Assembly (NCBI GenBank): GCA_018058135.1
Contig: JAGPCK010000007.1
Coordinates: 1,815-65,814 of the forward strand
Length of the DNA: 64,000 nucleotides
Origin: Bacteroidia bacterium
GTDB taxonomy: Bacteria > Bacteroidota > Bacteroidia > UKL13-3
Direction: 5' to 3'
Shown: positions 1-64,000 of the stretch, piece by piece
How positions within the stretch are numbered: the stretch's first letter is position 1
How the letters are laid out: every line of letters starts with the position of its first letter
Made by a program: the position numbers and the translations under genes
The notes under the pieces: model-generated
Database searches by the model: none
What the model saw: the letters and a program-made list of their open reading frames with translations, nothing else
What the model was told of the DNA's origin: nothing

Positions 1-978
1 GGGTGTACACAGGGTAGAATCAGCAGTAGTTACTCGGGCATCATCAAAGTCGTAAATGTTTACTGGATTCCAGGTGGTTTGTGACGTACCGCAACTGTTT
101 ATGGCCTCTAACCTCACTGTAATATTACAACCTGCCGGGCCTAATCCACGTGGGTAGGTGTGGTATACCGTATCATTTGCACCATATTTAATTTCTGTAA
201 CTCCATCACCATAGCGCCACCTGAAATAGGTAGAGCTGGAAACATTACTGGAGTTATTAATAAAACGCACGGTGTGAGGAGCACACCCACTGTTTTGTCC
301 GGCCGGAGGACCAACGATACCTGCCGTAGGAATACGATTATTGATTACTGTTCCGAAGATGGTGTCGGAACAGCCTCCGTTTAGTGTGCGTATGGCTACA
401 GTGTAGTTGCCTAAGGCGCTATAGGTATGAGAAATGGTAGCCGGTGGGGCCAAACTTGCTCCTGATGAGTTACTTGTTCCATCTCCCCAAACAAAGGTGT
501 AATTATTGAGTGTATTTACTGGTGTTATGGAAAGTACAAACGAGTCTGGGGTGTTAACGAGTGTGATACAGTTTTGCCAAACAGGTGCATAGCTAGCATT
601 TCCGTTACCGTCTTCAACTCGGGGTACTGCTGCAGCAGTTACTGAATGGGTTGATTGTGAAGAATCCATGCATCCCCCAACTGTAATAGCCACCAATCGA
701 ACAGTAAAAGTACCGGGAGTTTTAAAAGGATAAGTGGTAGAGGCAACACCAACAGTAGTATCAACTGCGGTTCCGTTTACCTTCCAAATGTAGGTGGTTG
801 AAGCAGCTAATGCACCGGTGGAGTTATTGGTAAATGTAGCATTGCGGGGCAAACAACTTCCTGATGAGGTGATGCTTAAGTTGGGGCTTAGACCGGTACA
901 GGCAAGTGCATACTTCGATCCACTCAGCATAAGTGTGATGAGAATAAAGCAGCAGACGAACCTGAGTTTAACTTGCAT
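1..978 (-). CDS. PKD-repeat secreted/surface protein, N-terminal 326 aa (partial, runs off the window start)
   Basis: My own reverse-strand translation is open from position 1 to the ATG at 976-978. It is absent from the supplied track because it has no in-window stop. The N-terminus MQVKLRFVCCFILITLMLSG looks like a signal peptide. Repeated PKD-like signatures follow (WGDGTSNS...HTYSALGNYTV; WRYGDG...YHTYP). Confidence 0.7.
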   Translation of the reverse strand, partial: MQVKLRFVCCFILITLMLSGSKYALACTGLSPNLSITSSGSCLPRNATFTNNSTGALAASTTYIWKVNGTAVDTTVGVASTTYPFKTPGTFTVRLVAITVGGCMDSSQSTHSVTAAAVPRVEDGNGNASYAPVWQNCITLVNTPDSFVLSITPVNTLNNYTFVWGDGTSNSSGASLAPPATISHTYSALGNYTVAIRTLNGGCSDTIFGTVINNRIPTAGIVGPPAGQNSGCAPHTVRFINNSSNVSSSTYFRWRYGDGVTEIKYGANDTVYHTYPRGLGPAGCNITVRLEAINSCGTSQTTWNPVNIYDFDDARVTTADSTLCTP

Positions 979-1035
979 TGTCAAATTAAAAATGCCCGCA
1001 AATATGCGAAATTTAAGGGTGAAAATTCAAAGTCA

Positions 1036-1680
1036 TTACTTTCTGCGTGCCAGCAAAAGTCCGTCTCGTATGGGAACCAGCACTACTTCCATACGGTCAT
1101 CCGATGACACCTTTTTGTTAAAGGCATCCAATAGTTTAGTTGTATTATCTTTGGTTAAAGCAGCAGCATCTGTAACTTTCCCGCTCCACAGCACATTATC
1201 CGCAATCAACAATCCGCCTGAGGGCATCTTATCAATAACCAGGTCGTAATACGTGATGTAGTTTTCCTTATCAGCATCTATAAACACTAGATCAAATGGT
1301 CCTTGTAGTGATGGTATTATGGTTAAAGCATTGCCTATGTGGTAAATAATTTTTGAGCTGAAATCAGATGTGTCAAAATATTTTCGGGTGCGTTCTTCCA
1401 GTTCTTCGTTGATGTCAATAGTATGTAAAACCCCCTTTTCAGCAAGCCCCTCTGCCAAACATAAGGCGGAGTAACCTGTGTACGTGCCTATTTCCAGAAT
1501 TTGTTGGGGACGTATTAAATGACTCAGCAGGCTCAGAAACCGCCCTTGCAAATGCCCTGATAGCATACGTGGACTCATTACATTGGCATGTGTATCTCGG
1601 TTGAGTTGCTGTAGCAAATTAGGCTCAGGACTGCTGTGTATTTCAGCGTATTCACTTAATTTTTCGTCAATAAATTCCAT
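1036..1680 (-). CDS. Class I SAM-dependent O-methyltransferase (family 3, YrrM/TrmR-like)
   Basis: 214-aa ORF. SAM-binding motif ILEIGTYTGYSAL, later DLVFIDADKENY and LLIADNVLW, typical of caffeoyl-CoA-type O-methyltransferases. Confidence 0.8.
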   Translation of the reverse strand: MEFIDEKLSEYAEIHSSPEPNLLQQLNRDTHANVMSPRMLSGHLQGRFLSLLSHLIRPQQILEIGTYTGYSALCLAEGLAEKGVLHTIDINEELEERTRKYFDTSDFSSKIIYHIGNALTIIPSLQGPFDLVFIDADKENYITYYDLVIDKMPSGGLLIADNVLWSGKVTDAAALTKDNTTKLLDAFNKKVSSDDRMEVVLVPIRDGLLLARRK

Positions 1681-1841
1681 TTCACGCTAGTAAGAAAAGT
1701 CCAACTAAGTTAATCTTTTTATTTGAATAGCAGAATATTTTCAGAATAAATTTCGTTTTGGTTACTGTTTACAGCAATAAGGGATTTTTATAACCCGATA
1801 CTCTGTTTATATTTGCCCGTTACTAATCACAATTATTACGC

Positions 1842-4800
1842 ATGAAAAAATATAATCTGGTAAACGTAATTATGGGTTGGATCACTTTTGTGATAGCCTT
1901 GGTTACCTACACCTTAACCCTTGAGCCAACAGCCAGTTTCTGGGATTGCGGAGAGTTTATTTCAGCCTCCTATAAATTGCAGGTGGTGCATCCCCCCGGT
2001 GCTCCTCTCTTTTTGCTTATAGGGCGTTTATTCTCATTTATGGCCATGGGAGATCTTACTCAGGTGGCCCGTTGGGTAAACATGGTTTCGGCAGTAACCA
2101 GCGCGCTTACCGTGTTATTTATGTTCTGGACCATCACGCATTTAGCTAAAAAGATTGTTGCCAAAAATGCTGAAGAGGTTAATGATTGGCAATTATACAG
2201 CATCATTGGTGCCGGTTTGGTAGGAGCTTTAGGTCTTACTTTCTCTGACACATTTTGGTTCTCTGCAGTTGAGGCTGAAGTATATGCTTCTTCCTGCTTT
2301 TTTACTGCTATCACTTTCTGGTGCATTCTTAAATGGGAAAATGTGGCAGATGAAAAACATGCCGACCGTTGGTTAATACTCATCGGCTACCTGTGCGGAT
2401 TAGCTATTGGCGTCCACTTACTGAACTTGCTGGTGTTGCCTGCTGTGGTTTATGTGTATTACTTCAGAAAGTACGAAGCCTCTTCGTGGGGTATTATTAA
2501 AGCCTCGCTTATTGCTTTTGCAACCATTGGTATAGTACAGTTTGCCATCATTCCTGGTTTGCCTGCTATGTGTGCCAAATTTGATCTGATGTTTGTAAAT
2601 GGCTTCGGAATGCCTTTCGGCAGCGGAGTGTTGGCCTTCGGCATTCTGCTCGCAGCCATGATTGTTGCTGCTATTATGTACAGCATTAAAAAAGGAAACG
2701 TTACACTTAATACCGCTATACTGGCTTTCTCATTTATCATTATCGGATATTCTTCTTATGCTATGATTGTGATTCGTTCACTTTCTGATCCACCATTAGA
2801 CATGAACAATCCGGAGAATCCATATACTTTAATTTCGTACATCAATCGTGAACAGTATGGCGATCGCCCTTTGTTGCATGGACAGCATTATACTGCTAAA
2901 TACATCGATACCAAAGAGGGTGCTATGCAGTACCGCAAAGGCGTTGATAAATATGAAGAGATTGGTCCTAAAGTTGAACCGGTATGGGAACCTGAACATA
3001 CCACCTTTTTCCCGCGTATGTGGAGTAACCGGGCCGATCACGTGCAGGCTTACCAGCAATGGGAAAAAATTCCGGAAGGCAAAAAGCCGTCATTCGCTAA
3101 AAATATTGACTTCCTTTTTGATTACCAGTTGGGCTTTATGTACTGGCGTTATTTCTCCTGGAACTTTATTGGTCGCCAGAATGATGAACAAGGCCACGGT
3201 GAGCTTACTTCAGGTAACTGGGAAAGTGGTGTCAAGTTTATTGACAAAGCCCGAATCGGTCCGCAGGATAATTTACCGGTTGATTTAGCTAATAACAAAG
3301 GAAAGAACCACTACTATTTTTTACCTTTAATACTCGGGTTGTTGGGATTTGCTTTCCAATATATAAAAGCACGCGAAGATGCATTTGTGATTACACTCTT
3401 GTTTTTGTTTACAGGAGTATTCATCATCATCTACCTGAACTTTCCTCCGCTCCAACCACGTGAACGAGATTATGCCTACGTTGGATCTTATCAAACCTTC
3501 TTTATTTGGGTTGGTTTGGGTGTGTTGTTTATTATGGATTGGCTGGGCCGAAAAGCGAATAAAACTGTAGCAGCATTGGCAGCAACAGCAATCGGATTGT
3601 TGGTTGCACCAGGAATATTAGCCAAAGAAAACTGGGACGATCACGACCGTTCCAACCGTTTTACAGCTTTGGATTTCGCAAAAGATTATCTGAACTCTTG
3701 TGCTAAAAATGCAGTACTCTTTACTAACGGTGATAATGATACCTATCCCTTGTGGTATGCACAAAACGTGGAAGCTATTCGCACAGATATTCGCGTAATT
3801 AATCTCAGTTTGTTGAATACAGATTGGTATGCTGACGGGCTGAAGAAAAAAGTATACGATTCAGAGCCTGTGCCTTTCTCACTTAAATCCGAACAATACA
3901 TTCAGGGTTTGCGTGATTATGTGGTGTATTATGAGAACAGAGACTTGGGCATTAATCCGAACGGTTTCTACAATCTGAAAGAGGTTATTGAATTTATAGG
4001 AAACGATAAAGATCAGCGCACCAAGGTGCAATCCAACAGCGGTGAAAGCTTGAGCTATTACCCTACTAAAAACTTCTTCATTCCTATTAATAAAGAGCAA
4101 CTCATCAAAAACGGAACAGTTCACTCTAAAGACGTGGATAAAGTGGTTGACTCGATTATGTTCACCGTGAACAGAAATACGTTGATGAAGAACGACCTGA
4201 TTACATTGGATTTTATTGCCACCAACAATTGGGAGCGTCCGGTATACTTTGCCATTACTACAGGTTCTGAGGCTTACCTCAATCTGGAAGCTTACTTCCA
4301 GTTAGAAGGCCTTACTTACCGTTTGGTGCCTATACGAACCGAAATGGGTCAGGACCGCGAAATAGGTCATATCAATACCGATATCATGTACGATAACCTC
4401 ATGAATAAATTTGTATGGGGCAACATGGATAAGGACGGCATTTATCTAGATGAAACTATTCTGCGTCAGACAAAAAATATGCGCAACCTGTTCTATCGTT
4501 TGGCTAAAAAATTAGTAGATGAAGGGCAAAAGGAAAAAGCGATAAAAGTGTTGGACAAATGCATAGAAGTGATGCCGGAGAAAAATGTTCCGTATGATGT
4601 GTTCATGATTCGTATTATCGAAGGATATTATTTAGCTGGGGCTAAAGAGAAGGCTGCCTCACTTAACAAACGTTTGGCAGAAATTTACAAAGGCAAGTAT
4701 ACCTACTTTACCAGCTATAGAGGTACTAAACTGGTGAAACGTGTAGAAAGTAATATCAATGAATCTTATCAGGTAATTGGCTATTGCCAGCAAATTGCCA

Positions 4801-4871
4801 ATATGTATGGTGATAAAGCTACTGCCGATGAGGTACAGAAAATTTTGAACGGCTTGCAACAGCCCATGTAA
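1842..4871 (+). CDS. DUF2723-family (GT-C-like, TMEM260-type) polytopic membrane glycosyltransferase-like protein
   Basis: 1009-aa ORF. N-terminal motif TLEPTASFWDCGEFISASYKLQVVHPPGAPLF is characteristic of DUF2723. It has many TM segments and a TPR-like C-terminal tail. Confidence 0.75.
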   Translation: MKKYNLVNVIMGWITFVIALVTYTLTLEPTASFWDCGEFISASYKLQVVHPPGAPLFLLIGRLFSFMAMGDLTQVARWVNMVSAVTSALTVLFMFWTITHLAKKIVAKNAEEVNDWQLYSIIGAGLVGALGLTFSDTFWFSAVEAEVYASSCFFTAITFWCILKWENVADEKHADRWLILIGYLCGLAIGVHLLNLLVLPAVVYVYYFRKYEASSWGIIKASLIAFATIGIVQFAIIPGLPAMCAKFDLMFVNGFGMPFGSGVLAFGILLAAMIVAAIMYSIKKGNVTLNTAILAFSFIIIGYSSYAMIVIRSLSDPPLDMNNPENPYTLISYINREQYGDRPLLHGQHYTAKYIDTKEGAMQYRKGVDKYEEIGPKVEPVWEPEHTTFFPRMWSNRADHVQAYQQWEKIPEGKKPSFAKNIDFLFDYQLGFMYWRYFSWNFIGRQNDEQGHGELTSGNWESGVKFIDKARIGPQDNLPVDLANNKGKNHYYFLPLILGLLGFAFQYIKAREDAFVITLLFLFTGVFIIIYLNFPPLQPRERDYAYVGSYQTFFIWVGLGVLFIMDWLGRKANKTVAALAATAIGLLVAPGILAKENWDDHDRSNRFTALDFAKDYLNSCAKNAVLFTNGDNDTYPLWYAQNVEAIRTDIRVINLSLLNTDWYADGLKKKVYDSEPVPFSLKSEQYIQGLRDYVVYYENRDLGINPNGFYNLKEVIEFIGNDKDQRTKVQSNSGESLSYYPTKNFFIPINKEQLIKNGTVHSKDVDKVVDSIMFTVNRNTLMKNDLITLDFIATNNWERPVYFAITTGSEAYLNLEAYFQLEGLTYRLVPIRTEMGQDREIGHINTDIMYDNLMNKFVWGNMDKDGIYLDETILRQTKNMRNLFYRLAKKLVDEGQKEKAIKVLDKCIEVMPEKNVPYDVFMIRIIEGYYLAGAKEKAASLNKRLAEIYKGKYTYFTSYRGTKLVKRVESNINESYQVIGYCQQIANMYGDKATADEVQKILNGLQQPM

Positions 4872-4890
4872 AATAACAACTGAATTAATC

Positions 4891-4926
4891 AAAGGCCGGT
4901 GAGTTATCACCGGCTTTATTTTTTTT
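4891..4926 (+). terminator. Rho-independent terminator after the DUF2723 gene
   Basis: Perfect 8-bp stem GCCGGTGA / TCACCGGC (4895-4902 / 4907-4914) with loop GTTA, followed by a T-rich run ending at 4926. Confidence 0.75.
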
Positions 4927-5685
4927 ATGTACAACAAGAAGCACATCGACAAATCGCAACTTATTTATGGCACACGTGCCATAATGGAGGCCCTTGAAAA
5001 AGGAAAGGAGCTGGAAAAAATACTGATTCAAAAAGGTGTGCAGGGCGATGTGGTAGGAGAAATCATACGCATTGCCTATGAGGCCAAAGTACCTTATCAG
5101 TTTGTGCCCAGAGAAAAGTTTTATGATTTTGGTAACGCCAACCACCAAGGTGTTGTAGCTTACATATCACCTGTGCAGTTTCAGTTTGTGGAAGATATTA
5201 TACCCATGGTATATGAGCAAGGGCGTACACCCTTGGTACTTGTACTTGACCGTGTAACGGACGTACGTAATTTTGGTGCGATATGCCGCAGCGCATTGGC
5301 CGGCTCTGTGGATGTGGTGGTAATCCCTGACCGTGGCTCTGCCCGCATCAGTGAAGATGCGGTAAAAACCTCTGCAGGGGCTTTGTTGACGGTGCCCGTG
5401 TGTCGCTCGTTCAATATGAAAATTACACTCGATTATTTAAAAGACAGCGGCCTTCAGATAGTTGGATGTACAGAAAAAGGAGACCGCGAAATAAGCAAGG
5501 TTGACTTTAGTATTCCCACTGCAATTATTATGGGAAGTGAAGAAGACGGTATTTCACCAGAGTACCTTAAAAAGTGTGATGCGAAAGCCAAAATACCTAT
5601 GCTGAATCAGATAGGTTCACTCAACGTATCTGTATCCGCAGGGATAATTCTTTACGAGGTAGCCAAACAAAGGTTGAAAATATAA
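4927..5685 (+). CDS. rlmB: SpoU/TrmH-family 23S rRNA (Gm2251) 2'-O-methyltransferase
   Basis: 252-aa ORF with an N-terminal substrate-binding region (IYGTRAIMEAL). SpoU motifs are present: LVLDRVTDVRNFGAICRSA, IMGSEEDGIS, SLNVSVSAGIILYE. Confidence 0.75.
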   Translation: MYNKKHIDKSQLIYGTRAIMEALEKGKELEKILIQKGVQGDVVGEIIRIAYEAKVPYQFVPREKFYDFGNANHQGVVAYISPVQFQFVEDIIPMVYEQGRTPLVLVLDRVTDVRNFGAICRSALAGSVDVVVIPDRGSARISEDAVKTSAGALLTVPVCRSFNMKITLDYLKDSGLQIVGCTEKGDREISKVDFSIPTAIIMGSEEDGISPEYLKKCDAKAKIPMLNQIGSLNVSVSAGIILYEVAKQRLKI

Positions 5686-5711
5686 AGGAAGAGAGTGTGT
5701 GAAAATAAATA

Positions 5712-6797
5712 CTAAATGTATTTCTCTCCGAACTTAAGTTTCATTTCGGTTACAATCTGTTTCACTTCCTGTTCTTTATTACGGTCGCATACCAGCAACA
5801 CATCATCGGTATCTACCACAATCAAATCTTTTACGCTATTAAGCACAACAATTTTTTTATTTCCGGCATGCACCAAACATTGTGTTGTGTTGTATACGTG
5901 CACATTTTTGCCGTTTACAGCATTGTGGTTTTCATCTTTATTATGGATGCTGTATAAAGAAGCCCAAGTGCCTAAATCACTCCAGCCGAAATCGCTGGGG
6001 ATTACATAAACATTGGCTGCTTTTTCCATTACTGCATAGTCAATGGAAATGTTTTTACACAACTCATACGTACGGGTTACTACGACTTTTTCTTCACCGG
6101 TACCTAATGCAGGGGCTGCTTCCAGAAACAATTGATACACGTCATTGCAGTAGTTTTCCATTGACTCAAGAATACCTTTTACGCTCCAGATAAAAATCCC
6201 CGCGTTCCATAAAAAATCTCCACTTTCAATAAAGGTTTCAGCCAGTTCCAAAGAGGGCTTTTCAGTAAACGTTTTTACCTTTTTAATATGTGTGCCGTTG
6301 TAATCAATGTATTGAATATACCCGTATCCTGTATCTGGTCGGCTGGGCATTACACCCAGGGTAAGCAAAGCATTTTCCTGGTCCAGAAAATCGAACCCTT
6401 GTTTTACAGATTTAAAAAAACTTGTTTCATCCAGTATAAGGTGGTCGGATGGAGCAACAATACAACGCGCTTCAGGGTTAATGTTTTGAATGCGAAACGA
6501 TGCATAGGCAATACAGGCGGCTGTATTTTTTGCCAATGGTTCACCCAAAATGCAGGCATCATCCATATCCGGAACCTGTTGTTTTATCAACGGCCGGTAA
6601 ATTTCATTGGCAACAATAAAGATGTTTTCTTTGTTGAACTCTTTTAGAAAACGCTTGTAGGTTTGTTGTAATAGTGAGGTGCCGGTTCCTAAAATATCGA
6701 GAAACTGTTTCGGATAACTTGTTCTGCTCACCGGCCAAAAACGTGATCCTACACCACCGGCCATAATTATTACATAGTTGTTTTTATTCTTACTCAT
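5712..6797 (-). CDS. Mannose-1-phosphate guanylyltransferase (GDP-mannose pyrophosphorylase)
   Basis: The ORF contains the nucleotidyltransferase signature IIMAGGVGSRFWPVSR and FTEKP. The track start at 6806 is a TTG, and the first ATG (MSKNKNNYVIIMAGG) is at 6795-6797. Confidence 0.8.
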   Translation of the reverse strand: MSKNKNNYVIIMAGGVGSRFWPVSRTSYPKQFLDILGTGTSLLQQTYKRFLKEFNKENIFIVANEIYRPLIKQQVPDMDDACILGEPLAKNTAACIAYASFRIQNINPEARCIVAPSDHLILDETSFFKSVKQGFDFLDQENALLTLGVMPSRPDTGYGYIQYIDYNGTHIKKVKTFTEKPSLELAETFIESGDFLWNAGIFIWSVKGILESMENYCNDVYQLFLEAAPALGTGEEKVVVTRTYELCKNISIDYAVMEKAANVYVIPSDFGWSDLGTWASLYSIHNKDENHNAVNGKNVHVYNTTQCLVHAGNKKIVVLNSVKDLIVVDTDDVLLVCDRNKEQEVKQIVTEMKLKFGEKYI

Positions 6798-6820
6798 TCG
6801 CTGCAAATCTTTCTGTTCAG

Positions 6821-7783
6821 TTATATAATACCTTCTCTGTTCAGGTCATGTATATGTACCATGCCTTTATAAGTGCCTTTACTCAGCACAATCATTTGTG
6901 AAACTTTATTTTCGCGCATAAGCCCTAAGGCGTCAATGGCCATTTCTTCTTCATCAATGGTGCGGGGCTGCTTGTGCATAATCTCCGCAGCAGTTAAATC
7001 ATTGCGATACAACTCGGCTTCCAGCATACGCCTGATGTCTCCGTCTGTAATTACACCCACCAGTTCATTGTTGTCTATTACGGCTGTTGCACCTAAGCGT
7101 TTGCGGGTAATTTCAATAATCACATCTTTAATTAAAGCATCAGAACTTACCTGAGGAGCCATGGTGCTTAATACGTCTTTCACCTTCAGGTAAAGCCTTT
7201 TGCCCAAAGCACCACCCGGATGGTATTTGGCAAAGTCCTGAGCTGTAAAGTTGCGGCACTTTAATAAACTTACAGCCAAGGCATCACCCAAAGCCAGCTG
7301 AACGGTGGTGCTGGTGGTAGGAGCCAGGTTATTGGGGCAGGCTTCCTTGTCAACAGTACAATCCATAATGAAATCACTTTGAACAGCGAGGTATGACGAT
7401 AAGTCACCAACCAGGCCAATAAGTTTGTTACCACCTTTTTTCAGCAGCGGCACCAGCACTCGTATTTCAGGGGTGTTGCCACTTTTCGAAATGCAAATCA
7501 CCACATCATTCTGCTGGATGATGCCCAAATCACCGTGAATAGCATCAGCAGCATGCATAAAAACAGAAGGTGTTCCGGTGCTGTTTAAGGTAGCCACAAT
7601 TTTTTGAGCAATTATGGCGCTTTTGCCTATTCCCGTAATTACTACGCGGCCATTAGAATTTAAAATAAGTTTTACGCAATCTGCAAAACTGGTATTAACT
7701 TTGTCAATTGATTTGCGGATTGCATCAGCTTCAATCTGAAGCGTCTCAATGGCAGTTTTCAGTATAGCGCTATCCTGTTGCAA
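6821..7783 (-). CDS. KpsF/GutQ-family arabinose-5-phosphate isomerase (SIS + tandem CBS domains)
   Basis: 320 aa. SIS motif VVITGIGKSAIIAQKIVATLNSTGTPS, then SKSGNT, followed by a C-terminal CBS pair. The start codon is an apparent TTG. Confidence 0.8.
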   Translation of the reverse strand: MQQDSAILKTAIETLQIEADAIRKSIDKVNTSFADCVKLILNSNGRVVITGIGKSAIIAQKIVATLNSTGTPSVFMHAADAIHGDLGIIQQNDVVICISKSGNTPEIRVLVPLLKKGGNKLIGLVGDLSSYLAVQSDFIMDCTVDKEACPNNLAPTTSTTVQLALGDALAVSLLKCRNFTAQDFAKYHPGGALGKRLYLKVKDVLSTMAPQVSSDALIKDVIIEITRKRLGATAVIDNNELVGVITDGDIRRMLEAELYRNDLTAAEIMHKQPRTIDEEEMAIDALGLMRENKVSQMIVLSKGTYKGMVHIHDLNREGII

Positions 7784-7914
7784 TTCAAGTGTGATTAAAT
7801 GATTTCGTGGCGCAAAGTAAATATTTTGAAAGTAAATTTTTTGGATTGATTTAAAATGTTATATCTTTATTAGCGATAATAACGTTTTTTTTCAGCAGAT
7901 AAGACAGAAGTGAT

Positions 7915-10107
7915 ATGGCAGTTACAGTAAAACATGATCTCAAGAGCGCTCTCAAGAAGTACTTTGGTTTTGAGACTTTTAAAGGTATTCAGGAAGACAT
8001 TATAAAGAACGTACTCAATGGCAAAGACAGTTTTGTTATTATGCCTACAGGAGCTGGTAAATCTTTGTGCTTTCAGTTGCCGGCCTTGATGATGGATGGA
8101 ACAGCCATCGTGATCTCACCACTTATTGCTCTGATGAAGAACCAGGTAGACCAAATCAGAGCCTTTGGGAGTAATGAAACTGCAGCTCACTTTCTGAACT
8201 CTTCCCTCACCAAAGCAGAGATTATGAAGGTGAAAGAAGACATTCTGGCCAATAAAACCAAATTACTTTACGTAGCCCCGGAAACACTGAAGAAGGATGA
8301 AACGGTTGATTTCCTGAAGCAAATCAAAATTTCTTTCGTGGCGGTGGATGAAGCGCACTGTATTTCAGAGTGGGGACATGATTTTCGTCCGGAGTACAGA
8401 CGCATCAAACAGATTGTAAAAGACATTAAGGATGTGCCCATGATGGCACTTACCGCAACAGCCACTCCTAAAGTACAGGCTGATATTCAGAAAAACCTGC
8501 AAATGCTGGATGCTGAGGTGTTCAAAACATCCTTCAACCGCCCTAACCTGTATTATGAGGTACGTCAGAAAGGCAAAAAGGATAAAGTGCTTAAGGAAAT
8601 TGTGGCTTACATCAAGCAAAGGGATAAAAAGTCAGGAATTATTTATTGCCTGAGCCGTAAGAAAGTAGAAGAAATTGCAGAAGTACTCAACCTCAACGGA
8701 GTTAAGGCACTCCCGTACCATGCCGGATTGGACGCTAAAACCCGTGCCAGCCATCAAGATAAGTTCTTGATGGAAGATGTGGATGTAATTGTAGCCACCA
8801 TTGCATTCGGAATGGGTATTGACAAACCGGACGTTCGCTTTGTGATTCACTACGATGTACCTAAGAGTTTGGAAGGATATTACCAGGAAACCGGTCGTGC
8901 GGGACGTGACGGGCTCGAAGGTGATTGTTTGCTATTCTACAACCCGGCTGATATTGAGAAGCTAGAGAAATTTATGAAAGACAAACCTGTTTCAGAACGT
9001 GAAATAGGAGAACAACTGATATTTGAAACACAATCATATGTAGAATCATCCGGCTGCCGCAGAAGAATTCTGCTTCATTATTTCGGTGAAGAATTTGACC
9101 AAAAGAATTGTGGTAAAAAGTGCGATAACTGCCGCCACCCTAAAGAGCAGCAGGAAGTTACTAAAGACATGATTCAGGCTTTGCAGGTTATTCAGCTACT
9201 TAAAGGCAAGTTTAACCTCAAGCACACAGTGGATGTGATTACCGGAACCAAAAGCCAGGCAGTAATGGATTATGAGCACCACAACCTGGAGTGTTTTGGT
9301 TTAGGTAAAGCCAAAGACCCTCTGTTCTGGAAATCAGTTATACGCACAGCCTTATTAGCCGGTTTTGTAACCAAAGACATTGAAAGCTACGGACTGCTTA
9401 AAATGAACGAGAAGGGCGATGTGTACCTTAAAAAGCCTACTCCGGTATTTATTGCACTCGATACCAAATTTGAAAAGGTATCGGAAGATGATGACAATGC
9501 CGAAATAGAGAATTTCTATGATGAGGTACTCTTTGCTCAACTGAAAGAACTTCGTAAAAAGGTGGCCAAGCAGAAAGGGTTGCCGCCTTACATCATATTC
9601 CAAGACCCCTCTTTGGAAGATATGGCCTCCAAATACCCCATTACCATGTCGGAATTATCGCAGGTATTCGGTGTTACGGCCAGCAAAGCACAAAAATTCG
9701 GTAAGCCGTTTTTAGAACTGATTGAAGCTTACGTAAAAGAAAACGATATTGAGCGTTCAGAGGATTTAGTGATTAAATCTGCGGTAAACAAATCAGGTAA
9801 AAAAGTAGCCATTATCCAGAATATTGACCGCAAGATTAATCTCGAAGACATCAGCCGTTCGCAAGGTATTAGCCGCGATGAACTCGTAGCTGAGATTGAG
9901 GGTATGGTGTACAGCGGTACAAAACTTAACCTCAAATATTACATCAACACCATATTGGATGAAGATGTGCAGCAGGATATTTTCGATTATTTCAAAAGTA
10001 GTGAATCTGATTCGCTTGACTTAGCCATCAAAGAGTTTGACAACGAAATAAGCAAAGAAGATTTACAACTGATGCGTATTCAGTTTATATCTGAACTGGC
10101 TAACTAA
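7915..10107 (+). CDS. recQ: ATP-dependent DNA helicase RecQ
   Basis: 730 aa. Motifs: FGFETFKGIQ, PTGAGKSLCFQLPA (motif I), VAVDEAHCISEWGHDFRPEY (DEAH), the Zn-binding cysteine cluster CRR...CGKKCDNC, and an HRDC-like region. Confidence 0.92.
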   Translation: MAVTVKHDLKSALKKYFGFETFKGIQEDIIKNVLNGKDSFVIMPTGAGKSLCFQLPALMMDGTAIVISPLIALMKNQVDQIRAFGSNETAAHFLNSSLTKAEIMKVKEDILANKTKLLYVAPETLKKDETVDFLKQIKISFVAVDEAHCISEWGHDFRPEYRRIKQIVKDIKDVPMMALTATATPKVQADIQKNLQMLDAEVFKTSFNRPNLYYEVRQKGKKDKVLKEIVAYIKQRDKKSGIIYCLSRKKVEEIAEVLNLNGVKALPYHAGLDAKTRASHQDKFLMEDVDVIVATIAFGMGIDKPDVRFVIHYDVPKSLEGYYQETGRAGRDGLEGDCLLFYNPADIEKLEKFMKDKPVSEREIGEQLIFETQSYVESSGCRRRILLHYFGEEFDQKNCGKKCDNCRHPKEQQEVTKDMIQALQVIQLLKGKFNLKHTVDVITGTKSQAVMDYEHHNLECFGLGKAKDPLFWKSVIRTALLAGFVTKDIESYGLLKMNEKGDVYLKKPTPVFIALDTKFEKVSEDDDNAEIENFYDEVLFAQLKELRKKVAKQKGLPPYIIFQDPSLEDMASKYPITMSELSQVFGVTASKAQKFGKPFLELIEAYVKENDIERSEDLVIKSAVNKSGKKVAIIQNIDRKINLEDISRSQGISRDELVAEIEGMVYSGTKLNLKYYINTILDEDVQQDIFDYFKSSESDSLDLAIKEFDNEISKEDLQLMRIQFISELAN

Positions 10108-10196
10108 TTACAGTCAGTGTTTTTGCTCTACTTCCGGGATAAAAAAAGTACTGAAAAAATCTTCAAAAGTAGGTTGCACATTAAAATGTGAAGCCT

Positions 10197-10204
10197 TACC
10201 TTTG
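10197..10204 (+). promoter_or_regulatory. Bacteroidota -7 promoter box (TAnnTTTG) for tRNA-Gln
   Basis: TACCTTTG lies 9 nt upstream of the tRNA 5' end. A TTG at 10174-10176 is at an appropriate -33 spacing. Confidence 0.5.
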
Positions 10205-10212
10205 CGCCTCAT

Positions 10213-10285
10213 TGTCCGATGGTGTAACTGGCAACACGTCTGATTTTGGTTCAGAAGAGTCTAGGTTCGAGCCCTAGTCGGACAA
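10213..10285 (+). tRNA. tRNA-Gln (anticodon TTG)
   Basis: Hand-folded cloverleaf. Acceptor TGTCCGA/TCGGACA, D stem GTGT/ACAC, anticodon stem TCTGA/TCAGA with loop TTTTGGT, T arm CTAGG-TTCGAGC-CCTAG. Discriminator A is followed by an encoded CCA. Confidence 0.9.
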
Positions 10286-10310
10286 CCAAACCCTTTAATA
10301 CTCAACACAA

Positions 10311-11273
10311 GTGCCTGCTGTACTTAATCAAATCAAATTGTTCTCCGGTACACAGTCAAGGTACCTGGCAGAAAAGATTGCAGAGGCCTATGGCACGCAG
10401 TTAGGTGACCTGAGTTTTTCTAAATTCAGTGACGGGGAGTTCCAGCCCAGCTTTAATGAATCTGTTCGCGGATGCGATATTTTCATTATCCAATCCAGTT
10501 TTCCTCCGGCAGATAACCTGATGGAAATGTTGATGGCTATTGATGCCGCCAAGCGCGCTTCGGCCCACTACATTACGGCTGTAATCCCGTATTTTGGTTT
10601 TGCCCGTCAGGATCGTAAAGATAAACCCCGCGTTTCTATCGGTTCCAAAATGGTGGCCGATATTTTAACTGCAGTAGGTGCCAGCCGTGTAATGACCATG
10701 GATTTACACGCTCCTCAAATTCAGGGATTCTTTAATATTCCGGTGGATCACTTAGATGCTACCAGCATTTATATTCCTTACATTAAGGGCCTTAACCTGC
10801 CCAACCTTACCATAGCAGCTCCTGATATGGGAGGCTCCAACCGTGCCCGCTATTACGCCAAAGCGTTAAATGCTGATATTGTTATTGTAGACAAAGAGCG
10901 TAAACGTGCCAACGAAATAGCTTCCATGACCGTAATAGGTGATGTGAAAGATGCCGATATCGTAATCGTAGACGATATGGTGGATACTGGAAATACCTTG
11001 GCCAAATCAGCAGCCATGTTAATGGATAAAGGAGCCCGCAGTGTGCGAGCCATATGTACACACCCGGTTCTTTCAGGCAAAGCTTATGAAACCATTGCCA
11101 ACTCTGTTTTGGATGAGTTGATTGTATCAGATACCATTCCTTTACAAAAACAAATTGACAAAATAAAAGTGTTGTCTTCAGCACAATTGTTTGCCAAAGC
11201 TATACGTAATGTACACGAGCATGGTTCTATAAGTACCCTGTTTGCGGTAGATACACAAGGACAAGCTAAATAG
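10311..11273 (+). CDS. prs: Ribose-phosphate pyrophosphokinase (PRPP synthetase)
   Basis: 320 aa. Motifs: KLFSGTQSRYLAEKIA, PYFGFARQDRK, and the PRPP-binding loop IVDDMVDTGNT. The start codon is GTG. Confidence 0.9.
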   Translation: MPAVLNQIKLFSGTQSRYLAEKIAEAYGTQLGDLSFSKFSDGEFQPSFNESVRGCDIFIIQSSFPPADNLMEMLMAIDAAKRASAHYITAVIPYFGFARQDRKDKPRVSIGSKMVADILTAVGASRVMTMDLHAPQIQGFFNIPVDHLDATSIYIPYIKGLNLPNLTIAAPDMGGSNRARYYAKALNADIVIVDKERKRANEIASMTVIGDVKDADIVIVDDMVDTGNTLAKSAAMLMDKGARSVRAICTHPVLSGKAYETIANSVLDELIVSDTIPLQKQIDKIKVLSSAQLFAKAIRNVHEHGSISTLFAVDTQGQAK

Positions 11274-11311
11274 AATTTCTTTTAATTAAATTTATATAAA
11301 CAACAAGCATC

Positions 11312-11878
11312 ATGAAATCAGTAGCAATCTTCGGAAACGTAAGAAAGGGTCTTGGAAAAGCTGACAGCCGCGAGCTTCGCAGTGAAGGCAAAGTTCCATG
11401 TGTTCTTTATGGCGGAAAAGAGAATGTGCACTTTTCAGTTTACGTTTCTGATTTCAAAGAATTGGTGTACACACCAAGCACGTACTTAGTAAAACTTGAC
11501 ATTGACGGAGCTATTTACAAAGCGTCATTGCAAGAAGTTCAGTTTCATCCGGTAAATGACGTTATTATTCACGCAGATTTTCTGCAGGTAACTGATGACA
11601 AGCCGATTATTATTAACATCCCCGTTCGTATCACAGGTAATTCTCCCGGTGTTCGCCAGGGTGGTAAATTACAACAGCGCTTGAAGAAGCTTAAAGTAAA
11701 AGCACTTCCGGCTAACCTGCCCGATTTTGTGGAAGTAAATATCGATTCATTGGAGATGGGTAAATCCATTCGTGTGAACGAGGTTACCGCCAAAAATATC
11801 CAGATTTTGGATGAGGGTTCAAATCCTGTTGTATCTGTAGTGGCTACACGTGCTTCTAAAGAAGCTACCACAGCTTAA
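11312..11878 (+). CDS. rplY: 50S ribosomal protein L25 / general stress protein Ctc
   Basis: 188 aa. Motifs LRSEGKVPCVLYGG and HPVNDVIIHADF, plus the extended Ctc-type C-terminal domain. It has the conserved position next to pth. Confidence 0.85.
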   Translation: MKSVAIFGNVRKGLGKADSRELRSEGKVPCVLYGGKENVHFSVYVSDFKELVYTPSTYLVKLDIDGAIYKASLQEVQFHPVNDVIIHADFLQVTDDKPIIINIPVRITGNSPGVRQGGKLQQRLKKLKVKALPANLPDFVEVNIDSLEMGKSIRVNEVTAKNIQILDEGSNPVVSVVATRASKEATTA

Positions 11879-11900
11879 TTAGCCGTTAATCAACAGCCTG

Positions 11901-12461
11901 GTGAAATACTTAATAGCCGGACTGGGTAATATTGGTGCCGAATACGACCACACCCGACACAACATCGGTTTTGACGTAGTTGAACATTTAGCCCGTTTAC
12001 ACAATACAGCATTTAACTTAGACAGACTTGCCTACGCAGCCGAAATAAAGCTGAAAGGCAGGTCTGTTTGGCTTATAAAGCCTACCACTTATATGAATCT
12101 GAGTGGTAAAGCAGTTCAGTACTGGATGCAAAAGCTCCATATTCCTAAAGAAAATGTACTAGTGATAACAGATGATCTTTCCCTCCCTGTGGGTAAACTG
12201 CGTTTTCGCCCTTCAGGCAGTGATGGCGGTCACAACGGGTTAAAGAGCATCAGTATGCACCTGGAAGGCAATGAATATCCGCGGTTGAGATTTGGCATCG
12301 GGAACAATTTCCCAAAAGGCCGTCAGGTTGATTTTGTATTGGGGAAATGGGATATTGACGACCAGATAGTAGTGAACAGCAAAATGGATGACTGCGCCAA
12401 AGCAATAGAAAGTTTTGTGTTGGCAGGGCTCAACATTACCATGAATCAATATAATAAGTAA
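11901..12461 (+). CDS. pth: Peptidyl-tRNA hydrolase
   Basis: 186 aa. Motifs LIAGLGNIGAEYDHTRHNIGF, YMNLSGKAV and GHNGLKS. The start codon is GTG. Confidence 0.9.
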   Translation: MKYLIAGLGNIGAEYDHTRHNIGFDVVEHLARLHNTAFNLDRLAYAAEIKLKGRSVWLIKPTTYMNLSGKAVQYWMQKLHIPKENVLVITDDLSLPVGKLRFRPSGSDGGHNGLKSISMHLEGNEYPRLRFGIGNNFPKGRQVDFVLGKWDIDDQIVVNSKMDDCAKAIESFVLAGLNITMNQYNK

Positions 12462-12517
12462 TAAATCACCACACATTTCGTTTCGAAATTCTATATTCGA
12501 GCAAATTCTTATCGTAC

Positions 12518-14962
12518 ATGAGTAATTCAAAATTAAAAGCATTGTACCCTCACGCCATAGCGTTGGGAATTTTTCTGGCATTGGCCGGAATTTATTTTAT
12601 GCCTGTTTTGCAAGGCAAAGTAGCCAATCAACATGATGTGAGTATGTGGAAGGGCGCCTACCAGGAAGTAGGGGAGTTCAAGAAAAAGACGGGTGAAACC
12701 ACTATGTGGAGCAACGCTATGTTTGGTGGAATGCCTTCTTATACTTACGGGGGCTTGGAGAGCAAAGCCAATATCACCCCTTACATTGATGGTATGATGA
12801 AACTTTGGTTGCCCAGCCCCATGGAAACCATTTGGTTGTTGATGTTATGCTTTTACATTTTTTTAATCAGCTATGGCGTATCTCCCTGGTTGGGTGTATT
12901 GGGTGCCATTGCTTACGGGTTTTCCAGCTATAATTTTATTAACCTTGATGCGGGTCACCTTACCAAAGGTTGGGCCATTGCCTATCTCCCGCTCATATTT
13001 GCCGGTTTAAACATCACCATGCGTTACAACAAATGGTTGGGCGCTGCTGTAACAGGCTTAGCCATGGCACTTGAGCTCAACGCGGGTCACATTCAGATTA
13101 CGTATTATGCCATGTTGCTGGTGGTTATTTGGGGCGTTGTTCAGCTTATTTTTGCTATCAGGGAAAAACAGATCAAACAATTTGCAGTAGCCGCGTTATT
13201 TGCAGTGGCAGGTGCCGGAATTGGTGTGGGTACTGGCACTACGGGGTTGCTTATAGGTAGTGAATACGCCAAAGAAAGTCAGCGCAGCCCTTCAGAGTTG
13301 AGCGGTGATGAAGCCAATAAAACAACCGGTTTAGATAAAGATTATGCATTGGAATACAGTTACTCCATCACAGAGCCACTCACCATTTTAGTAGCAGATA
13401 TTTATGGAGGAGCATCGGTATCGCCTATCGGGAAAAGTTCTGCCACTTACAAAGCGTTAAAGGCAAACAATGTTCCTGATGCACAAATAAAATCATTTGT
13501 GGAACAAGCACCCACCTATTGGGGCGATTTACGTTATACGGCAGGTCCTACCTATTTTGGTGCAGTGGTTTGTTTTCTTTTTATACTGGGTTTGTTTGTG
13601 GTGAAGGGTAAAGAAAAGTGGTGGTTGTTGGCGGGTGCAATTTTCTCCATTCTTTTATCCTACGGTAAAAATTTCTCTCTGTTAACCGACTTCTTTTTTG
13701 ATCACGTTCTCTACTACAATAAGTTCAGGGCAGTAACCTTTATACTTATTCTTACGCAAATGTGTTTCCCGGCTTTGGGTATTCTGGCCCTGAAAGAATA
13801 TTTCAATTCAACACAGAAACAAGAACAGTTGAAAAAATCATTGGTATATGCTTTAGCTACGGTTGGCGGATTACTTTTTATATTAGTTGTTTCAGCCGGT
13901 ATGATTGATTTCTCAGCACCGGTAGATAAACAATTGCCCGATTGGTTGATAGAGCCTTTGCACAGCGACAGAGAAAGTATTATGCGCAATGATGCGTTAC
14001 GTTCATTGTTTTTTGTATTGGCTTCCTTTGCAGGCTTATGGTTTATGCTCTCCAAAAAAATAAAAGAAATGCAGGTAATAGGTTTGTTAGCTGCACTCAT
14101 CATTATTGATTTGTGGAGCGTAGATAAACGTTACCTGAATGACAAAGATTTTGTGTCGAAGAAAAAGCAACAGGAGTTTGTTCCAACTGCAGCAGATCAG
14201 CAAATTTTACAAGACCCGGCATTAAACTACCGGGTGTTTAATACTACTGTTAGTCCGTTTAATGATGCCACCACTTCTTACTTCCATAAATCCATTGGAG
14301 GTTACAGTGCGGCTAAGGTGCGCAGGTACCAGGATTTGATTGAAAAACAAATCGGTAACCAAAACATGCAAGTGTTCAATATGCTTAACACCCGATACTT
14401 TATTGTGAGCGACAACAACCGTCAGCCTATGGCACAATTTAATCCGGGCGCTTTAGGTAACGCCTGGTTTGTTCCCAAATATACTTTAGTTGAGGGTGCT
14501 GATGCAGAGATGGCTTCACTCAATGTAGATACTTTGGGTAACGGATTTAATCCGCGTGTGGAAGCATTTGCTGACAAGAAATTCTCGAACTACTTACAAG
14601 GTTTTACTCCTCAGTTTGACTCAACGGCTACCATTACGTTAACCGATTATAAGCCCAACCATCTCACGTATAAAAGTAAAGCATTGAGTGAGCAGTTGGC
14701 CATTTTCTCTGAGGTGTATTATGATAAAGGATGGAACGCATACGTTGATGGCAAACCTGTGGAACATATTCGTGCTAACTATGTGCTTCGAGCCATGCGC
14801 GTTCCTGCGGGGGATCATACTATTGAGTTTAAGTTCGAGCCCACCACTTATGCTAAAGGAGAAAACATTGCCCGTATTTTCACTATTACCCTATATGCGG
14901 GTTTTGTGATAGTAGGAGGTATGAGCGTGTTCCGTTATTTTAAAAATGATTCAGCCGCTTAA
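12518..14962 (+). CDS. YfhO-family polytopic membrane protein (GT-C-like glycosyltransferase)
   Basis: 814 aa. The N-terminal pattern (YFMPVLQGKVANQHDV...WSNAMFGGMPSY) and more than 10 TM segments are typical of bacterial YfhO proteins. Confidence 0.7.
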   Translation: MSNSKLKALYPHAIALGIFLALAGIYFMPVLQGKVANQHDVSMWKGAYQEVGEFKKKTGETTMWSNAMFGGMPSYTYGGLESKANITPYIDGMMKLWLPSPMETIWLLMLCFYIFLISYGVSPWLGVLGAIAYGFSSYNFINLDAGHLTKGWAIAYLPLIFAGLNITMRYNKWLGAAVTGLAMALELNAGHIQITYYAMLLVVIWGVVQLIFAIREKQIKQFAVAALFAVAGAGIGVGTGTTGLLIGSEYAKESQRSPSELSGDEANKTTGLDKDYALEYSYSITEPLTILVADIYGGASVSPIGKSSATYKALKANNVPDAQIKSFVEQAPTYWGDLRYTAGPTYFGAVVCFLFILGLFVVKGKEKWWLLAGAIFSILLSYGKNFSLLTDFFFDHVLYYNKFRAVTFILILTQMCFPALGILALKEYFNSTQKQEQLKKSLVYALATVGGLLFILVVSAGMIDFSAPVDKQLPDWLIEPLHSDRESIMRNDALRSLFFVLASFAGLWFMLSKKIKEMQVIGLLAALIIIDLWSVDKRYLNDKDFVSKKKQQEFVPTAADQQILQDPALNYRVFNTTVSPFNDATTSYFHKSIGGYSAAKVRRYQDLIEKQIGNQNMQVFNMLNTRYFIVSDNNRQPMAQFNPGALGNAWFVPKYTLVEGADAEMASLNVDTLGNGFNPRVEAFADKKFSNYLQGFTPQFDSTATITLTDYKPNHLTYKSKALSEQLAIFSEVYYDKGWNAYVDGKPVEHIRANYVLRAMRVPAGDHTIEFKFEPTTYAKGENIARIFTITLYAGFVIVGGMSVFRYFKNDSAA

Positions 14963-16484
14963 AGCAGGTTTGTTCTCATCCAAAGGTTTTCTTGCAGCCG
15001 CTTATTTGTTGCTGTGGATGCTTTTGGTGTTTGTGCATCATCAGTTGTTTCCTTACATTGATGATGATTCTTATATACACCTGCGCATTGTTCAAAATCT
15101 GTTGGAGCAAGGTGTGCCGTATTTTAATACAGATGAGCACATCATGTCTTCTTCCTCATCGGGCTGGACGATGTTCCTGTTTTTGTTTTTTAAAGTATTC
15201 GGGTACAAGCTCACTTTACTCCCTCTTTTGCATGCTACGGTACTCACCTTAGCAGTGTTTGTTTTTCAGTTACTCATTCTGCAACTGACCGATCTTAATC
15301 GCTTCTTGTCTTTTATAAGTTCGTCTGTATTAGTTATATCGGCTTGCCAGTTTGCTTCACTTGGGTACATGGAAACTACCTTTACATTGGCTCTATTGGG
15401 TTTTGGTGCGTGGTTGTATTATAGAGGAAATGCATGGGCATTTCTATTTCTGGCAGCTGCACCGTTTTTCCGTATGGAAATGTGGGCAGCATTTATTCTT
15501 TTTGCAGCAGGCGCGGTAATTTTTAAGCAGGTCAAACTGCTTCCTTCACTAGGTTTTTCGGCATTGGGTGCCCTGCCATTTTTTACCTACAACATGCATT
15601 TTTTCGGCACCAACGTTCCCAATACCATCGGGGCTAAATCGGTTATTTATGATTTAACGGCTATCAATACTTTGTTGAAAGAATGGTTCAGTTTTTTACA
15701 AGGCAATGTTGCAGGTAAGTACATTTCTGTTTTTTTAGTAGTGGTGTTTGTTGTACTGGTAGCTATTACCGTTGTGAGAAAGTTTGCAGAGGCAAACAAT
15801 TACTTGTTGATGGCCTTTGGAGTTGGGATTGCGATAGCGTACATATTCAAAAAAATTCTGGTGTTCCACTGGTACGTGCCCATTTATACCTTGCCTGTTT
15901 TGCTGGGTTGTTTCATTTGGATTGTTCGTGAGAGACGTGTAGCTTTTTCAGCGGTGTTATTGTTGTTGTTGCTTCCCTATATGTTTTTGTTTGCACAGGC
16001 AGTATATGCTTCGGTCACCGGAGAATTTCAGGTGTATAAAAACTTTAAACCGGGTAGCCGTGTGCAACAATATCTGCAAGTTTCGCAATGGTTGAATAAA
16101 AAGTACCCAAATGCTGTTTTAATGACTTCAGAGATTGGAGGATTAGGTTATGGCTTTGAAGGTAAAATCTTAGACGGTTGCGGGTTGATTTCTCCGGAAG
16201 CCATCAAGTACCATCCTATGAAAGTACCCGAACAAAGGACCAGTAGCTTAATTGGCGCCATCCCTTTAAAGTATGCAGAACAAAAAAAGCCTGAATTGCT
16301 GGTAAGTCTGGAGTCGTTTTGTGAAGAATTTTCTCACAGTAAATTCGCTCACGAGAAGTACTACAAAATTCAGTTGCCTGTTTTTACAGCCCGTGATTTG
16401 CGCCTTTCTCCCGATTCAACTATCTGGGGAAGTAATTTTTTGCTGGTGTATATACGCAAGGATATAGTTTCACATAATCAATAG
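14946..16484 (+). CDS. Polytopic membrane protein, GT-C-like (DDxYIHLR motif), function unknown
   Basis: 512 aa and highly hydrophobic. It has an early acidic motif YIDDDSYIHLRIVQNLLEQGVPYFN. Its ATG overlaps the YfhO stop by 17 nt, which suggests translational coupling. Confidence 0.5.
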   Translation: MIQPLKAGLFSSKGFLAAAYLLLWMLLVFVHHQLFPYIDDDSYIHLRIVQNLLEQGVPYFNTDEHIMSSSSSGWTMFLFLFFKVFGYKLTLLPLLHATVLTLAVFVFQLLILQLTDLNRFLSFISSSVLVISACQFASLGYMETTFTLALLGFGAWLYYRGNAWAFLFLAAAPFFRMEMWAAFILFAAGAVIFKQVKLLPSLGFSALGALPFFTYNMHFFGTNVPNTIGAKSVIYDLTAINTLLKEWFSFLQGNVAGKYISVFLVVVFVVLVAITVVRKFAEANNYLLMAFGVGIAIAYIFKKILVFHWYVPIYTLPVLLGCFIWIVRERRVAFSAVLLLLLLPYMFLFAQAVYASVTGEFQVYKNFKPGSRVQQYLQVSQWLNKKYPNAVLMTSEIGGLGYGFEGKILDGCGLISPEAIKYHPMKVPEQRTSSLIGAIPLKYAEQKKPELLVSLESFCEEFSHSKFAHEKYYKIQLPVFTARDLRLSPDSTIWGSNFLLVYIRKDIVSHNQ

Positions 16485-16535
16485 ATTACCTTTTATTTTA
16501 GGATTATTTCTTTAACTTGCTGTAAAATATAGCAA

Positions 16536-19500
16536 ATGAAAAATGCCATAATCTCACTGTTTCTGTTGTTTTTTATCTGTTCATCTTTGCATGCACAGGT
16601 AGATACCCCGTTTTTTTACACCAACGGAAAAATTTACCAGACGGTAACTTACGGTAACAAATTATACGTTGGCGGTAGCTTTACCAGCATAGGTTATTCC
16701 AATCCATATTTTGCAGTTGGCAACCTGCAGGGTGATTTTAAACAAGGAAGACACCAGCTAAACGGCATTGTTCATTGTTCCGCTTCTGATGGTGCAGGAG
16801 GGTGGTTTATAGGAGGTGATTTTACCAAAGCAGGTATTTACAATAGAAATTATTTTGCTCACCTTGATTCAGCAGGAAGGGTAACCACACTTGATTTAAA
16901 ACTCAATGGAAAAGTGAGAAGTCTTTGGGTTTATGCTGGACAACTTTATGTTGCAGGGTTTTTCACGCGATCAGATACACTAACCAGAAATTATGTACTT
17001 AGGGTAAACCTAGCTAATCAGAGGGTAAATAACTGGAACGCAAATATTCAAACTAATTCTTCCTTGTACATCTCACATATTGAAGCCACTGGTAATAGAG
17101 TTTATATATCAGGGAAAGGAAATGTTGTAATTAATGGTTCATCCAAAAAGTCAATATTCGCAGTAGACACAATTAGCGGAAGCTACATTAACTGGTCTCC
17201 TAATCTTCAACCCAATATCTATAGTAATTTTTCAGATTTTGCAGTGTATGGCAGCCAGCTGGTTTTGTTTGGTGCAGGGGATATTAACCAAGGCAATGCA
17301 TTCAATGTTGTTGATTCTGTTTGGGGAACAATTGTAGCAAACGGTCATAAAACAGTAAAAGGGACTATTGACAAAGTAAGTATTTCAGGTCATGATATGT
17401 TAATTGCCGGGGATATTGATTCTATTACCGGAGTATCGGGTGTTAAGGATGTATTTATTTACAACCTGCAAAACAAAACCTTCTATAACATTGGATTTGT
17501 AAAAAATACTTTGGCATCCTATTCAAATGTACCAGATCCTACTCATGTAAATTTTAACTTAGCTTTATTAACTGATTCCTCAGTGTTTCTAAGTGGATAT
17601 ATAGAAGTAGGTTCAAAATTCAGGAATACACTTCATGAATTTTATCGTAATACAGGTCAGCTTAAAAAGGTACATTCTTTAACAGGGCAAGCTTTTTCCT
17701 TAACTATTCAACAAGGGCAAATGCTTGTGGGGGGTAATTTTTTGAGTACCGGTGGATTTCCCGGAAACCGATTAGCTGTTTTTGATTTGAACACCATGTT
17801 ACCATTAGGTTCAAACACAACATTTAATAATACAGTTTTGAAAATACTTCCTGTTAACGGAAAAATATATGTTTCAGGAATGTTTGATTCAGTAAATAAC
17901 TTACCACGAAAATATATTACTGTTTTAGACACCGTAAATATAGCTGCTGATACTACCTGGAATCCTTCACCGGACTCTGTTGTTGTTGATATGGCTTATT
18001 CCGGTATTAGCAATAAGCTGTATGTATCAGGTACGTTCAGAAATATTGCCGGTTTACAAAGGAGGTGCATAGCCGCATTACATCCTTCAACTGGTGTTGC
18101 AGACGTTTGGGACCCTAATCCAAGAATGTATAATACCCAAAAGTATTGGGCAATAAATTCCTTAGCCGTTTTAGACTCATTTTTATTTGTGTCAGGAACG
18201 TTTGATAGCATTGCCGGACAAAGAAGAATCTCCTCCATTGCATCTTTTAAACTTACCCCAGCAGAGCAATTAGCTGCTTTTGGCACAAAAGGGCCTGGTA
18301 TTAATGTTAGAGAATACACCAAACTTATTTTTTTAAAGCATAATCAAAACATAATCGTGGGGGTTTCTGGTTTACTTTATGAGGAATCTGAAATGAATGG
18401 TTTTTATCTTTCAGGAGTTAATCCGAATTATCGTAACAATGGTGTGTATTTGTGTGAACCCGACAGTGGAAAAGTGATAAATAAAATTTATGGAGGTGAA
18501 GAAATAACAATATCATATAATTATAACTTTTCTGTGCCTTCATTACATATAGAAGGAAATACATTGTTTGCAGCAAATACATACCATGAAAGTTTTCCTG
18601 TCTATCCACCTTATTCAACGGTAGATGCTTGGTATGCTGATTCATTAATTTCTTTAAATGCCTGGAGTCAACCGACAAGCCAGTTGAAGAATGGAGCTAA
18701 CATTATTTTTGGTCCCGCTCCCAGAATCACAACTTTATTCAAGCACAAGAATTACCTGTATACAGCCGTTGGTATGTCAGGTCGTCAGTATTACCTTACA
18801 CGCTTGCTTCCTTCGCTTATGCCTATAACACATCCTAACTTATTTAAGGGGTATGTGTATATAGATGCGAACTCGGATGCAAAAATGCAAAAGGGGGAAA
18901 GAAAGTTGTCACATATTCCTTTGCTTTCTACTCATTACGTTAATCAACACCCTTACGATACCAGTTACAGAATTTATGTTGATTCTGGTAAAACAGTTAA
19001 CGTAAGATTAGATACAACTTGGTTGCGTATAAATTCACCTCATTTTAAAGTAGTACCTGATAGTTCCCGCTCTAAAACATTTAGCGGCTACTTTCAGTTA
19101 CAGGATTCTGTGAATTTTGCTATACAACCTAAGTATATCGCAAAAGATATGTCTGTTGATTTTAACTATATAGGTGCAAGAGTTGGACGCGAAAATCATT
19201 TATACATTACCATCAGAAATAAAGGTACAGTGAAAGATAGCGGGTGGGTAACTCTGGAACTTGATACCCAAGCCAGAATAAATATGCAGCAGGTAACTTC
19301 TACTCCAACTTTTGATACAATTATCGGAAACAGTGTACGTTGGAAACTTGCATCCTTCAGTTGGCCCGATATAAAAGCGATTAACTTTTCTTATACTATT
19401 GGTGCCACAGTTGCTCTTAACAAATTGCTAAGATTTACCACAATGGTAACACCGGTCTCAGGCGATACTGTTCCTGTAAACAATTTTGATACTGTTCAGC

Positions 19501-20213
19501 TGCTAACCCGAAACTCTTATGACCCCAACATGAAAGAGGTAACAGCACCATTGACACTTGGCAATGAGGTGGCTCTTTCCACACCGCAACTGGATTATAC
19601 CATTCATTTTCAAAACACGGGCAACGATGTGGCATTTAAAGTAGAGATAGCAGATACATTGAGCGAGCACTTGGACCTGAGTACACTTTTGGTTACTCAC
19701 TCGTCACATAACTACGCATACAAACTTCAAGGCCGGGTAATTACATTTACGTTTGATAATATCAATCTGCCGGATAGTTTTCGGGATGAACCGGGTAGTC
19801 ATGGTTTTGTGAGCTATACCGTTCAGCCTAAGCCCAACCTTGTTCACGGTACGGAGGTGCTTAACACGGCTTACATTTATTTTGATTTGAATACACCCAT
19901 CATCACCAATACTACACTTACTAGGTTTGTTAGCCAGTTTACAAGCCTGAAGGAATTGCATAAGTCGGGTATAAAGGTGTACCCAAATCCGTTTTCAGGT
20001 AAAGCGGTTGTTCAAACACAGATGATATTGGAGGAGCCACAGCTTATGTTGTATGATTTGCAGGGTCGGGTAATTTCGGTTCAATATCCTGCGGGTAATA
20101 CCAACTCGTTTGAAGTAGATGCGGGTCAGTTGTCCTCAGGTACTTACATATTGAAACTCACGGATAAAACCACAGGTTACTTTGCTTACTCAAGAATTAT
20201 CTTAAACCGATAA
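16536..20213 (+). CDS. T9SS-secreted repeat (beta-propeller-like) surface protein
   Basis: 1225 aa with a signal peptide (LFLLFFICSSLHAQ). There are many SGTF..I.G..R repeats and a YDPNMKEV...FQNTGNDVA conserved-repeat domain. The C-terminal Por/T9SS tail is KVYPNPFSGK...GTYILKLTD...RIILNR. Confidence 0.75.
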   Translation: MKNAIISLFLLFFICSSLHAQVDTPFFYTNGKIYQTVTYGNKLYVGGSFTSIGYSNPYFAVGNLQGDFKQGRHQLNGIVHCSASDGAGGWFIGGDFTKAGIYNRNYFAHLDSAGRVTTLDLKLNGKVRSLWVYAGQLYVAGFFTRSDTLTRNYVLRVNLANQRVNNWNANIQTNSSLYISHIEATGNRVYISGKGNVVINGSSKKSIFAVDTISGSYINWSPNLQPNIYSNFSDFAVYGSQLVLFGAGDINQGNAFNVVDSVWGTIVANGHKTVKGTIDKVSISGHDMLIAGDIDSITGVSGVKDVFIYNLQNKTFYNIGFVKNTLASYSNVPDPTHVNFNLALLTDSSVFLSGYIEVGSKFRNTLHEFYRNTGQLKKVHSLTGQAFSLTIQQGQMLVGGNFLSTGGFPGNRLAVFDLNTMLPLGSNTTFNNTVLKILPVNGKIYVSGMFDSVNNLPRKYITVLDTVNIAADTTWNPSPDSVVVDMAYSGISNKLYVSGTFRNIAGLQRRCIAALHPSTGVADVWDPNPRMYNTQKYWAINSLAVLDSFLFVSGTFDSIAGQRRISSIASFKLTPAEQLAAFGTKGPGINVREYTKLIFLKHNQNIIVGVSGLLYEESEMNGFYLSGVNPNYRNNGVYLCEPDSGKVINKIYGGEEITISYNYNFSVPSLHIEGNTLFAANTYHESFPVYPPYSTVDAWYADSLISLNAWSQPTSQLKNGANIIFGPAPRITTLFKHKNYLYTAVGMSGRQYYLTRLLPSLMPITHPNLFKGYVYIDANSDAKMQKGERKLSHIPLLSTHYVNQHPYDTSYRIYVDSGKTVNVRLDTTWLRINSPHFKVVPDSSRSKTFSGYFQLQDSVNFAIQPKYIAKDMSVDFNYIGARVGRENHLYITIRNKGTVKDSGWVTLELDTQARINMQQVTSTPTFDTIIGNSVRWKLASFSWPDIKAINFSYTIGATVALNKLLRFTTMVTPVSGDTVPVNNFDTVQLLTRNSYDPNMKEVTAPLTLGNEVALSTPQLDYTIHFQNTGNDVAFKVEIADTLSEHLDLSTLLVTHSSHNYAYKLQGRVITFTFDNINLPDSFRDEPGSHGFVSYTVQPKPNLVHGTEVLNTAYIYFDLNTPIITNTTLTRFVSQFTSLKELHKSGIKVYPNPFSGKAVVQTQMILEEPQLMLYDLQGRVISVQYPAGNTNSFEVDAGQLSSGTYILKLTDKTTGYFAYSRIILNR

Positions 20214-20259
20214 TTTTCCCAAGGAATACTTACTTTTGTGCTTTAAAGAAAAGTACATC

Positions 20260-21207
20260 ATGACGGAGAAAATATTGGTTGTAGGCTCATCGGGCCAAAT
20301 TGGTACTGAGTTAATTACAGAATTGCGTAAAATATACGGCAGTTCTAACGTAGTAGCTTCCGATTTAAAAAAGCCCGCTGCTTTTGAACTGGACGGCCCC
20401 TTTGAAGAACTTGATATTCTGAATCCGCAACGTTTTCATGAGATAGTAAAGAACCACGGTATTACTCAGGTTTACCTGCTGGCAGCCTTACTGTCGGCCA
20501 CTGCTGAGAAAAATCCGAAGTTCGCCTGGCAGCTGAATATGGACAGTTTGTTTCTGGTACTTGACGCTGCCAAAGAAGCTTTGATTAAGAAAGTATATTG
20601 GCCAAGTTCCATCGCGGTATTTGGTCCTACCACACCGCGCTTGCTTACGCCACAGTTTACCGTAATGGAGCCCAATACCATTTATGGTATCAGTAAACAA
20701 GCGGGCGAACGGTATTGCGAATATTACTATCAAAAATATAATGTGGATGTACGTAGCCTGCGTTATCCCGGATTAATCGGTTATAAATCGGCACCGGGTG
20801 GAGGCACTACGGATTATGCAGTACACATTTACCACGAGGCATTAAAAAATGGCAGTTACGAATGTTTCCTTTCAGAGAACACTACGTTACCCATGTTGTA
20901 TATGCCTGATGCCTTAAAAGCCACCATAGGCATTATGGAAACCGAAGCTGCTAATGTAAAAATACGCAGTAGCTACAACCTGGCAGGTATGAGTTTTTCT
21001 CCCAAAGAAATTGCGGCTGAAATTGCTAAACATATTCCCGGATTTACCATAAGTTACAAAGCCGATTCACGTCAACAGATTGCTGATTCATGGCCGCAAA
21101 GTATTAATGATGCAGAGGCCAAAGCACACTGGGGTTGGAAACCCGATTTCGATTTGGCGGGTATGACGGTAGATATGCTCAAACACTTGCGCGTTCCAAG
21201 TAACTAA
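20260..21207 (+). CDS. tdh: SDR-type NAD-dependent L-threonine 3-dehydrogenase / epimerase family
   Basis: Motifs: MTEKILVVGSSGQIGTEL (Rossmann), LLSATAEKNP, YGISKQAGERYCEYY (YxxxK), PGGGTTDYAV. It closely resembles the flavobacterial short-chain TDH sequences I remember. The first ATG is at 20260, and the track start is an upstream non-ATG codon. Confidence 0.75.
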   Translation: MTEKILVVGSSGQIGTELITELRKIYGSSNVVASDLKKPAAFELDGPFEELDILNPQRFHEIVKNHGITQVYLLAALLSATAEKNPKFAWQLNMDSLFLVLDAAKEALIKKVYWPSSIAVFGPTTPRLLTPQFTVMEPNTIYGISKQAGERYCEYYYQKYNVDVRSLRYPGLIGYKSAPGGGTTDYAVHIYHEALKNGSYECFLSENTTLPMLYMPDALKATIGIMETEAANVKIRSSYNLAGMSFSPKEIAAEIAKHIPGFTISYKADSRQQIADSWPQSINDAEAKAHWGWKPDFDLAGMTVDMLKHLRVPSN

Positions 21208-21249
21208 GGTTTCCTGTTTTATTCGGTATGTTTGTGCTGTACGTACCTC

Positions 21250-22902
21250 ATGCATAAAAAACTTCATATTGCAGCCTACCTTCTACTGTGCCTTAGTTTA
21301 GTTTGGCCGGCTATAAAGTATCACCAACCTGAACATGCATCGGTAATTAACAGCGATGGCTTAGGCTATTATTCGTACTTGCCGGCTTTGTTTATTTACG
21401 ATGATGCTTCCTGGTCGTTTCTGAAGGATTACGAAAAGCAATACAGACCTACAGGGGATTTCATACGTGAGGCTCCCAACGGACGCAAGGTGAATCAGTA
21501 TTTTGTAGGAGAGGCTGTTCTTATTTCACCTTTTTTTGCTGTTGCGCATTTTACTGCAAATGTTGCAGATGGTTTTTCAGCGCCCTATCAGCAGGCAGTG
21601 CTATGGTCCACTATATTTTATATGTGTGTGGCACTTTATCTACTCACACTTCTCGTTGAAACTTATATAACTCATAGGTATGCGGCACTTTTGATTTCAG
21701 CGGCAATACTTCATGGTACCAATTTGTATACTTATGCTGTAACAGAACCTTCTTTTTCGCACGCCTATTCTTTTTTTGCCATCACACTTTTATTATTCGC
21801 CATACAACGGTGGGCGAAGATAAAATCGAAGAGGTATCTTTTTACCGCAGCAGTAGCATTGGGTTTCATAGCCATTATCAGACCCAGTAATCTTTTGGTG
21901 GTTCTTATGGTCCCGTTTTTTTTACCCCAGCTTATTCAGCAGTTAAAAGAAACGGCATTCTCTGTTTTACTGGCGGCTGTAAGTTGTTGTGCCGCTGTTG
22001 TATTGATTCAACCGCTGTGTTGGCATTGGCAAACAGGCTTGTGGATAGTGGATGCCTACACAACCGCTACGTTTAATTTTTCTTCTCCTGAGCTTATTAA
22101 TGTGTTAGTCAGTTTTAAAAAAGGATGGTGGGTATATACTCCTCTGGCCGCTTTGTCGTTGGGTGGATTTTACGCACTGTTTAAAGTATACGGATGGAGG
22201 AGTATGTGGTTATTAGTGTATGTGTTTCTTAACCTTTACGTAATTTCATCTTGGAGCGTGTGGCATTACGGCAGTTGTTTCGGGCAGCGGGCTTTTGTGG
22301 AATCATATGCTGTGTTGGCAGTATTACTGGGAGTTTGGTTCAATTTTCTCAAGCAGTTTTCAGGCAAAGTGGTTTTAGCCGCGATGGTGTTGTTATGTGT
22401 TGGTCTTAATCAGATGCAAGCCAGGCAATACAGCATAGGTATTATTCATCCGCAAAAAATGGATAGGGAATTGTATTTCGCTACATTTTTAAAAAAAGGG
22501 TCTAAATACAGAAATCTGGTACAAGAAGAGTTGAAACATTGTGCTGAACTGAAAATATGCAAGCCACTTTTTAGTGATACAAATTGCAAAACACTTTTGA
22601 TAAAAGAGGTAGAAATAAACACAACTCCTGCATGTATTAAAGTAGAAGGGAATTTTACGTGCAGCAATAAAAACACCGATGCGTATTTATGTGTTCAGTT
22701 GTTGCACGATGATAAAGTATTGCGAACGGAGCGGGTTTATTTTTTCAAGTTTTCAAGAAGAGGAGTAGAATCATCTCAAATGCGGCATCAGTTTATGTTG
22801 AATAATCAGGTTATTTCAACCAATGCAATTAGGTATTTTGTGGTTGACGTGGAGCAGGAGATTTCACTTGATGCTCTCCATGTAGAATTGTGCAGTAATT
22901 AA
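21250..22902 (+). CDS. Polytopic membrane protein, ArnT/PMT-like (GT-C-like), function unknown
   Basis: About 550 aa and hydrophobic. The early loop motif INSDGLGYYSYLPALFIYDD is typical of GT-C-like mannosyltransferase-like families. The first ATG is at 21250, and the track start 21232 is a TTG. Confidence 0.5.
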   Translation: MHKKLHIAAYLLLCLSLVWPAIKYHQPEHASVINSDGLGYYSYLPALFIYDDASWSFLKDYEKQYRPTGDFIREAPNGRKVNQYFVGEAVLISPFFAVAHFTANVADGFSAPYQQAVLWSTIFYMCVALYLLTLLVETYITHRYAALLISAAILHGTNLYTYAVTEPSFSHAYSFFAITLLLFAIQRWAKIKSKRYLFTAAVALGFIAIIRPSNLLVVLMVPFFLPQLIQQLKETAFSVLLAAVSCCAAVVLIQPLCWHWQTGLWIVDAYTTATFNFSSPELINVLVSFKKGWWVYTPLAALSLGGFYALFKVYGWRSMWLLVYVFLNLYVISSWSVWHYGSCFGQRAFVESYAVLAVLLGVWFNFLKQFSGKVVLAAMVLLCVGLNQMQARQYSIGIIHPQKMDRELYFATFLKKGSKYRNLVQEELKHCAELKICKPLFSDTNCKTLLIKEVEINTTPACIKVEGNFTCSNKNTDAYLCVQLLHDDKVLRTERVYFFKFSRRGVESSQMRHQFMLNNQVISTNAIRYFVVDVEQEISLDALHVELCSN

Positions 22903-22903
22903 T

Positions 22904-23854
22904 TTACTCGTCTCCTAATTCATCTTCCAACTCATCCAATGAGAGTTCATCCAGATTAAACAAATCGGTGTCAGGCAATTCCACTTGTTTTGTTTTTTTT
23001 CGGAAGGTATAGCTTATGCCTGCTTCCAGGTTCAAGCCGCCTTTTATAGGTTCATTTATATCGCCAAAAGGCGTGTTATACAACACCACTTTTCTTCCAC
23101 CTGCAAGTCCTGCCGAAGCATGCCAGATGAAGGATTCATTCACCCGTCTTTTGTAAGTGTATTGCATCAGTAGTTGTTGTACACGAAGGTATCCATCTGC
23201 TGTAGTAAAAGGAGTTTGAGAGATAAATCCTTTGAATCCGATACTAAGTTTGTGTTTTGATTTTGGTGTACTTTGAACAATGTAGGCAGCATTGAACGGG
23301 AGGTTAAATTGCAGTTGTTCTTTTTCGTCAAACCGATAGTGAAAACCCAGCAGCGGAAGTAGAATCTGTTGACGGGCACTAATGAATAATGCACCGGCAT
23401 TGTAACTCCATTTTTCATTTACCCTGCGTTGGTAAATGCCCAGCGCCACTACACCCGGAATGGTGTGAGTAAAAGATTGTGTTGGTGCTGATAAGAACGG
23501 TGTTATACTTCCCAGCCAGATATTTTTCATTCCATTGTAATGAAGAAAGGAAACGCCAGAAGAGATACTGAGGTTTTGCAAACGTTGTGGTAAGGTACTG
23601 TAGTAAACATTGTTGTAAGCACTGTTGACGGAAAGAATAACCGCGTTAAAAGTTCGTTTCTCCATATTTAGTTTTTTGTATACCGGAGTGGAGGCACCCA
23701 AGGAAACGCGGTGAAAGGAAAATGAGCCGTTGCTGTTTTTCAGTTCCCTTTCAGGAAAAGAAGATAACTCACCACGAAGTGTAACCTGTGCACTTATGTG
23801 TGTACAGGTAAGAATGAACAAGTGTAGAAGAAGGTAAGCGAAGTTAAATTTCAC
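22904..23854 (-). CDS. Predicted outer-membrane beta-barrel protein with an acidic C-terminal tail
   Basis: 316 aa with a signal peptide (LLLHLFILTCTHISAQ). It shows alternating aromatic/hydrophobic beta-strand patterning. The tail is LFNLDELSLDELEDELGDE. It converges on the upstream gene with a 1-nt gap. Confidence 0.45.
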   Translation of the reverse strand: MKFNFAYLLLHLFILTCTHISAQVTLRGELSSFPERELKNSNGSFSFHRVSLGASTPVYKKLNMEKRTFNAVILSVNSAYNNVYYSTLPQRLQNLSISSGVSFLHYNGMKNIWLGSITPFLSAPTQSFTHTIPGVVALGIYQRRVNEKWSYNAGALFISARQQILLPLLGFHYRFDEKEQLQFNLPFNAAYIVQSTPKSKHKLSIGFKGFISQTPFTTADGYLRVQQLLMQYTYKRRVNESFIWHASAGLAGGRKVVLYNTPFGDINEPIKGGLNLEAGISYTFRKKTKQVELPDTDLFNLDELSLDELEDELGDE

Positions 23855-24084
23855 AGCAACTAAGATGTAAAATAGGTGTAAGGGTTTAACCGGGCAGGAT
23901 TATTAGTTGATTTTAATGCTTTGGCATGAGGCAAAGGATTGTTAATTAGTTAATTGGAAATTCGATTTTCATATTTTCTCCTGAATTTGTACATTCGCAC
24001 TCCCAAAATTTAGGGAATCGGGGTGTAGCGCACCCCGATAACTATCGGGGCGGTATCGCCTTGATAGTTGAATAACATAATGCT

Positions 24085-24160
<76 letters not shown>

Positions 24161-24166
24161 CAATAA

Positions 24167-24209
24167 ATAAAGGCTTTAAGATACTTTTTCTTAAAGCCTT
24201 TATTATTTT
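24167..24209 (+). terminator. Rho-independent terminator just inside the island (serves the reconstituted tRNA-Pro)
   Basis: Perfect 14-bp stem ATAAAGGCTTTAAG / CTTAAAGCCTTTAT with a 9-nt loop, followed by a T-rich tail. Confidence 0.75.
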
Positions 24210-24230
24210 GGGTGCAACATAGGTGCAACA
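24210..24230. repeat. 21-bp element GGGTGCAACATAGGTGCAACA (two GGTGCAACA half-sites), left copy; candidate integrase arm-type site
   Basis: Identical to 55607-55627 in the same orientation and 50 bp from the attL core. The half-site resembles GGTGCAAGA inside the core. Confidence 0.55.
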
Positions 24231-24449
24231 TTTTACTTCGTTCGGGATCTGAAAACCTACATTCATCACCTATCTAATCTTATTTTATCTATGTTTATTT
24301 CAATACATTTGAGTTTGTGAGACAAACTTTGTCTTAACCTTAAACAACTTGATAACCCGAATTCAATCCCAACCTAACCTATAAATTTCTACCATTTTAA
24401 AGGCTCATGTATTAATATTGATAGTTTTAAAATTAACCTTAAGGTATAC

Positions 24450-24842
24450 ATGCAAGGAACCCAACTTAGAAAATTAGAAGCAGAAATGTGGAGAGCCGCT
24501 GACCAACTCAGGGCCAACAGTAAACTGACCGCTTCGGAATACTCCATGCCTGTATTGGGTCTGATATTTTTGCGACACGCCTACAACCGCTTTCAAAAAG
24601 TAAAAATTGAAGTAGAAAAAACCTTGCCTTCACATCCTCAAAGGAGAGCATTGACTAAAAAGGACTTTGAAGAACAAAATTCAATTTTCCTTCCCGAAAA
24701 ATCACAATTTGACTATTTAGTGGCATTGCCTGATTACCCGACTTATCAAACAGATGATATTGACTTAAAAACGAACCTTGTATTTGAACATTTTAAACAA
24801 CAATATTTTGGAGGAGGAATGAGTATTTACGGGCAGTATTAG
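24450..24842 (+). pseudogene. Truncated Type I R-M methylase (HsdM N-terminal ~95 aa) fused to unrelated repeat-derived sequence
   Basis: The N-terminus LEAEMWRAADQLRANSKLTASEYSMPVLGLIFLRHAYNRF is the HsdM_N signature. The reading frame then runs into the 109-bp repeat at 24737 and stops. No methylase catalytic motifs are present. Confidence 0.65.
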
Positions 24843-24845
24843 TAT
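24737..24845. repeat. 109-bp direct repeat, copy A (about 88% identical by eye to 50246-50354)
   Basis: ACCCGACTTAT...GATATTGACTTAAAAACGAACCT.GTATTTGAAC.TTTTAAACA.CAATATTTTGGAGG...ATGAGTATTT.CGG...TATTAGTAT aligns with 50246-50354. Confidence 0.8.
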
Positions 24846-25049
24846 GTGCTATTTGCAAGCACATTGCCAAAGTTGAACACGTGAAAAAAAGTTTTTAAAC
24901 ATGCCAGCAGCACAAGTGGAACATTTGGTTTTGCCCCTATAAACAAGGCCAAGCCTTCGGCAAAACCAAAAGAGCCACTTTTTAGCTAACGCACCAAGAA
25001 TAATAACGATATTCACAGACAAGAAAATAATAGAAACTAAAGAAATAAA

Positions 25050-27416
25050 ATGAACCAAGCAGTACACAATAAATCAATATCCTTTATTTGGTCAATTGCA
25101 GACGATTGTTTGCGTGATGTTTATGTGAGAGGGAAATACCGTGATGTAATCTTACCAATGGTGGTGCTTCGTAGGCTTGATGCCCTGCTAGAGCCTACCA
25201 AGGAAGCGGTGTTAGAAGAGTTGGTTTTTCAGAAGGAGGAAGCCAAATTTACGGAATGGGACGAAAACGGATTACGACAAGCCAGTGGTTATGTGTTTTA
25301 CAATACCAGCCAATGGACATTGCAACGATTACACGATACTGCAACAAACAACCAACAAATACTTCAAGCAAATTTTGAAGATTACCTCAATGGATTTAGC
25401 GGAAACGTAAAGGAAATCATTGAGAAGTTTAAACTCAAAAGTCAGGTACGACACATGGCATCGAAAGATGTCTTGTTGAATGTATTAGAAAAATTCACTT
25501 CGCCTTATATCAACCTTACGCCATTTGAGAAAAATGATCCGGATGGTCGTAAACTGCCGCCATTAACCAATCTTGGAATGGGTTATGTGTTTGAGGAACT
25601 GATACGCAAATTCAACGAGGACAATAACGAAGAAGCTGGGGAACACTTTACGCCTCGTGAAGTTATTGACTTAATGACGCATATTATTTTTGAACCAGTA
25701 AAAGACAAACTTCCTCCTGTAATGACTATTTATGACCCGGCTTGTGGAAGCGGAGGAATGTTGACCGAATCTCAGAATTTTGTAAAGGATGAAGAAGGCG
25801 AAATTAAAGCCAAAGGCGATGTGTATTTGTATGGCAAGGAGATTAATGACGAAACTTATGCCATTTGCAAGTCGGATATGATGATTAAGGGCAACAATCC
25901 TGAAAATATCCGTGTGGGTTCAACACTGAGTACCGATGAGTTTGCAGGAACCACATTTGACTTTATGCTTTCAAATCCGCCTTATGGAAAATCATGGGCA
26001 AGTGAGCAAAAGTTTATAAAAGATGGTAAAGATATTATTGACCCTCGTTTTCAAATTAAACTGAAAAATTATTGGGGAGTTGAAGAAGATGCAGATGCAA
26101 CGCCTCGTTCATCTGATGGTCAATTGCTGTTCCTGATGGAGATGGTGAATAAAATGAAGCCATTAACTCAAAGTCCTTTGGGTTCTCGTATTGCTTCGGT
26201 GCACAATGGTAGTAGTTTGTTTACGGGTGATGCCGGAGGTGGCGAAAGCAATATCCGCAGATACATTATTGAGAATGACTGGCTGGAAGCCATTGTACAA
26301 ATGCCCAATAATTTATTCTACAATACAGGTATTACGACTTATATCTGGATAGTAAGCAACAACAAAGCACCTACACGTAAAGGCAAAGTGCAATTGATTG
26401 ATGCCGGTTTATTGTTCCGTAAACTCCGTAAAAATTTAGGAAACAAAAACTGTGAGTTTGCACCCGAACATATTCGTGAAATAGTTTCGGTATATGAAAA
26501 GATGCAGCCTGTTGACCGCAGTATTCATCCTGAAAGCAAAGAAGAACAAGGCATAGCAGCTCAATTGTTTGACAATACCGATTTTGGTTATTACAAAGTA
26601 ACCATAGAAAGGCCAAAGAGACTAAAAGCAAAGTTCACAGCTGAACGTATTGCTGAATTGAGGTTTGATCGTTCGATAGCTGAGCCTATGAAATGGGCAT
26701 ATGAGCAATATGGCGAAAAGGTATACACAGACCTTGGCAAGTACAGCAACGAAATTCTGAAGTGGGCAGAAAGTCAAGAATTGAATTTGAATGCCAAGCA
26801 CCAAAAGGAATTATGCAGTGTTGAACACTGGAAGAAATACAAACTTATGTTGGAATGTGCAAATGCACTAATGGAAGAAGTAGGACAAGATGAATACAAT
26901 GATTTTAATGTGTTTGCAAAATTGGTAGATGCTGCAATAAAAAAATTAAAACTGACACTTTCGTCAGGTCAAAAAAATGCCATTTTAAATGCAGTGAGCT
27001 GGTATGATGAAACTGCCGAAAAAGTAATAAAGGGTACTACTAAATTGACAGGTGATAAACTGGAAAAATTGCTGGATCATTTGGATTGTAAAGAAACCGA
27101 GCTGTCAGATTACGGCTATTTTACTACTGACAAGAAGGGCGAATACCTGGAGTATGAAACCGAAAGCGATTTGCGTGACACTGAAAATGTACCACTAAAA
27201 GAAAATATCTACACTTACTTTTTGCGTGAAGTAAAACCACACGTTGCCGAAGCTTGGATAAATTTAGATTCTACAAAAATTGGTTACGAAATAAGTTTTA
27301 ACAAATATTTCTATCGCCATAAGCCTTTGCGAGCCATTGAAGAAGTAAGCACCGATATTTTGAAACTGGAAGAATTGAGTGATGGTTTAATTCGTGAAAT
27401 TTTAAATCTAGCTTAA
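25050..27416 (+). CDS. hsdM: Type I restriction-modification system, DNA methyltransferase subunit M
   Basis: 788 aa. Motifs: FTPREV, motif I DPACGSGGML, motif IV LSNPPYGKSW. The stop shares one nucleotide with the hsdS ATG (TAATG). Confidence 0.9.
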   Translation: MNQAVHNKSISFIWSIADDCLRDVYVRGKYRDVILPMVVLRRLDALLEPTKEAVLEELVFQKEEAKFTEWDENGLRQASGYVFYNTSQWTLQRLHDTATNNQQILQANFEDYLNGFSGNVKEIIEKFKLKSQVRHMASKDVLLNVLEKFTSPYINLTPFEKNDPDGRKLPPLTNLGMGYVFEELIRKFNEDNNEEAGEHFTPREVIDLMTHIIFEPVKDKLPPVMTIYDPACGSGGMLTESQNFVKDEEGEIKAKGDVYLYGKEINDETYAICKSDMMIKGNNPENIRVGSTLSTDEFAGTTFDFMLSNPPYGKSWASEQKFIKDGKDIIDPRFQIKLKNYWGVEEDADATPRSSDGQLLFLMEMVNKMKPLTQSPLGSRIASVHNGSSLFTGDAGGGESNIRRYIIENDWLEAIVQMPNNLFYNTGITTYIWIVSNNKAPTRKGKVQLIDAGLLFRKLRKNLGNKNCEFAPEHIREIVSVYEKMQPVDRSIHPESKEEQGIAAQLFDNTDFGYYKVTIERPKRLKAKFTAERIAELRFDRSIAEPMKWAYEQYGEKVYTDLGKYSNEILKWAESQELNLNAKHQKELCSVEHWKKYKLMLECANALMEEVGQDEYNDFNVFAKLVDAAIKKLKLTLSSGQKNAILNAVSWYDETAEKVIKGTTKLTGDKLEKLLDHLDCKETELSDYGYFTTDKKGEYLEYETESDLRDTENVPLKENIYTYFLREVKPHVAEAWINLDSTKIGYEISFNKYFYRHKPLRAIEEVSTDILKLEELSDGLIREILNLA

Positions 27417-28744
27417 TGGAAAAAGTGGTGGATAATATTAAATTGATTAAATACTCTTCATATAAGGACTCCGGAGTTGAATGGTTGGGAGAAATACCAA
27501 GTAATTGGGATTTAACTCGTTTAGGAACAAGATTTGAAGAAAGAAAAACTAAGGTTTCTGATAAAGATTTCCCACCATTATCAGTTACAAAAAATGGAAC
27601 TATCCCTCAATTGGATAGTGCTGCAAAAAGCAACGATGGTGATAATAGAAAGCTAGTAAAGACTGGAGACTTTGTAATTAATAGTCGTTCAGACAGAAAA
27701 GGTTCAAGTGGTATTGCTTATCAGGATGGCTCAGTTTCGCTTATCTATATTGTGATGGAGCCTAAAGGTATACATCCAATTTATTGCAACTATCTTTTAA
27801 AATCATACAATTTCATTGAGGAATTTTATAGAATGGGACATGGAATTGTTGCGGACTTATGGACAACGCGATATGAGGAGATGAAAGCTATTATGGTTGG
27901 GATACCTTCAATTGAAGAACAAACCGCAATTGCTGCCTTTCTCGACCGCAAAACAGCCTTGATAGACCAAGCCATTGACATCAAACAAAAGCAAATAGAA
28001 CTTCTCAAAGAACGCAGGCAAATACTCATACACAAAGCTGTTACCCGTGGGCTAAACCCCAATGTAAAGATGAAAGATAGCGGAGTGGTATGGATTGGCG
28101 AGATACCGGAGGGTTGGCATCTAAAAACTTTAAAATTTTTAAAGGCAAACATTAAAAATGCTTTTGTTGATGGGCCATTTGGCTCCAATTTAAAATCAGA
28201 ACATTTTATTGAGGATGGCAATGTCTATGTAGTGGAAAGCGGCTTCATTACAACTGGCGTTTTTATAAACAAAGTTTTTAAAACTATTTCTGAAAAGCAC
28301 TATCAAACAATTAAACGAAGTACTTGTAGTGAAGGCGATGTAATTATTGCAAAAATTGGTGCGAATTATGGAATGGCTGCTGAACTACCTTTATTGGATA
28401 AAAAAGCTGTTGTGTCGGGGAATTCATTAAAAATCACTTTAGATAACTCAAAGATTTTAAATATTCTATTTGTGAAGTTATTAGGGTTGTCAAAAACGCT
28501 TGGTGGATTTGAGGAAATTGTAAATGCGAGTGCACAACCTGCGCTTTCTTTAGGCGGATTAAATAATTTGAAATTACCTATTGCTCCAATTGACGAACAA
28601 CCATTAATTGCCAAGCAGATTGACAATATTGAGAGTAAAACCGCCACAACCATTTCCCTCAAAGAGCAAGAAATAGAAAAGCTAAAAGAATACAAAGCCA
28701 GCTTGATAAATAGTGCGGTAACGGGTAAAATAAAAGTTTACTGA
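27416..28744 (+). CDS. hsdS: Type I restriction-modification system, specificity subunit S
   Basis: 442 aa with two target-recognition halves. Each half is followed by a conserved coiled region (IEEQTAIAAFLDRKTALID...LLKERRQILIHKAVTRGL and IDEQPLIAKQID...KLKEYKASLINSAVTGKI). Confidence 0.88.
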   Translation: MEKVVDNIKLIKYSSYKDSGVEWLGEIPSNWDLTRLGTRFEERKTKVSDKDFPPLSVTKNGTIPQLDSAAKSNDGDNRKLVKTGDFVINSRSDRKGSSGIAYQDGSVSLIYIVMEPKGIHPIYCNYLLKSYNFIEEFYRMGHGIVADLWTTRYEEMKAIMVGIPSIEEQTAIAAFLDRKTALIDQAIDIKQKQIELLKERRQILIHKAVTRGLNPNVKMKDSGVVWIGEIPEGWHLKTLKFLKANIKNAFVDGPFGSNLKSEHFIEDGNVYVVESGFITTGVFINKVFKTISEKHYQTIKRSTCSEGDVIIAKIGANYGMAAELPLLDKKAVVSGNSLKITLDNSKILNILFVKLLGLSKTLGGFEEIVNASAQPALSLGGLNNLKLPIAPIDEQPLIAKQIDNIESKTATTISLKEQEIEKLKEYKASLINSAVTGKIKVY

Positions 28745-28759
28745 TGAGAATTATTGCCT

Positions 28760-30622
28760 ATGAATAATGAAGAAATACCAAAAAATATACCATTTGAGCC
28801 AATAAGATATTTGTTGGGTAAATCATTCGTGGTTAAGGATTACCAGCGCGGCTATAAATGGGAGAAAAAGGAGGTTTTAGACCTCTTGAATGATATAGGG
28901 GAGCATGACGAAGCAGATGGACGTTATTGTTTGCAGCCAATTATAGTTAGAGAGCCTCAAGGTGATTCTGATATTTTAATTGAGCTTATTGACGGTCAGC
29001 AACGGTTGACTACAATATATTTAATACTTGCATATTTAAACGGAGGTATTCCAAACTCTTACTTTATTGATTATAACACACGATTAGAAAGCGCTGAGTT
29101 TCTGAAAAATCATATTCCGGATCTCCATGAGGCCGTTGTAAATCAAAAAAATTGGGGCGACTTCATATCTCAGATTGGTTATGAAAGATTCAACAATGTT
29201 GATGTGCTTCATTTTTATTTGGTGTATAATGAAGTTCATAACTGGTTTAAATCAAGGAACCAAGAACTATTTTCTACTAAATTGCTAAATGTAGTTCATA
29301 TAATTTGGTACGATTTAGGAAGAACAATTGCCGGTTACAATCAATCTTCTGAAGAGTTATTTCTTAACCTGAATGCAGGAAAGATACCATTAACAAGTGC
29401 TGAGTTGATAAAGGGACTGTTTATTCTAAATGTTCAGGATGCAACGAATAAAGAACTTGCGAAATTGAAAGCGAAAGAGTTGGCAATGGAGTGGGATCAA
29501 ATTGAGAACAAGTTACATGATGACACCTTCTGGCTTTTTATTTGTAACAAACCTCAATATACCAAGTCGGATACGCGAATAGATTATATTTTTGATCTAA
29601 TTAATGGGAAGTCAGAGCGAAATGATTATGAATTGTTTTCCTTTAGAATATACTCGGAAAAATACAGGCAGGAGAAGGTTAAAGCCGACAACGAAAGACT
29701 GATTGATGCACTTAATTGGAAAGAAGTAAAGAATACCTTCAACAAACTGAACGAATGGTATGAAGATAAGTTTTTATACCATTACGTTGGTTACTTGGTC
29801 GTTAGCTGTATAGCAGATCTGAGTGATATATTGAAGTTAAGCAAAGGATTAACAAAAAAGGCCTTCATGATATGCCTATTGGACCTTATTAAAGAAGAAT
29901 TTCGAAAAACATATATTGATGAAGGTGGAGAAACTCAATTAAGATACCATGTGAACAATCTTAATTATGAGGATTTCAGGAAAGAGTGTCAGAACGCCTT
30001 ATTGTTAATGAATGTACAGTATTATACTTTTAATGGCAGCTCAAATAAATTTCCGTTCGATCTTTATAAAAAGGAAAATTGGAGTGTGGAGCATATCAAT
30101 CCACAAAATCCAAGGAGTTTTGACACTGCCTACGAAATCAGAAAATGGTTGGAAAGTAGCAGGGACTATTATCAAGGAATCGGCAACCCGTTAGCTGAAA
30201 GTATAGAAACGGTATTGCAGGATTTTGAACGAATAGAATACTCTGATGACCGCAAATTATCCGCCTTAAAATTATCTAAAGAGAGAAATGAAACGATTGA
30301 TCGATTGATTGAAGACCTAACAGATGATTTAGATCTACATGGTATTTCGAACCTTGCTTTGCTAGATCGGATTACTAATAGCAGGCTTGGGAATAAGCCT
30401 TTTTTAGATAAGCGAGCAATGATACTTGAGATAGATTCAGGAGAGGAGTCTTTTGCATTTATCCCTGTTCTTACAAAAAATGTATTTGTTAAAATTTATA
30501 CAAAGGATTCACAAAGCTTAACTAATTCATTTTTTGGACATCAAGATATGGAGGATTATTGTTCCTTTATTGGTAGTCAGCTTCGCAAAATTAACCCTGA
30601 ATTGGAGACAAAGAATGCATAA
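28760..30622 (+). CDS. DUF262 (ParB/Srx-like NTPase) + DUF1524 (His-Me/HNH-like) protein, GmrSD/BrxU-type Type IV restriction architecture
   Basis: N-terminal motifs DYQRGYKWEKKEV and IDGQQRLTTIYLIL. C-terminal motifs WSVEHINPQN and NLALLDRITNSRLGNKPF. The first ATG is at 28760, and the track start is a TTG two codons upstream. Confidence 0.75.
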   Translation: MNNEEIPKNIPFEPIRYLLGKSFVVKDYQRGYKWEKKEVLDLLNDIGEHDEADGRYCLQPIIVREPQGDSDILIELIDGQQRLTTIYLILAYLNGGIPNSYFIDYNTRLESAEFLKNHIPDLHEAVVNQKNWGDFISQIGYERFNNVDVLHFYLVYNEVHNWFKSRNQELFSTKLLNVVHIIWYDLGRTIAGYNQSSEELFLNLNAGKIPLTSAELIKGLFILNVQDATNKELAKLKAKELAMEWDQIENKLHDDTFWLFICNKPQYTKSDTRIDYIFDLINGKSERNDYELFSFRIYSEKYRQEKVKADNERLIDALNWKEVKNTFNKLNEWYEDKFLYHYVGYLVVSCIADLSDILKLSKGLTKKAFMICLLDLIKEEFRKTYIDEGGETQLRYHVNNLNYEDFRKECQNALLLMNVQYYTFNGSSNKFPFDLYKKENWSVEHINPQNPRSFDTAYEIRKWLESSRDYYQGIGNPLAESIETVLQDFERIEYSDDRKLSALKLSKERNETIDRLIEDLTDDLDLHGISNLALLDRITNSRLGNKPFLDKRAMILEIDSGEESFAFIPVLTKNVFVKIYTKDSQSLTNSFFGHQDMEDYCSFIGSQLRKINPELETKNA

Positions 30623-32903
30623 CACTAATTTTAATACCTTTTGGAAGATCTTAAACGCGTCTCAAATTGAGATTCCAACTATTCAACGAGATTATGCTCA
30701 TGGCAGAGATAGTGCTTCAACTATCAGGAGAAATCTTGTTGAGAAAATGATTACCAACCTAAGAACTGGCGGGAAATTAAACTTGGATTTTATTTACGGT
30801 AAATTAGTCGGCAAAGAAAACCAGATTGCTTATGCACGAAACAAAGAAAATATTTCGTCTTTATTACGTTCAATAAAAAATTATGCAAACGAATTGCAGG
30901 TACGAATAGAGACAACCATTGATAACTCAGCTCAGAATACCGAAGCAAATCTTGTTTTTATTCCTTTAGATGGGCAACAGCGTTTGACTACCTTGTATCT
31001 CTTGCATTGGTATATTATTCAACAAAGGAGTGATACAGATGCTTTGTATAAGTTGTCAAACTTTAGCTATTCAACACGTATTAGCTCAAAAGAGTTCTGT
31101 AAGTTAATTTGCTCAAAGTTATTTGATTTTAGGAATGAAGGGATATCACCATCGGAACTAATAAGTAATGATGAGGGATTTTATTCTTTCTGGAAGAAAG
31201 ATCCTACCGTGCATAGCATGTTGGTTGTTTTAGACGAGTTTCACAATGAATGCTCCAAACTAACTATTGACTATAACAGCATATGGAAAAATCTAACAAC
31301 TCTGGAGAGTATTACATTCGACTTCTTTGACCTCGATGATTTTTCTCTAACGGATGAGCTTTATATAAAGATGAATGCCAGGGGTAAAAAGCTGACAGAT
31401 TATGAGAATTTTAAAGCCTGGATAATACAGCAGTTTGACAAGAAAATTGATATTCCTGATTGGCAAAAACATCTTGACATTAAGTGGCACGATCTATTCT
31501 GGAAATCAAAGGCCTTGGAGGAATTAACAGTAGACAAGAATTACCTACAGTTTTTCAAGATCAACTATCTGTGCGAACGCCTTAATGAGCTTTATCAACA
31601 AAATCCTAAAAACAGCACTTTCAATAATACTCAAATAGAAAACCAACTAAGAGATGCTGAAGTAAATCCAATAGATATATTCCGCAATGATCCAAGCTTA
31701 TTTGACAAAATTGAAACAACATTAAACATCCTGAATAAGGTTGATTTAGATATTCTGAAGACAGCTGATGAGTCACTTTTAAAATTTACTCAGGTTTCTT
31801 TAGACAAGTTTTTGTTCGGAAGTAAAATACGTGATTACAGTTGGTGGGATATCACATTATATTATGCTATTACCCAATATCTAATAAAATCACCTAAGGA
31901 TCCACAGTATTTTAAACAATGGGCAAGATTTATTTCTAATCTAATATATAATACTCCTATTGAGACTGCAAGCCTTTTTGCTGAAGCTGCAAAAAGTATT
32001 GATCGTTTATTGGATAGGTTTAATAATAGGAATAGCGTTTATTTCGATTTGGTAAGTTTAAACGAAAAAGATGTTTTCTTTTTTTCTGGAATGCAGGTTA
32101 AAGAAGAAATACATAAAGCCGATCTTATCATAAACAAGAATATTGAGTGGGAAGATGTAATTCATCAAGCAGAAAGTCATCACTACTTCTGGGGACAGAT
32201 TGGATTCATTTTTAACTTAGAAGTCTTAAACAGTACAAACCTGGATGTGTTTAAGATCTTATTCCAAAAATTGGAGTGCATCTTTAGTGAGGAGATTATG
32301 AAAAGGGAGGATTTCTTGCTTCTTCGGGCATTGTTGAAGCAAGGAGATGTGTTTTATCGAGGAGGTTACAATATGTCCTTCCCGAGCAATTCTTCTCATG
32401 GTGCACTTCGTTTGAAAAATGATAATTGGAGAAGAATATTCAATGATGTACATCATCGATCACACCTAAAGTCCTTATTAAATTGTTTCCCGGCTCCTAC
32501 AACAGATGCAATCGCAATATTGAAGGAGCAGGTCTCTTTGGCAACTATGGTTACTGATAAAAACATGCGATTGCTCATTCAGGTGCCACGCCTACTGGAG
32601 TATTGCAAGAAACACTGTCTAAAGCAAGATAATAAAAATATTTACCTACTTAATTCCACACGAATTCTGGGCTATTATGCTGAGGTAGAAACTTATAATT
32701 GGTATCTGGCAAAGAATAGCAATGAGTATATGTACTCTTATGCCAAAGGAAATGCTGAAAGACCTGGAATAAAGTTCAAGAACGATGAAATTGATTTATT
32801 GATTAGTAAAGATGAGAAAACGGGGGAATTTAAGATTAACAACAACACTAACAGTTATCCAACTATAGATTTAGCACTTAATTCAATAAAATATGACCAG
32901 TAA
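30615..32903 (+). CDS. DUF262 domain protein with a long uncharacterised C-terminal region (no HNH/DUF1524 motif seen)
   Basis: Motifs IPTIQRDYAHGR and PLDGQQRLTTLYLLHWY. The ATG at 30615 overlaps the upstream stop (ATGCATAA). The track start 30534 is a TTG extension. The stop overlaps the hsdR ATG by 11 nt. Confidence 0.7.
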   Translation: MHNTNFNTFWKILNASQIEIPTIQRDYAHGRDSASTIRRNLVEKMITNLRTGGKLNLDFIYGKLVGKENQIAYARNKENISSLLRSIKNYANELQVRIETTIDNSAQNTEANLVFIPLDGQQRLTTLYLLHWYIIQQRSDTDALYKLSNFSYSTRISSKEFCKLICSKLFDFRNEGISPSELISNDEGFYSFWKKDPTVHSMLVVLDEFHNECSKLTIDYNSIWKNLTTLESITFDFFDLDDFSLTDELYIKMNARGKKLTDYENFKAWIIQQFDKKIDIPDWQKHLDIKWHDLFWKSKALEELTVDKNYLQFFKINYLCERLNELYQQNPKNSTFNNTQIENQLRDAEVNPIDIFRNDPSLFDKIETTLNILNKVDLDILKTADESLLKFTQVSLDKFLFGSKIRDYSWWDITLYYAITQYLIKSPKDPQYFKQWARFISNLIYNTPIETASLFAEAAKSIDRLLDRFNNRNSVYFDLVSLNEKDVFFFSGMQVKEEIHKADLIINKNIEWEDVIHQAESHHYFWGQIGFIFNLEVLNSTNLDVFKILFQKLECIFSEEIMKREDFLLLRALLKQGDVFYRGGYNMSFPSNSSHGALRLKNDNWRRIFNDVHHRSHLKSLLNCFPAPTTDAIAILKEQVSLATMVTDKNMRLLIQVPRLLEYCKKHCLKQDNKNIYLLNSTRILGYYAEVETYNWYLAKNSNEYMYSYAKGNAERPGIKFKNDEIDLLISKDEKTGEFKINNNTNSYPTIDLALNSIKYDQ

Positions 32904-35900
32904 AACCAACGAACAAGCTTTAGAGGCTGCTATAGAAAAATGCCTCACTGGTCTTTGTAAAGAGGAATTGGAATTACAAAACCAAGAATTTTCCATAGCC
33001 GCAGATAGAAAAGACCTATATCGTGCTGGCAATGGTTATTATATTGGAGTTCCCGGAGATTTTAATGCGAAGTATGCTATAGATGAACACCGTTTTTGGG
33101 ATTTTTTACAAACTACTCAAAAAGATGAACTAGCCAAATTGCAAAAACAAAGCGATTGGAAATTAAAGATTCTGGAACGATTGGATCGGATGATTAAAAA
33201 ATACGGCATTCTGCGTTCTTTTCGAAAAGGCTTAGATGTAGATGATGCTCATTTCACTTTGTTGTATCCGTTGCCATTAGCCAGCAGTAGCGAAACGGTG
33301 AAGGCAAATTTTGAAAGCAATCAATTTAGCTCTACCCGTCAGCTTCGCTATTCCCTAACCAATACAGGTGAAGAAATTGATATGGTGCTTTTTGTGAATG
33401 GTTTACCATTTGCCACTATGGAATTAAAAAATCATTGGACAGGACAGAACGCAAAAGTGCATGGTCAAAACCAATACAAATTCAAAAGAGATATTACACA
33501 GCCATTATTAAACTTTGGGCGATGCATTATACATTTTGCAGTTGATACGGATGAAGTGTATATGACAACTAAATTGAATGGGAAGGATACTTACTTTTTG
33601 CCATTTAACTTAGGTCAGCGTGAACCTTTGTTTGGCAAAGGCAATCCACCAAATCCGTTTGGTCATAAAACTGCTTATTTATGGGAAGAAATATTTTCCC
33701 GAAACAGTGTTGCCAATATCATTCAGCATTTTGTTCGCTTTGACGGTAAAGATACTGATCCACTTAGCAAAAAGACTTTGTATTTTCCACGTTACCATCA
33801 ATTAGATGTTGTGCGAAAACTCATAAACGATGCCAGTAAAAAAGGCGTTGGGCAAAAGTATTTAATTCAACATTCTGCTGGTTCAGGTAAATCTAATTCT
33901 ATTACTTGGGCGGCCTATCAACTAATAGAAACATATCCAGAAAGCGATTCAATACCCGGAAGCAAAGGCATTTCAAATCCTTTGTTTGATTCCGTGATTG
34001 TAGTAACAGATAGAAGATTGCTGGATAAGCAACTACGGGAAAACATTAAAGAATTTTCAGAAGTTAAAAATATTGTGGCGCCTGCATATACTTCTGATGA
34101 CTTAAAAAAGGCTCTGGAAACTGGTAAGAAAATAATTATTACCACTATTCAAAAATTTCCATTTATAGTAGATGGTATTGCCGATTTAAGCGATAAACGA
34201 TTTGCAGTAATTATTGACGAAGCCCACAGCAGTCAAAGCGGAACAGCCGCAGGAAAAATGAACCAAGCAATGGGCAATACTTCAGAAGAAAATGAAGAAG
34301 AAGATGAACAAGACCCACAAGATAAAATATTAGAAGCCATGCGTTCACGCAAAATGCGAGGTAATGCTTCATACCTTGCATTTACAGCTACGCCTAAGAA
34401 CAACACACTCGAACGTTTTGGCGTAAAACAAGCAGATGGAAAACACAAACCATTCCATTTATATTCTATGAAGCAAGCCATAGAAGAAGGATTTATTTTG
34501 GATGTATTGGCAAACTACACAACTTACAAAAGCTATTACGAAATTGAAAAATCGATACAAGAAAATCCTTTATTTGACACTGTAAAAGCACAAAAGAAAT
34601 TAAGAACCTATGTTGAGCAAAACAAGCAAACCATTGCTACTAAAGCTGACATAATGTTAGAGCACTTTGTAACTAAATTAGTTAACACCAAAAAGCTTAA
34701 AGGAAAGGCCAAAGCTATTGTTGCAACCCAAAGTATTGAATCCGCTATCAATTATTATTACTCCTTGAAAACATTACTTGAAGAAAGAGGCAAGCCATTT
34801 AGAATTGCTATTGCTTTTTCAGGCACAAAAAAAATAAAGGGTATCGAATACACAGAGGATAGCATCAATGATTTTCCTGCAAATTTAGATACAGCAAAAC
34901 CAACAGACCCTGGCTATATCAGCGATAAGATTGCACGTTATGTTGACATGGACGAATACCGAATTTTAGTAGTGGCAAATAAATATCTGACAGGTTATGA
35001 CCAACCAAAACTAACCGCCATGTATGTTGACAAAAAATTGCAAGGAGTAATTGCGGTTCAGGCTCTATCAAGATTAAATCGTTCATCGGACAAACTCGGA
35101 AAGAAAACAGAAGATTTATTCATACTTGATTTTTACAATACCACTGAAGACATTAAAAAATCTTTCGACCCATTTTATACAGCAACATCATTAAGCAAAG
35201 CAACTGACATCAACGTACTGCATGAATTAAAATCTAATTTGGATGATGCTGGTGTTTATGAATGGAGCGAAGTAGAAGATTTTGTGGTAAAATACTTTAG
35301 AGGTGTGAATGCTCAAGAATTAAGCCCGATAATAGACACAGCAGCCGAAAGATTCAATTTATCTTTAGCGTTAGAAGATAAAGCAAAAGCAGATTATAAA
35401 ATTAAAGCGAAACACTTCGTAAAAATATACGGACAGATGGCTTCGATTATGCCTTATGAAGTTGCAGCATGGGAAAAATTATTTTGGTTTTTGAAATTTT
35501 TAATACCCAAACTGATAATTGTCGACAATGACAAAGATGCTTTAGATGGTCTATTAAATTCAGTTGACCTTTCTACTTATGGGTTAGAACGTGTAAAATT
35601 GAATACCAGCATTGGCCTTGATGAATCAGAAACAGAAGTTGACCCACAAAATCAAAATCCAAGAGGTGCACACGGTGTTGACTCGGAAAAAGACGAACTT
35701 GATTTAATAATCAAAAGTTTCAACGAACGCTGGTTCCAAGGATGGGAAGCTACACCTGATGAACAAAGAGCCAAGTTTGTGAACCTCGCACAGAAAATGA
35801 AAGAGCATAGCGACTTCAAAGAAAAGTATGCTGACAATTCTGATTTGCAAAACAGGGAAATTGCTTTTAGTAAAATATTTGATGATGTAATGGGTAAGCA

Positions 35901-35997
35901 ACGCAAGAATGAACTTGATTTATATAGATTGGTTTCTCAAGACGAAGGATTCAAGATAGCTATGCAGGATACTATTAAAAGGTTATTGAAACATTAG
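32893..35997 (+). CDS. hsdR: Type I restriction endonuclease subunit R
   Basis: 1034 aa. N-terminal PD-(D/E)xK-like region IDMVLFVNGLPFATMELKN, Walker A HSAGSGKSNS, DEAH box VIIDEAHSSQSG, and helicase C motifs (LTGYDQPKL). Confidence 0.9.
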   Translation: MTSKTNEQALEAAIEKCLTGLCKEELELQNQEFSIAADRKDLYRAGNGYYIGVPGDFNAKYAIDEHRFWDFLQTTQKDELAKLQKQSDWKLKILERLDRMIKKYGILRSFRKGLDVDDAHFTLLYPLPLASSSETVKANFESNQFSSTRQLRYSLTNTGEEIDMVLFVNGLPFATMELKNHWTGQNAKVHGQNQYKFKRDITQPLLNFGRCIIHFAVDTDEVYMTTKLNGKDTYFLPFNLGQREPLFGKGNPPNPFGHKTAYLWEEIFSRNSVANIIQHFVRFDGKDTDPLSKKTLYFPRYHQLDVVRKLINDASKKGVGQKYLIQHSAGSGKSNSITWAAYQLIETYPESDSIPGSKGISNPLFDSVIVVTDRRLLDKQLRENIKEFSEVKNIVAPAYTSDDLKKALETGKKIIITTIQKFPFIVDGIADLSDKRFAVIIDEAHSSQSGTAAGKMNQAMGNTSEENEEEDEQDPQDKILEAMRSRKMRGNASYLAFTATPKNNTLERFGVKQADGKHKPFHLYSMKQAIEEGFILDVLANYTTYKSYYEIEKSIQENPLFDTVKAQKKLRTYVEQNKQTIATKADIMLEHFVTKLVNTKKLKGKAKAIVATQSIESAINYYYSLKTLLEERGKPFRIAIAFSGTKKIKGIEYTEDSINDFPANLDTAKPTDPGYISDKIARYVDMDEYRILVVANKYLTGYDQPKLTAMYVDKKLQGVIAVQALSRLNRSSDKLGKKTEDLFILDFYNTTEDIKKSFDPFYTATSLSKATDINVLHELKSNLDDAGVYEWSEVEDFVVKYFRGVNAQELSPIIDTAAERFNLSLALEDKAKADYKIKAKHFVKIYGQMASIMPYEVAAWEKLFWFLKFLIPKLIIVDNDKDALDGLLNSVDLSTYGLERVKLNTSIGLDESETEVDPQNQNPRGAHGVDSEKDELDLIIKSFNERWFQGWEATPDEQRAKFVNLAQKMKEHSDFKEKYADNSDLQNREIAFSKIFDDVMGKQRKNELDLYRLVSQDEGFKIAMQDTIKRLLKH

Positions 35998-36292
35998 ACC
36001 AACCAATTTATAGGCACATTTAAAAATTGAACAAGCCGACCAAAAGAAAATTTTAAAAATGCCCCTAACTTTTAACACAATATAAAAGGATTTCTCATTA
36101 GCCAGATTGGGAAGGGTGTTGAAAAATCATATGGAGTACCATTAGTCAATTGGATAATAGGACAAGTACAAAAGTACTCAACTCACTCAACTGCGCTTTC
36201 AAACGCTATTGCAACAAATGATGCAATCTTGCATGGAAGTATACCCAATGCAGTACTTGTAAGTAAGACGAATAATAAGCTGTAGAAAAAAG

Positions 36293-37090
36293 TTATGAAA
36301 TCAATGAAACAGTATTAATTGGGTCGAATATAAAATGCCCTAAACCTAATTTCCTTAGCCTTGTGTTCCATTTCTTGTCATATGTCCAATATAAAAAGTT
36401 TTTATTTTTAATGTAAACAAGATTGAACATATCCATCCAATCATTTGTACGAAATATCTCAACATTTTTTAATTCCAACTGCTTAAAAAAATAAGTCATT
36501 ACCAATATGAAAGGTTCGTATCCTTTTATCTCCTTAAACTCTTTCTTTTTTTGATACGCATTTAGCAAATGATCGGATGCCATTCTTGCGACTAATTTTC
36601 TAACCCCGGGTGTAGTATCTAATGCGTCATGTGCTTTACTACCCTTACCTATTTTTGCTCTTATTTCAGGTAAAGTGCCTGAATTAATTTCTCCCATAAT
36701 TTTATCCATAGGTTCTTTCCGTTCATTTACAGCATTTGCCATTTGGGTGAATTTTTCTTCAGGGATTGTACTTAAATCCATGCGTGCAAATATTTGTAGT
36801 GATTGCCACATTTCTTGTGTAATCTTCTTATTCCTACAAAACCAGATAGAGTGTGTTTTAATTATTATTTCAATTGGGGGGCGCAAATCGACTTTACTTG
36901 CATGTGTTACCAGAGCTAATGCTGCTCTTTGTAAACGAGGCAGATTACTTCTGTCGGATAGATATGGGCTTCTGCCCAATTCTGCAATACTGTTGTAGGT
37001 TGCAACAAGGTATAGTCCCTTTATAGCTTCTTCAGAAATAATCCCATCTCCTATATTATACCAAATATTAGTGTCGCAAATAATTTTCAT
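36293..37090 (-). CDS. Orphan PIN-like domain protein (predicted nuclease), function unknown
   Basis: 265 aa. The N-terminus MKIICDTNIWYNIG has the first acidic residue of a PIN fold. The C-terminal RTNDWMDMFNLVY carries late acidic residues. No adjacent antitoxin-sized ORF is present. Confidence 0.4.
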   Translation of the reverse strand: MKIICDTNIWYNIGDGIISEEAIKGLYLVATYNSIAELGRSPYLSDRSNLPRLQRAALALVTHASKVDLRPPIEIIIKTHSIWFCRNKKITQEMWQSLQIFARMDLSTIPEEKFTQMANAVNERKEPMDKIMGEINSGTLPEIRAKIGKGSKAHDALDTTPGVRKLVARMASDHLLNAYQKKKEFKEIKGYEPFILVMTYFFKQLELKNVEIFRTNDWMDMFNLVYIKNKNFLYWTYDKKWNTRLRKLGLGHFIFDPINTVSLIS

Positions 37091-37178
37091 AGTCTTATTT
37101 TATGCATATTCCCAAATTTAGTTCTTTTTTTATCTGATTTTGTGGGGGAGAGAGGTCAATTAGTAGACAAATTTAATT

Positions 37179-37217
37179 TTTAGGGTTTTCCCTATACTAA
37201 TTTAGGGTTTTCCCTAT
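37179..37217. promoter_or_regulatory. Two copies of a 17-bp direct repeat TTTAGGGTTTTCCCTAT (22-bp phasing); candidate operator
   Basis: The copies are at 37179-37195 and 37201-37217, in the divergent intergenic region between the PIN-like gene and the T9SS gene. They lie just upstream of a TACCTTTG -7 box. Confidence 0.45.
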
Positions 37218-37240
37218 TCCATATCCGAAATAAAATACAA

Positions 37241-37248
37241 TACCTTTG
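37241..37248 (+). promoter_or_regulatory. Bacteroidota -7 promoter box (TACCTTTG)
   Basis: The octamer is identical to the one upstream of tRNA-Gln and matches the TAnnTTTG consensus. It would give a ~230-nt leader before the ATG at 37487. Confidence 0.4.
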
Positions 37249-37310
37249 AGTAGAAAATTAGAATAAACAATATTATAGCGTTTATAAAGAAATTTCTCTT
37301 TCGATAAAAC

Positions 37311-37441
37311 CGCGAATTTTAAGAACAGGAGGAATGGCTTTGGGAAACACCTCGAAAGAGGCGTACCCCTTGAGTTCAGCTTGTTCAGGGTGCTTCGCGG
37401 TACCTTTCGAAGGTTGTTTGCAGTAGGGATACGCCTTTTTT
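37311..37441 (+). promoter_or_regulatory. Structured 5' leader with a terminator-like hairpin (possible attenuator, riboswitch-like element or sRNA)
   Basis: Helix GGCGTA-CCCT (37360-37370) pairs with AGGG-TACGCC (37425-37435) and is followed by TTTTTT. An internal hairpin is ACCTT-TCG-AAGGT. CCTC-GAAA-GAGG forms a GNRA hairpin. CGCGAA (37311-16) can pair with TTCGCG (37394-99), which crosses the terminator helix. Confidence 0.35.
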
Positions 37442-37486
37442 GTTTACGATTTATTCCGTAACTTGCTTAATACTAATCTGCTTATA

Positions 37487-39472
37487 ATGACTAGATTCTT
37501 TTCTGCCATCTTGTTCTTATTAATAACTCTTCTTGGAAGTGCACAGGACTACAAACGCACAAACATTTGGTATTTTGGTAAAGATAATGGCCTTAGCTTT
37601 ACGAATAACCCGCCTACATACCTTAATGATGGAATAATAGACTCTTACGAAAGTCAAGCAAGCATATCCGATACAAATGGCAATCTGTTATTTTATATGG
37701 ATAACACAAAGGTAAGAAACAAAATACACGCTATCATGGAAAATGGAAGTGGTATTTTTGTAGATCAGTCCTGTACACAAGGTAGTATAATTGTACCCCA
37801 ACCTGAGAACGATTCAATATACTACATCTTTACCACTGTTAGAGCAGGTGGATTCTATTATTCAGTCGTTAACACAAATGCGAATAATTTTAGTGGAAAG
37901 GTAATCTCCAAAAACAATCTTTTATTAACTCCAGTATCAGAAAAATTAACTGCGGTTAAACACAATAATGGAATAGACTATTGGATAACAGTACATGGTG
38001 CAAACAGCAATCATTTCTATACCTTTCTTTTGAGTCGTAATGGAGTAGTAAGTTGTCCTATTATTTCAGCAATAGGGACAAGTTACACTAGTAGTAACTT
38101 AGCAGGTGCAATGAAATTTTCTCATAATGGTAAACATTTAGCAGTATCAACTTTCATTGGAGACAAAGTTGAATTTTTTAGTTTCAATGCTAGAAATGGA
38201 ATAATATCAAACAAGAAAAACATAGACAGTTTGTATGTACCATATGGGATAGAGTTTTCCCCAAATGATAAATTTTTATATGTTTTTGAAGCAGATAGAA
38301 GACTATTTCAATATTCTATTGAAGAGAGTAATGTAATAACTCAAAGCAGGCACTTAGTCTATGATTTTTCGACATACATTCTAAATGATATTCAGGGCTT
38401 ACAGATTGCTTTAGATGGCAAAATATACATTGCAATGCCTAATAATGATTCACTATCTATTATTCATTACCCAGACTCACCGTTAGTAAAATGTGGATTT
38501 GAGTTTAATGGATTAAGTCTGAATAATAACCAATCCCAATATGGCCTGCCTAATTTTGTTTCTTCATACTTCGGTCAACAAAAGCCCGACTTTCAATACC
38601 GCATAAACTGCGTTGGGAACATTGGCACTTTTACCCCTCATAATGTCCCCGGAGTGCAAAAATGGAATATTAAAAAAATAGGTGCTACAGTTGGTAGCAC
38701 TTACACCAATGCCACTGCACAGCATACCTTTAATGATTCGGGAGAATATTCTGTAACACTTTACACAACAAACAACGATACCATAATTAAAACCGTCTAC
38801 ATTGACGCACCTATTCTTCCACTAGCTGACACTTTAGGTTGTGGCGTTGATAGTGTTGTGTTAAACGTTCCTTCATCGTATCGCTGTTTGCAATGGAGTG
38901 ATACCTCTGCACAATTCTATTCTCGTACAATCATAAAAAACGGTCATTATACAATACAAGGATATAATTCACAAGGATGTCTTATAACCGATAGCATAAG
39001 AATCAATTTTACACCTTCACCTTTACAGCCTACCATCACTAAAGTTAATGACAGCTTGAAAAGTACACCATCGTTTGCATACCGGTGGTTCTTAAATGAT
39101 ACCGCAATTACAGGAGCAAGTTCTCAAAGCATTAAACCTCTTGTTGCGGGTATGTATAAAGTACTCATTACCGACAGCAACGGGTGCTCTAATGTAAGTA
39201 CTGCGTATTCATCCAATGTTGGAGAACAGGAACTAAACAAAACATCAATAAAGATTTACCCCAACCCTGCTTTTGAAAACATAATTATTGAGTCTGATGC
39301 TGAAATAGAATCAATAATAATACATGATGCAATAGGTCGCTCTAACTATGAGCAATTTCAAACACAAAAGGCTACCATAAAAATTCCCTGTAACTCATTT
39401 GCAAAAGGCATCTATTTTATACAAGTAAAAACCAACAACAATACCTACTGTCGAAAAATAATTGCTCAATGA
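37487..39472 (+). CDS. T9SS-secreted surface protein, paralog 1
   Basis: Signal peptide MTRFFSAILFLLITLLGSAQ. The N-terminal motif is DYKRTNIWYFG..GLSF. The C-terminal Por tail is KIYPNPAFENIII...GIYFIQVKT. The first ATG is at 37487. Confidence 0.75.
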   Translation: MTRFFSAILFLLITLLGSAQDYKRTNIWYFGKDNGLSFTNNPPTYLNDGIIDSYESQASISDTNGNLLFYMDNTKVRNKIHAIMENGSGIFVDQSCTQGSIIVPQPENDSIYYIFTTVRAGGFYYSVVNTNANNFSGKVISKNNLLLTPVSEKLTAVKHNNGIDYWITVHGANSNHFYTFLLSRNGVVSCPIISAIGTSYTSSNLAGAMKFSHNGKHLAVSTFIGDKVEFFSFNARNGIISNKKNIDSLYVPYGIEFSPNDKFLYVFEADRRLFQYSIEESNVITQSRHLVYDFSTYILNDIQGLQIALDGKIYIAMPNNDSLSIIHYPDSPLVKCGFEFNGLSLNNNQSQYGLPNFVSSYFGQQKPDFQYRINCVGNIGTFTPHNVPGVQKWNIKKIGATVGSTYTNATAQHTFNDSGEYSVTLYTTNNDTIIKTVYIDAPILPLADTLGCGVDSVVLNVPSSYRCLQWSDTSAQFYSRTIIKNGHYTIQGYNSQGCLITDSIRINFTPSPLQPTITKVNDSLKSTPSFAYRWFLNDTAITGASSQSIKPLVAGMYKVLITDSNGCSNVSTAYSSNVGEQELNKTSIKIYPNPAFENIIIESDAEIESIIIHDAIGRSNYEQFQTQKATIKIPCNSFAKGIYFIQVKTNNNTYCRKIIAQ

Positions 39473-39699
39473 ATACCCTGAAAAAACTCTTCCAAAGTGA
39501 GTTGATGAATTTCAAGTATCTTATAAAGATATTCCAGCGAGATGTTGCGCCCTTTTTCTATACTCCAATAGTATTTACGGTCAAGATCATATTGAACAGC
39601 AAAGTTTTCATAGGAGGTGAACCCCGCACCAATTCTCAACTGCTTGATTTTTGCAGCAATAGCAGCATTCCGAAGAGAAGCTTCTGGAGTAGTTTTCAT
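39466..39699 (-). CDS. XRE-family helix-turn-helix transcriptional regulator
   Basis: 77 aa from the first ATG (MKTTPEASLRNAAIAAKIKQLRIGAGFTSYENFA...). The track start 39723 is a TTG. The 3' end overlaps the convergent T9SS gene by 7 nt. Confidence 0.65.
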   Translation of the reverse strand: MKTTPEASLRNAAIAAKIKQLRIGAGFTSYENFAVQYDLDRKYYWSIEKGRNISLEYLYKILEIHQLTLEEFFQGIH

Positions 39700-39782
39700 G
39701 GGCGAAAATTGACGTACTCGCAAAAAATAAATTACGGCATATATGCCTCATTTATTAGAAATTCATATATTTGTATACTGCC

Positions 39783-41813
39783 ATGAAAAAGCTGTTACTT
39801 TTACTTCTACCTATTGTGTGTTATTCCCAAGACTACAAACGCACCTATAACTGGTACTTTGGTGACAGCGCGGGAATTAGTTTTGCCACCAACCCACCGA
39901 CTCCTTTAAGCAACGGAAAAATTTTTACTGATGAAGGCTGTGCAAGCATATCAGACACAAATGGCAACTTACTATTCTACACTAATGGAGAAAAAGTATG
40001 GAATAAAAACCATGAGATTATGGAAATGGGAGACTCTCTTTTAGGTAGCATTGATGCTACACAAAGCTCAATTATAATACCCCAACCAGATGTTGATAGC
40101 ATCTACAATATATTTACTACACCCACAAAAGGATTAGGTGGATTAAGATATTCAATTGTAAATATGAGTGCAAATGGCGGGCTTGGCAAAGTTATAAGTC
40201 GAAATATACTACTTCAATCCCCGGTGTGTGAAAAATTAACAGCTACACACCATCAAAATGGAAAAGATATATGGGTAGTTGCGCATGGATTCAAAGACCC
40301 AGGGAAAGACAACCTATTCTACAGCTATTTGATTACAGAAAAGGGCTTAGTTAATTGTCCAATACTAACCAACATAGGCGCGGAGCATTATAAGTATGAC
40401 ATGGCATTATATAATGCACAGGGTGCCATGAAATTCTCACGTGATGGTAAACGATTAGCTATTACTGTTTACAACGAATTGCAAAACTATATAGAGCTAT
40501 TTGATTTTAATAAAAATACGGGTGCAATTTTTAATCCTATAAGAATAAATAACATATTCCTTCCGTATGGACTTGAATTTTCTCCTAATGGGAAAAGATT
40601 ATATGTAACTAATCGCTCCAACCACCTTTATCAATATAACTTGGACTTGTCAACAGAAGCAGCAATCAACAACTCAAGAACTGAACTTTATTGGCCGGGA
40701 TTTAACACACCTGCAATCTATCACGGTAATATGCAACTAGCTGCAAATGGCAAAGTATATATTGCTCTAAAAGACTCGAATTTTTTATCTGTAGTTGATA
40801 GTCCTAATGCTATTGGGATAAATTGTACATTTAATTTCAGAATTCTAAAGCTTAGTAATGGCGCAACATCTAAATCAGGACTTCCTAATTATATCACATC
40901 TTATTTTGATAGTGATGAATCAGATTTCTTATATCAATTCATTTGTTCGTCACAAACAGCATATTTTCAAAGTAAACCCAAAACAACTCCCTCATTTATT
41001 TACTGGAAAATTAAAAGGTTATCAAACGGCTTTTTAACAACCTATTCAACCCCTACTATAAATCATCAGTTTAATGACAGTGGCTTATATGAGGTTGAGC
41101 TAATTGCCGATAGCGATACAGTTACAAAAACCATTTTCATTGATGCTCCAATATTACCGAAAACTGATACTTTAGGCTGCAGAGTGGATAGTGTGGTATT
41201 AAACATTCCGTCATCCTATCGCTGTTTGCAATGGAGTGATACTTCTGCACAATTCTATTCCCGCACCATCAGAACAAATGGTATTTATACTATTCAGGGA
41301 TATAACTCACAAGGATGTCTTATAACAGATAGCATAAGAATCAATTTTACACCTTCACCCTCTCAACCTGTAATCATAAAAAATAATGATAGTCTGTATT
41401 CATCACCTGCTTTCGGCTACCAATGGTTCTTAAATGATACTGCAATTATAGGAGCAAGTTCTCAAAGCATTAAACCTTCTGTTGCGGGTTTGTATAAAGT
41501 AATGATACGTGACAGCAACGGTTGCTCTAATTTTAGTTCTCCTTACTCTTCAAATGTTAGCATTTTAAACATTGATATCAGTTCAGTAACTATTTACCCT
41601 AACCCTACAAAAAATTTACTAGTTGTTGAACTATCAAAAATAAAAAATAACCACAGCTACTCCATAAGCAGTGTTACAGGCCAACAATTACTTACAGGAA
41701 ATTTATCAGCACAGGTAAACGAGATAAACACCTCATCTTTACTTCCAGGAATTTACTTTATACAAATCAAAAACCTAAATACTACCTACGTCAAAAAACT
41801 AATTATCCAATAA
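39783..41813 (+). CDS. T9SS-secreted surface protein, paralog 2
   Basis: Signal peptide MKKLLLLLLPIVCYSQ. It shares the DYKRTYNWYFG module, and its C-terminal third is near-identical to paralog 1. The Por tail is TIYPNPTKNLLVV...GIYFIQIKN. Confidence 0.75.
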   Translation: MKKLLLLLLPIVCYSQDYKRTYNWYFGDSAGISFATNPPTPLSNGKIFTDEGCASISDTNGNLLFYTNGEKVWNKNHEIMEMGDSLLGSIDATQSSIIIPQPDVDSIYNIFTTPTKGLGGLRYSIVNMSANGGLGKVISRNILLQSPVCEKLTATHHQNGKDIWVVAHGFKDPGKDNLFYSYLITEKGLVNCPILTNIGAEHYKYDMALYNAQGAMKFSRDGKRLAITVYNELQNYIELFDFNKNTGAIFNPIRINNIFLPYGLEFSPNGKRLYVTNRSNHLYQYNLDLSTEAAINNSRTELYWPGFNTPAIYHGNMQLAANGKVYIALKDSNFLSVVDSPNAIGINCTFNFRILKLSNGATSKSGLPNYITSYFDSDESDFLYQFICSSQTAYFQSKPKTTPSFIYWKIKRLSNGFLTTYSTPTINHQFNDSGLYEVELIADSDTVTKTIFIDAPILPKTDTLGCRVDSVVLNIPSSYRCLQWSDTSAQFYSRTIRTNGIYTIQGYNSQGCLITDSIRINFTPSPSQPVIIKNNDSLYSSPAFGYQWFLNDTAIIGASSQSIKPSVAGLYKVMIRDSNGCSNFSSPYSSNVSILNIDISSVTIYPNPTKNLLVVELSKIKNNHSYSISSVTGQQLLTGNLSAQVNEINTSSLLPGIYFIQIKNLNTTYVKKLIIQ

Positions 41814-41832
41814 CCCTTTAAACATTTTTACT

Positions 41833-44800
41833 ATGAAGCAAAAACGACTTACCCTCGTAGTGGCTTTGCTTTGCCTGTGGTTAAGCAAAAGCACACAAGC
41901 ACAAACCCAATTCTCCTGTGGCTTTGATGAGCAACGACAGCAATGGCTCGATGCTGATACAGCCAACTATTTCACCATGCACAACTACTGGCAACGCATT
42001 GATAAATTCAAGAACAACAATTACCTGCAAGCCCCGTTAGATGCGGGGCCACAAAATAGTGGAAGCAGTATGGGAGTAGGTTGCGCCCGAGCGAACTTTG
42101 TTATTCCCATTGTATTTCATGTAGTGTATGACCCAGGTGTTTCCGCCAGTAATGTACATGACAGCCTTGTTCAAAATCAGTTAGATATACTCAACAAAGC
42201 CTTCAGCGGATACTACGGTGGAATAAATACAGGTATACAGTTTTGTTTGGCACTAAAAAAGCCGGATGGCAGTAGTTTTAGTGGAATTAATCACATAGCT
42301 GATAGTAATCCTGATTACCGCAAGTATGGATTGCAACGTAATCATTTAGCCTCAAAAGCATATTATGATCACAACCGTTACCTGAATGTGTGGATTGTAG
42401 CCGATATACGTGAAGCAAATAATACTGCTTCTCTAACAGGTGGGTATGCCAATATTGGATATACAACCAGCATTGACGGAGTGATTATGCGGTACGAGGC
42501 CGCAGGTAATTATAACTACTGTAACTCCTGTGGATTTGTGCCAAGCGCAAGGGGTTTTACTCTCATACACGAGGTAGGCCATTGGCTTGGTCTTTACCAT
42601 ACTTTTCAGGGTGAATCGTGCTTAGGAGATGATTCACTTACCTGTGCCAATGGAGGCGACCACTGTTGTGACACCCGTGCCCACTATAATCCTGTAAACT
42701 ACACCACTTGCCCGCCAGATACGCAAAAGGTGTGTACATCAGCCAATGCTTTTTACGGCAACACACCTGACCCTGTGCACAATTACATGAACTATGTACC
42801 TGAAATGTGCTATACCAATTTCACAGCCGACCAGATGGCGATAATGTATGCCGGTCTTATGCTAACAAGAGACAGGATAAGTACACCTGAAAACCTTTTG
42901 GCAGCCAATTTAAGTTGTTGCCTTACCACAGCAGTATTTAACACCACCACCCCTTTTAAATGTACCAGCGATACCATATTCACCGCCCGTGCTTATCCAT
43001 ACAGCAGTGTGCGACACTTGTGGCGGGTGTACCGTAACGGTTCACTGGTGCAAAGTCACAGTGATACTACTGCTATATTCACCTACCACGCACCTGATAC
43101 GGGTACATATGATGTGAGCCATGCTATTGTTTACAACAGTAATACAGATACCACCAGCTTTATGCGGGTAAATGGTTTTTGGGAACTGGCTCATTGTGGT
43201 ACCAACCTGCAAAGCACACAGGCTAATTGGGTATTTGGTGACCATGCCGCACTCAGGTTCACAAGTCAAGGGGTTTACAGAAATAGTGCAGTGTACAACA
43301 ATTGGCCAAACTTTACATCTGAATTTGATGCAAGTAATAGTCTTTCTAATGAAAACGGAAGTTTATTGTTTTATGGATTACAAGATTACTGGAACAAAAA
43401 TTATGTAAAAATGAGTAACTCTGGTATAGCTTACAGTGGAACACCATATCAGGGATTAATTTCATTTCCTGTTCCATTCAAAAAGCACAGGTATTACGTG
43501 CTTACTGTTTCTGGTATTGAAGATCTAAGGCCCGCTTCCCCTCAAAGGGGCTTTTTCAACTACAGTACAATTGATACTACGTTAAATAGCAATGGTGATT
43601 TAGTCAGTAGTTTAAAGAATAAAGGAATCGAAGCTCCTGCCACGGGGTCTGAAAAGTCAGGTCCAGATAGTAGTATTGTCCCATTAGAGGCCATAACTGC
43701 AATTCCTAAATGTGATGGAGAAAACTATTGGGTGATTACAGTAGATGCTTCAGGCCTTGAACAGAATTTTGGTCAGATGCCAGGCTGTAGTCCAGTTTTC
43801 TGCAATGTCGCAAGCTATCCTAATCAGCTAAAATTATTGGTATACTCTGCTGACAGCGTAGGATTAACACATCACGCCACAAGTGACTCGGCCATTGCCA
43901 TTGAGGATGCGTATGCAGCCTTACTAAAAACATCACATGACGGAATTAGAGTGGCTATGGGAAGGAGGGTCTTTAGCTTCGATAGAAGCTCAGGAACACT
44001 TTCTCTTAGCAACTTGTTAAATATCCCAAGTAGTTACAGTATTAAAGGAGGCTCATTCAGCCCTAACGGGTTAATCTATTACTTAATTGTTCAAGAACCC
44101 TCTAACAGCTATTTCTTATATCAATTTGACCTACAAAGTCAATGGATTATAAATCCTTTTAAAATCCCTATTTACTCAGGGGCATTAACTTTTATGCAGT
44201 TAGGCCCTGATGGGAAAATATATTTGAGTAATAAATATTCAATTCAATTACCAGTGATTAATTACCCGGATAGTCTGTGTAATAATGCACTGCCAAATGC
44301 TTGTGGTTTTACTTTTGCAGGGCCAAAGTTGGCAAATGATAACGGATCAGGAGGATCATGTATGGAGGCTTTACCTAACATGGTAGATGCTAAAAAGAAA
44401 GAAGATATTCCGTTGGTAATTTACCACAGAGATACCGCCTGCTTCACGGTACACTTCAGCAGTAGCGTTTGTTGTGCAAGCAGTTTTAGTTGGGATTTTG
44501 GAGACACCAACACTTCACTAGAAAGAAATCCTTTGCACACATACTCAGCAAAAGGCACATATACCATACGGCTGATAGCTGACTTAGATACTATTTATAT
44601 AGACGTGAAAATAGGACTGGAGAGTTTTACCATAAACGGTGCAGATACCATTTGCGGTACACCTAATTACGCCAGTTACGCAGTAAGTTTATTCAACCCT
44701 TACCGTGAATACGAATGGACAATGTACAAAGGCTCAGGTACTGCAAATAACAACGGAAACGATATTGATATAAGTTGGGATAGTACAGGATGGGTAAAAG

Positions 44801-47619
44801 TAAAAGCAAATGATTACAGAACCGGATGTCTTGATTCGGCAATTAAGAACGTAGTGGTATTGCCTGCCATTACCAACACCATAAGTTCACCTCAACAAAT
44901 TTGTATTGGCGGAACACCGTCACAAATTAACGGTTCTACACCTACTGGTGGGGTAGGAAGTCCATATACTTTCAGATGGTACTCAAGTACTGATACGTTA
45001 AATGACCTTGCGTGGACATTAATCAGTGGTGCTACCTCTCAGAACTACCAACCTGCATCCCCGAGCCAACCCACATTCTTTAAGCGTGTAGTAGTATCAG
45101 GTTCATGTGAAATAGAAAGTAATATTTCCAGTATCGTGTTCATATGGAATAACATCATTACGGCAGATACTTCAGATTGTGACGATATAATAGGCTCAAC
45201 ACCTAACTCCATAAACTCATTCACTTACACATGGCAACGAAGCATAGACAGCAGCAACTGGACAAATATTCCTTCACAAACAAGCAAAGACCTGACTGGC
45301 CCTGTTTATTTCAAAAAGACACACGTAAGAAGAGTAGTGCAAGATTCCCTATGTACCTCCTATAGTAACGTGCTAACAATACAGCCCTCGATTACTTCAC
45401 CCATCACAACCACTACTGACTCCTTTTGTTACGGAGAAGCACTTTTGGTAACAGGTTCAACTCCTTGCAGTGATAACTCATCCATTACCTACCAGTGGCA
45501 ATATAAAACAAGCCCGTCAGGTGGCTTTAGTAATATCCCCGTGTATTACGATTCCGATAATGCCAGTTTGGATGAAGACTGGCACTTTGAATGTGAGTTA
45601 AGGAGAGTGTCCGTATCAGCAGGAGATACAATGTTAAGCGATACGCTTGCTGTTTACTTTAAAAGATTGGACAACTATATTTTATCCTTTGAAGGATTTG
45701 AGCCATACAGGTATGCTATATGTTCAGGCTCTTCGGCTCCTGGGCTTGTAGGTTCAACTATCTGTGAATACGGAGCGTGGGGATTTGCATGGGAAAGCAC
45801 AACTGATACCACCGATGCAAACAGTTGGCAGTATGAAGCAGGTACTCCGAGTTTTGGACCTACGGTTAATACCATTACAAAATATTACAGAAGAAAAGCA
45901 AAACATATAGCGTTGTCAGATTCAACTTATACTCCCGCATTTCAGGTATATGTGCGGAACCCGCAGATTGTAACCCAACCGGGTAATGCCACACTGAACG
46001 AAGGAACAAATACCTCATTTCATACCGTATGTTTAGACTTAGAGCCTGTTAAATGGCAATACGGAAAAGTAGTAGGCGGAAGTATGGTATGGACAGACCT
46101 CACAGCAGGAGGTCTTACTATTCCTGACCCTTTTGTACCGTATCAATATACTTTTGATTTACTTATGCCAGCAGAACTCTGCTTAGACGGAGCATCATTC
46201 AGAGCCGTGTATCAGAATCCTTGTGAGTCTCCCGGAACATATACGTACAGTAATACGGTAACACTGACTGTAAATGCAGTTTCCTATGATGTTTGGGCAA
46301 AGGATTATTCTACTGATGTGGGAGGTGAACCTTCTACTGTATCGAATACCTTCATTTGGGATAGTCCTGACATTTGGAACAGCAGAAGCACTGGAATTAC
46401 CTACCACCAAAATCCTGAGTACAGGATAAGTGACCCCAACTATATTCATGCTATTGTCCGTAACAAAGGAGCAGCAACAAGTATTCCTGCAAAGCTGTAC
46501 CTGTACTGGACATTTGCCAGCACAGGCGAAAGATGGGACAGGCATTGGCTCAATGACACAACGCTTTCATCTACATACGGCAACTGGAGAACATACTACG
46601 GTGCTAAAAAGCCTTTGGGCGGGTTAATAGGAGTATATAACGTTCCTACTATAACTTCAGGCAATAGCTGGCAAATGGAAGCAGCTTGGTATGCTCCTGA
46701 CCCTGGAGTGCTTACAGGAGATTCCAATGCTACCTCGGCTGAATTATGTTTCCTTGCACGAATAGTTACCTGCTCAACGCCTGAATATGGATTAACATAC
46801 CCTGAAACGTTCTATATGCGAGACAACGTAGAGCGAAATAACAACCTTGTTACAAAAAACTTCATTGTGGTAGATTCTTTGGCAGGTAATGGTAAAACGC
46901 ATTGGAACGGTAACGGTAATCCAACGGATTTATCCGCCACAGGTAGACTTGTATTTACTGCCCGTGATTGTGACTACTTCGATTACGGAACTGTAACAGT
47001 TCATTTAGATAATGAGTTGCAAACCCTGTGGGTTGGCAATGGAGCCAATGGCTCAGGTTTTAGCCTAATCAACGATTCTACTCTACAGATGGATAGTTGT
47101 GTCATGACACTGGACGATATTGCATACGGTGCGGAAACACGCTCCCTGTATGGTATTCAGTTTAATGAACGGGACGACTTAGTTATACTTGAAAACGTAG
47201 AGGAGTATTATGAGTTTGATGTTCAACAATACCTTACTGAAGAAAGCGAAGAAAACTCTATAGGCGGTATTCTGTATGGAGTGCCTGTGGTATTGTACCC
47301 ACCTGAAATCAGTGGATCTCAACGAAGAAACACACCTGTTCAGGACACCAAAGCCAATCAGCTTGCTTTCTCAGCTTTCCCAAATCCGTTCAATGATGTA
47401 TTAAAGGTAGTATACAGCTTACCAAAAGACGAAAACGTGACTATCACATTGACGAATTTACTTGGTCAAACTATACAAACGGTTGAGCAGAATGAATTCA
47501 AAACAGCCGGATTACATCGTTTGGATATAAATACCGTCAATCTTACTGAAGGCATCTACTTTATCACCTTTAAAGCGGGTAATGAAATAAAACAGAAAAA
47601 GATTGTTTTAATCAGGTAA
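41833..47619 (+). CDS. Giant T9SS-secreted M43 (pappalysin/ulilysin-like) zinc metalloprotease with propeller-like, PKD and Ig-like repeat modules
   Basis: 1928 aa with a signal peptide. The zinc site HEVGHWLGLYHTF is present. A module related to paralogs 1 and 2 follows (WVFGDHAALRFTSQG...NENGSLLFYG). There is a PKD signature WDFGDTNTS...HTYSAKGTYTI. The Por tail is FPNPFNDVLKVVY...GIYFITFKAG. Confidence 0.75.
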   Translation: MKQKRLTLVVALLCLWLSKSTQAQTQFSCGFDEQRQQWLDADTANYFTMHNYWQRIDKFKNNNYLQAPLDAGPQNSGSSMGVGCARANFVIPIVFHVVYDPGVSASNVHDSLVQNQLDILNKAFSGYYGGINTGIQFCLALKKPDGSSFSGINHIADSNPDYRKYGLQRNHLASKAYYDHNRYLNVWIVADIREANNTASLTGGYANIGYTTSIDGVIMRYEAAGNYNYCNSCGFVPSARGFTLIHEVGHWLGLYHTFQGESCLGDDSLTCANGGDHCCDTRAHYNPVNYTTCPPDTQKVCTSANAFYGNTPDPVHNYMNYVPEMCYTNFTADQMAIMYAGLMLTRDRISTPENLLAANLSCCLTTAVFNTTTPFKCTSDTIFTARAYPYSSVRHLWRVYRNGSLVQSHSDTTAIFTYHAPDTGTYDVSHAIVYNSNTDTTSFMRVNGFWELAHCGTNLQSTQANWVFGDHAALRFTSQGVYRNSAVYNNWPNFTSEFDASNSLSNENGSLLFYGLQDYWNKNYVKMSNSGIAYSGTPYQGLISFPVPFKKHRYYVLTVSGIEDLRPASPQRGFFNYSTIDTTLNSNGDLVSSLKNKGIEAPATGSEKSGPDSSIVPLEAITAIPKCDGENYWVITVDASGLEQNFGQMPGCSPVFCNVASYPNQLKLLVYSADSVGLTHHATSDSAIAIEDAYAALLKTSHDGIRVAMGRRVFSFDRSSGTLSLSNLLNIPSSYSIKGGSFSPNGLIYYLIVQEPSNSYFLYQFDLQSQWIINPFKIPIYSGALTFMQLGPDGKIYLSNKYSIQLPVINYPDSLCNNALPNACGFTFAGPKLANDNGSGGSCMEALPNMVDAKKKEDIPLVIYHRDTACFTVHFSSSVCCASSFSWDFGDTNTSLERNPLHTYSAKGTYTIRLIADLDTIYIDVKIGLESFTINGADTICGTPNYASYAVSLFNPYREYEWTMYKGSGTANNNGNDIDISWDSTGWVKVKANDYRTGCLDSAIKNVVVLPAITNTISSPQQICIGGTPSQINGSTPTGGVGSPYTFRWYSSTDTLNDLAWTLISGATSQNYQPASPSQPTFFKRVVVSGSCEIESNISSIVFIWNNIITADTSDCDDIIGSTPNSINSFTYTWQRSIDSSNWTNIPSQTSKDLTGPVYFKKTHVRRVVQDSLCTSYSNVLTIQPSITSPITTTTDSFCYGEALLVTGSTPCSDNSSITYQWQYKTSPSGGFSNIPVYYDSDNASLDEDWHFECELRRVSVSAGDTMLSDTLAVYFKRLDNYILSFEGFEPYRYAICSGSSAPGLVGSTICEYGAWGFAWESTTDTTDANSWQYEAGTPSFGPTVNTITKYYRRKAKHIALSDSTYTPAFQVYVRNPQIVTQPGNATLNEGTNTSFHTVCLDLEPVKWQYGKVVGGSMVWTDLTAGGLTIPDPFVPYQYTFDLLMPAELCLDGASFRAVYQNPCESPGTYTYSNTVTLTVNAVSYDVWAKDYSTDVGGEPSTVSNTFIWDSPDIWNSRSTGITYHQNPEYRISDPNYIHAIVRNKGAATSIPAKLYLYWTFASTGERWDRHWLNDTTLSSTYGNWRTYYGAKKPLGGLIGVYNVPTITSGNSWQMEAAWYAPDPGVLTGDSNATSAELCFLARIVTCSTPEYGLTYPETFYMRDNVERNNNLVTKNFIVVDSLAGNGKTHWNGNGNPTDLSATGRLVFTARDCDYFDYGTVTVHLDNELQTLWVGNGANGSGFSLINDSTLQMDSCVMTLDDIAYGAETRSLYGIQFNERDDLVILENVEEYYEFDVQQYLTEESEENSIGGILYGVPVVLYPPEISGSQRRNTPVQDTKANQLAFSAFPNPFNDVLKVVYSLPKDENVTITLTNLLGQTIQTVEQNEFKTAGLHRLDINTVNLTEGIYFITFKAGNEIKQKKIVLIR

Positions 47620-47662
47620 GTTACTTTATTTCGTGTAGCAGACAGATAGGTTTTTCATAGTT

Positions 47663-47699
47663 CCCCCGGAGTGCATTCGCATCTTCGGGGGTTTCTTTT
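47663..47699 (+). terminator. Rho-independent terminator after the M43 protease gene
   Basis: Stem CCCCCGGAG / CTTCGGGGG (one G-U pair) with an 11-nt loop, followed by TTTCTTTT. Confidence 0.65.
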
Positions 47700-48071
47700 A
47701 TAGGGGCAGGGTTTAACCTGTAAGCATCCCCGTTTTAGGATTAGCCATAAAATATAAACCCATTTGTTGTTTATAGCCTGATTTTTGGACTATTCACAGA
47801 ATCCAACAAAATCAAAGGTTGCAATGAAGTGCAAGTTGTGTTTTAATAGTTGCTTAATGGAATAAAGCAAACTATTTAATGCTTTTTGACTTTGTTTTAA
47901 TGGTTGCACAATGGTTTTCAGATGCAATTTTATTGATTTTTGCCGACTCTGCTAATGATTGTTGATAGGACAATAGTTAACCTAACACTCTGCAATGCAT
48001 TGTTGTTATGCTATACAGTAATGTCTTGTTCTTTCTTAAGATTGCATTTATTTTGTCAAAAAAGTAAAACT

Positions 48072-48791
48072 ATGACTACACAATTAAATGAGTTCTTTCC
48101 ACTATTAAGAGATAAAGAAACAGGACGCTTATCTATTAGGAAAATACTTGGTATACCTATACTTTCATACTTGACATGGCAAGCAACCAGCCAATTTATT
48201 AAAATTGATGCGGCAGTTTTCTTTGACAGTAAAACAACCCTTCAGTTTTTCTTAGATGGGCACTTTCTAGTTTTCATTGTAGTTTTTGGCTTAATTATTA
48301 AAGCAACATACCTTTTTTCTGTGGCTTTTCAGGTGATATTTATTCAAATGCTTTCAGCGAGGATTAAAAGAAAAATCAGGGAGTTTGGAATGACAGAAGA
48401 GCAATATTCAGAAAAATGTAAAACAATAGCAGAAAAAACCGTTTTAGGGGTTACCGAGGACGAGATTAGATTAGTGCCTGCAATATTGAGAGATGTTTTG
48501 AATAAGGAAGGATGGCGGAGTTTTTCTGATGCGGTAGAAAAGGCCAGATTAAAATTAATGGATACGACATTATTCTTTATTCGTTTGCTCATTGCTTTAT
48601 CAGTCTATGTTTGGGGTAATTCCTTGTTTTCTTGGAAGGGTATTTTGCCTCTTTTATTAGTTCCGGTTTTGGCTATCTGTGCGGAAGGGTTAACATATAT
48701 ATTCATGGATATACTTCCATTAATCATTAAAACATTTCTAAAAGCCATTTCAGGATTTAGAGATAAGTCGGAAAGAAATATATTGTCTTGA
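48072..48791 (+). CDS. Hypothetical membrane protein (about 4 TM segments with a central charged loop)
   Basis: 239 aa from the first ATG (MTTQLNEFFPLL...). The track start 47940 is a TTG extension. I recognised no motif. Confidence 0.5.
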   Translation: MTTQLNEFFPLLRDKETGRLSIRKILGIPILSYLTWQATSQFIKIDAAVFFDSKTTLQFFLDGHFLVFIVVFGLIIKATYLFSVAFQVIFIQMLSARIKRKIREFGMTEEQYSEKCKTIAEKTVLGVTEDEIRLVPAILRDVLNKEGWRSFSDAVEKARLKLMDTTLFFIRLLIALSVYVWGNSLFSWKGILPLLLVPVLAICAEGLTYIFMDILPLIIKTFLKAISGFRDKSERNILS

Positions 48792-48828
48792 TATGTATAT
48801 TTGTGTTTCACAATTAATATTAATTTAT

Positions 48829-48954
48829 ATGGCAACAAAAACACCTCCTCCAAATGGGCCAAGTAAAACCACAAACCCTTCAGGTCCTAACCGTGGTAAC
48901 AACCCTCCATCCAAGCCAACACCCCCACCAGCCCCTAAGCCTAAAAGCAAGTAA
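48829..48954 (+). CDS. 41-aa proline-rich, lysine-rich micro-ORF (not in the supplied track)
   Basis: ATG at 48829 and TAA at 48952-48954. The translation is MATKTPPPNGPSKTTNPSGPNRGNNPPSKPTPPPAPKPKSK (14 Pro of 41, no hydrophobic core). A terminator follows 16 nt downstream. Confidence 0.35.
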   Translation: MATKTPPPNGPSKTTNPSGPNRGNNPPSKPTPPPAPKPKSK

Positions 48955-48970
48955 ACCCATCATTAACGAA

Positions 48971-49001
48971 GAAGACCGGATTTTGTCCAGTCTTCTTTTT
49001 T
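48971..49001 (+). terminator. Rho-independent terminator after the micro-ORF
   Basis: Stem GAAGACCGGA / TCCAGTCTTC (one mismatch) with a 5-nt loop, followed by TTTTTT. Confidence 0.65.
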
Positions 49002-49020
49002 AAAATTTAAATAAACTCTA

Positions 49021-49242
49021 ATGACAAATTACGAACTTATATGGGAGTATCAACAAAGAATAACCGAAATATATAAGAATGAAGGCTTGACTTGTTTGAG
49101 TGGGTTGGATAATACATATCAACTAAACGGGAAAAATATGCTTGCCTGGCATAGTGATGTGACTCGTAAATGTACAGTCAAACACGATGGGCATTTTGAC
49201 TACTTTCAGAATTTTGATGATCTTATGTACATTGTAAAATAA
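49021..49242 (+). CDS. Hypothetical small soluble protein (73 aa)
   Basis: ORF with an ATG start. I recognised no motif. It is co-oriented with flanking unknown genes. Confidence 0.4.
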   Translation: MTNYELIWEYQQRITEIYKNEGLTCLSGLDNTYQLNGKNMLAWHSDVTRKCTVKHDGHFDYFQNFDDLMYIVK

Positions 49243-49295
49243 ACAAAAAGTAAATTATTTTTTTCTACCTTGCTTTTCTATACACTAAACCTATT

Positions 49296-50132
49296 ATGAA
49301 CACCAAACCAATCGGGCAAATAATATCCGAACACCCGTCTCTCGTAATAACCATAATTATTGTTTACTTTGGCATTTGTGGTGGGCTTTGGCATATAGGC
49401 TATTGGTCTACATTTGAAGTTAATTTCCTACAATATATTGACTTCGTAGATGTCATAAAAGACTTCATTTTCCCTTTTCTTATGTCGTGTGGTATGTTTA
49501 TGTATTTATTCATACCCATTTGCTGTATCTATTATAGCAATGAGTTAAAGTGGGGGTTAGATGGTAAAATAATAAAATACAATAAGCCATATTTATTTAT
49601 CAGCATAGTCGGTATTTGTTTTGCTTTGTCTGGTTTTCTATACTTTTCTGAACTTCAATTCAAATGGAGGGCAATACCTTTTATTATTTCTATACCATTA
49701 GGTTGGTCTGCCGTTCATTATTATGTTTTACTGCCATCCATAAAATCCAAAACACTAAGAATGATAATTTTTAGTTACATATTTTTTATGCCCGTTAGTA
49801 GCTTTTGTTTAGCAAAAGCTCAAAGCGAAAAAACAGAAATTAGTAACTCTATTAATATGGTCATTAAAATTGCATTTATAAATAGTGATAATGCAAGACT
49901 GTCTTCGAAGTTTTTAGGCCAAACCTTTTTGGGAAATACATCTAAGCACATATTCCTGTTGGAGCGTAAAACTGGTGATATTACTGTTATAAACCATGAT
50001 GAAGTTCTTTTCATACAATATTCAAAATTTGATTACGAAAAAGTTAAAGAGTTTATGCAGATAAATGAAGAGCACGATCGCCAAATGCTTAAGGACTCAA
50101 TCGAAAAGTCCGATTCACTTCACAAGAAGTGA
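49296..50132 (+). CDS. Hypothetical membrane protein (N-terminal ~5 TM segments, C-terminal soluble domain)
   Basis: 278-aa ORF. The N-terminal 170 aa are hydrophobic and the C-terminal ~100 aa are charged. I recognised no motif. Confidence 0.5.
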   Translation: MNTKPIGQIISEHPSLVITIIIVYFGICGGLWHIGYWSTFEVNFLQYIDFVDVIKDFIFPFLMSCGMFMYLFIPICCIYYSNELKWGLDGKIIKYNKPYLFISIVGICFALSGFLYFSELQFKWRAIPFIISIPLGWSAVHYYVLLPSIKSKTLRMIIFSYIFFMPVSSFCLAKAQSEKTEISNSINMVIKIAFINSDNARLSSKFLGQTFLGNTSKHIFLLERKTGDITVINHDEVLFIQYSKFDYEKVKEFMQINEEHDRQMLKDSIEKSDSLHKK

Positions 50133-50245
50133 AGTGTCGTGTTTAAATTATTTTCCTTGTCCCAGGTCGTATATAGTCTCCCAAATTATTGACAGCAGCA
50201 ACCAGTTTTATACGGTAAATATGACATTATTTGAAACTTTACCTC

Positions 50246-50354
50246 ACCCGACTTATAAAAGAGACGATATTGACTTAAAAACGAACCTAGTATTTGAACT
50301 TTTTAAACATCAATATTTTGGAGGGGCATGAGTATTTGCGGACGATATTAGTAT
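50246..50354. repeat. 109-bp direct repeat, copy B (matches 24737-24845)
   Basis: See copy A. It lies immediately upstream of the iteron array at the cargo/backbone junction. Confidence 0.8.
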
Positions 50355-50355
50355 T

Positions 50356-50600
50356 AGTGCGCACTACGTTTTTTACTGCGCAACTACGTTTTTACTGCGC
50401 ATCTACTTTTTTTGCAGTGCATCTACGTTTTTGCTACGCATCTATGTTTTTTTCTGCGCACTATGTTTTTTGATGCACATCTACTTTTTTGCTGCGCATC
50501 TATGTTTTTTACTGCGCAACTACGTTTTTACTGCGCAGTACGTTTTTTTCTGCGCACTATTTTTTTTACTGCGCATCTACGTTTTTTACTGCGCATCTAA
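50356..50600. repeat. Iteron-like tandem array: 12 full units plus 1 partial unit of ~19-20 bp (consensus ACTGCGCATCTACGTTTTTT)
   Basis: I parsed the units by hand from 50356 to 50604, with a mean period of about 19.3 bp. Each unit ends in a T5-T8 tract (phased A/T tracts). The last unit encodes the C-terminal residues (..DAQ*) of the primase-like gene. Confidence 0.85.
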
Positions 50601-51674
50601 ATAGTCCCTAAGATCAAAGTTTCCTTTATTCTTATGTGATTGAGGTGCTTTTTCCTCCAAAAGAGCTGATACAGATACGATTAAACCGTTTTTGCGCATT
50701 TCAACTGCTTTAGCGCTCCATTTATCAAATTGCCCTAAATCAGGGAATAGGATAACATTCCTGCTGCGCAGCACATGATTTACATCTTGCTTTTGCATAT
50801 TGCATCCATTTGAACCACCTGTGGCCAGCCAGATTATTTGAGGCATTCGACCTGCGCAATAAATGGCCGTTGCTTCGGATTCAACTATTGCTACCGTATT
50901 TTCTTTGTCACTGCGCACCCAAGTGCGCAACTCAGTGTGTGCAGTGCTGCGCTTTCCAGTGCATTCTTCAGTTTGTGTAACGCTGCGTTCCCAAGAGCGC
51001 ACCTCAGTTTGCGCTGCGCTGTGCTCCCAACTGCGCTCCTCACTGTGTGCTGTGCTCCTCACCCCAGTGCACTCCTCAGTTTGTGCTGCGCTGCACTCCC
51101 AAGTTCGCTCCTCACAGTGAGCTGTGCTGCGCAGTAAATGTTCACCGAAAAAACACTGTTTCAATACAAACTCTTTGGGTGCGTACCCCTTTTCGTTAAG
51201 CACGTGCGCCCAGTTAATATGGGAATAAGGTTCTTTAACTCGCCTACCTGTTTTTTGGTCGTACAGCATCACTTTTCCGGTACGCACTCTTCCGTTAATA
51301 TCCATTTGCCAAAAGACTGTTGCACCATTCCAATGTTTTGACGTACCTATATGATATTTTTCAATTAACCTATCAACGGTTTCTTTATTGAAATGTAGCA
51401 TGAGATAATCTATAAAAGCGTTTTTGTGATATGAACTCAGGCTTTTTTTAAATACATCACTTTCTATATAGCTCGGAGGTTTAGGCTTAAACTGTTTGAT
51501 CGGTATAGGGGTTTGCAAATCTGGGGCAGGTCGAAATATCTGACCACAACTATGACACATACCGTAATGGATAGCTCCAATGAAAGGGGAGAACTTGCCA
51601 TCCTTGTTTGATTTACCGCAGGGACAAAACTCAACCCGTTTCCTGTTTCTATCGAATTTGTATTTATTTCCCAT
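50586..51674 (-). CDS. Zinc-finger + TOPRIM primase-like replication protein with an internal 12-aa repeat insertion
   Basis: 362 aa. The N-terminus has CPCG...CHSCG (Cys4 zinc finger). The C-terminus has VAIVESEATAIYC...NVILFPDLG (TOPRIM-like E and DxD-like). A 72-aa repeat block lies between them. Confidence 0.6.
   Translation of the reverse strand: MGNKYKFDRNRKRVEFCPCGKSNKDGKFSPFIGAIHYGMCHSCGQIFRPAPDLQTPIPIKQFKPKPPSYIESDVFKKSLSSYHKNAFIDYLMLHFNKETVDRLIEKYHIGTSKHWNGATVFWQMDINGRVRTGKVMLYDQKTGRRVKEPYSHINWAHVLNEKGYAPKEFVLKQCFFGEHLLRSTAHCEERTWECSAAQTEECTGVRSTAHSEERSWEHSAAQTEVRSWERSVTQTEECTGKRSTAHTELRTWVRSDKENTVAIVESEATAIYCAGRMPQIIWLATGGSNGCNMQKQDVNHVLRSRNVILFPDLGQFDKWSAKAVEMRKNGLIVSVSALLEEKAPQSHKNKGNFDLRDYLDAQ
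50909..51124. repeat. Intragenic 6 x 36-bp imperfect tandem repeat (approximate consensus TGCTGCGCTCCCAAGTGCGCTCCTCAGTTTGTGCTG)
   Basis: I parsed six in-frame 36-bp units by hand. They encode TAHCEERTWECS / AAQTEECTGVRS / TAHSEERSWEHS / AAQTEVRSWERS / VTQTEECTGKRS / TAHTELRTWVRS on the minus strand. They share the CTGCGC(A) core with the downstream iterons. Confidence 0.8.
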
Positions 51675-51707
51675 TATTGCCTACTTTCCTTACTTACTTA
51701 CTTACTA

Positions 51708-52973
51708 TTAGTAACTAGAGTAAGTACTATTACTTAATTTTATAAAATAACCCCAACGCGCTGAATCATTATTTTCAGATTTATGACTGAGCCTCTCATA
51801 TCCCAGATATTTCAATGCTTTACCTATTGCTTGCACATTTAACCTGAACTTGCCGGGGTATATTTCCAATAATTTATTCATAATATCAGTTGATTGGTAA
51901 AATTCTCCATTGTTTTTATCTCTTGGTAGAAAATGTTTTTGGATTAGTTCCATCTCTATTGTTGGAACATGAAATCTTTTATTCTCTAATTCATTTTCTT
52001 CAATTTCTTCTTTGGTAAGTTCGTAAGGGAAACCGTTTTTGTATAAGTAAAATGCCTCGGCCCAAATTCTGTCAACGTCTAACTCTGTACTGTATTTAAA
52101 GTTAATATGGGTAACATTAAATACGATCCATCTAACAGTACCGGTTTCATCCGTTAGAAACTCAGAATTATTAGTTGTTGCCCAAAAAGTGGCGATTCTA
52201 TTTCTTTTAAAAGGTTTTTTATCAAAGGGCCTTCTACTCTTATCGAATTGGATGCTCAAAAGCGCCTTGAGTGCGTTTATTTCATATTTGTCAAGATGAC
52301 TTAACTCATCCATATTTACGATAAAATTCTCACAAAGAGCGATTCTACCATCTTTATCCACTCCAATATTCTCAACGAAATAGGATTTCAATAAATTTGG
52401 GCTTAGCCATCTTATAAACGAGGTTTTTCCTTGATGTTGTCCAATGGTTTCCTGACCTTCTTTTGATGACTTTGTGCCAACTAAAACAATGCAATGCTTA
52501 TTAAATACATCAGGATTCATTGCACAGGCTACGCTGCGCACCAGCGCCTTTTTGAAATGAGTAATGAACCTATCATGGTTTTCAGTTTTAATATAACTAG
52601 CTAACTTTGAAATATGGCTTTCATGTTTATACTCCGGTAAATTTTCAAAATACTCTGCAATAGGGTTGTATTCTTTTACAAAGTGACTCATTAAAATAGC
52701 CCTTAAGTCAGACTGAGAAATACGATAGTTGTTGTACCTTAAATGGCAATATACTTCATTCTCATTGGCGGTCTTAAATTCACTGTTAGTGTTCTTGAGG
52801 CAGTATTCCAGTTCATTACTTATTACATTATAACGGAATTTGTAATTTTCATCTAAGAACTCTGTAACAAGTTGAAAATTGTTTTTTGGGGTGTCCGAAG
52901 ATTTTTGGATTTCCCTTTCTACATCCTGAATGTTTATTGAGGATTGCGGGTTAGGTTTATGATACTTATTCAT
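51708..52973 (-). CDS. VirE-like (SF3/D5-type) P-loop NTPase, putative replicative helicase of the island
   Basis: 421 aa. Walker A-like GQHQGKTSF, Walker B FIVNMDELSHL, and then SRRPFDKKPFKRNRIATFWATTNN..FLTDETGTVRW, typical of the virulence-associated-E family. Confidence 0.6.
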   Translation of the reverse strand: MNKYHKPNPQSSINIQDVEREIQKSSDTPKNNFQLVTEFLDENYKFRYNVISNELEYCLKNTNSEFKTANENEVYCHLRYNNYRISQSDLRAILMSHFVKEYNPIAEYFENLPEYKHESHISKLASYIKTENHDRFITHFKKALVRSVACAMNPDVFNKHCIVLVGTKSSKEGQETIGQHQGKTSFIRWLSPNLLKSYFVENIGVDKDGRIALCENFIVNMDELSHLDKYEINALKALLSIQFDKSRRPFDKKPFKRNRIATFWATTNNSEFLTDETGTVRWIVFNVTHINFKYSTELDVDRIWAEAFYLYKNGFPYELTKEEIEENELENKRFHVPTIEMELIQKHFLPRDKNNGEFYQSTDIMNKLLEIYPGKFRLNVQAIGKALKYLGYERLSHKSENNDSARWGYFIKLSNSTYSSY

Positions 52974-52984
52974 AATAATACTGT

Positions 52985-53293
52985 TTATTTAATTTTCTTA
53001 AGGAATTCACTTTTTGTCTCTTTTTTATTCTCAGTTACCCATTCGAGAAGTACTTTTTCGGAAAACACTAGCATTTTACCGCGTTTTGAATGCGGTATAT
53101 TTTTGGCAGATACAAGAGAATAGATGGTTTGCTTACTATAGATGCCTTTTAAGACTTCGCATGCCAAGTCTATTCCCCCAATTCGGTCTTTTGCAGGGGA
53201 AGCCTCCAGTTTACTTGATACAGCGATCAAACGCTCATCAATTTCATCAAGACGTCTAAGAATTGTGTCAAAAGGATTGTTAATATTGCTCAT
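52985..53293 (-). CDS. Excisionase-like helix-turn-helix DNA-binding protein
   Basis: 102 aa. The C-terminal half KQTIYSLVSAKNIPHSKRGKMLVFSEKVLLEWV resembles the MerR/excisionase-type HTH of Bacteroidota mobile elements. It lies between the int and replication genes. Confidence 0.55.
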   Translation of the reverse strand: MSNINNPFDTILRRLDEIDERLIAVSSKLEASPAKDRIGGIDLACEVLKGIYSKQTIYSLVSAKNIPHSKRGKMLVFSEKVLLEWVTENKKETKSEFLKKIK

Positions 53294-53360
53294 GATTTCG
53301 AAAATATGAGCAATTTTAAAGGCAAATATCGCAGAGGAACGGAAAAAGGAATTTCCTTTT

Positions 53361-54368
53361 TTAATTCCCTTTTCCCTTTAGCTTTCCGATATATTCATTT
53401 GTTTTGTCCATAGAAAACTTATCTAGTGGGTGGAATTTCATTAACAGCTGTTTGGTGTATTCAAGATTTTCAATCATTTTCTTGAAGCTTGTCAATCGCT
53501 TACCCTTAATAAATATATCACACATTTGGCCGTCAGTAATCCTATAGCTGCGTTGAAAACTATTAGGTTTAATTTTTAAACCATACAGATCAATGATTTT
53601 TGAACACTCTTCTGAATAACTTAGTTCAGGCTCTCGGATATCAAGATACTGTTTTGCCTCTTTTCTAATCCAGACCAACATGGAGTAGTGGTTAAGATTG
53701 TATTTAAAATGTATCTTCACTTCGTCTTTAGTCGATATAGAAAATGGCTCATTAACCTTATACTCTATCCATTCATTAATTGTGAGTGTTTTTGCCGTAT
53801 CAATTAGGCCGGAAAATTCCTGATCTCTAAGGACTAATCTTAATTCTTCTCGAAATTTTGGTTTAAGATTGGTAACAAATTTATTTTCGTGGTAATTAAG
53901 AATTTTATTCGTCTCGCGGTTGCTGTGAAGGCTAAGAAGACAGATAAGGAAGTAAAAATAGGAATCATAAATAGGCCATTCGGTCAAAGGCAATGGGATA
54001 CCTCCTTCATCTATTATAACTTGTTGTTCCTCTTTAGATACTTTTTTAAAATATCCAAATGGTTCAATTTTAAAGTCCTTGTGATCACTGAAGCAAACCA
54101 CCTGATCTAAAAAATTATAATAGCCAAAACGAATTAATTTCCGATTTATATCTTCAGGACTATAATCAGGATCAAATGAAAAATCATACTTCTTTTCAAA
54201 ATATTCCGGATTGAATACCTCAAACAGCCCTTTCCTATAAAGAATTTGAAAAAGAAGATATCGAGAATCCTGAAGGAAATTCTTGTCAGTTGATTTTGAG
54301 TTAAAGATTCTATCAACAATCCGTAGGCAATTACCTATTGATAGTTCATATGAGTTTATTTTTTCCAT
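53361..54368 (-). CDS. Hypothetical protein (335 aa) coupled to the integrase gene
   Basis: I recognised no motif. Its start overlaps the integrase stop by 13 nt on the same strand. Confidence 0.5.
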   Translation of the reverse strand: MEKINSYELSIGNCLRIVDRIFNSKSTDKNFLQDSRYLLFQILYRKGLFEVFNPEYFEKKYDFSFDPDYSPEDINRKLIRFGYYNFLDQVVCFSDHKDFKIEPFGYFKKVSKEEQQVIIDEGGIPLPLTEWPIYDSYFYFLICLLSLHSNRETNKILNYHENKFVTNLKPKFREELRLVLRDQEFSGLIDTAKTLTINEWIEYKVNEPFSISTKDEVKIHFKYNLNHYSMLVWIRKEAKQYLDIREPELSYSEECSKIIDLYGLKIKPNSFQRSYRITDGQMCDIFIKGKRLTSFKKMIENLEYTKQLLMKFHPLDKFSMDKTNEYIGKLKGKGN

Positions 54369-55594
54369 ATAGATGCCTTTGTTGCTTCATCCAAAATTTT
54401 ATTCCCAAAACTGTCCAGATATATTTGTGTTGTCCGTTCTGATTCATGCCCCAGCAATTCACTTATAACAGCAGTTCCTTGGCCTTCATTTTTTAAGATG
54501 GTGGCAAAACTGTGACGTGCCACATAAGTCGTTATTTTTTCGTCTATCCCAATTTCTTTGGCAATGCTTTTTAAATCTCGGTTTGTTTGCTTAAGCACCT
54601 TCTCTATCCTGTTATCAATCTGGGTGGGGGTTACATGGATTTCCCTGTTTAATATTGGGAAAATATAATCTTTGTCGTTCCCTGAGTAATAGATATCCTT
54701 ATAATACTGAATTATCTCGAATGCTTCATCAAGTAACCCCATATCGAAAGATTGCCCTGTTTTTTTTCTGGTGTATTTCATTCGATTGTCTTTTGAAATA
54801 CTTTTCCATGTAAGAAATGCAATATCTGTAAAGTTTGTCCCCCTAGTTAAATAAGAGAACATAAAGTAGTTTTTTGAATGGAAAAGTGAACTGTCTGGGG
54901 TTGGTTTATAGTCAAAAATTTGTTTTATTTCTTGTTTACTAATTGCACGTTTTTCAGTTTTATGTTTTCTGTATTTTTTAAAGCTAAAATCTTTGAATGG
55001 GTCAAAATCACTACGAGCTAACCCTTCTTTCTTTGCATTGTTGATAAGTGTTTTTAATGTTCGCATAAATACAAAAATGGAATTCAGACTATTGCCTTTA
55101 TTTAAATACCAAGTGTCAAATTTTACGATAAACTCATGAGTTATTTCGAAGATTGAAAGGTCTCTGCCTTGTCTGAAATTGAACAGTGCCCTTCTGGTTT
55201 CCTTAAAAACATTGCTATAGCCAATTCTTCCCGATTTGTTCAAAGATTCAATTGTTTGATCGAAGTACTGAAACAATGAAGTACTATTACGTTTTTTTTC
55301 TTTTAGCAGATGCGTTCTGATTACCCCGACACCGGCCTGAACCCCCTCTTGTTCTAGTGTCATTAAAAGTTTATTAACCTCCAATTTTTTCTGATCAATG
55401 ATCATTAACAGTTCTTTCTGTAAGGGATGGCTTTTCTTAGGTGCATTTCTTTGTTCATCCCAGTTCTTTACGGTCGAACGATATCCTGTTGAAATGATAG
55501 TTCTTTTACGATCTTTAATAAGAACCAGCGCAATGGGGTATTCATCATTGACTGATTTTTTCCATGTGAGTAATTGTACTTTTACTGATGCCAT
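54356..55594 (-). CDS. int: Tyrosine-type site-specific integrase (Bacteroidota type with an N-terminal arm-binding domain)
   Basis: 412 aa. The N-terminus VKVQLLTWKKSVNDEYPIALVLIKDRK is arm-binding-like. The catalytic region is ARHSFATILKNEGQGTAVISELLGHESERTTQIYL (R, HxxR, H, Y). It lies 146 bp from the attR core. Confidence 0.88.
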   Translation of the reverse strand: MASVKVQLLTWKKSVNDEYPIALVLIKDRKRTIISTGYRSTVKNWDEQRNAPKKSHPLQKELLMIIDQKKLEVNKLLMTLEQEGVQAGVGVIRTHLLKEKKRNSTSLFQYFDQTIESLNKSGRIGYSNVFKETRRALFNFRQGRDLSIFEITHEFIVKFDTWYLNKGNSLNSIFVFMRTLKTLINNAKKEGLARSDFDPFKDFSFKKYRKHKTEKRAISKQEIKQIFDYKPTPDSSLFHSKNYFMFSYLTRGTNFTDIAFLTWKSISKDNRMKYTRKKTGQSFDMGLLDEAFEIIQYYKDIYYSGNDKDYIFPILNREIHVTPTQIDNRIEKVLKQTNRDLKSIAKEIGIDEKITTYVARHSFATILKNEGQGTAVISELLGHESERTTQIYLDSFGNKILDEATKASIWKK

Positions 55595-55606
55595 AATTTA
55601 AACCTA

Positions 55607-55627
55607 GGGTGCAACATAGGTGCAACA
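55607..55627. repeat. 21-bp element GGGTGCAACATAGGTGCAACA, right copy; candidate integrase arm-type site
   Basis: Identical to 24210-24230. It lies 13 nt upstream of the int start codon and 113 bp from the attR core. Confidence 0.55.
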
Positions 55628-55739
55628 AATTTAGTAAAAAAGAGCAAAAATGGAAAACTATCTATAAACATAAATTATTTAACTATCTGAAAATAAGAAT
55701 ATATGTAATAAACTATAAATATCGAAAACCAGAATCCCA

Positions 55740-55787
55740 TTGCTTGGGGTGCAAGAGGTCGTGGGTTCAAATCCCGCCACTCCGACT
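55740..55787. repeat. attR core (48-bp copy of the tRNA-Pro 3' portion)
   Basis: Identical to 24113-24160. No tRNA 5' half lies upstream of it, so it is not a second tRNA gene. Confidence 0.85.
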
Positions 55788-55823
55788 AAAAAAGTCCTGT
55801 AGAAAACTCTACAGGACTTTTTT
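55788..55823 (+). terminator. Rho-independent terminator after the attR tRNA fragment (probably the original tRNA-Pro terminator)
   Basis: Stem AAAAAGTCCTGTAGA / TCTACAGGACTTTTT with loop AAAC and a T-run. Confidence 0.75.
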
Positions 55824-55938
55824 ATTGATTCAGCAAATTAGCTAAGGAGATGTTGGAGCTGGTTTATTTTTGGTCAGGTCACCACCTCAAAGCATTTATC
55901 TAAATAGATGAAGAGGCTGAAGCAGGGGATGAATTCTT

Positions 55939-56235
55939 TTGAATTTGGGAACATTGAGTATAGTTTTGAATTACTTGACTAAACGAAATCTTCTATTCCT
56001 TTGTTTTTTGCTTACCACTCTGTGGGTAGACGGGCAAAACTATGTTTGGACCAAAGTGAACCAGAACGGGAATTACGCATTGAACACCGGGGGCGGGTAT
56101 TGGGCCACGGGTTATGCGCTCACTGATGGGGAGGTGACTTATCAAGTAATTGATTTCGAAGATCTACAAACATTGTCTGGGGTCCTGGATTTAGCAGCCA
56201 TCAGGTGTTTTGCCGCGATTCATCGGGGAAGCTGA
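55939..56235 (+). CDS. Signal-peptide-bearing N-terminal fragment, probably the displaced 5' part of the following giant gene
   Basis: 98-aa ORF (TTG start) with a hydrophobic leader LLFLCFLLTTLWVDGQ. It overlaps the next ORF (different frame) across 56205-56235. Confidence 0.4.
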   Translation: MNLGTLSIVLNYLTKRNLLFLCFLLTTLWVDGQNYVWTKVNQNGNYALNTGGGYWATGYALTDGEVTYQVIDFEDLQTLSGVLDLAAIRCFAAIHRGS

Positions 56236-59200
56236 CTGCTGCCGACCCGATATCTCCCTATACAAGTAAATATGTTGTTCCGGTTGCCATTGACAATAAC
56301 CATGTGTTGCACTGTCTCACCACCTCTTCCGTAAGCAGAAGTATGGGAAATTTTTTTCGTGGCAGTTATTTCTTGCAACGTATCAGACCCAATGGCATTT
56401 ATTCAGCACCTGCTTTAATCGGTTCTGAAACTCAGGGATTGTCTAATCCAGGGGCCGCTAATACGTACTTCAAATCAGGACGTTTGTGCATAGATGATTC
56501 GGGTCAGGATTATATAAGCACTGATACCAAAGCCTACTCCGTTATAGGCGGTGGGCTGCGCAGGCACAACATGAACCTGTTCAAGTTCGATTCTGCAGTA
56601 AACCTGGTTTGGTCCAAACCGTTTGGAGATACTGCAAAGGTTTCTTCCCCTTCGGTTTTTAACACCTACCAAACTGTAGGCTCCAACCGGAGCAGGTTGT
56701 TTGTTCGGGGAACTTTGCAAAATGACAGTTTTTGGTTTGATGGTATCAGGCATAAAGCAACGGCAGGTCAGGTGCTCCTTCGGTTTGACACCAGTGGCAC
56801 ATACCTTGGCTTTTGTAAAGTGGCCAATTGGTCAGCGGACAATTTCTCAGGTTTCGACAACAAGGGCAATATGCTCTTTACCTTCACTGTCAACAGAGGG
56901 TCTACAGTTCAGTTAGACACCCTGCTCTCGGTAACTGTTCCATCAGTTGGTGCCCGGCATACCATTGTAGCCTGTATCAGTTCCAGAACAGGTATGTGTC
57001 TTTGGTACAGTACCCTCTATTCTACCTTTGGCAACACAATACTCAACTCCATACAAATTCAGCCAGGTAACGTGTTCATACTAACCGGCAGCACCGATGC
57101 CAGTATGGTTATCAATGGCACTTCGCACCTGTTTGGTAAAGAAATGTTCAGAGCTGAAATGGACTCAAACGGAGCTATAACTTTGCTGCAGCGGAACCCT
57201 ATAGTATCGGGTGGCACAGCTTACCCGCTCACCGGTTGGAAAACACCCGGTGGAGACCTGCTTATTACTGATTTTATCTACGGAGGTAACAACTACCGGT
57301 ACGGATGTGATTCTGCCAACGCAGGATCATTGGTCATGTCGCGGTGGACACCTGCTCTCACATATCCCGCACCACAGGTTTCTGCATCGGGGAGTGTGTT
57401 AGCAAACCTAGCTGTTACTTCATGCGACTTGCGCTGGATTGCAGGATCGGGTAGTGGAAGGATGGTGATTATGAGTGAAGGAACACCTGTGAACACGCAC
57501 CCCAGTAACGGGGTGGCATATGTGGCGAGAAATACCTTTGGTGCAGGAGACAGTCTTGGGCCAAACAACTACGTGGTTTATTGCAGCACTGATACCTTCG
57601 TTTCGCTTAAAGGATTGAAACCTGCCACCCGTTACTATGTTAAAATTATAGAGTATAATGGGTGCGGTTCTTCTATCGTCTACGAAAGTGGGAGCGATAC
57701 CTTAAGCTTTCTAACATCGGCCAGGTATTATTACACTAAATCCACGGGTGCACTCAACGAATTGGCCACTTGGGGCGACCGGCCAGATGGGAGCGGCAAT
57801 GCTCCATTATCCTTGTCAATCGATAGTGTAACGTATTGCGTTGTCAATAATATGTTCCCTTATATAGCCTCGGATTCTGTTGTTTTCGGTTCCCCTTCTT
57901 GCAAGGTAATCCTTGGCGACAGTCTTTCTTTAATTGAACTTACCATACCAGATACTACCAATTTTATAGTAAAAAAGCTTCAGGTTACACCCTATGCAAA
58001 GCTAAGGATAATGGGAAGTTTAACCGGGTCGGGGACCTTAACAGGTGATTCATTGTCTGAGATTATTTGTGTCAATTCTAAAAATGTATTAACAACACTG
58101 AATGCCCACAACCTGCAACTTGTTTCTACCGGAGGTCAATTGGTGATTAATTCTTCAGTTACCGTAAGAAACAAACTGTTGCTGAATGCTGATGCGCGAT
58201 TAAACTCGATCTCTATCGGTACCGATTCCATTCATCCCGGAGAGTTAGTGTATGGAAGTGGAAGTATTGCTACACCTGGAGGTGTTAAAAGATATATCCG
58301 GTCAGCAATTACCACAAGTGGGCAAGGATTTTTCCCTGTAGCATATTATAATTCCGGAACAGGGTTGTATTATAAGCGTTTCCTTACCATTAATTTCACG
58401 ACAGCACCAACCCGGGGAGGTTTGGTGACAGCGAATTTTGCACCCTTTATGTTTATAGGAAACGGCTTGCCGCTTACTGATACCACGGGAGGAGATTCTG
58501 CACTCATCACAAGGGTTAATACGGGTTACTGGACTCTCACAGCCGGAAATTTAAACGGTGGCCGTTTCGAGATTGAATTAAGTGACAGCAATGCCAGACA
58601 GGATAGTTTAAAGGATCTGCGTGTTGTGCGATATGGTGGTTCATCTTCTATGTTTCTTGCCGGGAGTTACACTTCTAATACAGGAACCCCTCTTTATCCG
58701 TCTGTAAAAAGCTCAGGTTGCAACTCACTTACAACATCGCCTTTGTTTAATTATTTTTTCACAGGGATTGATGATACTTCGTTATATAAATACCTTCTCG
58801 GCAAACCAACCATCCAGGCAAGTAATTTCAGGGTGGCCAATGTGCACAGCAACAAAATACTTTTGAGATGGAACCGGGGTAACGGATATAGGTGCATGGT
58901 GATTGCCCGCAAAACAAGTGCAGTGAGTGCTTTACCTGTTGACAGTTTTACTTACATTTCCAATGCTAGTTTCGGAAACTCTATTACAAATTTAGGCAGC
59001 TTAAATTATATTGTATACATTGGGGATCTCGATTCTGTATGGGTAACCAACCTTTCGAATAATACCCGCTATCATTTTGCGGTGCTTGAATACAACGGAT
59101 TACAAGGAGGCGAAAGATACCTTACTTCCCCTTTAACATTGACTACCGACTCTACCCGAAATTACACCCAATACTACAATAAAGCAGGCATGTCGCTCAG

Positions 59201-60896
59201 TCAACTATCTACCTGGGGAATGAAGACGGATGGATCGGGGGATACACTTAAGTCCTTTGCTATGTCCGATGTGATATATAACCTAGTGAATGGAAGTACG
59301 GCTACCCTTACCGACTCGCTAGTGATTGCTCCTGCAAGTAATGAGTACTACATTCTGGGTTCAAGGTTTAATATTGGAAACGGAACGCAGCCATTCTTGT
59401 TTACCATAGCATCTACTGCCCGCTTGGTGATGGGTGCAAACATTATCCTGTATCCCAAGAGCAATTCAAGGCTTGTGGTAAATGGTGGATTCAGTTGCAG
59501 ATCAATACAACAATCTTCTCCATATACAGCGGAAGTAGAACTTAATACCAACAAAATGGTGAATACCATTTCTCCGGTTGTTAGCAAGGATATTTGGTAC
59601 ATGCCTAAGCTGAAGGTTATAGGCGGACATTATTATGAACTACCAACTATTGACATACGTGATAGTTTGGAACTGGATGCTATGGTAAAGGGAGCACTTA
59701 TATTAAATGATGGAACTTTTGGCAGGGCCGTTTTAACCCATGTGAGTGGTGGAGCGACTGCTTTTGGGCATCGTTTCTATAACACACAAACACATAACTA
59801 CCCTATTATTTTAATTGACAGTACAGCCAGTGGATATATATACCACAACAGGCCCGTTACAATAACCTCTTCAACAACGCCCACCTCACCAAGTAGCACC
59901 TGTGACGATCCGTTTATTGTTACCTGCGTAAAAGATTATTTTTACCTCGACCTTTTTACGGGATTTCCACTAAGAGATACCACACCTACTTCCATAGTTA
60001 CGCTAAACAAAATATACGAAACACGCACTTTGTGGATTGGCAAATACGGGCATGATGGAAATTCTTCCTGCAACAACATGCTACTGAACTTGCAAGTTAC
60101 CGATACCATTTTGCCTCAGCTCATAGATACTCATGAACTGGGATTATGGACTTACACATATCATCCCTCGGCCAAGCCAATTTACGCAACAGGTACGAGA
60201 ACACCCTATTCAATAGCCGGGAATAAACTCACCGCAGGAAGAGCCGGAATTAAATTCAGTTGGGGCAATCCGTTCGGCTCCATTATGTTCGGGTTGGTGG
60301 TTGATAGCATCCGGGCTGCGTTACCTGTTACTTGGCTCGATTTTCAGGCGAAATCAATTGAAAATAAACATGCACAACTTCACTGGTCCACAGCCAGCGA
60401 ACAAAACAACAGTCACTTTGAAATTGAACGCTCCGTTGACGGATTCAATTTTACGTATGTTAGCCGGAAAGAAGGCAAGGGAACAACAAACTCAATAAGC
60501 GAGTATGGGTTTACAGATATAGATGCCTTTTCTGTAGCTCAAGCAGAAGTTCTATATTACCGACTCAAGCAAGTAGATTATAACGGAAACTACGAATACA
60601 GTCGCACCATTGCAATAAATCACAATGGCCAATCAATGGGACGTATAGAATTAATCACTTTCCCCAATCCGTTTACAGAGCAACTTAACTTAACATTAAA
60701 CAACGTAAGCGAAGGCAATATAACCATAGAAGTATATGACCTGAGCGGTCGTAAGCATTATAGTAATGTGCAGTTTGCGGGACAGGGCTCACTTACACTT
60801 GATTTGAGCGGCCTATCGATATTGAATAGAGGTGTGTACATTATCCATGTGCAAAATGGCAACATTTCATTGGCCCATAAACTAGTGAAGCTATGA
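56205..60896 (+). CDS. Giant T9SS-secreted adhesin-like protein (frame-shifted relative to its likely N-terminus)
   Basis: 1563-aa ORF with no signal peptide at its GTG start. It has the C-terminal module LPVTWLDFQAK...HWSTASEQNNSHFEIERS and the Por tail FPNPFTEQLNL...GVYIIHVQNG. Confidence 0.7.
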   Translation: MFCRDSSGKLTAADPISPYTSKYVVPVAIDNNHVLHCLTTSSVSRSMGNFFRGSYFLQRIRPNGIYSAPALIGSETQGLSNPGAANTYFKSGRLCIDDSGQDYISTDTKAYSVIGGGLRRHNMNLFKFDSAVNLVWSKPFGDTAKVSSPSVFNTYQTVGSNRSRLFVRGTLQNDSFWFDGIRHKATAGQVLLRFDTSGTYLGFCKVANWSADNFSGFDNKGNMLFTFTVNRGSTVQLDTLLSVTVPSVGARHTIVACISSRTGMCLWYSTLYSTFGNTILNSIQIQPGNVFILTGSTDASMVINGTSHLFGKEMFRAEMDSNGAITLLQRNPIVSGGTAYPLTGWKTPGGDLLITDFIYGGNNYRYGCDSANAGSLVMSRWTPALTYPAPQVSASGSVLANLAVTSCDLRWIAGSGSGRMVIMSEGTPVNTHPSNGVAYVARNTFGAGDSLGPNNYVVYCSTDTFVSLKGLKPATRYYVKIIEYNGCGSSIVYESGSDTLSFLTSARYYYTKSTGALNELATWGDRPDGSGNAPLSLSIDSVTYCVVNNMFPYIASDSVVFGSPSCKVILGDSLSLIELTIPDTTNFIVKKLQVTPYAKLRIMGSLTGSGTLTGDSLSEIICVNSKNVLTTLNAHNLQLVSTGGQLVINSSVTVRNKLLLNADARLNSISIGTDSIHPGELVYGSGSIATPGGVKRYIRSAITTSGQGFFPVAYYNSGTGLYYKRFLTINFTTAPTRGGLVTANFAPFMFIGNGLPLTDTTGGDSALITRVNTGYWTLTAGNLNGGRFEIELSDSNARQDSLKDLRVVRYGGSSSMFLAGSYTSNTGTPLYPSVKSSGCNSLTTSPLFNYFFTGIDDTSLYKYLLGKPTIQASNFRVANVHSNKILLRWNRGNGYRCMVIARKTSAVSALPVDSFTYISNASFGNSITNLGSLNYIVYIGDLDSVWVTNLSNNTRYHFAVLEYNGLQGGERYLTSPLTLTTDSTRNYTQYYNKAGMSLSQLSTWGMKTDGSGDTLKSFAMSDVIYNLVNGSTATLTDSLVIAPASNEYYILGSRFNIGNGTQPFLFTIASTARLVMGANIILYPKSNSRLVVNGGFSCRSIQQSSPYTAEVELNTNKMVNTISPVVSKDIWYMPKLKVIGGHYYELPTIDIRDSLELDAMVKGALILNDGTFGRAVLTHVSGGATAFGHRFYNTQTHNYPIILIDSTASGYIYHNRPVTITSSTTPTSPSSTCDDPFIVTCVKDYFYLDLFTGFPLRDTTPTSIVTLNKIYETRTLWIGKYGHDGNSSCNNMLLNLQVTDTILPQLIDTHELGLWTYTYHPSAKPIYATGTRTPYSIAGNKLTAGRAGIKFSWGNPFGSIMFGLVVDSIRAALPVTWLDFQAKSIENKHAQLHWSTASEQNNSHFEIERSVDGFNFTYVSRKEGKGTTNSISEYGFTDIDAFSVAQAEVLYYRLKQVDYNGNYEYSRTIAINHNGQSMGRIELITFPNPFTEQLNLTLNNVSEGNITIEVYDLSGRKHYSNVQFAGQGSLTLDLSGLSILNRGVYIIHVQNGNISLAHKLVKL

Positions 60897-61125
60897 CAAG
60901 AAAGATTACTCGCGATGTAATCTTGATGGCAGATTTTGTTATTTTGCAGGTTTATTCTGAATAATTATGTGTTCAATACTTGAAAAACAAGGCGAGAGTC
61001 TAAAAAATTATCGCCTTGTCTATAAAAATGGGAGAAATGCATTAAGGGTGTTTTGTACTCTTACTTTTTTACTCATTGCATTGCCCGCATTCACTCAAGT
61101 TTCAGGAATAAAAACTATTTGTAGC
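60705..61125. repeat. 421-bp near-identical direct repeat, copy 1 (gene 3' end + intergenic region + next gene 5' end)
   Basis: It aligns base-for-base with 63580-64000 at a 2,875-bp offset. I saw only about 3 mismatches, all near the 5' end. Confidence 0.85.
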
Positions 61126-63771
61126 TCAGGTTGCAACTACAGTACTATAACAAGTGCTGTAAATGATATCAATACTAATGGGGTTGGAGCAGGTGGTGTT
61201 ACATTTAATGTGAGTGCAGGTTTTACCGAAACCGCTACAGGGCAAATCATTATTAGTACAACCACCAGCAGTGTTTCTAATCCTGTAATATTTAAGAAAA
61301 GCGGAAGTGGGGCAAACCCTGTTCTCACTGCACAAACTGGTGCCGGTGGAGGTACAACGGATGGCATCATCAAAATTTCGGGCGCGGATTATATCACCTT
61401 TGACGCCATTGATGTGGCGGAAAACGCCTCCAATACATCTTCAGCACGCATGGATTGGGGCTATGCCATAGTCAAGTCTTCGGCATCTAACGGTTGTGAC
61501 TATATTGTAATCAGAAATTGTAATATAACACTGGATAAGGCAAATACTAATAGTACGGGCAAATACTCGGGTAACCATCCGTCTGGTGCGACCTCAGGGT
61601 ACACTGTTACGACAGCGACAGGTAGACATACCAATATTTACCTTTATGGAAATACTATTTCCAATTGTTATAACGGTATTAAATTGAATGGATATACAGG
61701 AATGAATGACTCGAACATTTGGATTGGCTATAACGGATCGGGTAATACTATAACCAATTTTGGCGGAAGCAGCACAAGAGTCTATGGCATATGGACAGAG
61801 TATTGTACAAGCCTAAATGTTTACAACAACACTGTTAACGGGGGGACAGGCACAACAGCTAATATCAGCGGAATACACCTAGCTAGTGGTTCTAGAAATA
61901 GAAACGTCCGCATTCATTCAAATAATATAACGGTATTCAGCGCTACAGATGGCTATAACTATACCTATGGTATAATTGTAGAGGCTGGTCATGGTGGCTT
62001 AGCAATTGTTGAATTGGATAGTAACGTGGTTCAAAACTCAAGAACATCTGCGATAAACGGAGGGTGTGTAGCTATATACATTAATTGTACCCCCACGAAG
62101 GTATTTTGCCATGGCAACCAGGTTTGTGGTAACCGATCGACTGGAGGCGCAGGCGTAAGTCAAATTTTCATAGGGGCAGGAGATTCTGCGTACGTCTATA
62201 ACAATAAAGTATTTAACAACTATGCGTCTGGTCAACTCATGTGTTGTATCAGATTTGGTATAGGGTCAATACAATGCTATCAAAATGAAATTTATAATGA
62301 TACTGTTTCTGGGGGAGGGGATGTTTGTGTCATTTCCAGTGCTAATTATAGAGCTGTTAAAGAAAGTTACTTCAATAATATCATATATAATATAATTAGT
62401 AATGGGGGAGCTATTATTGGTATTACAATGAATACAACATATAGCGAAACGAAATATATTTATGGCAATTATTTCCATACTTTCAAAGCAAACAGCTATA
62501 TTCATGTAATTAAGCACTCCATTTCATCTCCGGTTTATATATATAATAATCGGATAACCGATATTGAATCAACTGGATCATCGTCTTCAGTAAGGGGTAT
62601 TGACATTAGTTACAATACAAATTGCTACATCTTCAACAACATGGTGAGTGATCTGCGAAGTTCTTATAATTTGGCAGGTATATATCTTAATGCTGGAACT
62701 ATTAGAGCATATTTTAATACTGTGTTTCTGACTGGGACCTGCCCGGGTACAGCCCTTGCTTTGTATGGAGGGCCGCACTTTCTTGACCTCCGTAATAATA
62801 TTCTTGTAAATTTAATTACTCCAACTGGTTCTGGGGTTGCTAATGTGTGGCGCATGCCTTCTATTATTAGCTCATCATATTCGGACTCATCAGACAACAA
62901 CTGCTTTTTTGCAGGTACAACAAGTTCAGTTAAACTACTCTTTTACAATGGAACGCATTCAATACAGACATTAGCAGATTACAAGTCATTAATAGGAGTT
63001 AACAGGGATATTTTTTCATTTAGTGAGATGCCTCCATTTTTGAATATTAGCACAAGACCCTATGACCTACATCTGAGTTCACATATAAGTACCGCTTGCG
63101 AAGGTGGTGGTGCTCGTGTTTTTTCAGTTGTCTCTGATATTGACGGGAACTTACGTAGCACATCTTCACCTGATGTTGGCGCTGATGAAGGAAATTTCAC
63201 AATGGTGCCTGTAACTTGGCTTAGTTTTGCGGCACAAACAGCGGATAAAAAAGTTCATTTGCACTGGACCACTGCCACCGAAACCAACAACAGTCATTTT
63301 GAAGTAGAACGCAGTACAGATGGTCGGAACTTTGAACAAATTGGTGAAGTAACCGGAGCAGGTATCAGCCACATTCCAATCAACTACAACTATACGGATG
63401 TTACTCCATTTGGCACAAACAGTATTTTGTACTATCGCTTAAAACAAGTTGACTTTAACGGAGAGTTTGAGTACAGCAAAACCATAGCTGTAAGCAACAA
63501 CAAACAGGGCAATGGAGTTACTATTGAAGCCATCAACCCCAATCCGTTTAAAGAGAAACTAAACCTTACGTTAAATAATGTAAGCGAAGGCAATATAACC
63601 ATAGAAGTATATGACCTGAGTGGTCGCAAGCATTATAGTAATGTGCAGTTTGCAGGACAGGGCTCACTTACACTTGATTTGAGCGGCCTATCGATATTGA
63701 ATAGAGGTGTGTACATTATCCATGTGCAAAATGGCAACATTTCATTGGCCCATAAACTAGTGAAGCTATGA
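60967..63771 (+). CDS. T9SS-secreted right-handed beta-helix (pectate-lyase-fold-like) repeat protein
   Basis: 934-aa ORF with many N/G-rich ~22-25-aa turns (e.g. IRNCNITL, LYGNTISNCYNGI, VYNNTVNGG). It has the same VTWLSF...NNSHFEVERS module and Por tail as the upstream gene. The true start may be the GTG at 61048 (MFCTLTFLLIALPAFTQ). Confidence 0.7.
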   Translation: MCSILEKQGESLKNYRLVYKNGRNALRVFCTLTFLLIALPAFTQVSGIKTICSSGCNYSTITSAVNDINTNGVGAGGVTFNVSAGFTETATGQIIISTTTSSVSNPVIFKKSGSGANPVLTAQTGAGGGTTDGIIKISGADYITFDAIDVAENASNTSSARMDWGYAIVKSSASNGCDYIVIRNCNITLDKANTNSTGKYSGNHPSGATSGYTVTTATGRHTNIYLYGNTISNCYNGIKLNGYTGMNDSNIWIGYNGSGNTITNFGGSSTRVYGIWTEYCTSLNVYNNTVNGGTGTTANISGIHLASGSRNRNVRIHSNNITVFSATDGYNYTYGIIVEAGHGGLAIVELDSNVVQNSRTSAINGGCVAIYINCTPTKVFCHGNQVCGNRSTGGAGVSQIFIGAGDSAYVYNNKVFNNYASGQLMCCIRFGIGSIQCYQNEIYNDTVSGGGDVCVISSANYRAVKESYFNNIIYNIISNGGAIIGITMNTTYSETKYIYGNYFHTFKANSYIHVIKHSISSPVYIYNNRITDIESTGSSSSVRGIDISYNTNCYIFNNMVSDLRSSYNLAGIYLNAGTIRAYFNTVFLTGTCPGTALALYGGPHFLDLRNNILVNLITPTGSGVANVWRMPSIISSSYSDSSDNNCFFAGTTSSVKLLFYNGTHSIQTLADYKSLIGVNRDIFSFSEMPPFLNISTRPYDLHLSSHISTACEGGGARVFSVVSDIDGNLRSTSSPDVGADEGNFTMVPVTWLSFAAQTADKKVHLHWTTATETNNSHFEVERSTDGRNFEQIGEVTGAGISHIPINYNYTDVTPFGTNSILYYRLKQVDFNGEFEYSKTIAVSNNKQGNGVTIEAINPNPFKEKLNLTLNNVSEGNITIEVYDLSGRKHYSNVQFAGQGSLTLDLSGLSILNRGVYIIHVQNGNISLAHKLVKL

Positions 63772-64000
63772 CAAGAAAGATTACTCGCGATGTAATCTTG
63801 ATGGCAGATTTTGTTATTTTGCAGGTTTATTCTGAATAATTATGTGTTCAATACTTGAAAAACAAGGCGAGAGTCTAAAAAATTATCGCCTTGTCTATAA
63901 AAATGGGAGAAATGCATTAAGGGTGTTTTGTACTCTTACTTTTTTACTCATTGCATTGCCCGCATTCACTCAAGTTTCAGGAATAAAAACTATTTGTAGC
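63580..64000. repeat. 421-bp near-identical direct repeat, copy 2 (continues beyond the window)
   Basis: See copy 1. Confidence 0.85.
63842..64000 (+). CDS. Third tandem T9SS beta-helix family gene, 5' end only (partial)
   Basis: The sequence from 63842 is identical to the first 159 nt of the 60967 ORF. The ORF is open to the window end. Confidence 0.6.
   Translation, partial: MCSILEKQGESLKNYRLVYKNGRNALRVFCTLTFLLIALPAFTQVSGIKTICS

What the first reader, a model, noticed from the sequence alone, without database searches (positions are those of the whole stretch)
25050..35997. Two DUF262 genes translationally wedged between hsdS and hsdR of a Type I R-M operon: candidate composite defence system
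- Gene order: hsdM, hsdS, DUF262+DUF1524, DUF262-only, hsdR.
- Junctions: TAATG overlap at 27416; a 15-nt gap before 28760; the 8-nt overlap ATGCATAA at 30615-30622; an 11-nt overlap at 32893-32903. All five genes therefore look co-translated.
- Protein A (28760-30622) has the GmrSD/BrxU/SspE-type architecture, with DGQQRLTT plus WSVEHINPQN...NSRLGNK.
- Protein B (30615-32903, 762 aa) has the DUF262 motifs (QRDYAHGR, DGQQRLTT). I could find no His-Me/HNH motif in its ~550-aa C-terminal region, so its effector or sensor function is unknown.
- Placing the pair inside the R-M operon, rather than beside it, suggests functional coupling. One option is that Type I attacks unmodified DNA while a Type IV-like A/B complex attacks modified DNA. 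Another is that the pair modulates HsdR.
Basis: partly seen in the sequence, partly recalled or inferred. Interest (0 to 1): 0.78.

Follow-up and report, generated by a model that had tools for sequence, protein, structure and literature searches.

The report
GrwAB-type restriction pair inside Type I operon
Two DUF262 genes wedged inside a Type I restriction-modification operon are real, but they belong to the already described GrwAB family of two-protein enzymes that cut phage DNA carrying unusual bases, and they occupy a slot in this operon type that holds other known defence systems in related bacteria.

Summary

The pair is not a new system. A (DUF262+DUF1524) and B (DUF262 plus a long C-terminal region of unknown function) are homologues of GrwA and GrwB of Vibrio cholerae. 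GrwAB is a published two-gene GmrSD-like Type IV restriction system against phages with hypermodified DNA. Gene order, motifs and similarity well beyond the DUF262 core all agree: 32-33% identity, E 3e-51 and 2e-38.

The surrounding Type I system is a close relative of the V. cholerae VPI-2 system: HsdM is 78% and HsdR 66% identical over the first ~400 residues. That system carries the analogous, published TgvAB pair in the same slot.

In 76 of 76 related loci with upstream DNA, an A homologue sits directly upstream of the B homologue. Only about 1 in 8 of these pairs lie between hsdS and hsdR.

Near-identical copies of this Type I chassis carry TgvAB, Kiwa, Tiamat (TmtA), another GrwAB-like pair, or nothing. 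The embedding is therefore best read as cargo in a swappable slot, not as dependence on HsdR.

B's C-terminal region matches no Pfam family or solved structure. Verdict: a new member of a known kind, of modest interest.

The parts
25050..27416 (+). hsdM, Type I methyltransferase subunit (788 aa), VPI-2-type chassis
   Evidence: Pfam HsdM_N and N6_Mtase. PADLOC MTase_I E 1.6e-265. Over the first ~400 aa it is 94% identical to Cytophaga hutchinsonii HsdM and 78% to V. cholerae VC1769.
27416..28744 (+). hsdS, specificity subunit (442 aa); its start overlaps the hsdM stop (TAATG)
   Evidence: Pfam Methylase_S. PADLOC Specificity_I E 1e-115. The conserved C-terminal '...INSAVTGKIKV' is shared by all chassis copies examined.
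28760..30622 (+). A: grwA-like gene (620 aa), DUF262 NTPase plus DUF1524 His-Me nuclease
   Evidence: Pfam GmrSD_N and GmrSD_C. Key residues are R82 (DGQQR), H445, N531 and N540. It is 32% identical to V. cholerae GrwA over 442 columns (A 6-414 against GrwA 3-399), E 3e-51. It matches TgvB only in short motif stretches.
30615..32903 (+). B: grwB-like gene (762 aa), DUF262 plus an all-alpha middle region and an alpha/beta C-terminal region of unknown function
   Evidence: Pfam GmrSD_N only. It is 33% identical to V. cholerae GrwB over 344 columns, E 2e-38. The B-family HMM scores GrwB (first 400 aa) at E 1.3e-82 and TgvA (first 400 aa) at 1.6e-5. AF2 models have pLDDT 85 (full length) and 88 (C-terminal part), with no significant Foldseek match in the PDB.
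32893..35997 (+). hsdR, Type I restriction/translocase subunit (1034 aa); its start overlaps the end of B by 11 nt
   Evidence: Pfam HSDR_N, ResIII/SWI2_SNF2 and T1R_D3-like. It is 84% identical to C. hutchinsonii HsdR and 66% to V. cholerae VC1765 over the first ~400 aa. Homologues at 85-97% identity occur in many Bacteroidota and a Spirochaete MAG.

Best explanation
The locus is a Type I restriction-modification operon of the same chassis type as the one in Vibrio cholerae VPI-2. Between hsdS and hsdR it carries a passenger cassette encoding a GrwAB-family two-protein Type IV (modification-dependent) restriction enzyme.

Shown:
- The gene order and the overlapping junctions.
- The domain content and intact catalytic motifs. 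Both proteins have the QR, DGQQR and FxxxN motifs; A has H445, N531 and N540.
- Homology of A to GrwA and of B to GrwB well beyond the DUF262 core.
- Obligate A-then-B pairing across many phyla.
- The same chassis elsewhere carrying TgvAB, Kiwa, Tiamat, another GrwAB-like pair, or an empty slot.

Inferred from the published prototypes:
- A and B act as a complex.
- Both DUF262 NTPase sites are needed.
- A's His-Me nuclease cuts invading DNA that carries hypermodified bases. The prototype acts on sugar-modified hydroxymethylcytosine and on 7-deazaguanine. The specificity here is unknown at 32-33% identity.
- B contributes sensing or regulation through its unique C-terminal region.
- The pair works independently of HsdR. 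It is co-transcribed with the Type I genes, so one operon covers both unmodified DNA (Type I) and modified DNA (A/B).
- The cassette most likely arrived and is exchanged by recombination between the conserved 3' end of hsdS and hsdR.
For: - Junctions and ORFs.
- Domains.
- Motifs.
- Homology to GrwA and GrwB (first 400 aa, from the supplement of bioRxiv 10.1101/2024.11.23.624991): A vs GrwA 32% over 442 columns, E 3e-51; B vs GrwB 33% over 344 columns, E 2e-38; the B-family HMM vs GrwB E 1.3e-82.
- Other proteins that the authors list as GrwB hits also match B: Phocaeicola vulgatus at E 1e-41 and Helicobacter hepaticus at E 3e-38.
- Published properties of GrwAB (PMC12137116): grwA (DUF262+DUF1524) comes first and grwB (DUF262 plus unknown domains) second. 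Both are required. The mutants R81A, H431A, N521A, N530A and GrwB R86A all abolish defence. Targets are Tevenvirinae and Queuovirinae. Escapers map to dpdA.
- A-B linkage: 76 of 76 loci, gap at most 20 nt in 74.
- Chassis orthology with VPI-2 and Cytophaga.
- Variable cargo in chassis with 86-97% identical HsdR.
- Locus L083 is 97% and 94% nucleotide-identical to the window on either side of the slot, including the downstream flank, but carries Tiamat instead of A-B.
- Cargo starts 0-15 nt after the hsdS stop. In the copies examined it ends between 11 nt past the hsdR ATG (overlap) and 7 nt before it. No shared linker sequence is visible.
Against: - Only the first 400 residues of V. cholerae GrwA and GrwB were available, because the supplement is truncated. 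Homology of the C-terminal halves to the prototype itself was therefore not tested directly. For A it rests on motif spacing: H to N is 86 residues in A and 90 in GrwA. For B it rests on the continuity of the B family.
- At 32-33% identity, substrate specificity cannot be transferred.
- No experiment exists on this locus or on any Bacteroidota member.
- Co-transcription is inferred from the overlaps. The sigma-70 promoter and terminator scan was no better than shuffled sequence and does not model Bacteroidota promoters.
- TgvAB gave 10- to 100-fold stronger protection in its native five-gene context than alone (PMC11411939). Some benefit from the embedding, whether through expression or otherwise, is therefore not excluded.
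Confidence: 0.8

Rival explanations
1. A and B are physically or functionally coupled to the Type I enzyme. They could act as a guard that fires when HsdR or the methyltransferase is inhibited (PrrC-like), or as modulators of HsdR translocation or cleavage.
For: - The junctions with hsdS and hsdR are tight, including an 11-nt overlap with hsdR.
- GrwAB-like pairs lie between hsdS and hsdR in at least three different Type I families (L002, L004, L011, L034, L040, L053).
- PrrC is a precedent for an embedded gene that depends on its Type I host (PMC12707154).
- TgvAB was 10- to 100-fold stronger in its native five-gene context (PMC11411939).
Against: - Most A-B pairs have no adjacent Type I genes; hsdR follows B in 6 of 48 loci with enough flank.
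- The prototype GrwAB works in E. coli as a two-gene construct and is not embedded (PMC12137116).
- TgvAB defence was unchanged by HsdR K172A (PMC11411939).
- The same slot holds the unrelated systems Kiwa and Tiamat, or is empty. This points to a cargo site rather than a dedicated partnership.
Confidence: 0.1
2. The pair is an SspE-like or DndB-like sensor of host backbone or base modification. It would attack DNA that lacks a host mark, rather than DNA that carries a phage mark.
For: - A has weak N-terminal matches to SspE models in PADLOC (E 1e-9 to 1e-10) and to the SspE chain 6jiv (E 0.28).
- SspE shares the DUF262+DUF1524 architecture.
Against: - The SspE matches cover only the ~80-residue DUF262 core.
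- No ssp or dnd genes were identified among the window genes scanned against Pfam, nor among the 25 commonest families in the upstream neighbours of 76 related pairs.
- The closest characterised relative, GrwAB, is modification-dependent (PMC12137116).
Confidence: 0.05
3. The cassette is a decaying or inactive passenger, and only the Type I system is functional.
For: - Related loci do show split or frameshifted A genes (L005, L017, L020, L054).
- A truncated fragment of an unrelated hsdM lies just upstream (24450-24842), so the area has seen decay.
Against: - Both ORFs are full length.
- All catalytic motifs are intact.
- The family-invariant residues of B are all present.
- The AF2 models are confident.
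Confidence: 0.05

Closest known systems
[quoted passage not shown]
   Same: - Gene order is the same: the DUF262+DUF1524 gene comes first and the DUF262 gene with a long unknown C-terminal region second, with overlapping junctions.
- The QR, DGQQR and FxxxN motifs are present in both proteins.
- The His-Me triad has the same unusually long H-to-N spacing: 86 residues here and 90 in GrwA.
- Sequence homology extends well beyond DUF262. A vs GrwA gives E 3e-51 and B vs GrwB gives E 2e-38; the family HMM vs GrwB gives E 1e-82.
   Different: - Identity is only 32-33%.
- B has a ~40-residue helical insert inside DUF262 (residues 66-113), which shifts DGQQR to R123 against R86 in GrwB.
- Here the pair is embedded between hsdS and hsdR. 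The prototype sits next to a Shedu gene in VSP-II.
- The host is a Bacteroidia MAG.
- Specificity is untested.
[quoted passage not shown]
   Same: - It occupies the same slot (between hsdS and hsdR) of the same Type I chassis. HsdM is 78% and HsdR 66% identical to VC1769 and VC1765.
- It has the same two-protein logic: one DUF262+DUF1524 protein and one nuclease-less DUF262 protein.
- The junctions overlap; tgvA and tgvB also overlap by 8 bp.
   Different: - Gene order is reversed.
- The nuclease-less partner is unrelated outside DUF262. TgvA is ~500 aa with DUF7834; B is 762 aa with no Pfam match in its C-terminal region.
- hhalign between the two families aligns only 35 columns.
- A matches TgvB only in short motif stretches.
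Single-protein GmrSD-family enzymes (Eco94GmrSD, BrxU, SspE, HEC-06)
   Same: - A has the full DUF262, helical linker and DUF1524 architecture with its motifs.
- BrxU is likewise embedded in another defence system (BREX) and covers modified DNA.
   Different: - Those enzymes act alone, as homodimers. A is always paired with B (76 of 76 loci).
- PADLOC models for HEC-06, Orf5 and SspE match mostly the first ~90 residues of A; a few also reach further or hit the C-terminal nuclease motif. They do not match B at all.
Genes embedded in Type I R-M loci in general (PrrC, RloF, 'guilt-by-embedding' of Payne et al., bioRxiv 10.1101/2024.01.29.577857; Machnicka et al. 2015, PMC4619093)
   Same: - The cargo is co-oriented between hsdS and hsdR.
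- GmrSD-like genes are already reported as enriched in, and embedded in, Type I loci.
   Different: - PrrC depends on its Type I host. Nothing here suggests dependence.

Membership tests
GrwAB two-gene Type IV restriction system | Two adjacent co-oriented genes: the first encodes DUF262, a helical linker and a DUF1524 His-Me nuclease; the second encodes DUF262 plus a long C-terminal region of unknown domains | tested here: met
   Pfam architecture. 8-nt overlap between the genes. AF2 layout of B. The definition is taken from PMC12137116.
GrwAB two-gene Type IV restriction system | Sequence homology to V. cholerae GrwA and GrwB that extends beyond the shared DUF262 core | tested here: met
   A residues 6-414 align with GrwA 3-399 (E 3e-51). 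B residues 8-316 align with GrwB 8-301 (E 2e-38). The B-family HMM matches GrwB up to profile column 381 (E 1.3e-82). Only the first 400 aa of the prototypes were available.
GrwAB two-gene Type IV restriction system | [quoted passage not shown] | tested here: met
   A has Q29/R30, R82, F201..N205, H445, N531 and N540. B has Q24/R25, R123 and Y250..N254.
GrwAB two-gene Type IV restriction system | Both genes are required, and defence is directed at phages with hypermodified DNA | not testable with these tools
   This needs cloning and phage challenge. The only indirect support is strict co-occurrence (76 of 76 loci).
[quoted passage not shown] | Embedded between hsdS and hsdR of a Type I operon | tested here: met
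   The chassis is orthologous to VC1765-69.
[quoted passage not shown] | TgvA-type partner (~500 aa, DUF262 plus DUF7834) encoded first, and a TgvB-type nuclease encoded second | tested here: not met
   The order is reversed. B gives no DUF7834 hit at E<=10, whereas Cytophaga TgvA does carry DUF7834. hhalign between the B family and the TgvA family aligns 35 columns only. blastp matches are limited to the DUF262 core.
Type I restriction-modification system | HsdM (N6-adenine methyltransferase), HsdS (two target-recognition domains) and HsdR (nuclease plus SF2 motor) encoded together | tested here: met
   Pfam, PADLOC and NCBIfam hits. The scores for TIGR00497 and TIGR00348 are below their curated cut-offs, so this is a divergent subfamily. 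It is the same one as the experimentally active VPI-2 system (PMC11411939).
PrrC-like guard of a Type I enzyme | The embedded gene is found almost only inside Type I loci and depends on the host enzyme | tested here: not met
   hsdR follows B in only 6 of 48 loci with adequate flanks. Dependence itself is not testable here.

The most novel reading that the evidence does not exclude
The VPI-2-type Type I R-M system is a widely transferred carrier with a precise, reusable cargo slot between hsdS and hsdR. Whole defence cassettes (GrwAB, TgvAB, Kiwa, Tiamat) are exchanged there by recombination in the conserved 3' end of hsdS and the 5' end of hsdR. On this reading embedding is not neutral: translational coupling to hsdS and hsdR would set the cassette's dosage, and GrwAB-type pairs would gain activity or breadth from the context, as hinted by the 10- to 100-fold stronger TgvAB protection in its native operon.
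Probability: 0.25. Interest if true: 0.5.

Novelty: new member of a known kind. Interest (0 to 1): 0.3.

Why it matters
- It places a Bacteroidia locus in two experimentally grounded frameworks, GrwAB and the VPI-2-type Type I chassis. It can therefore be annotated with some confidence instead of as 'DUF262 domain-containing protein'.
- It shows that GrwAB-type pairs, described as a standalone module, also occupy the slot known for TgvAB.
- One highly conserved Type I chassis carries at least four different known defence cassettes in that slot.
- This makes a tidy natural example of defence-cassette exchange. It also gives a convenient set of natural variants for testing whether embedding affects activity.
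- It does not reveal a new mechanism. The open biochemical question is what the nuclease-less DUF262 partner and its unmatched C-terminal region do. That question is already posed by the published systems.

Tried and rejected
Function of B's C-terminal region:
- Pfam at E<=10 on residues 281-762 and 471-762 found nothing.
- NCBIfam and PADLOC found nothing meaningful for B.
- phmmer and a profile search against PDB sequences found nothing.
- AF2 models were confident (pLDDT 85 and 88). Foldseek against the PDB gave no match at E<=0.001. The best full-length hit was BrxU at E 0.77, and the best C-terminal hit was at E 3.5.
- A degenerate His-Me finger was considered around the 'ESHHYFWGQIGF' motif. 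I rejected it because the model puts this motif in a loop between helices, and no His is invariant in the family.

Membership in TgvAB:
- This was my first hypothesis after finding PMC11411939.
- I rejected it on blastp, Pfam DUF7834 and hhalign.

Promoter and terminator scan:
- The counts were no better than in shuffled sequence, and the sigma-70 consensus does not fit Bacteroidota.
- It is uninformative about co-transcription.

Access to GrwAB sequences:
- Supplementary Table 6 of the Nat Microbiol paper was truncated in the held copy.
- The bioRxiv version supplied the first 400 residues.

Detection of His-motif positions in all 76 A homologues:
- My regular expressions failed for most sequences, so I did not use them.
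Full report
**1. Observation**

The window carries five co-oriented ORFs at the coordinates given.
- The junctions are exactly as described. hsdM and hsdS share TAATG at 27416. A 15-nt gap precedes the ATG of A at 28760. A and B overlap by 8 nt (ATGCATAA, 30615-30622). B and hsdR overlap by 11 nt (32893-32903).
- Pfam assigns the domains as follows. HsdM has HsdM_N and N6_Mtase. HsdS has Methylase_S. A (620 aa) has GmrSD_N and GmrSD_C. B (762 aa) has GmrSD_N only. HsdR has HSDR_N, ResIII/SWI2_SNF2 and T1R_D3.
- PADLOC and NCBIfam agree for the Type I subunits. They give nothing meaningful for B: no PADLOC hit, and one NCBIfam hit at E 0.076.
A has R82 in DGQQR, H445 in VEHINP, and N531 and N540. 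B has Q24/R25 and R123.

**2. What the pair is**

- There, hsdM-hsdS-tgvA-tgvB-hsdR forms one operon.
- TgvA has DUF262 only, and TgvB has DUF262+DUF1524.
- Both are needed to restrict T-even phages with glucosylated hmC.
- Defence is unaffected by an HsdR K172A mutant.

The paper's Table S3 gave the first ~400 residues of VC1765-69 and of a Cytophaga hutchinsonii cluster. blastp against these showed two things.
- The window's Type I subunits are close orthologues. HsdM is 94% identical to the Cytophaga protein and 78% to the Vibrio protein. HsdR is 84% and 66% identical.
- A and B match TgvA and TgvB only over the ~80-120-residue DUF262 core.

Further tests separated B from TgvA.
- Cytophaga TgvA is 499 aa and carries Pfam DUF7834. 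B has no such hit even at E<=10.
- A profile-profile comparison of 43 B homologues with 24 TgvA homologues aligned only 35 columns.
- The gene order is also reversed.

The pair is therefore not TgvAB.

A second search found GrwAB, from the VSP-II island of the WASA lineage of V. cholerae (PMC12137116).
- grwA (DUF262, helical linker, DUF1524) comes first.
- Both are required. The mutants GrwA R81A, H431A, N521A and N530A and GrwB R86A abolish defence.
- The targets are Tevenvirinae and Queuovirinae, and escapers map to dpdA.
- The authors state that GrwB and TgvA are unrelated outside DUF262.

The bioRxiv supplement supplied the first 400 residues of GrwA (603 aa) and GrwB (821 aa). It also supplied hits that the authors call GrwAB in Phocaeicola vulgatus and Helicobacter hepaticus. 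The comparisons gave:
- A aligns with GrwA over A 6-414 and GrwA 3-399: 32% identity, E 3e-51.
- B aligns with GrwB over 344 columns: 33% identity, E 2e-38.
- An HMM of the B family scores GrwB at E 1.3e-82, with the match running to profile column 381. The same HMM scores TgvA at 1.6e-5.
- The distance from the catalytic His to the first Asn is unusually long in both proteins: 86 residues in A and 90 in GrwA. It is about 31 in TgvB.

A and B are members of the GrwAB family.

**3. Conservation of the pair and of its context**

A profile scan of one genome per species returned 80 loci. They come from Bacteroidota, Clostridia, Campylobacterota, Actinomycetota, Proteobacteria, Verrucomicrobiota, Spirochaetota and other phyla.
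- In all 76 loci with upstream DNA, a full-length A homologue lies immediately upstream of the B homologue on the same strand. The remaining four loci have B at the contig edge.
- The gap is at most 20 nt in 74 of the 76, and the genes overlap in 53, most often by 4 nt.

This is as tight a two-gene linkage as one sees. By contrast, linkage to Type I genes is a minority pattern.
- hsdR follows B directly in L002, L004, L011, L034, L040 and L053. That is 6 of 48 loci with at least 3 kb of flank.
- These six involve at least three Type I families, one of which has an EcoEI-type HsdR.
- A few more loci have hsd genes merely nearby.
- Among 124 upstream neighbours, the commonest Pfam families were WYL/WCX regulators (8 and 6), Methylase_S (7) and RNase_T exonucleases (7). 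This is a typical defence-island mixture.

**4. The chassis and its slot**

The window's HsdR has homologues at 85-97% identity in many Bacteroidota and in a Spirochaete MAG. I looked up the contexts of seven of them and ran PADLOC on the cargo. Between hsdS and hsdR they hold:
- TgvAB in C. hutchinsonii, which also has a YhcG-like PDC-S02 gene between hsdM and hsdS.
- KwaA and KwaB (Kiwa) in L084 and L086.
- TmtA (Tiamat) in L083 and in L088-90.
- A second GrwAB-like pair in a Chitinophagaceae MAG, L087. There A is 49% and B 40% identical to the window's, while HsdR is 93% identical.
- Nothing in L085, where hsdS itself overlaps hsdR by 11 nt.

Locus L083 is the most telling.
- It is 97% nucleotide-identical to the window across hsdM and the first half of hsdS.
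- It is 94% identical across hsdR and 1.5 kb of downstream flank, so it is the same chromosomal locus in a close relative.
- It shares nothing between 28744 and about 33016.

The cassette has therefore been replaced between near-identical loci. Cargo begins 0-15 nt after the conserved HsdS tail '...INSAVTGKIKV'. It ends between 11 nt past the hsdR ATG (overlap) and 7 nt before it, and there is no shared linker sequence. The simplest reading is homologous recombination in the conserved flanks, which would also swap the second target-recognition domain of hsdS.

**5. B's C-terminal region**

AF2 with 43 homologues gives a confident model (pLDDT 85). It has three parts.
- DUF262 spans residues 1-275, with a helical insert at 66-113.
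- An all-alpha region spans 283-565.
- An alpha/beta region spans 568-762.

A separate model of residues 470-762 has pLDDT 88 and pTM 0.87. Neither model has a significant Foldseek match in the PDB. Sequence searches of Pfam and the PDB are also empty. The family-invariant residues in this region are E498, K501, E520, Y524, F525, Q528, F531, F557, W605 and R606. They imply a conserved functional site. There is no invariant His and no beta-beta-alpha finger. Its role as sensor, regulator or interface is inference only.

**6. Mechanism and rivals**

The best explanation is a Type I operon carrying a GrwAB-type modification-dependent restriction cassette as co-transcribed cargo. The two systems act independently and complement each other.

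Functional coupling to HsdR is the main rival. I rate it low for four reasons.
- The pair is mostly standalone.
- The GrwAB prototype is not embedded in a Type I operon.
- TgvAB is independent of HsdR catalysis.
- The slot is promiscuous.

One caveat is that TgvAB protected 10- to 100-fold better in its native context. Its authors attributed that to expression stoichiometry.

An SspE-like logic and an inactive cassette are both unlikely.

**7. Novelty**

The following are all published:
- the pair's family;
- the embedding of a two-protein DUF262 system in this chassis;
- the general enrichment of GmrSD-like genes in Type I loci (PMC4619093);
- the idea that embedded genes are defence cargo (bioRxiv 10.1101/2024.01.29.577857).

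What is modestly new here is threefold.
- A GrwAB-type pair occupies the TgvAB slot.
- GrwAB-type pairs have entered Type I operons of several families.
- One conserved chassis carries at least four known systems, and a recent swap can be seen directly.

This is a new member of a known kind. I score interest at about 0.3.

Noticed in passing
window 24450-24842 (+): A 130-aa ORF matches only the HsdM N-terminal domain (Pfam HsdM_N, E 4.6e-12). It is unrelated in sequence to the operon's own HsdM. It looks like a remnant of a different Type I system, lying just upstream of the intact operon.
   Followed up: partly
window 24085-24159 (+): A tRNA-Pro (GGG) gene, followed by a strong hairpin at 24166-24204, lies ~900 nt upstream of hsdM. 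GC content drops from about 0.41-0.43 over most of the upstream window to 0.34-0.37 across 26-42 kb. The defence operon may sit in a tRNA-linked island. I did not search for a direct repeat of the tRNA end.
   Followed up: no
window 50586-55594 (-): A separate mobile-element module. It has a tyrosine integrase with an Arm-DNA-binding domain (54356-55594), a VapE-like protein (51708-52973) and a DUF6371 protein (50586-51674).
   Followed up: no
window 37463-47619 (+): Three large proteins carry type IX secretion C-terminal sorting domains (Por_Secre_tail); one of 1928 aa also has Peptidase_M43 and PKD domains. This fits the Bacteroidota origin. Protein B is 100% identical to a protein of a 'Bacteroidia bacterium' MAG.
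   Followed up: partly
L084 8494-9993 and L086 8470-9993: A complete Kiwa system (KwaA+KwaB) is embedded between hsdS and hsdR of a Type I chassis whose HsdR is 93-94% identical to the window's.
   Followed up: partly
L083 3401-6484; L088 5830-9996: Tiamat (TmtA; PADLOC E 7e-151 and 1e-258) is embedded in the same slot. L083 is the same chromosomal locus as the window (94-97% nucleotide identity on both sides) but with different cargo. In L083 a 182-aa ORF with no family match precedes TmtA.
   Followed up: partly
L082 4132-5277 (C. hutchinsonii CP000383); L088 3028-4445: A second, less used slot lies between hsdM and hsdS. It holds a YhcG/DUF1016 nuclease-like gene (PADLOC PDC-S02) in Cytophaga. 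In the Spirochaete copy it holds a 103-aa ORF with no family match plus a 367-aa protein with HTH_3 and a weak Peptidase_M78 hit.
   Followed up: no
upstream neighbours of A-B pairs in L001-L080: RNase_T / Rv2179c-like DEDD exonuclease genes (7 of 124 neighbours) and WYL-WCX regulators (8 and 6) recur just upstream of GrwAB-like pairs. The exonuclease association is unexplained.
   Followed up: no
L085 4457-6289: In the chassis copy with an empty hsdS-hsdR slot, a single 610-aa GmrSD-type gene (GmrSD_N plus a weak GmrSD_C) sits immediately upstream of hsdM instead.
   Followed up: no

Follow-up and report, generated by a model that had tools for sequence, protein, structure and literature searches.

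A variable array of 19-bp repeats at the end of a primase gene in a Bacteroidia genomic island, possibly an accessory set of protein-binding sites

Classical iterons have a period of 21–23 bp, in helical phase, and host DnaA boxes are a feature of many, though not all, iteron origins. In the plasmids P1 and F, arrays of 19-bp control iterons (incA and incC, respectively) lie directly after the rep gene; a defined origin on the opposite side of rep is built from the same iterons, and binding of RepA and RepE has been demonstrated. The lambda origin has four iterons with A-tracts inside the initiator gene O, beside an AT-rich unwinding region. In the SaPI islands, the iterons that make up the origin directly follow rep; the Rep proteins use a C-terminal winged helix to bind 6–12 penta- or hexanucleotide iterons, AT-rich DNA lies among the iterons and their number varies between islands (PMC9371898). 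The NBU and Tn4555 elements have a backbone that runs from a tyrosine integrase through an excisionase-like HTH protein and a P-loop NTPase to a Toprim primase (PMC13597742, PMC4755523), and NBU elements have been described as non-replicating (PMC13597742).

The array analysed here was found in a 64-kb stretch of DNA (64,000 nucleotides, referred to as the window) from an uncultured Bacteroidia bacterium, where it lies in an island that is integrated at tRNA-Pro, resembles NBU/Tn4555 in its backbone and lacks a relaxase. A 48-nt copy of the tRNA-Pro 3' end marks the attR side (55740–55787, + strand); the intact tRNA-Pro(GGG) gene is found at 24085–24159, and its 24113–24160 stretch is the other copy of the repeat. 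An Rfam search of the whole window at the gathering threshold returned two tRNAs only, and a search of the att region in E-value mode returned nothing credible. The backbone genes, all on the − strand, encode a tyrosine integrase (54356–55594; Arm-DNA-bind_5, SAM_5 and Phage_integrase domains in Pfam), a 335-aa protein with no match in Pfam, PHROGs or PADLOC (53361–54368; relatives have a gene of variable size at this position), a 102-aa excisionase-like HTH_17 protein (52985–53293; Pfam 1.8e-07), a 421-aa VapE-like SF3 helicase (51708–52973) and, downstream of the latter, a 362-aa DUF6371 protein (50586–51674). The cargo includes restriction-modification, GmrSD-like and T9SS genes. None of the ORFs scanned across the island had a relaxase or Mob domain, and no phage-responsive repressor, packaging or interference genes were recognized by Pfam, PHROGs or PADLOC. 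The array lies at the boundary between backbone and cargo: the flanking genes converge on it, with the cargo genes on the + strand.

The array (50356–50604) consists of 12 full units of 18–21 bp and one partial unit. TRF reported it as a single array (50354–50599, period 19, 12.7 copies, 81% matches, score 289; the score at period 58 was 310), and the best scores in 30 dinucleotide-preserving shuffles of the window were 37–62. Tandem direct repeats of about 17–22 bp, as expected of an iteron origin, are therefore present. Parsing into units placed the first full unit, AGTGCGCACTACGTTTTTT, at 50356 and the partial unit, ACTGCGCATCTA, at 50588–50599. The units are uniform in orientation and, read in the direction of the primase gene, have the consensus TAG-(A/T/-)-TGCGCA-G-(T/C/A)-A5-8-(C)(G/A). 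On the opposite strand there are 12 T-tracts, all of them T5–T8, with centre-to-centre spacings of 17.5–21 bp (mean 19.36). The DUF6371 ORF ends in D-Y-L-D-A-Q-stop; L-D-A-Q is encoded by the partial unit, and the stop codon (TTA on the + strand, 50586–50588) straddles the boundary between the T-tract of unit 12 and the partial unit. Thus, a preliminary description of this DNA was borne out with respect to the number and length of the units, the T5–T8 tract that ends each of them and the contribution of the last unit to the final codons and stop of the primase gene. The tract of about 19-bp repeats that starts at this stop codon is a real, copy-number-variable array. It adjoins the primase gene, and the end of the Rep-like helicase gene is 1.1 kb distant.

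The 362-aa protein has a Zn-ribbon, an N-subdomain and a Toprim domain, with the DUF6371 match in two stretches (Pfam 1.3e-54). When its AF2 model (pLDDT 76.5) was compared with the PDB by Foldseek, the best ~30 matches were nearly all to DnaG RPD or T7 primase, so the protein models as a primase of the DnaG/T7 gp4 type. A search of PDB sequences with the DUF6371 profile found nothing; the primase link came only from the fold comparison. More than 3,500 DUF6371 homologues were found, and a Tn4555-like cfxA circle has DUF6371 as its primase; a literature search on DUF6371 and PrmN1 gave nothing useful. In the family alignment, the protein ends three residues past the last invariant residue, and the gene is cut exactly at the start of the variable C-terminal tail. 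The VapE-like protein (Pfam VapE-like 1.9e-33, PHROG DNA helicase 3.9e-52; AF2 pLDDT 86.6) matched SaPI1 Rep1 (7PDS, E=5e-17, TM 0.65) in Foldseek and models as a self-loading SF3 helicase of the SaPI Rep1 type, including the C-terminal domain, where residues ~339–413 form a helix/beta-hairpin unit that is winged-helix-like. The SaPI combination of a primase and an SF3 helicase with a C-terminal winged helix is thus predicted here from the Foldseek matches. Homologues of the helicase are frequently fused to Toprim, DUF6371 or PriCT domains, which argues that the two genes form a primase-helicase module. These fold models support the preliminary description in that the array adjoins a genuine replication module, in which the predicted helicase is the protein it called 'VirE-like'.

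The core of the array unit, TAG(N0-1)TGCGCAG, contains a 6-bp palindrome. Among 27 units from two lineages, the core positions are 81–100% conserved and three spacer positions only ~50%. The exact hexamer TGCGCA is found in 10 of the 13 units in the window compared with 10 of 16 in a decayed copy of the island, L163 (see below). Of the 24 TGCGCA sites in the window, 16 fall within 50358–51128, a region that extends well into the primase gene. There TRF detected a second array (50911–51133, − strand, ~6 x 36 nt), which is in frame and made up of about 18 sub-units of 12 nt that carry GYGCAG(T/C). The 7-mer GCGCAGT is common to the two arrays, in identical orientation. The in-gene array codes for a 72-aa insertion that separates the N-subdomain from Toprim, making this linker 81 aa long vs 8–11 aa in all other loci scored; disorder is predicted for the insertion, with a pLDDT of about 30 at residues 185–242. 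A 77-aa insertion peptide used as a query had no homologues, which rules out a mobile in-frame repeat. Between the arrays, TGCGCA occurs in unique Toprim-coding DNA (50693–50859) at three isolated positions, with starts at 50693, 50765 and 50853, a number rarely reached under synonymous recoding (P(≥3)=0.0009); 73 homologous Toprim segments together contain one such site, and at two of the three sites the encoded residues differ from the family consensus. The CTGCGCA sites thus form a ~790-bp cloud (50358–51133) across the 3' half of the primase gene; the core is found again within the in-gene array and at the dispersed sites and is absent from the helicase/primase junction.

A comparison of unit number between copies, proposed in the preliminary description, gave 7 units in L147, L148 and L152, 12 in the window, 13 in L151 and about 16 (15.6) in L163, although the 7-unit form may reflect collapse in short-read assemblies. 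The copies with 7, 12 and 13 units have identical flanks and differ by whole units, which is the polymorphism between near-identical genomes expected of a VNTR, and assemblies break inside the array. Given this range among near-identical or related copies, the count does not seem to be tightly constrained. In L163 the helicase gene is gone, as is the N-terminal half of the primase, whose catalytic ESE motif is changed to VSE, and yet the array of this copy persists and is larger, with a 97-bp higher-order repeat. An array with the same consensus has been retained in a lineage of 83–96% backbone identity. Units differ by about 19% within the array and yet are identical between samples, so the array is old and not undergoing rapid homogenization.

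Outside this lineage, no comparable array was found after the primase gene in about 70 related genome loci, and in relatives at about 50% identity cargo genes follow it immediately. Related elements do have element-specific repeat clusters beside the primase gene; repeats at the same site that co-vary with the initiator, as would be expected of an iteron origin, were not seen in them. The tandem repeats in Mucilaginibacter-type homologues (L005, L009, L011) are palindromic, differ in sequence and insertion point and are not homologous to the array, and those downstream of the gene in L032 are unrelated 120-bp hairpin repeats of the REP/MITE type. A scan for the unit hit 57 metagenome and 5 viral loci, with one match each, and there was no array in those loci with a repeat-like context that were inspected. 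The preliminary description had allowed that the array might prove to be a satellite found in unrelated contexts; with nothing but single chance matches, it is not a dispersed satellite. No terminal overlap was found in L084 and so there is no evidence that it is circular.

The same description had predicted strong bending from A/T tracts recurring every two helical turns or so, but a spacing of 19.4 bp is out of phase. At 10.5 bp per turn, the mean spacing of 19.36 bp turns successive T-tracts by −56 degrees and their phase vectors cancel (|sum|/n = 0.06), so that the array lacks the helically phased spacing (about 21–23 bp) of an iteron origin. In a wedge model, whose output was used only as relative ranks, 120-bp sub-windows of the array were at the 1st–4th percentile of predicted curvature, but over its full 250 bp the array reached only the 25th. 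The phase analysis led us to reject a strong planar bend; a superhelical path is predicted instead. The duplex stability of the array is roughly average (−131 to −133 kcal per 100 bp; mean −129, sd 7), that of its left flank is −119 to −120 kcal per 100 bp, and neither contributes to the 15 least stable windows; the stability profile showed no low-stability unwinding element adjoining the array, and the in-gene array occupies the most stable DNA of the neighbourhood. The DnaA box TTATCCACA is absent within 47–56.5 kb, where two sites with one mismatch are both distant from the array. As a single strand, the array folds better than shuffled sequences (z=−4.96), with palindromic cores that can pair between units; since a repeated palindrome would give such folding, we do not count this as evidence. 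The in-gene array folds no better than shuffles (z=−0.54). In a promoter and terminator scan of 49–52 kb, no site fell inside the array; the only terminator-like site nearby, 50116–50136, serves the + strand gene.

A more plausible candidate for the origin of replication lies elsewhere. The junction between the helicase stop and the primase start (51675–51745) is 77% AT, contains five AGTAA and two TTACT pentamers (a motif chosen post hoc) together with (GTAA)4, and is the third least stable 100-bp window in the 64 kb. The pentamer cluster is weak in this lineage, and its (GTAA)n run is polymorphic. Many relatives have short inverted repeats at the helicase/primase junction, the position of a SaPI-type origin. 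On the strength of this family comparison and the SaPI layout, we consider the AT-rich inverted-pentamer junction after the helicase gene, ahead of the array, more likely to be the origin proper. In SaPI terms, opposed iterons after rep around an AT centre are partly matched by the junction and not by the 19-bp array.

The preliminary description had called the array itself a probable replication origin. In this reading, the helicase would bind TGCGCA, melt the A/T spacers and load itself, and the primase would then prime on the excised island. Iterons beside pri/rep are indeed the SaPI layout, in which 6–12 hexanucleotide iterons lie downstream of these genes with AT-rich DNA among them (PMC9371898), and since SaPI iterons directly follow rep, the analogy was legitimate. 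The hexamer can be read both ways, A5-8 spacers separate the sites, the helicase models as Rep1-like and the junction offers only its weak pentamer cluster. Nevertheless, we regard this as unlikely. In relatives and SaPIs, the repeats come directly after the helicase gene (PMC9371898), not 1.1 kb from its stop; the array is out of helical phase, of average stability with no unwinding element or DnaA box, variable in number, larger in the helicase-less L163 and, missing from ~70 loci, not a feature of the family. The converse possibility is that the array has no function. A ~20-bp segment at the primase stop (GATGCGCAGTAAAAAACGTA) could have been duplicated by slippage or unequal crossing-over, with later expansion, contraction and partial homogenization, the resemblance to iterons being a coincidence. 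This is a realistic possibility, well short of probable. It accounts for the 7/12/13-unit polymorphism between identical flanks, the enlarged array with its higher-order repeat and fewer exact cores in a decayed copy, the lack of the array in all more distant relatives, the truncation of the primase exactly where its variable tail starts and the polymorphism of the nearby (GTAA)n microsatellite. It leaves unexplained why TGCGCA occurs at three isolated positions in unique coding DNA, the same-orientation 7-mer in an independent in-frame array and the uneven conservation of units, with the core kept and the spacers free, and the age implied by divergent units that do not differ between samples also speaks against it.

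Curved T-tract DNA in the 3' UTR could also act as a structural or transcriptional boundary, i.e. a terminator, insulator or nucleoid-protein site, as the position between the convergent backbone operon and + strand cargo genes, the curvature of the 120-bp sub-windows and the pairing of single-stranded cores might suggest. This is improbable: the array contains no terminator-like site, its A-runs are on the sense strand of the operon and do not terminate transcription, the array as a whole is not unusually curved and relatives manage without one. A transfer origin is a nick site accompanied by inverted repeats; an array of 13 direct repeats does not have this form, which counts against an oriT remnant or accessory site. 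The array does occupy the oriT/mob position after the primase gene of NBU/Tn4555-type transposons, and Bacteroides relatives have a relaxase gene directly after the DUF6371 gene (see also the gene table of PMC13597742), but with no relaxase or Mob domain in the island, and no mob gene in the closest relatives (about 50% identity) either, we consider this explanation highly improbable.

We tentatively favour, by a small margin over a neutral variable repeat, the view that the array is an iteron-like accessory set of putative protein-binding repeats that forms part of the island's replication module. This view draws on the predicted primase and Rep1-like folds, the frequent domain fusions of helicase homologues, the iteron binding of SaPI Reps, the conserved core and free spacers, the enrichment of the core between the arrays, the shared 7-mer, the retained consensus and the repeat clusters beside the primase gene in related elements. 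It is weakened by the variable count, the persistence of the array in L163 and its absence from ~70 loci; by the 19.4-bp period, one-way units, lack of an unwinding element or DnaA box and converging genes; and by the description of the closest named family, the NBU elements, as non-replicating (PMC13597742). We infer that protein binds to the array units and that the array has a role in replication. The module would combine a SaPI-Rep-like self-loading helicase with a separate DnaG-like primase; after excision, an island DNA-binding protein, perhaps through the C-terminal winged helix of the helicase or the zinc ribbon of the primase, would oligomerize on the CTGCGCA cloud. We lean towards an accessory or control site like P1 incA, F incC or P4 crr, not the origin proper. 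The number of units drifts by gain or loss of whole units, so that the exact count would not be critical. A bolder version appears doubtful: NBU-like Bacteroidota islands, though classically regarded as non-replicating, would be SaPI-like replicons, and in this lineage the ~800-bp CTGCGCA cloud, part of which encodes the disordered 72-aa primase hinge, would be a platform for origin or copy control. Cis-acting sites would then have expanded into the primase gene and past it, and the self-loading helicase and primase would assemble on the cloud.

Binding of an island protein to the array, if real, would open a way to study the post-excision behaviour of a large uncharacterized class of Bacteroidota islands, which combine an integrase, an HTH protein, a Rep-like helicase and a DUF6371 primase, many of them with defence cargo. 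At issue is whether such islands undergo replication or copy-number control, when the best known of their relatives have been called non-replicating. The primase and Rep1-like fold assignments and the element-specific inverted repeats at the junction may be a broader finding of more use than the array: they suggest that NBU/Tn4555-type elements, cfxA carriers among them, may have a SaPI-type origin that can be tested. If it is only a variable repeat, the array is ordinary and would chiefly mark strains and break assemblies.

Among the known systems, the SaPIs (pri–rep–ori) are similarly integrase-bearing islands with a primase, a self-loading SF3 helicase and a variable number of short repeated sites downstream of the replication genes. 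Here, however, the order is helicase–primase, with the array after the primase gene; the units are 19 bp long and point one way, in contrast to the two opposed sets of 5–6-nt iterons around an AT-rich block in SaPIs; packaging or phage-interference genes were not recognized and the host belongs to the Bacteroidia. The island shares with the Bacteroidales elements NBU1, NBU2 and Tn4555, as well as with CP103138.1 and NZ_CP045613.1, the order of the backbone genes, and with the former three also the insertion in the 3' end of a tRNA gene with direct repeats, which are 48 nt long in the island. It differs from NBU/Tn4555 elements in its restriction-modification, GmrSD-like and T9SS cargo and the lack of a relaxase or recognizable oriT, and from NBUs in its tandem array, none having been reported for them. 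P1 incA and F incC resemble the array as long runs of ~19-bp direct repeats immediately 3' of a replication gene, with more copies of the core nearby and an inessential exact number; in contrast to P1 and F, the candidate origin at the junction has a different motif (AGTAA) and the array units are putative binding sites. As in the lambda origin, the repeats have dyad-symmetric cores with adjacent A/T tracts and are, in the case of the in-gene array (50911–51133), part of a replication gene, in which they encode a linker between domains; unlike in lambda, this is a primase gene and there are about 18 twelve-nt sub-units in the most stable local DNA. Finally, the head-to-tail units, whole-unit polymorphism and assembly breaks within the array are those of a bacterial VNTR or minisatellite, from which it differs in that its core is also found in unique coding DNA outside the array and its units are unevenly conserved.

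TRF recovered the tandem repeats of the window as one array at 50354–50599 with a period of 19, 12.7 copies, 81% matches and a score of 289 (310 for the same 3′ array at period 58), against best scores of 37–62 in 30 dinucleotide-preserving shuffles of the window that served as the chance control. Splitting at the T-runs gave 12 full units of 18–21 bp from 50356 onwards, followed by the partial unit ACTGCGCATCTA; all 12 T-tracts are T5–T8 and lie 19.36 bp apart on average. The primase ORF (50586–51674, minus strand) ends in D-Y-L-D-A-Q-stop, and these final codons and the stop fall within the partial unit and the T-tract just before it. Thus, the unit count and lengths, the T5–T8 tract in every unit and the contribution of the array end to the primase gene were all correctly given in the preliminary description. 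In primase-gene orientation, the unit reads TAG-(A/T/-)-TGCGCA-G-(T/C/A)-A5-8-(C)(G/A); its core positions are 81–100% conserved in 27 units from two lineages, and three spacer positions just ~ 50%.

Of the 24 TGCGCA sites in the 64 kb, 16 lie within 50358–51128: 10 in the 3′ array, three in an internal array and three isolated. The internal array, found by TRF at 50911–51133 within the primase gene, comprises ∼ 6 in-frame units of 36 nt (12 aa); GYGCAG(T/C) recurs in their 12-nt sub-units and points the same way as in the 3′ array. It adds 72 residues, predicted to be disordered, to the primase hinge (81 aa vs. 8–11 aa in each of the ∼ 70 further loci that were scored). It is identical in a 98%-identical copy of the element (L001) and unlike anything in the ∼ 70 homologous loci outside this lineage, and a search for homologues of the insertion peptide found none. 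The three isolated sites are in unique Toprim-coding DNA between the two arrays (P = 0.0009 by synonymous recoding); 73 homologous Toprim segments contain a single TGCGCA in total. That conservation is uneven within the unit, that the core turns up again in an independent in-frame array and that unique coding DNA is enriched in it all argue for a sequence that is recognised by something.

Assemblies of this element agree exactly in the flanks but differ in unit number, with 12 in the window, 13 in L151 and 7 in L147, L148 and L152, where short-read assembly collapse is possible; Logan contigs end within the array. A more distant, decayed copy, L163 (JGI 3300056999, 1–4200), retains neither the helicase gene nor the primase's N-terminal half, and VSE has replaced ESE as its catalytic Toprim motif. 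Its integrase is intact, the integrase region being 96% identical to that of the window and the primase 3′ half ∼ 90%. L163 keeps both arrays, with 4.2 internal units (two 36-nt units fewer than the window) and a 15.6-unit 3′ array, beyond which L163 and the window are unrelated in sequence. Since the array is kept there without the helicase and next to unrelated DNA, it evidently goes with the 3′ end of the primase gene, marks where the backbone gives way to cargo and persists independently of the helicase. The plus-strand ORFs at 47940–50331 had no Pfam or PHROGs match, and those translated look hydrophobic; as L163 has unrelated DNA in their place, they appear to be variable cargo. Metagenome and viral contig scans found the array nowhere else, and so gave no sign of the hypervariable satellite in unrelated contexts that had been considered as an alternative.

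The expected strong bend, with tracts at every two helical turns, was not borne out: spacing departs from helical phase by −56° per unit (vector sum 0.06), and in a wedge model the predicted curvature of the array as a whole is unremarkable (25th percentile), that of 120-bp parts of it moderate (1st–4th percentile). The most curved stretches of the window in the same model, far above the array, are 37000–37130, 47300–47400 and 52950–53150. Duplex stability of the array is average, no nearby window is among the least stable in the stability profile, no DnaA boxes were found at the array and its flanking genes are convergent.

The backbone, on the minus strand, encodes a tyrosine integrase (Arm-DNA-bind_5, SAM_5; 54356–55594), a 335-aa protein with no family match (53361–54368), an HTH_17 protein (52985–53293), a VapE-like SF3 helicase (51708–52973) and the DUF6371 protein (50586–51674), which keeps all family-invariant residues. 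The top ∼ 30 PDB matches of the DUF6371 model (pLDDT 76.5) are almost exclusively DnaG catalytic cores and a T7 gp4 primase fragment; TM scores are only 0.33–0.37 despite a probability of 1.0, so the support for a primase is at the fold level. The VapE-like model (pLDDT 86.6) matches DNA-bound SaPI1 Rep1 over its whole length (7PDS, E = 5e-17, TM 0.65), including a C-terminal helix/β-hairpin unit that we read as a putative winged helix. SaPI Reps are initiator-helicases whose winged helix binds 6–12 short iterons, located directly after rep as opposed sets about an AT-rich centre (PMC9371898). Toprim, DUF6371 and PriCT domains are common fusion partners of helicase homologues. Five of these homologues (P0137, P0150, P0159, P0163 and P0193) are single polypeptides of ∼ 690 aa with VapE-like helicase, DUF6371 and PF21957; others have Toprim_2/4 or PriCT domains instead. 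The fold matches, the fusions and the SaPI comparison uphold the labels 'primase-like' and 'VirE-like' and make the predicted helicase–primase module a plausible replicon core.

The comparison covered 80 genome loci with DUF6371 homologues. Three ∼ 50%-identical relatives have the same int–X–HTH–helicase–primase backbone, and no comparable array follows the DUF6371 gene at any locus examined, these three included. An element-specific short motif often stands, in direct and inverted copies, within the 150 bp that precede the start of the primase gene and overlap the helicase stop: GTCCCA/TGGGAC in the Tn4555-like cfxA circle (L082, 1007–1069), TTTCAGT/ACTGAAA in L083 (6899–6968), GTCGGTTTT/AAAACCGAC in L084 (3242–3306), TGTAACAC/TGTTACA in the L069 group (L069, 5656–5711) and, in the closest sub-family (L157, 6925–6975; L161, 5205–5255), two TTTGCAA, CCTATATAGG and two TTGCAAA; L038 (5600–5705) also has direct and inverted repeats. 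At least 3 + 3 exact copies occur at 14 of 73 junctions vs. 2 of 1374 control windows. The junction matches the SaPI origin in position, and its repeat layout fits a SaPI-type origin; we found no published description of these repeats in DUF6371 elements. Only two other 100-bp stretches in the 64 kb are less stable than the window's own junction (∼ 51675–51745), which has five AGTAA and two TTACT pentamers, a motif picked post hoc, and a (GTAA)n run that is polymorphic. The family-wide junction repeats and the fold assignments are a more general lead than the array. Mucilaginibacter-type DUF6371 genes (L009, 5890–6010 and 6280–6470; L011, 5749–6034) have in-frame insertions of GTCCATGGAC/TCGA-rich repeats that are arrayed as long imperfect inverted repeats and fall at two variable protein loops. 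DUF6371 is also encoded on human faecal contigs of 6–13 kb labelled 'Bacteriophage sp.' (MT837912.1, MT839118.1, MT836643.1 and others), which resemble the backbones of mobilizable transposons and not phages, and its N-domain also matches a crAss-like phage primase/helicase (OR575929.1).

The last 48 nt (24113–24160) of tRNA-Pro(GGG) (24085–24159) are exactly repeated at 55740–55787, so the ∼ 31.6 kb that the tRNA and this copy enclose are an integrated island. Its cargo includes a type I restriction-modification system (25050–35997), two GmrSD-like genes and T9SS-tailed proteins. A 130-aa ORF at 24450–24842, with the HsdM N-terminal domain only, lies just upstream of full-length hsdM (25050–27416) and looks like a truncated duplicate. 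The 21-mer GGGTGCAACATAGGTGCAACA is found at 24210–24230 (50 nt in from the end of the tRNA) and 55607–55627 (upstream of the integrase gene, 13 nt from its start). Paired TGCAA(N5-6)TGCAA occurs at just three places in the 64 kb, all on the plus strand (these two and 47819–47834); the pairs are possibly integrase arm-type sites, and the third may be where a separate element of ∼ 8 kb has its left end, an older island lying in tandem with it.

We tentatively favour the reading of the array as a putative binding array that would have an accessory or control role in a SaPI-like replication module. A neutral VNTR, for which polymorphism, lineage restriction, persistence in decayed L163 and the missing origin hallmarks all speak, is a possible reading close behind; it is harder to reconcile with the uneven unit conservation, the same core in the in-frame internal array and the core enrichment in unique coding DNA. 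Of the probable origin beside a pri/rep gene proposed in the preliminary description, what stands is a real array next to a plausible replicon core. An essential origin is at odds with variable unit number, restriction to one lineage, survival in the decayed copy and the lack of hallmarks, and we consider the array unlikely to be the origin proper. A role as a structural or transcriptional boundary seems improbable, and an oriT remnant most improbable of all.

The island backbone has the gene order of Bacteroides mobilizable transposons (PMC13597742, PMC4755523), where a mob gene comes next after DUF6371; this backbone is common to NBU/Tn4555, but a domain scan of ORFs found no relaxase in the island. 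The array resembles the SaPI ori, P1 incA/F incC and the lambda ori, each in a different respect, but lacks some defining features of every one of them, and we file it with a known kind, the repeat arrays that adjoin the replication genes of mobile elements.
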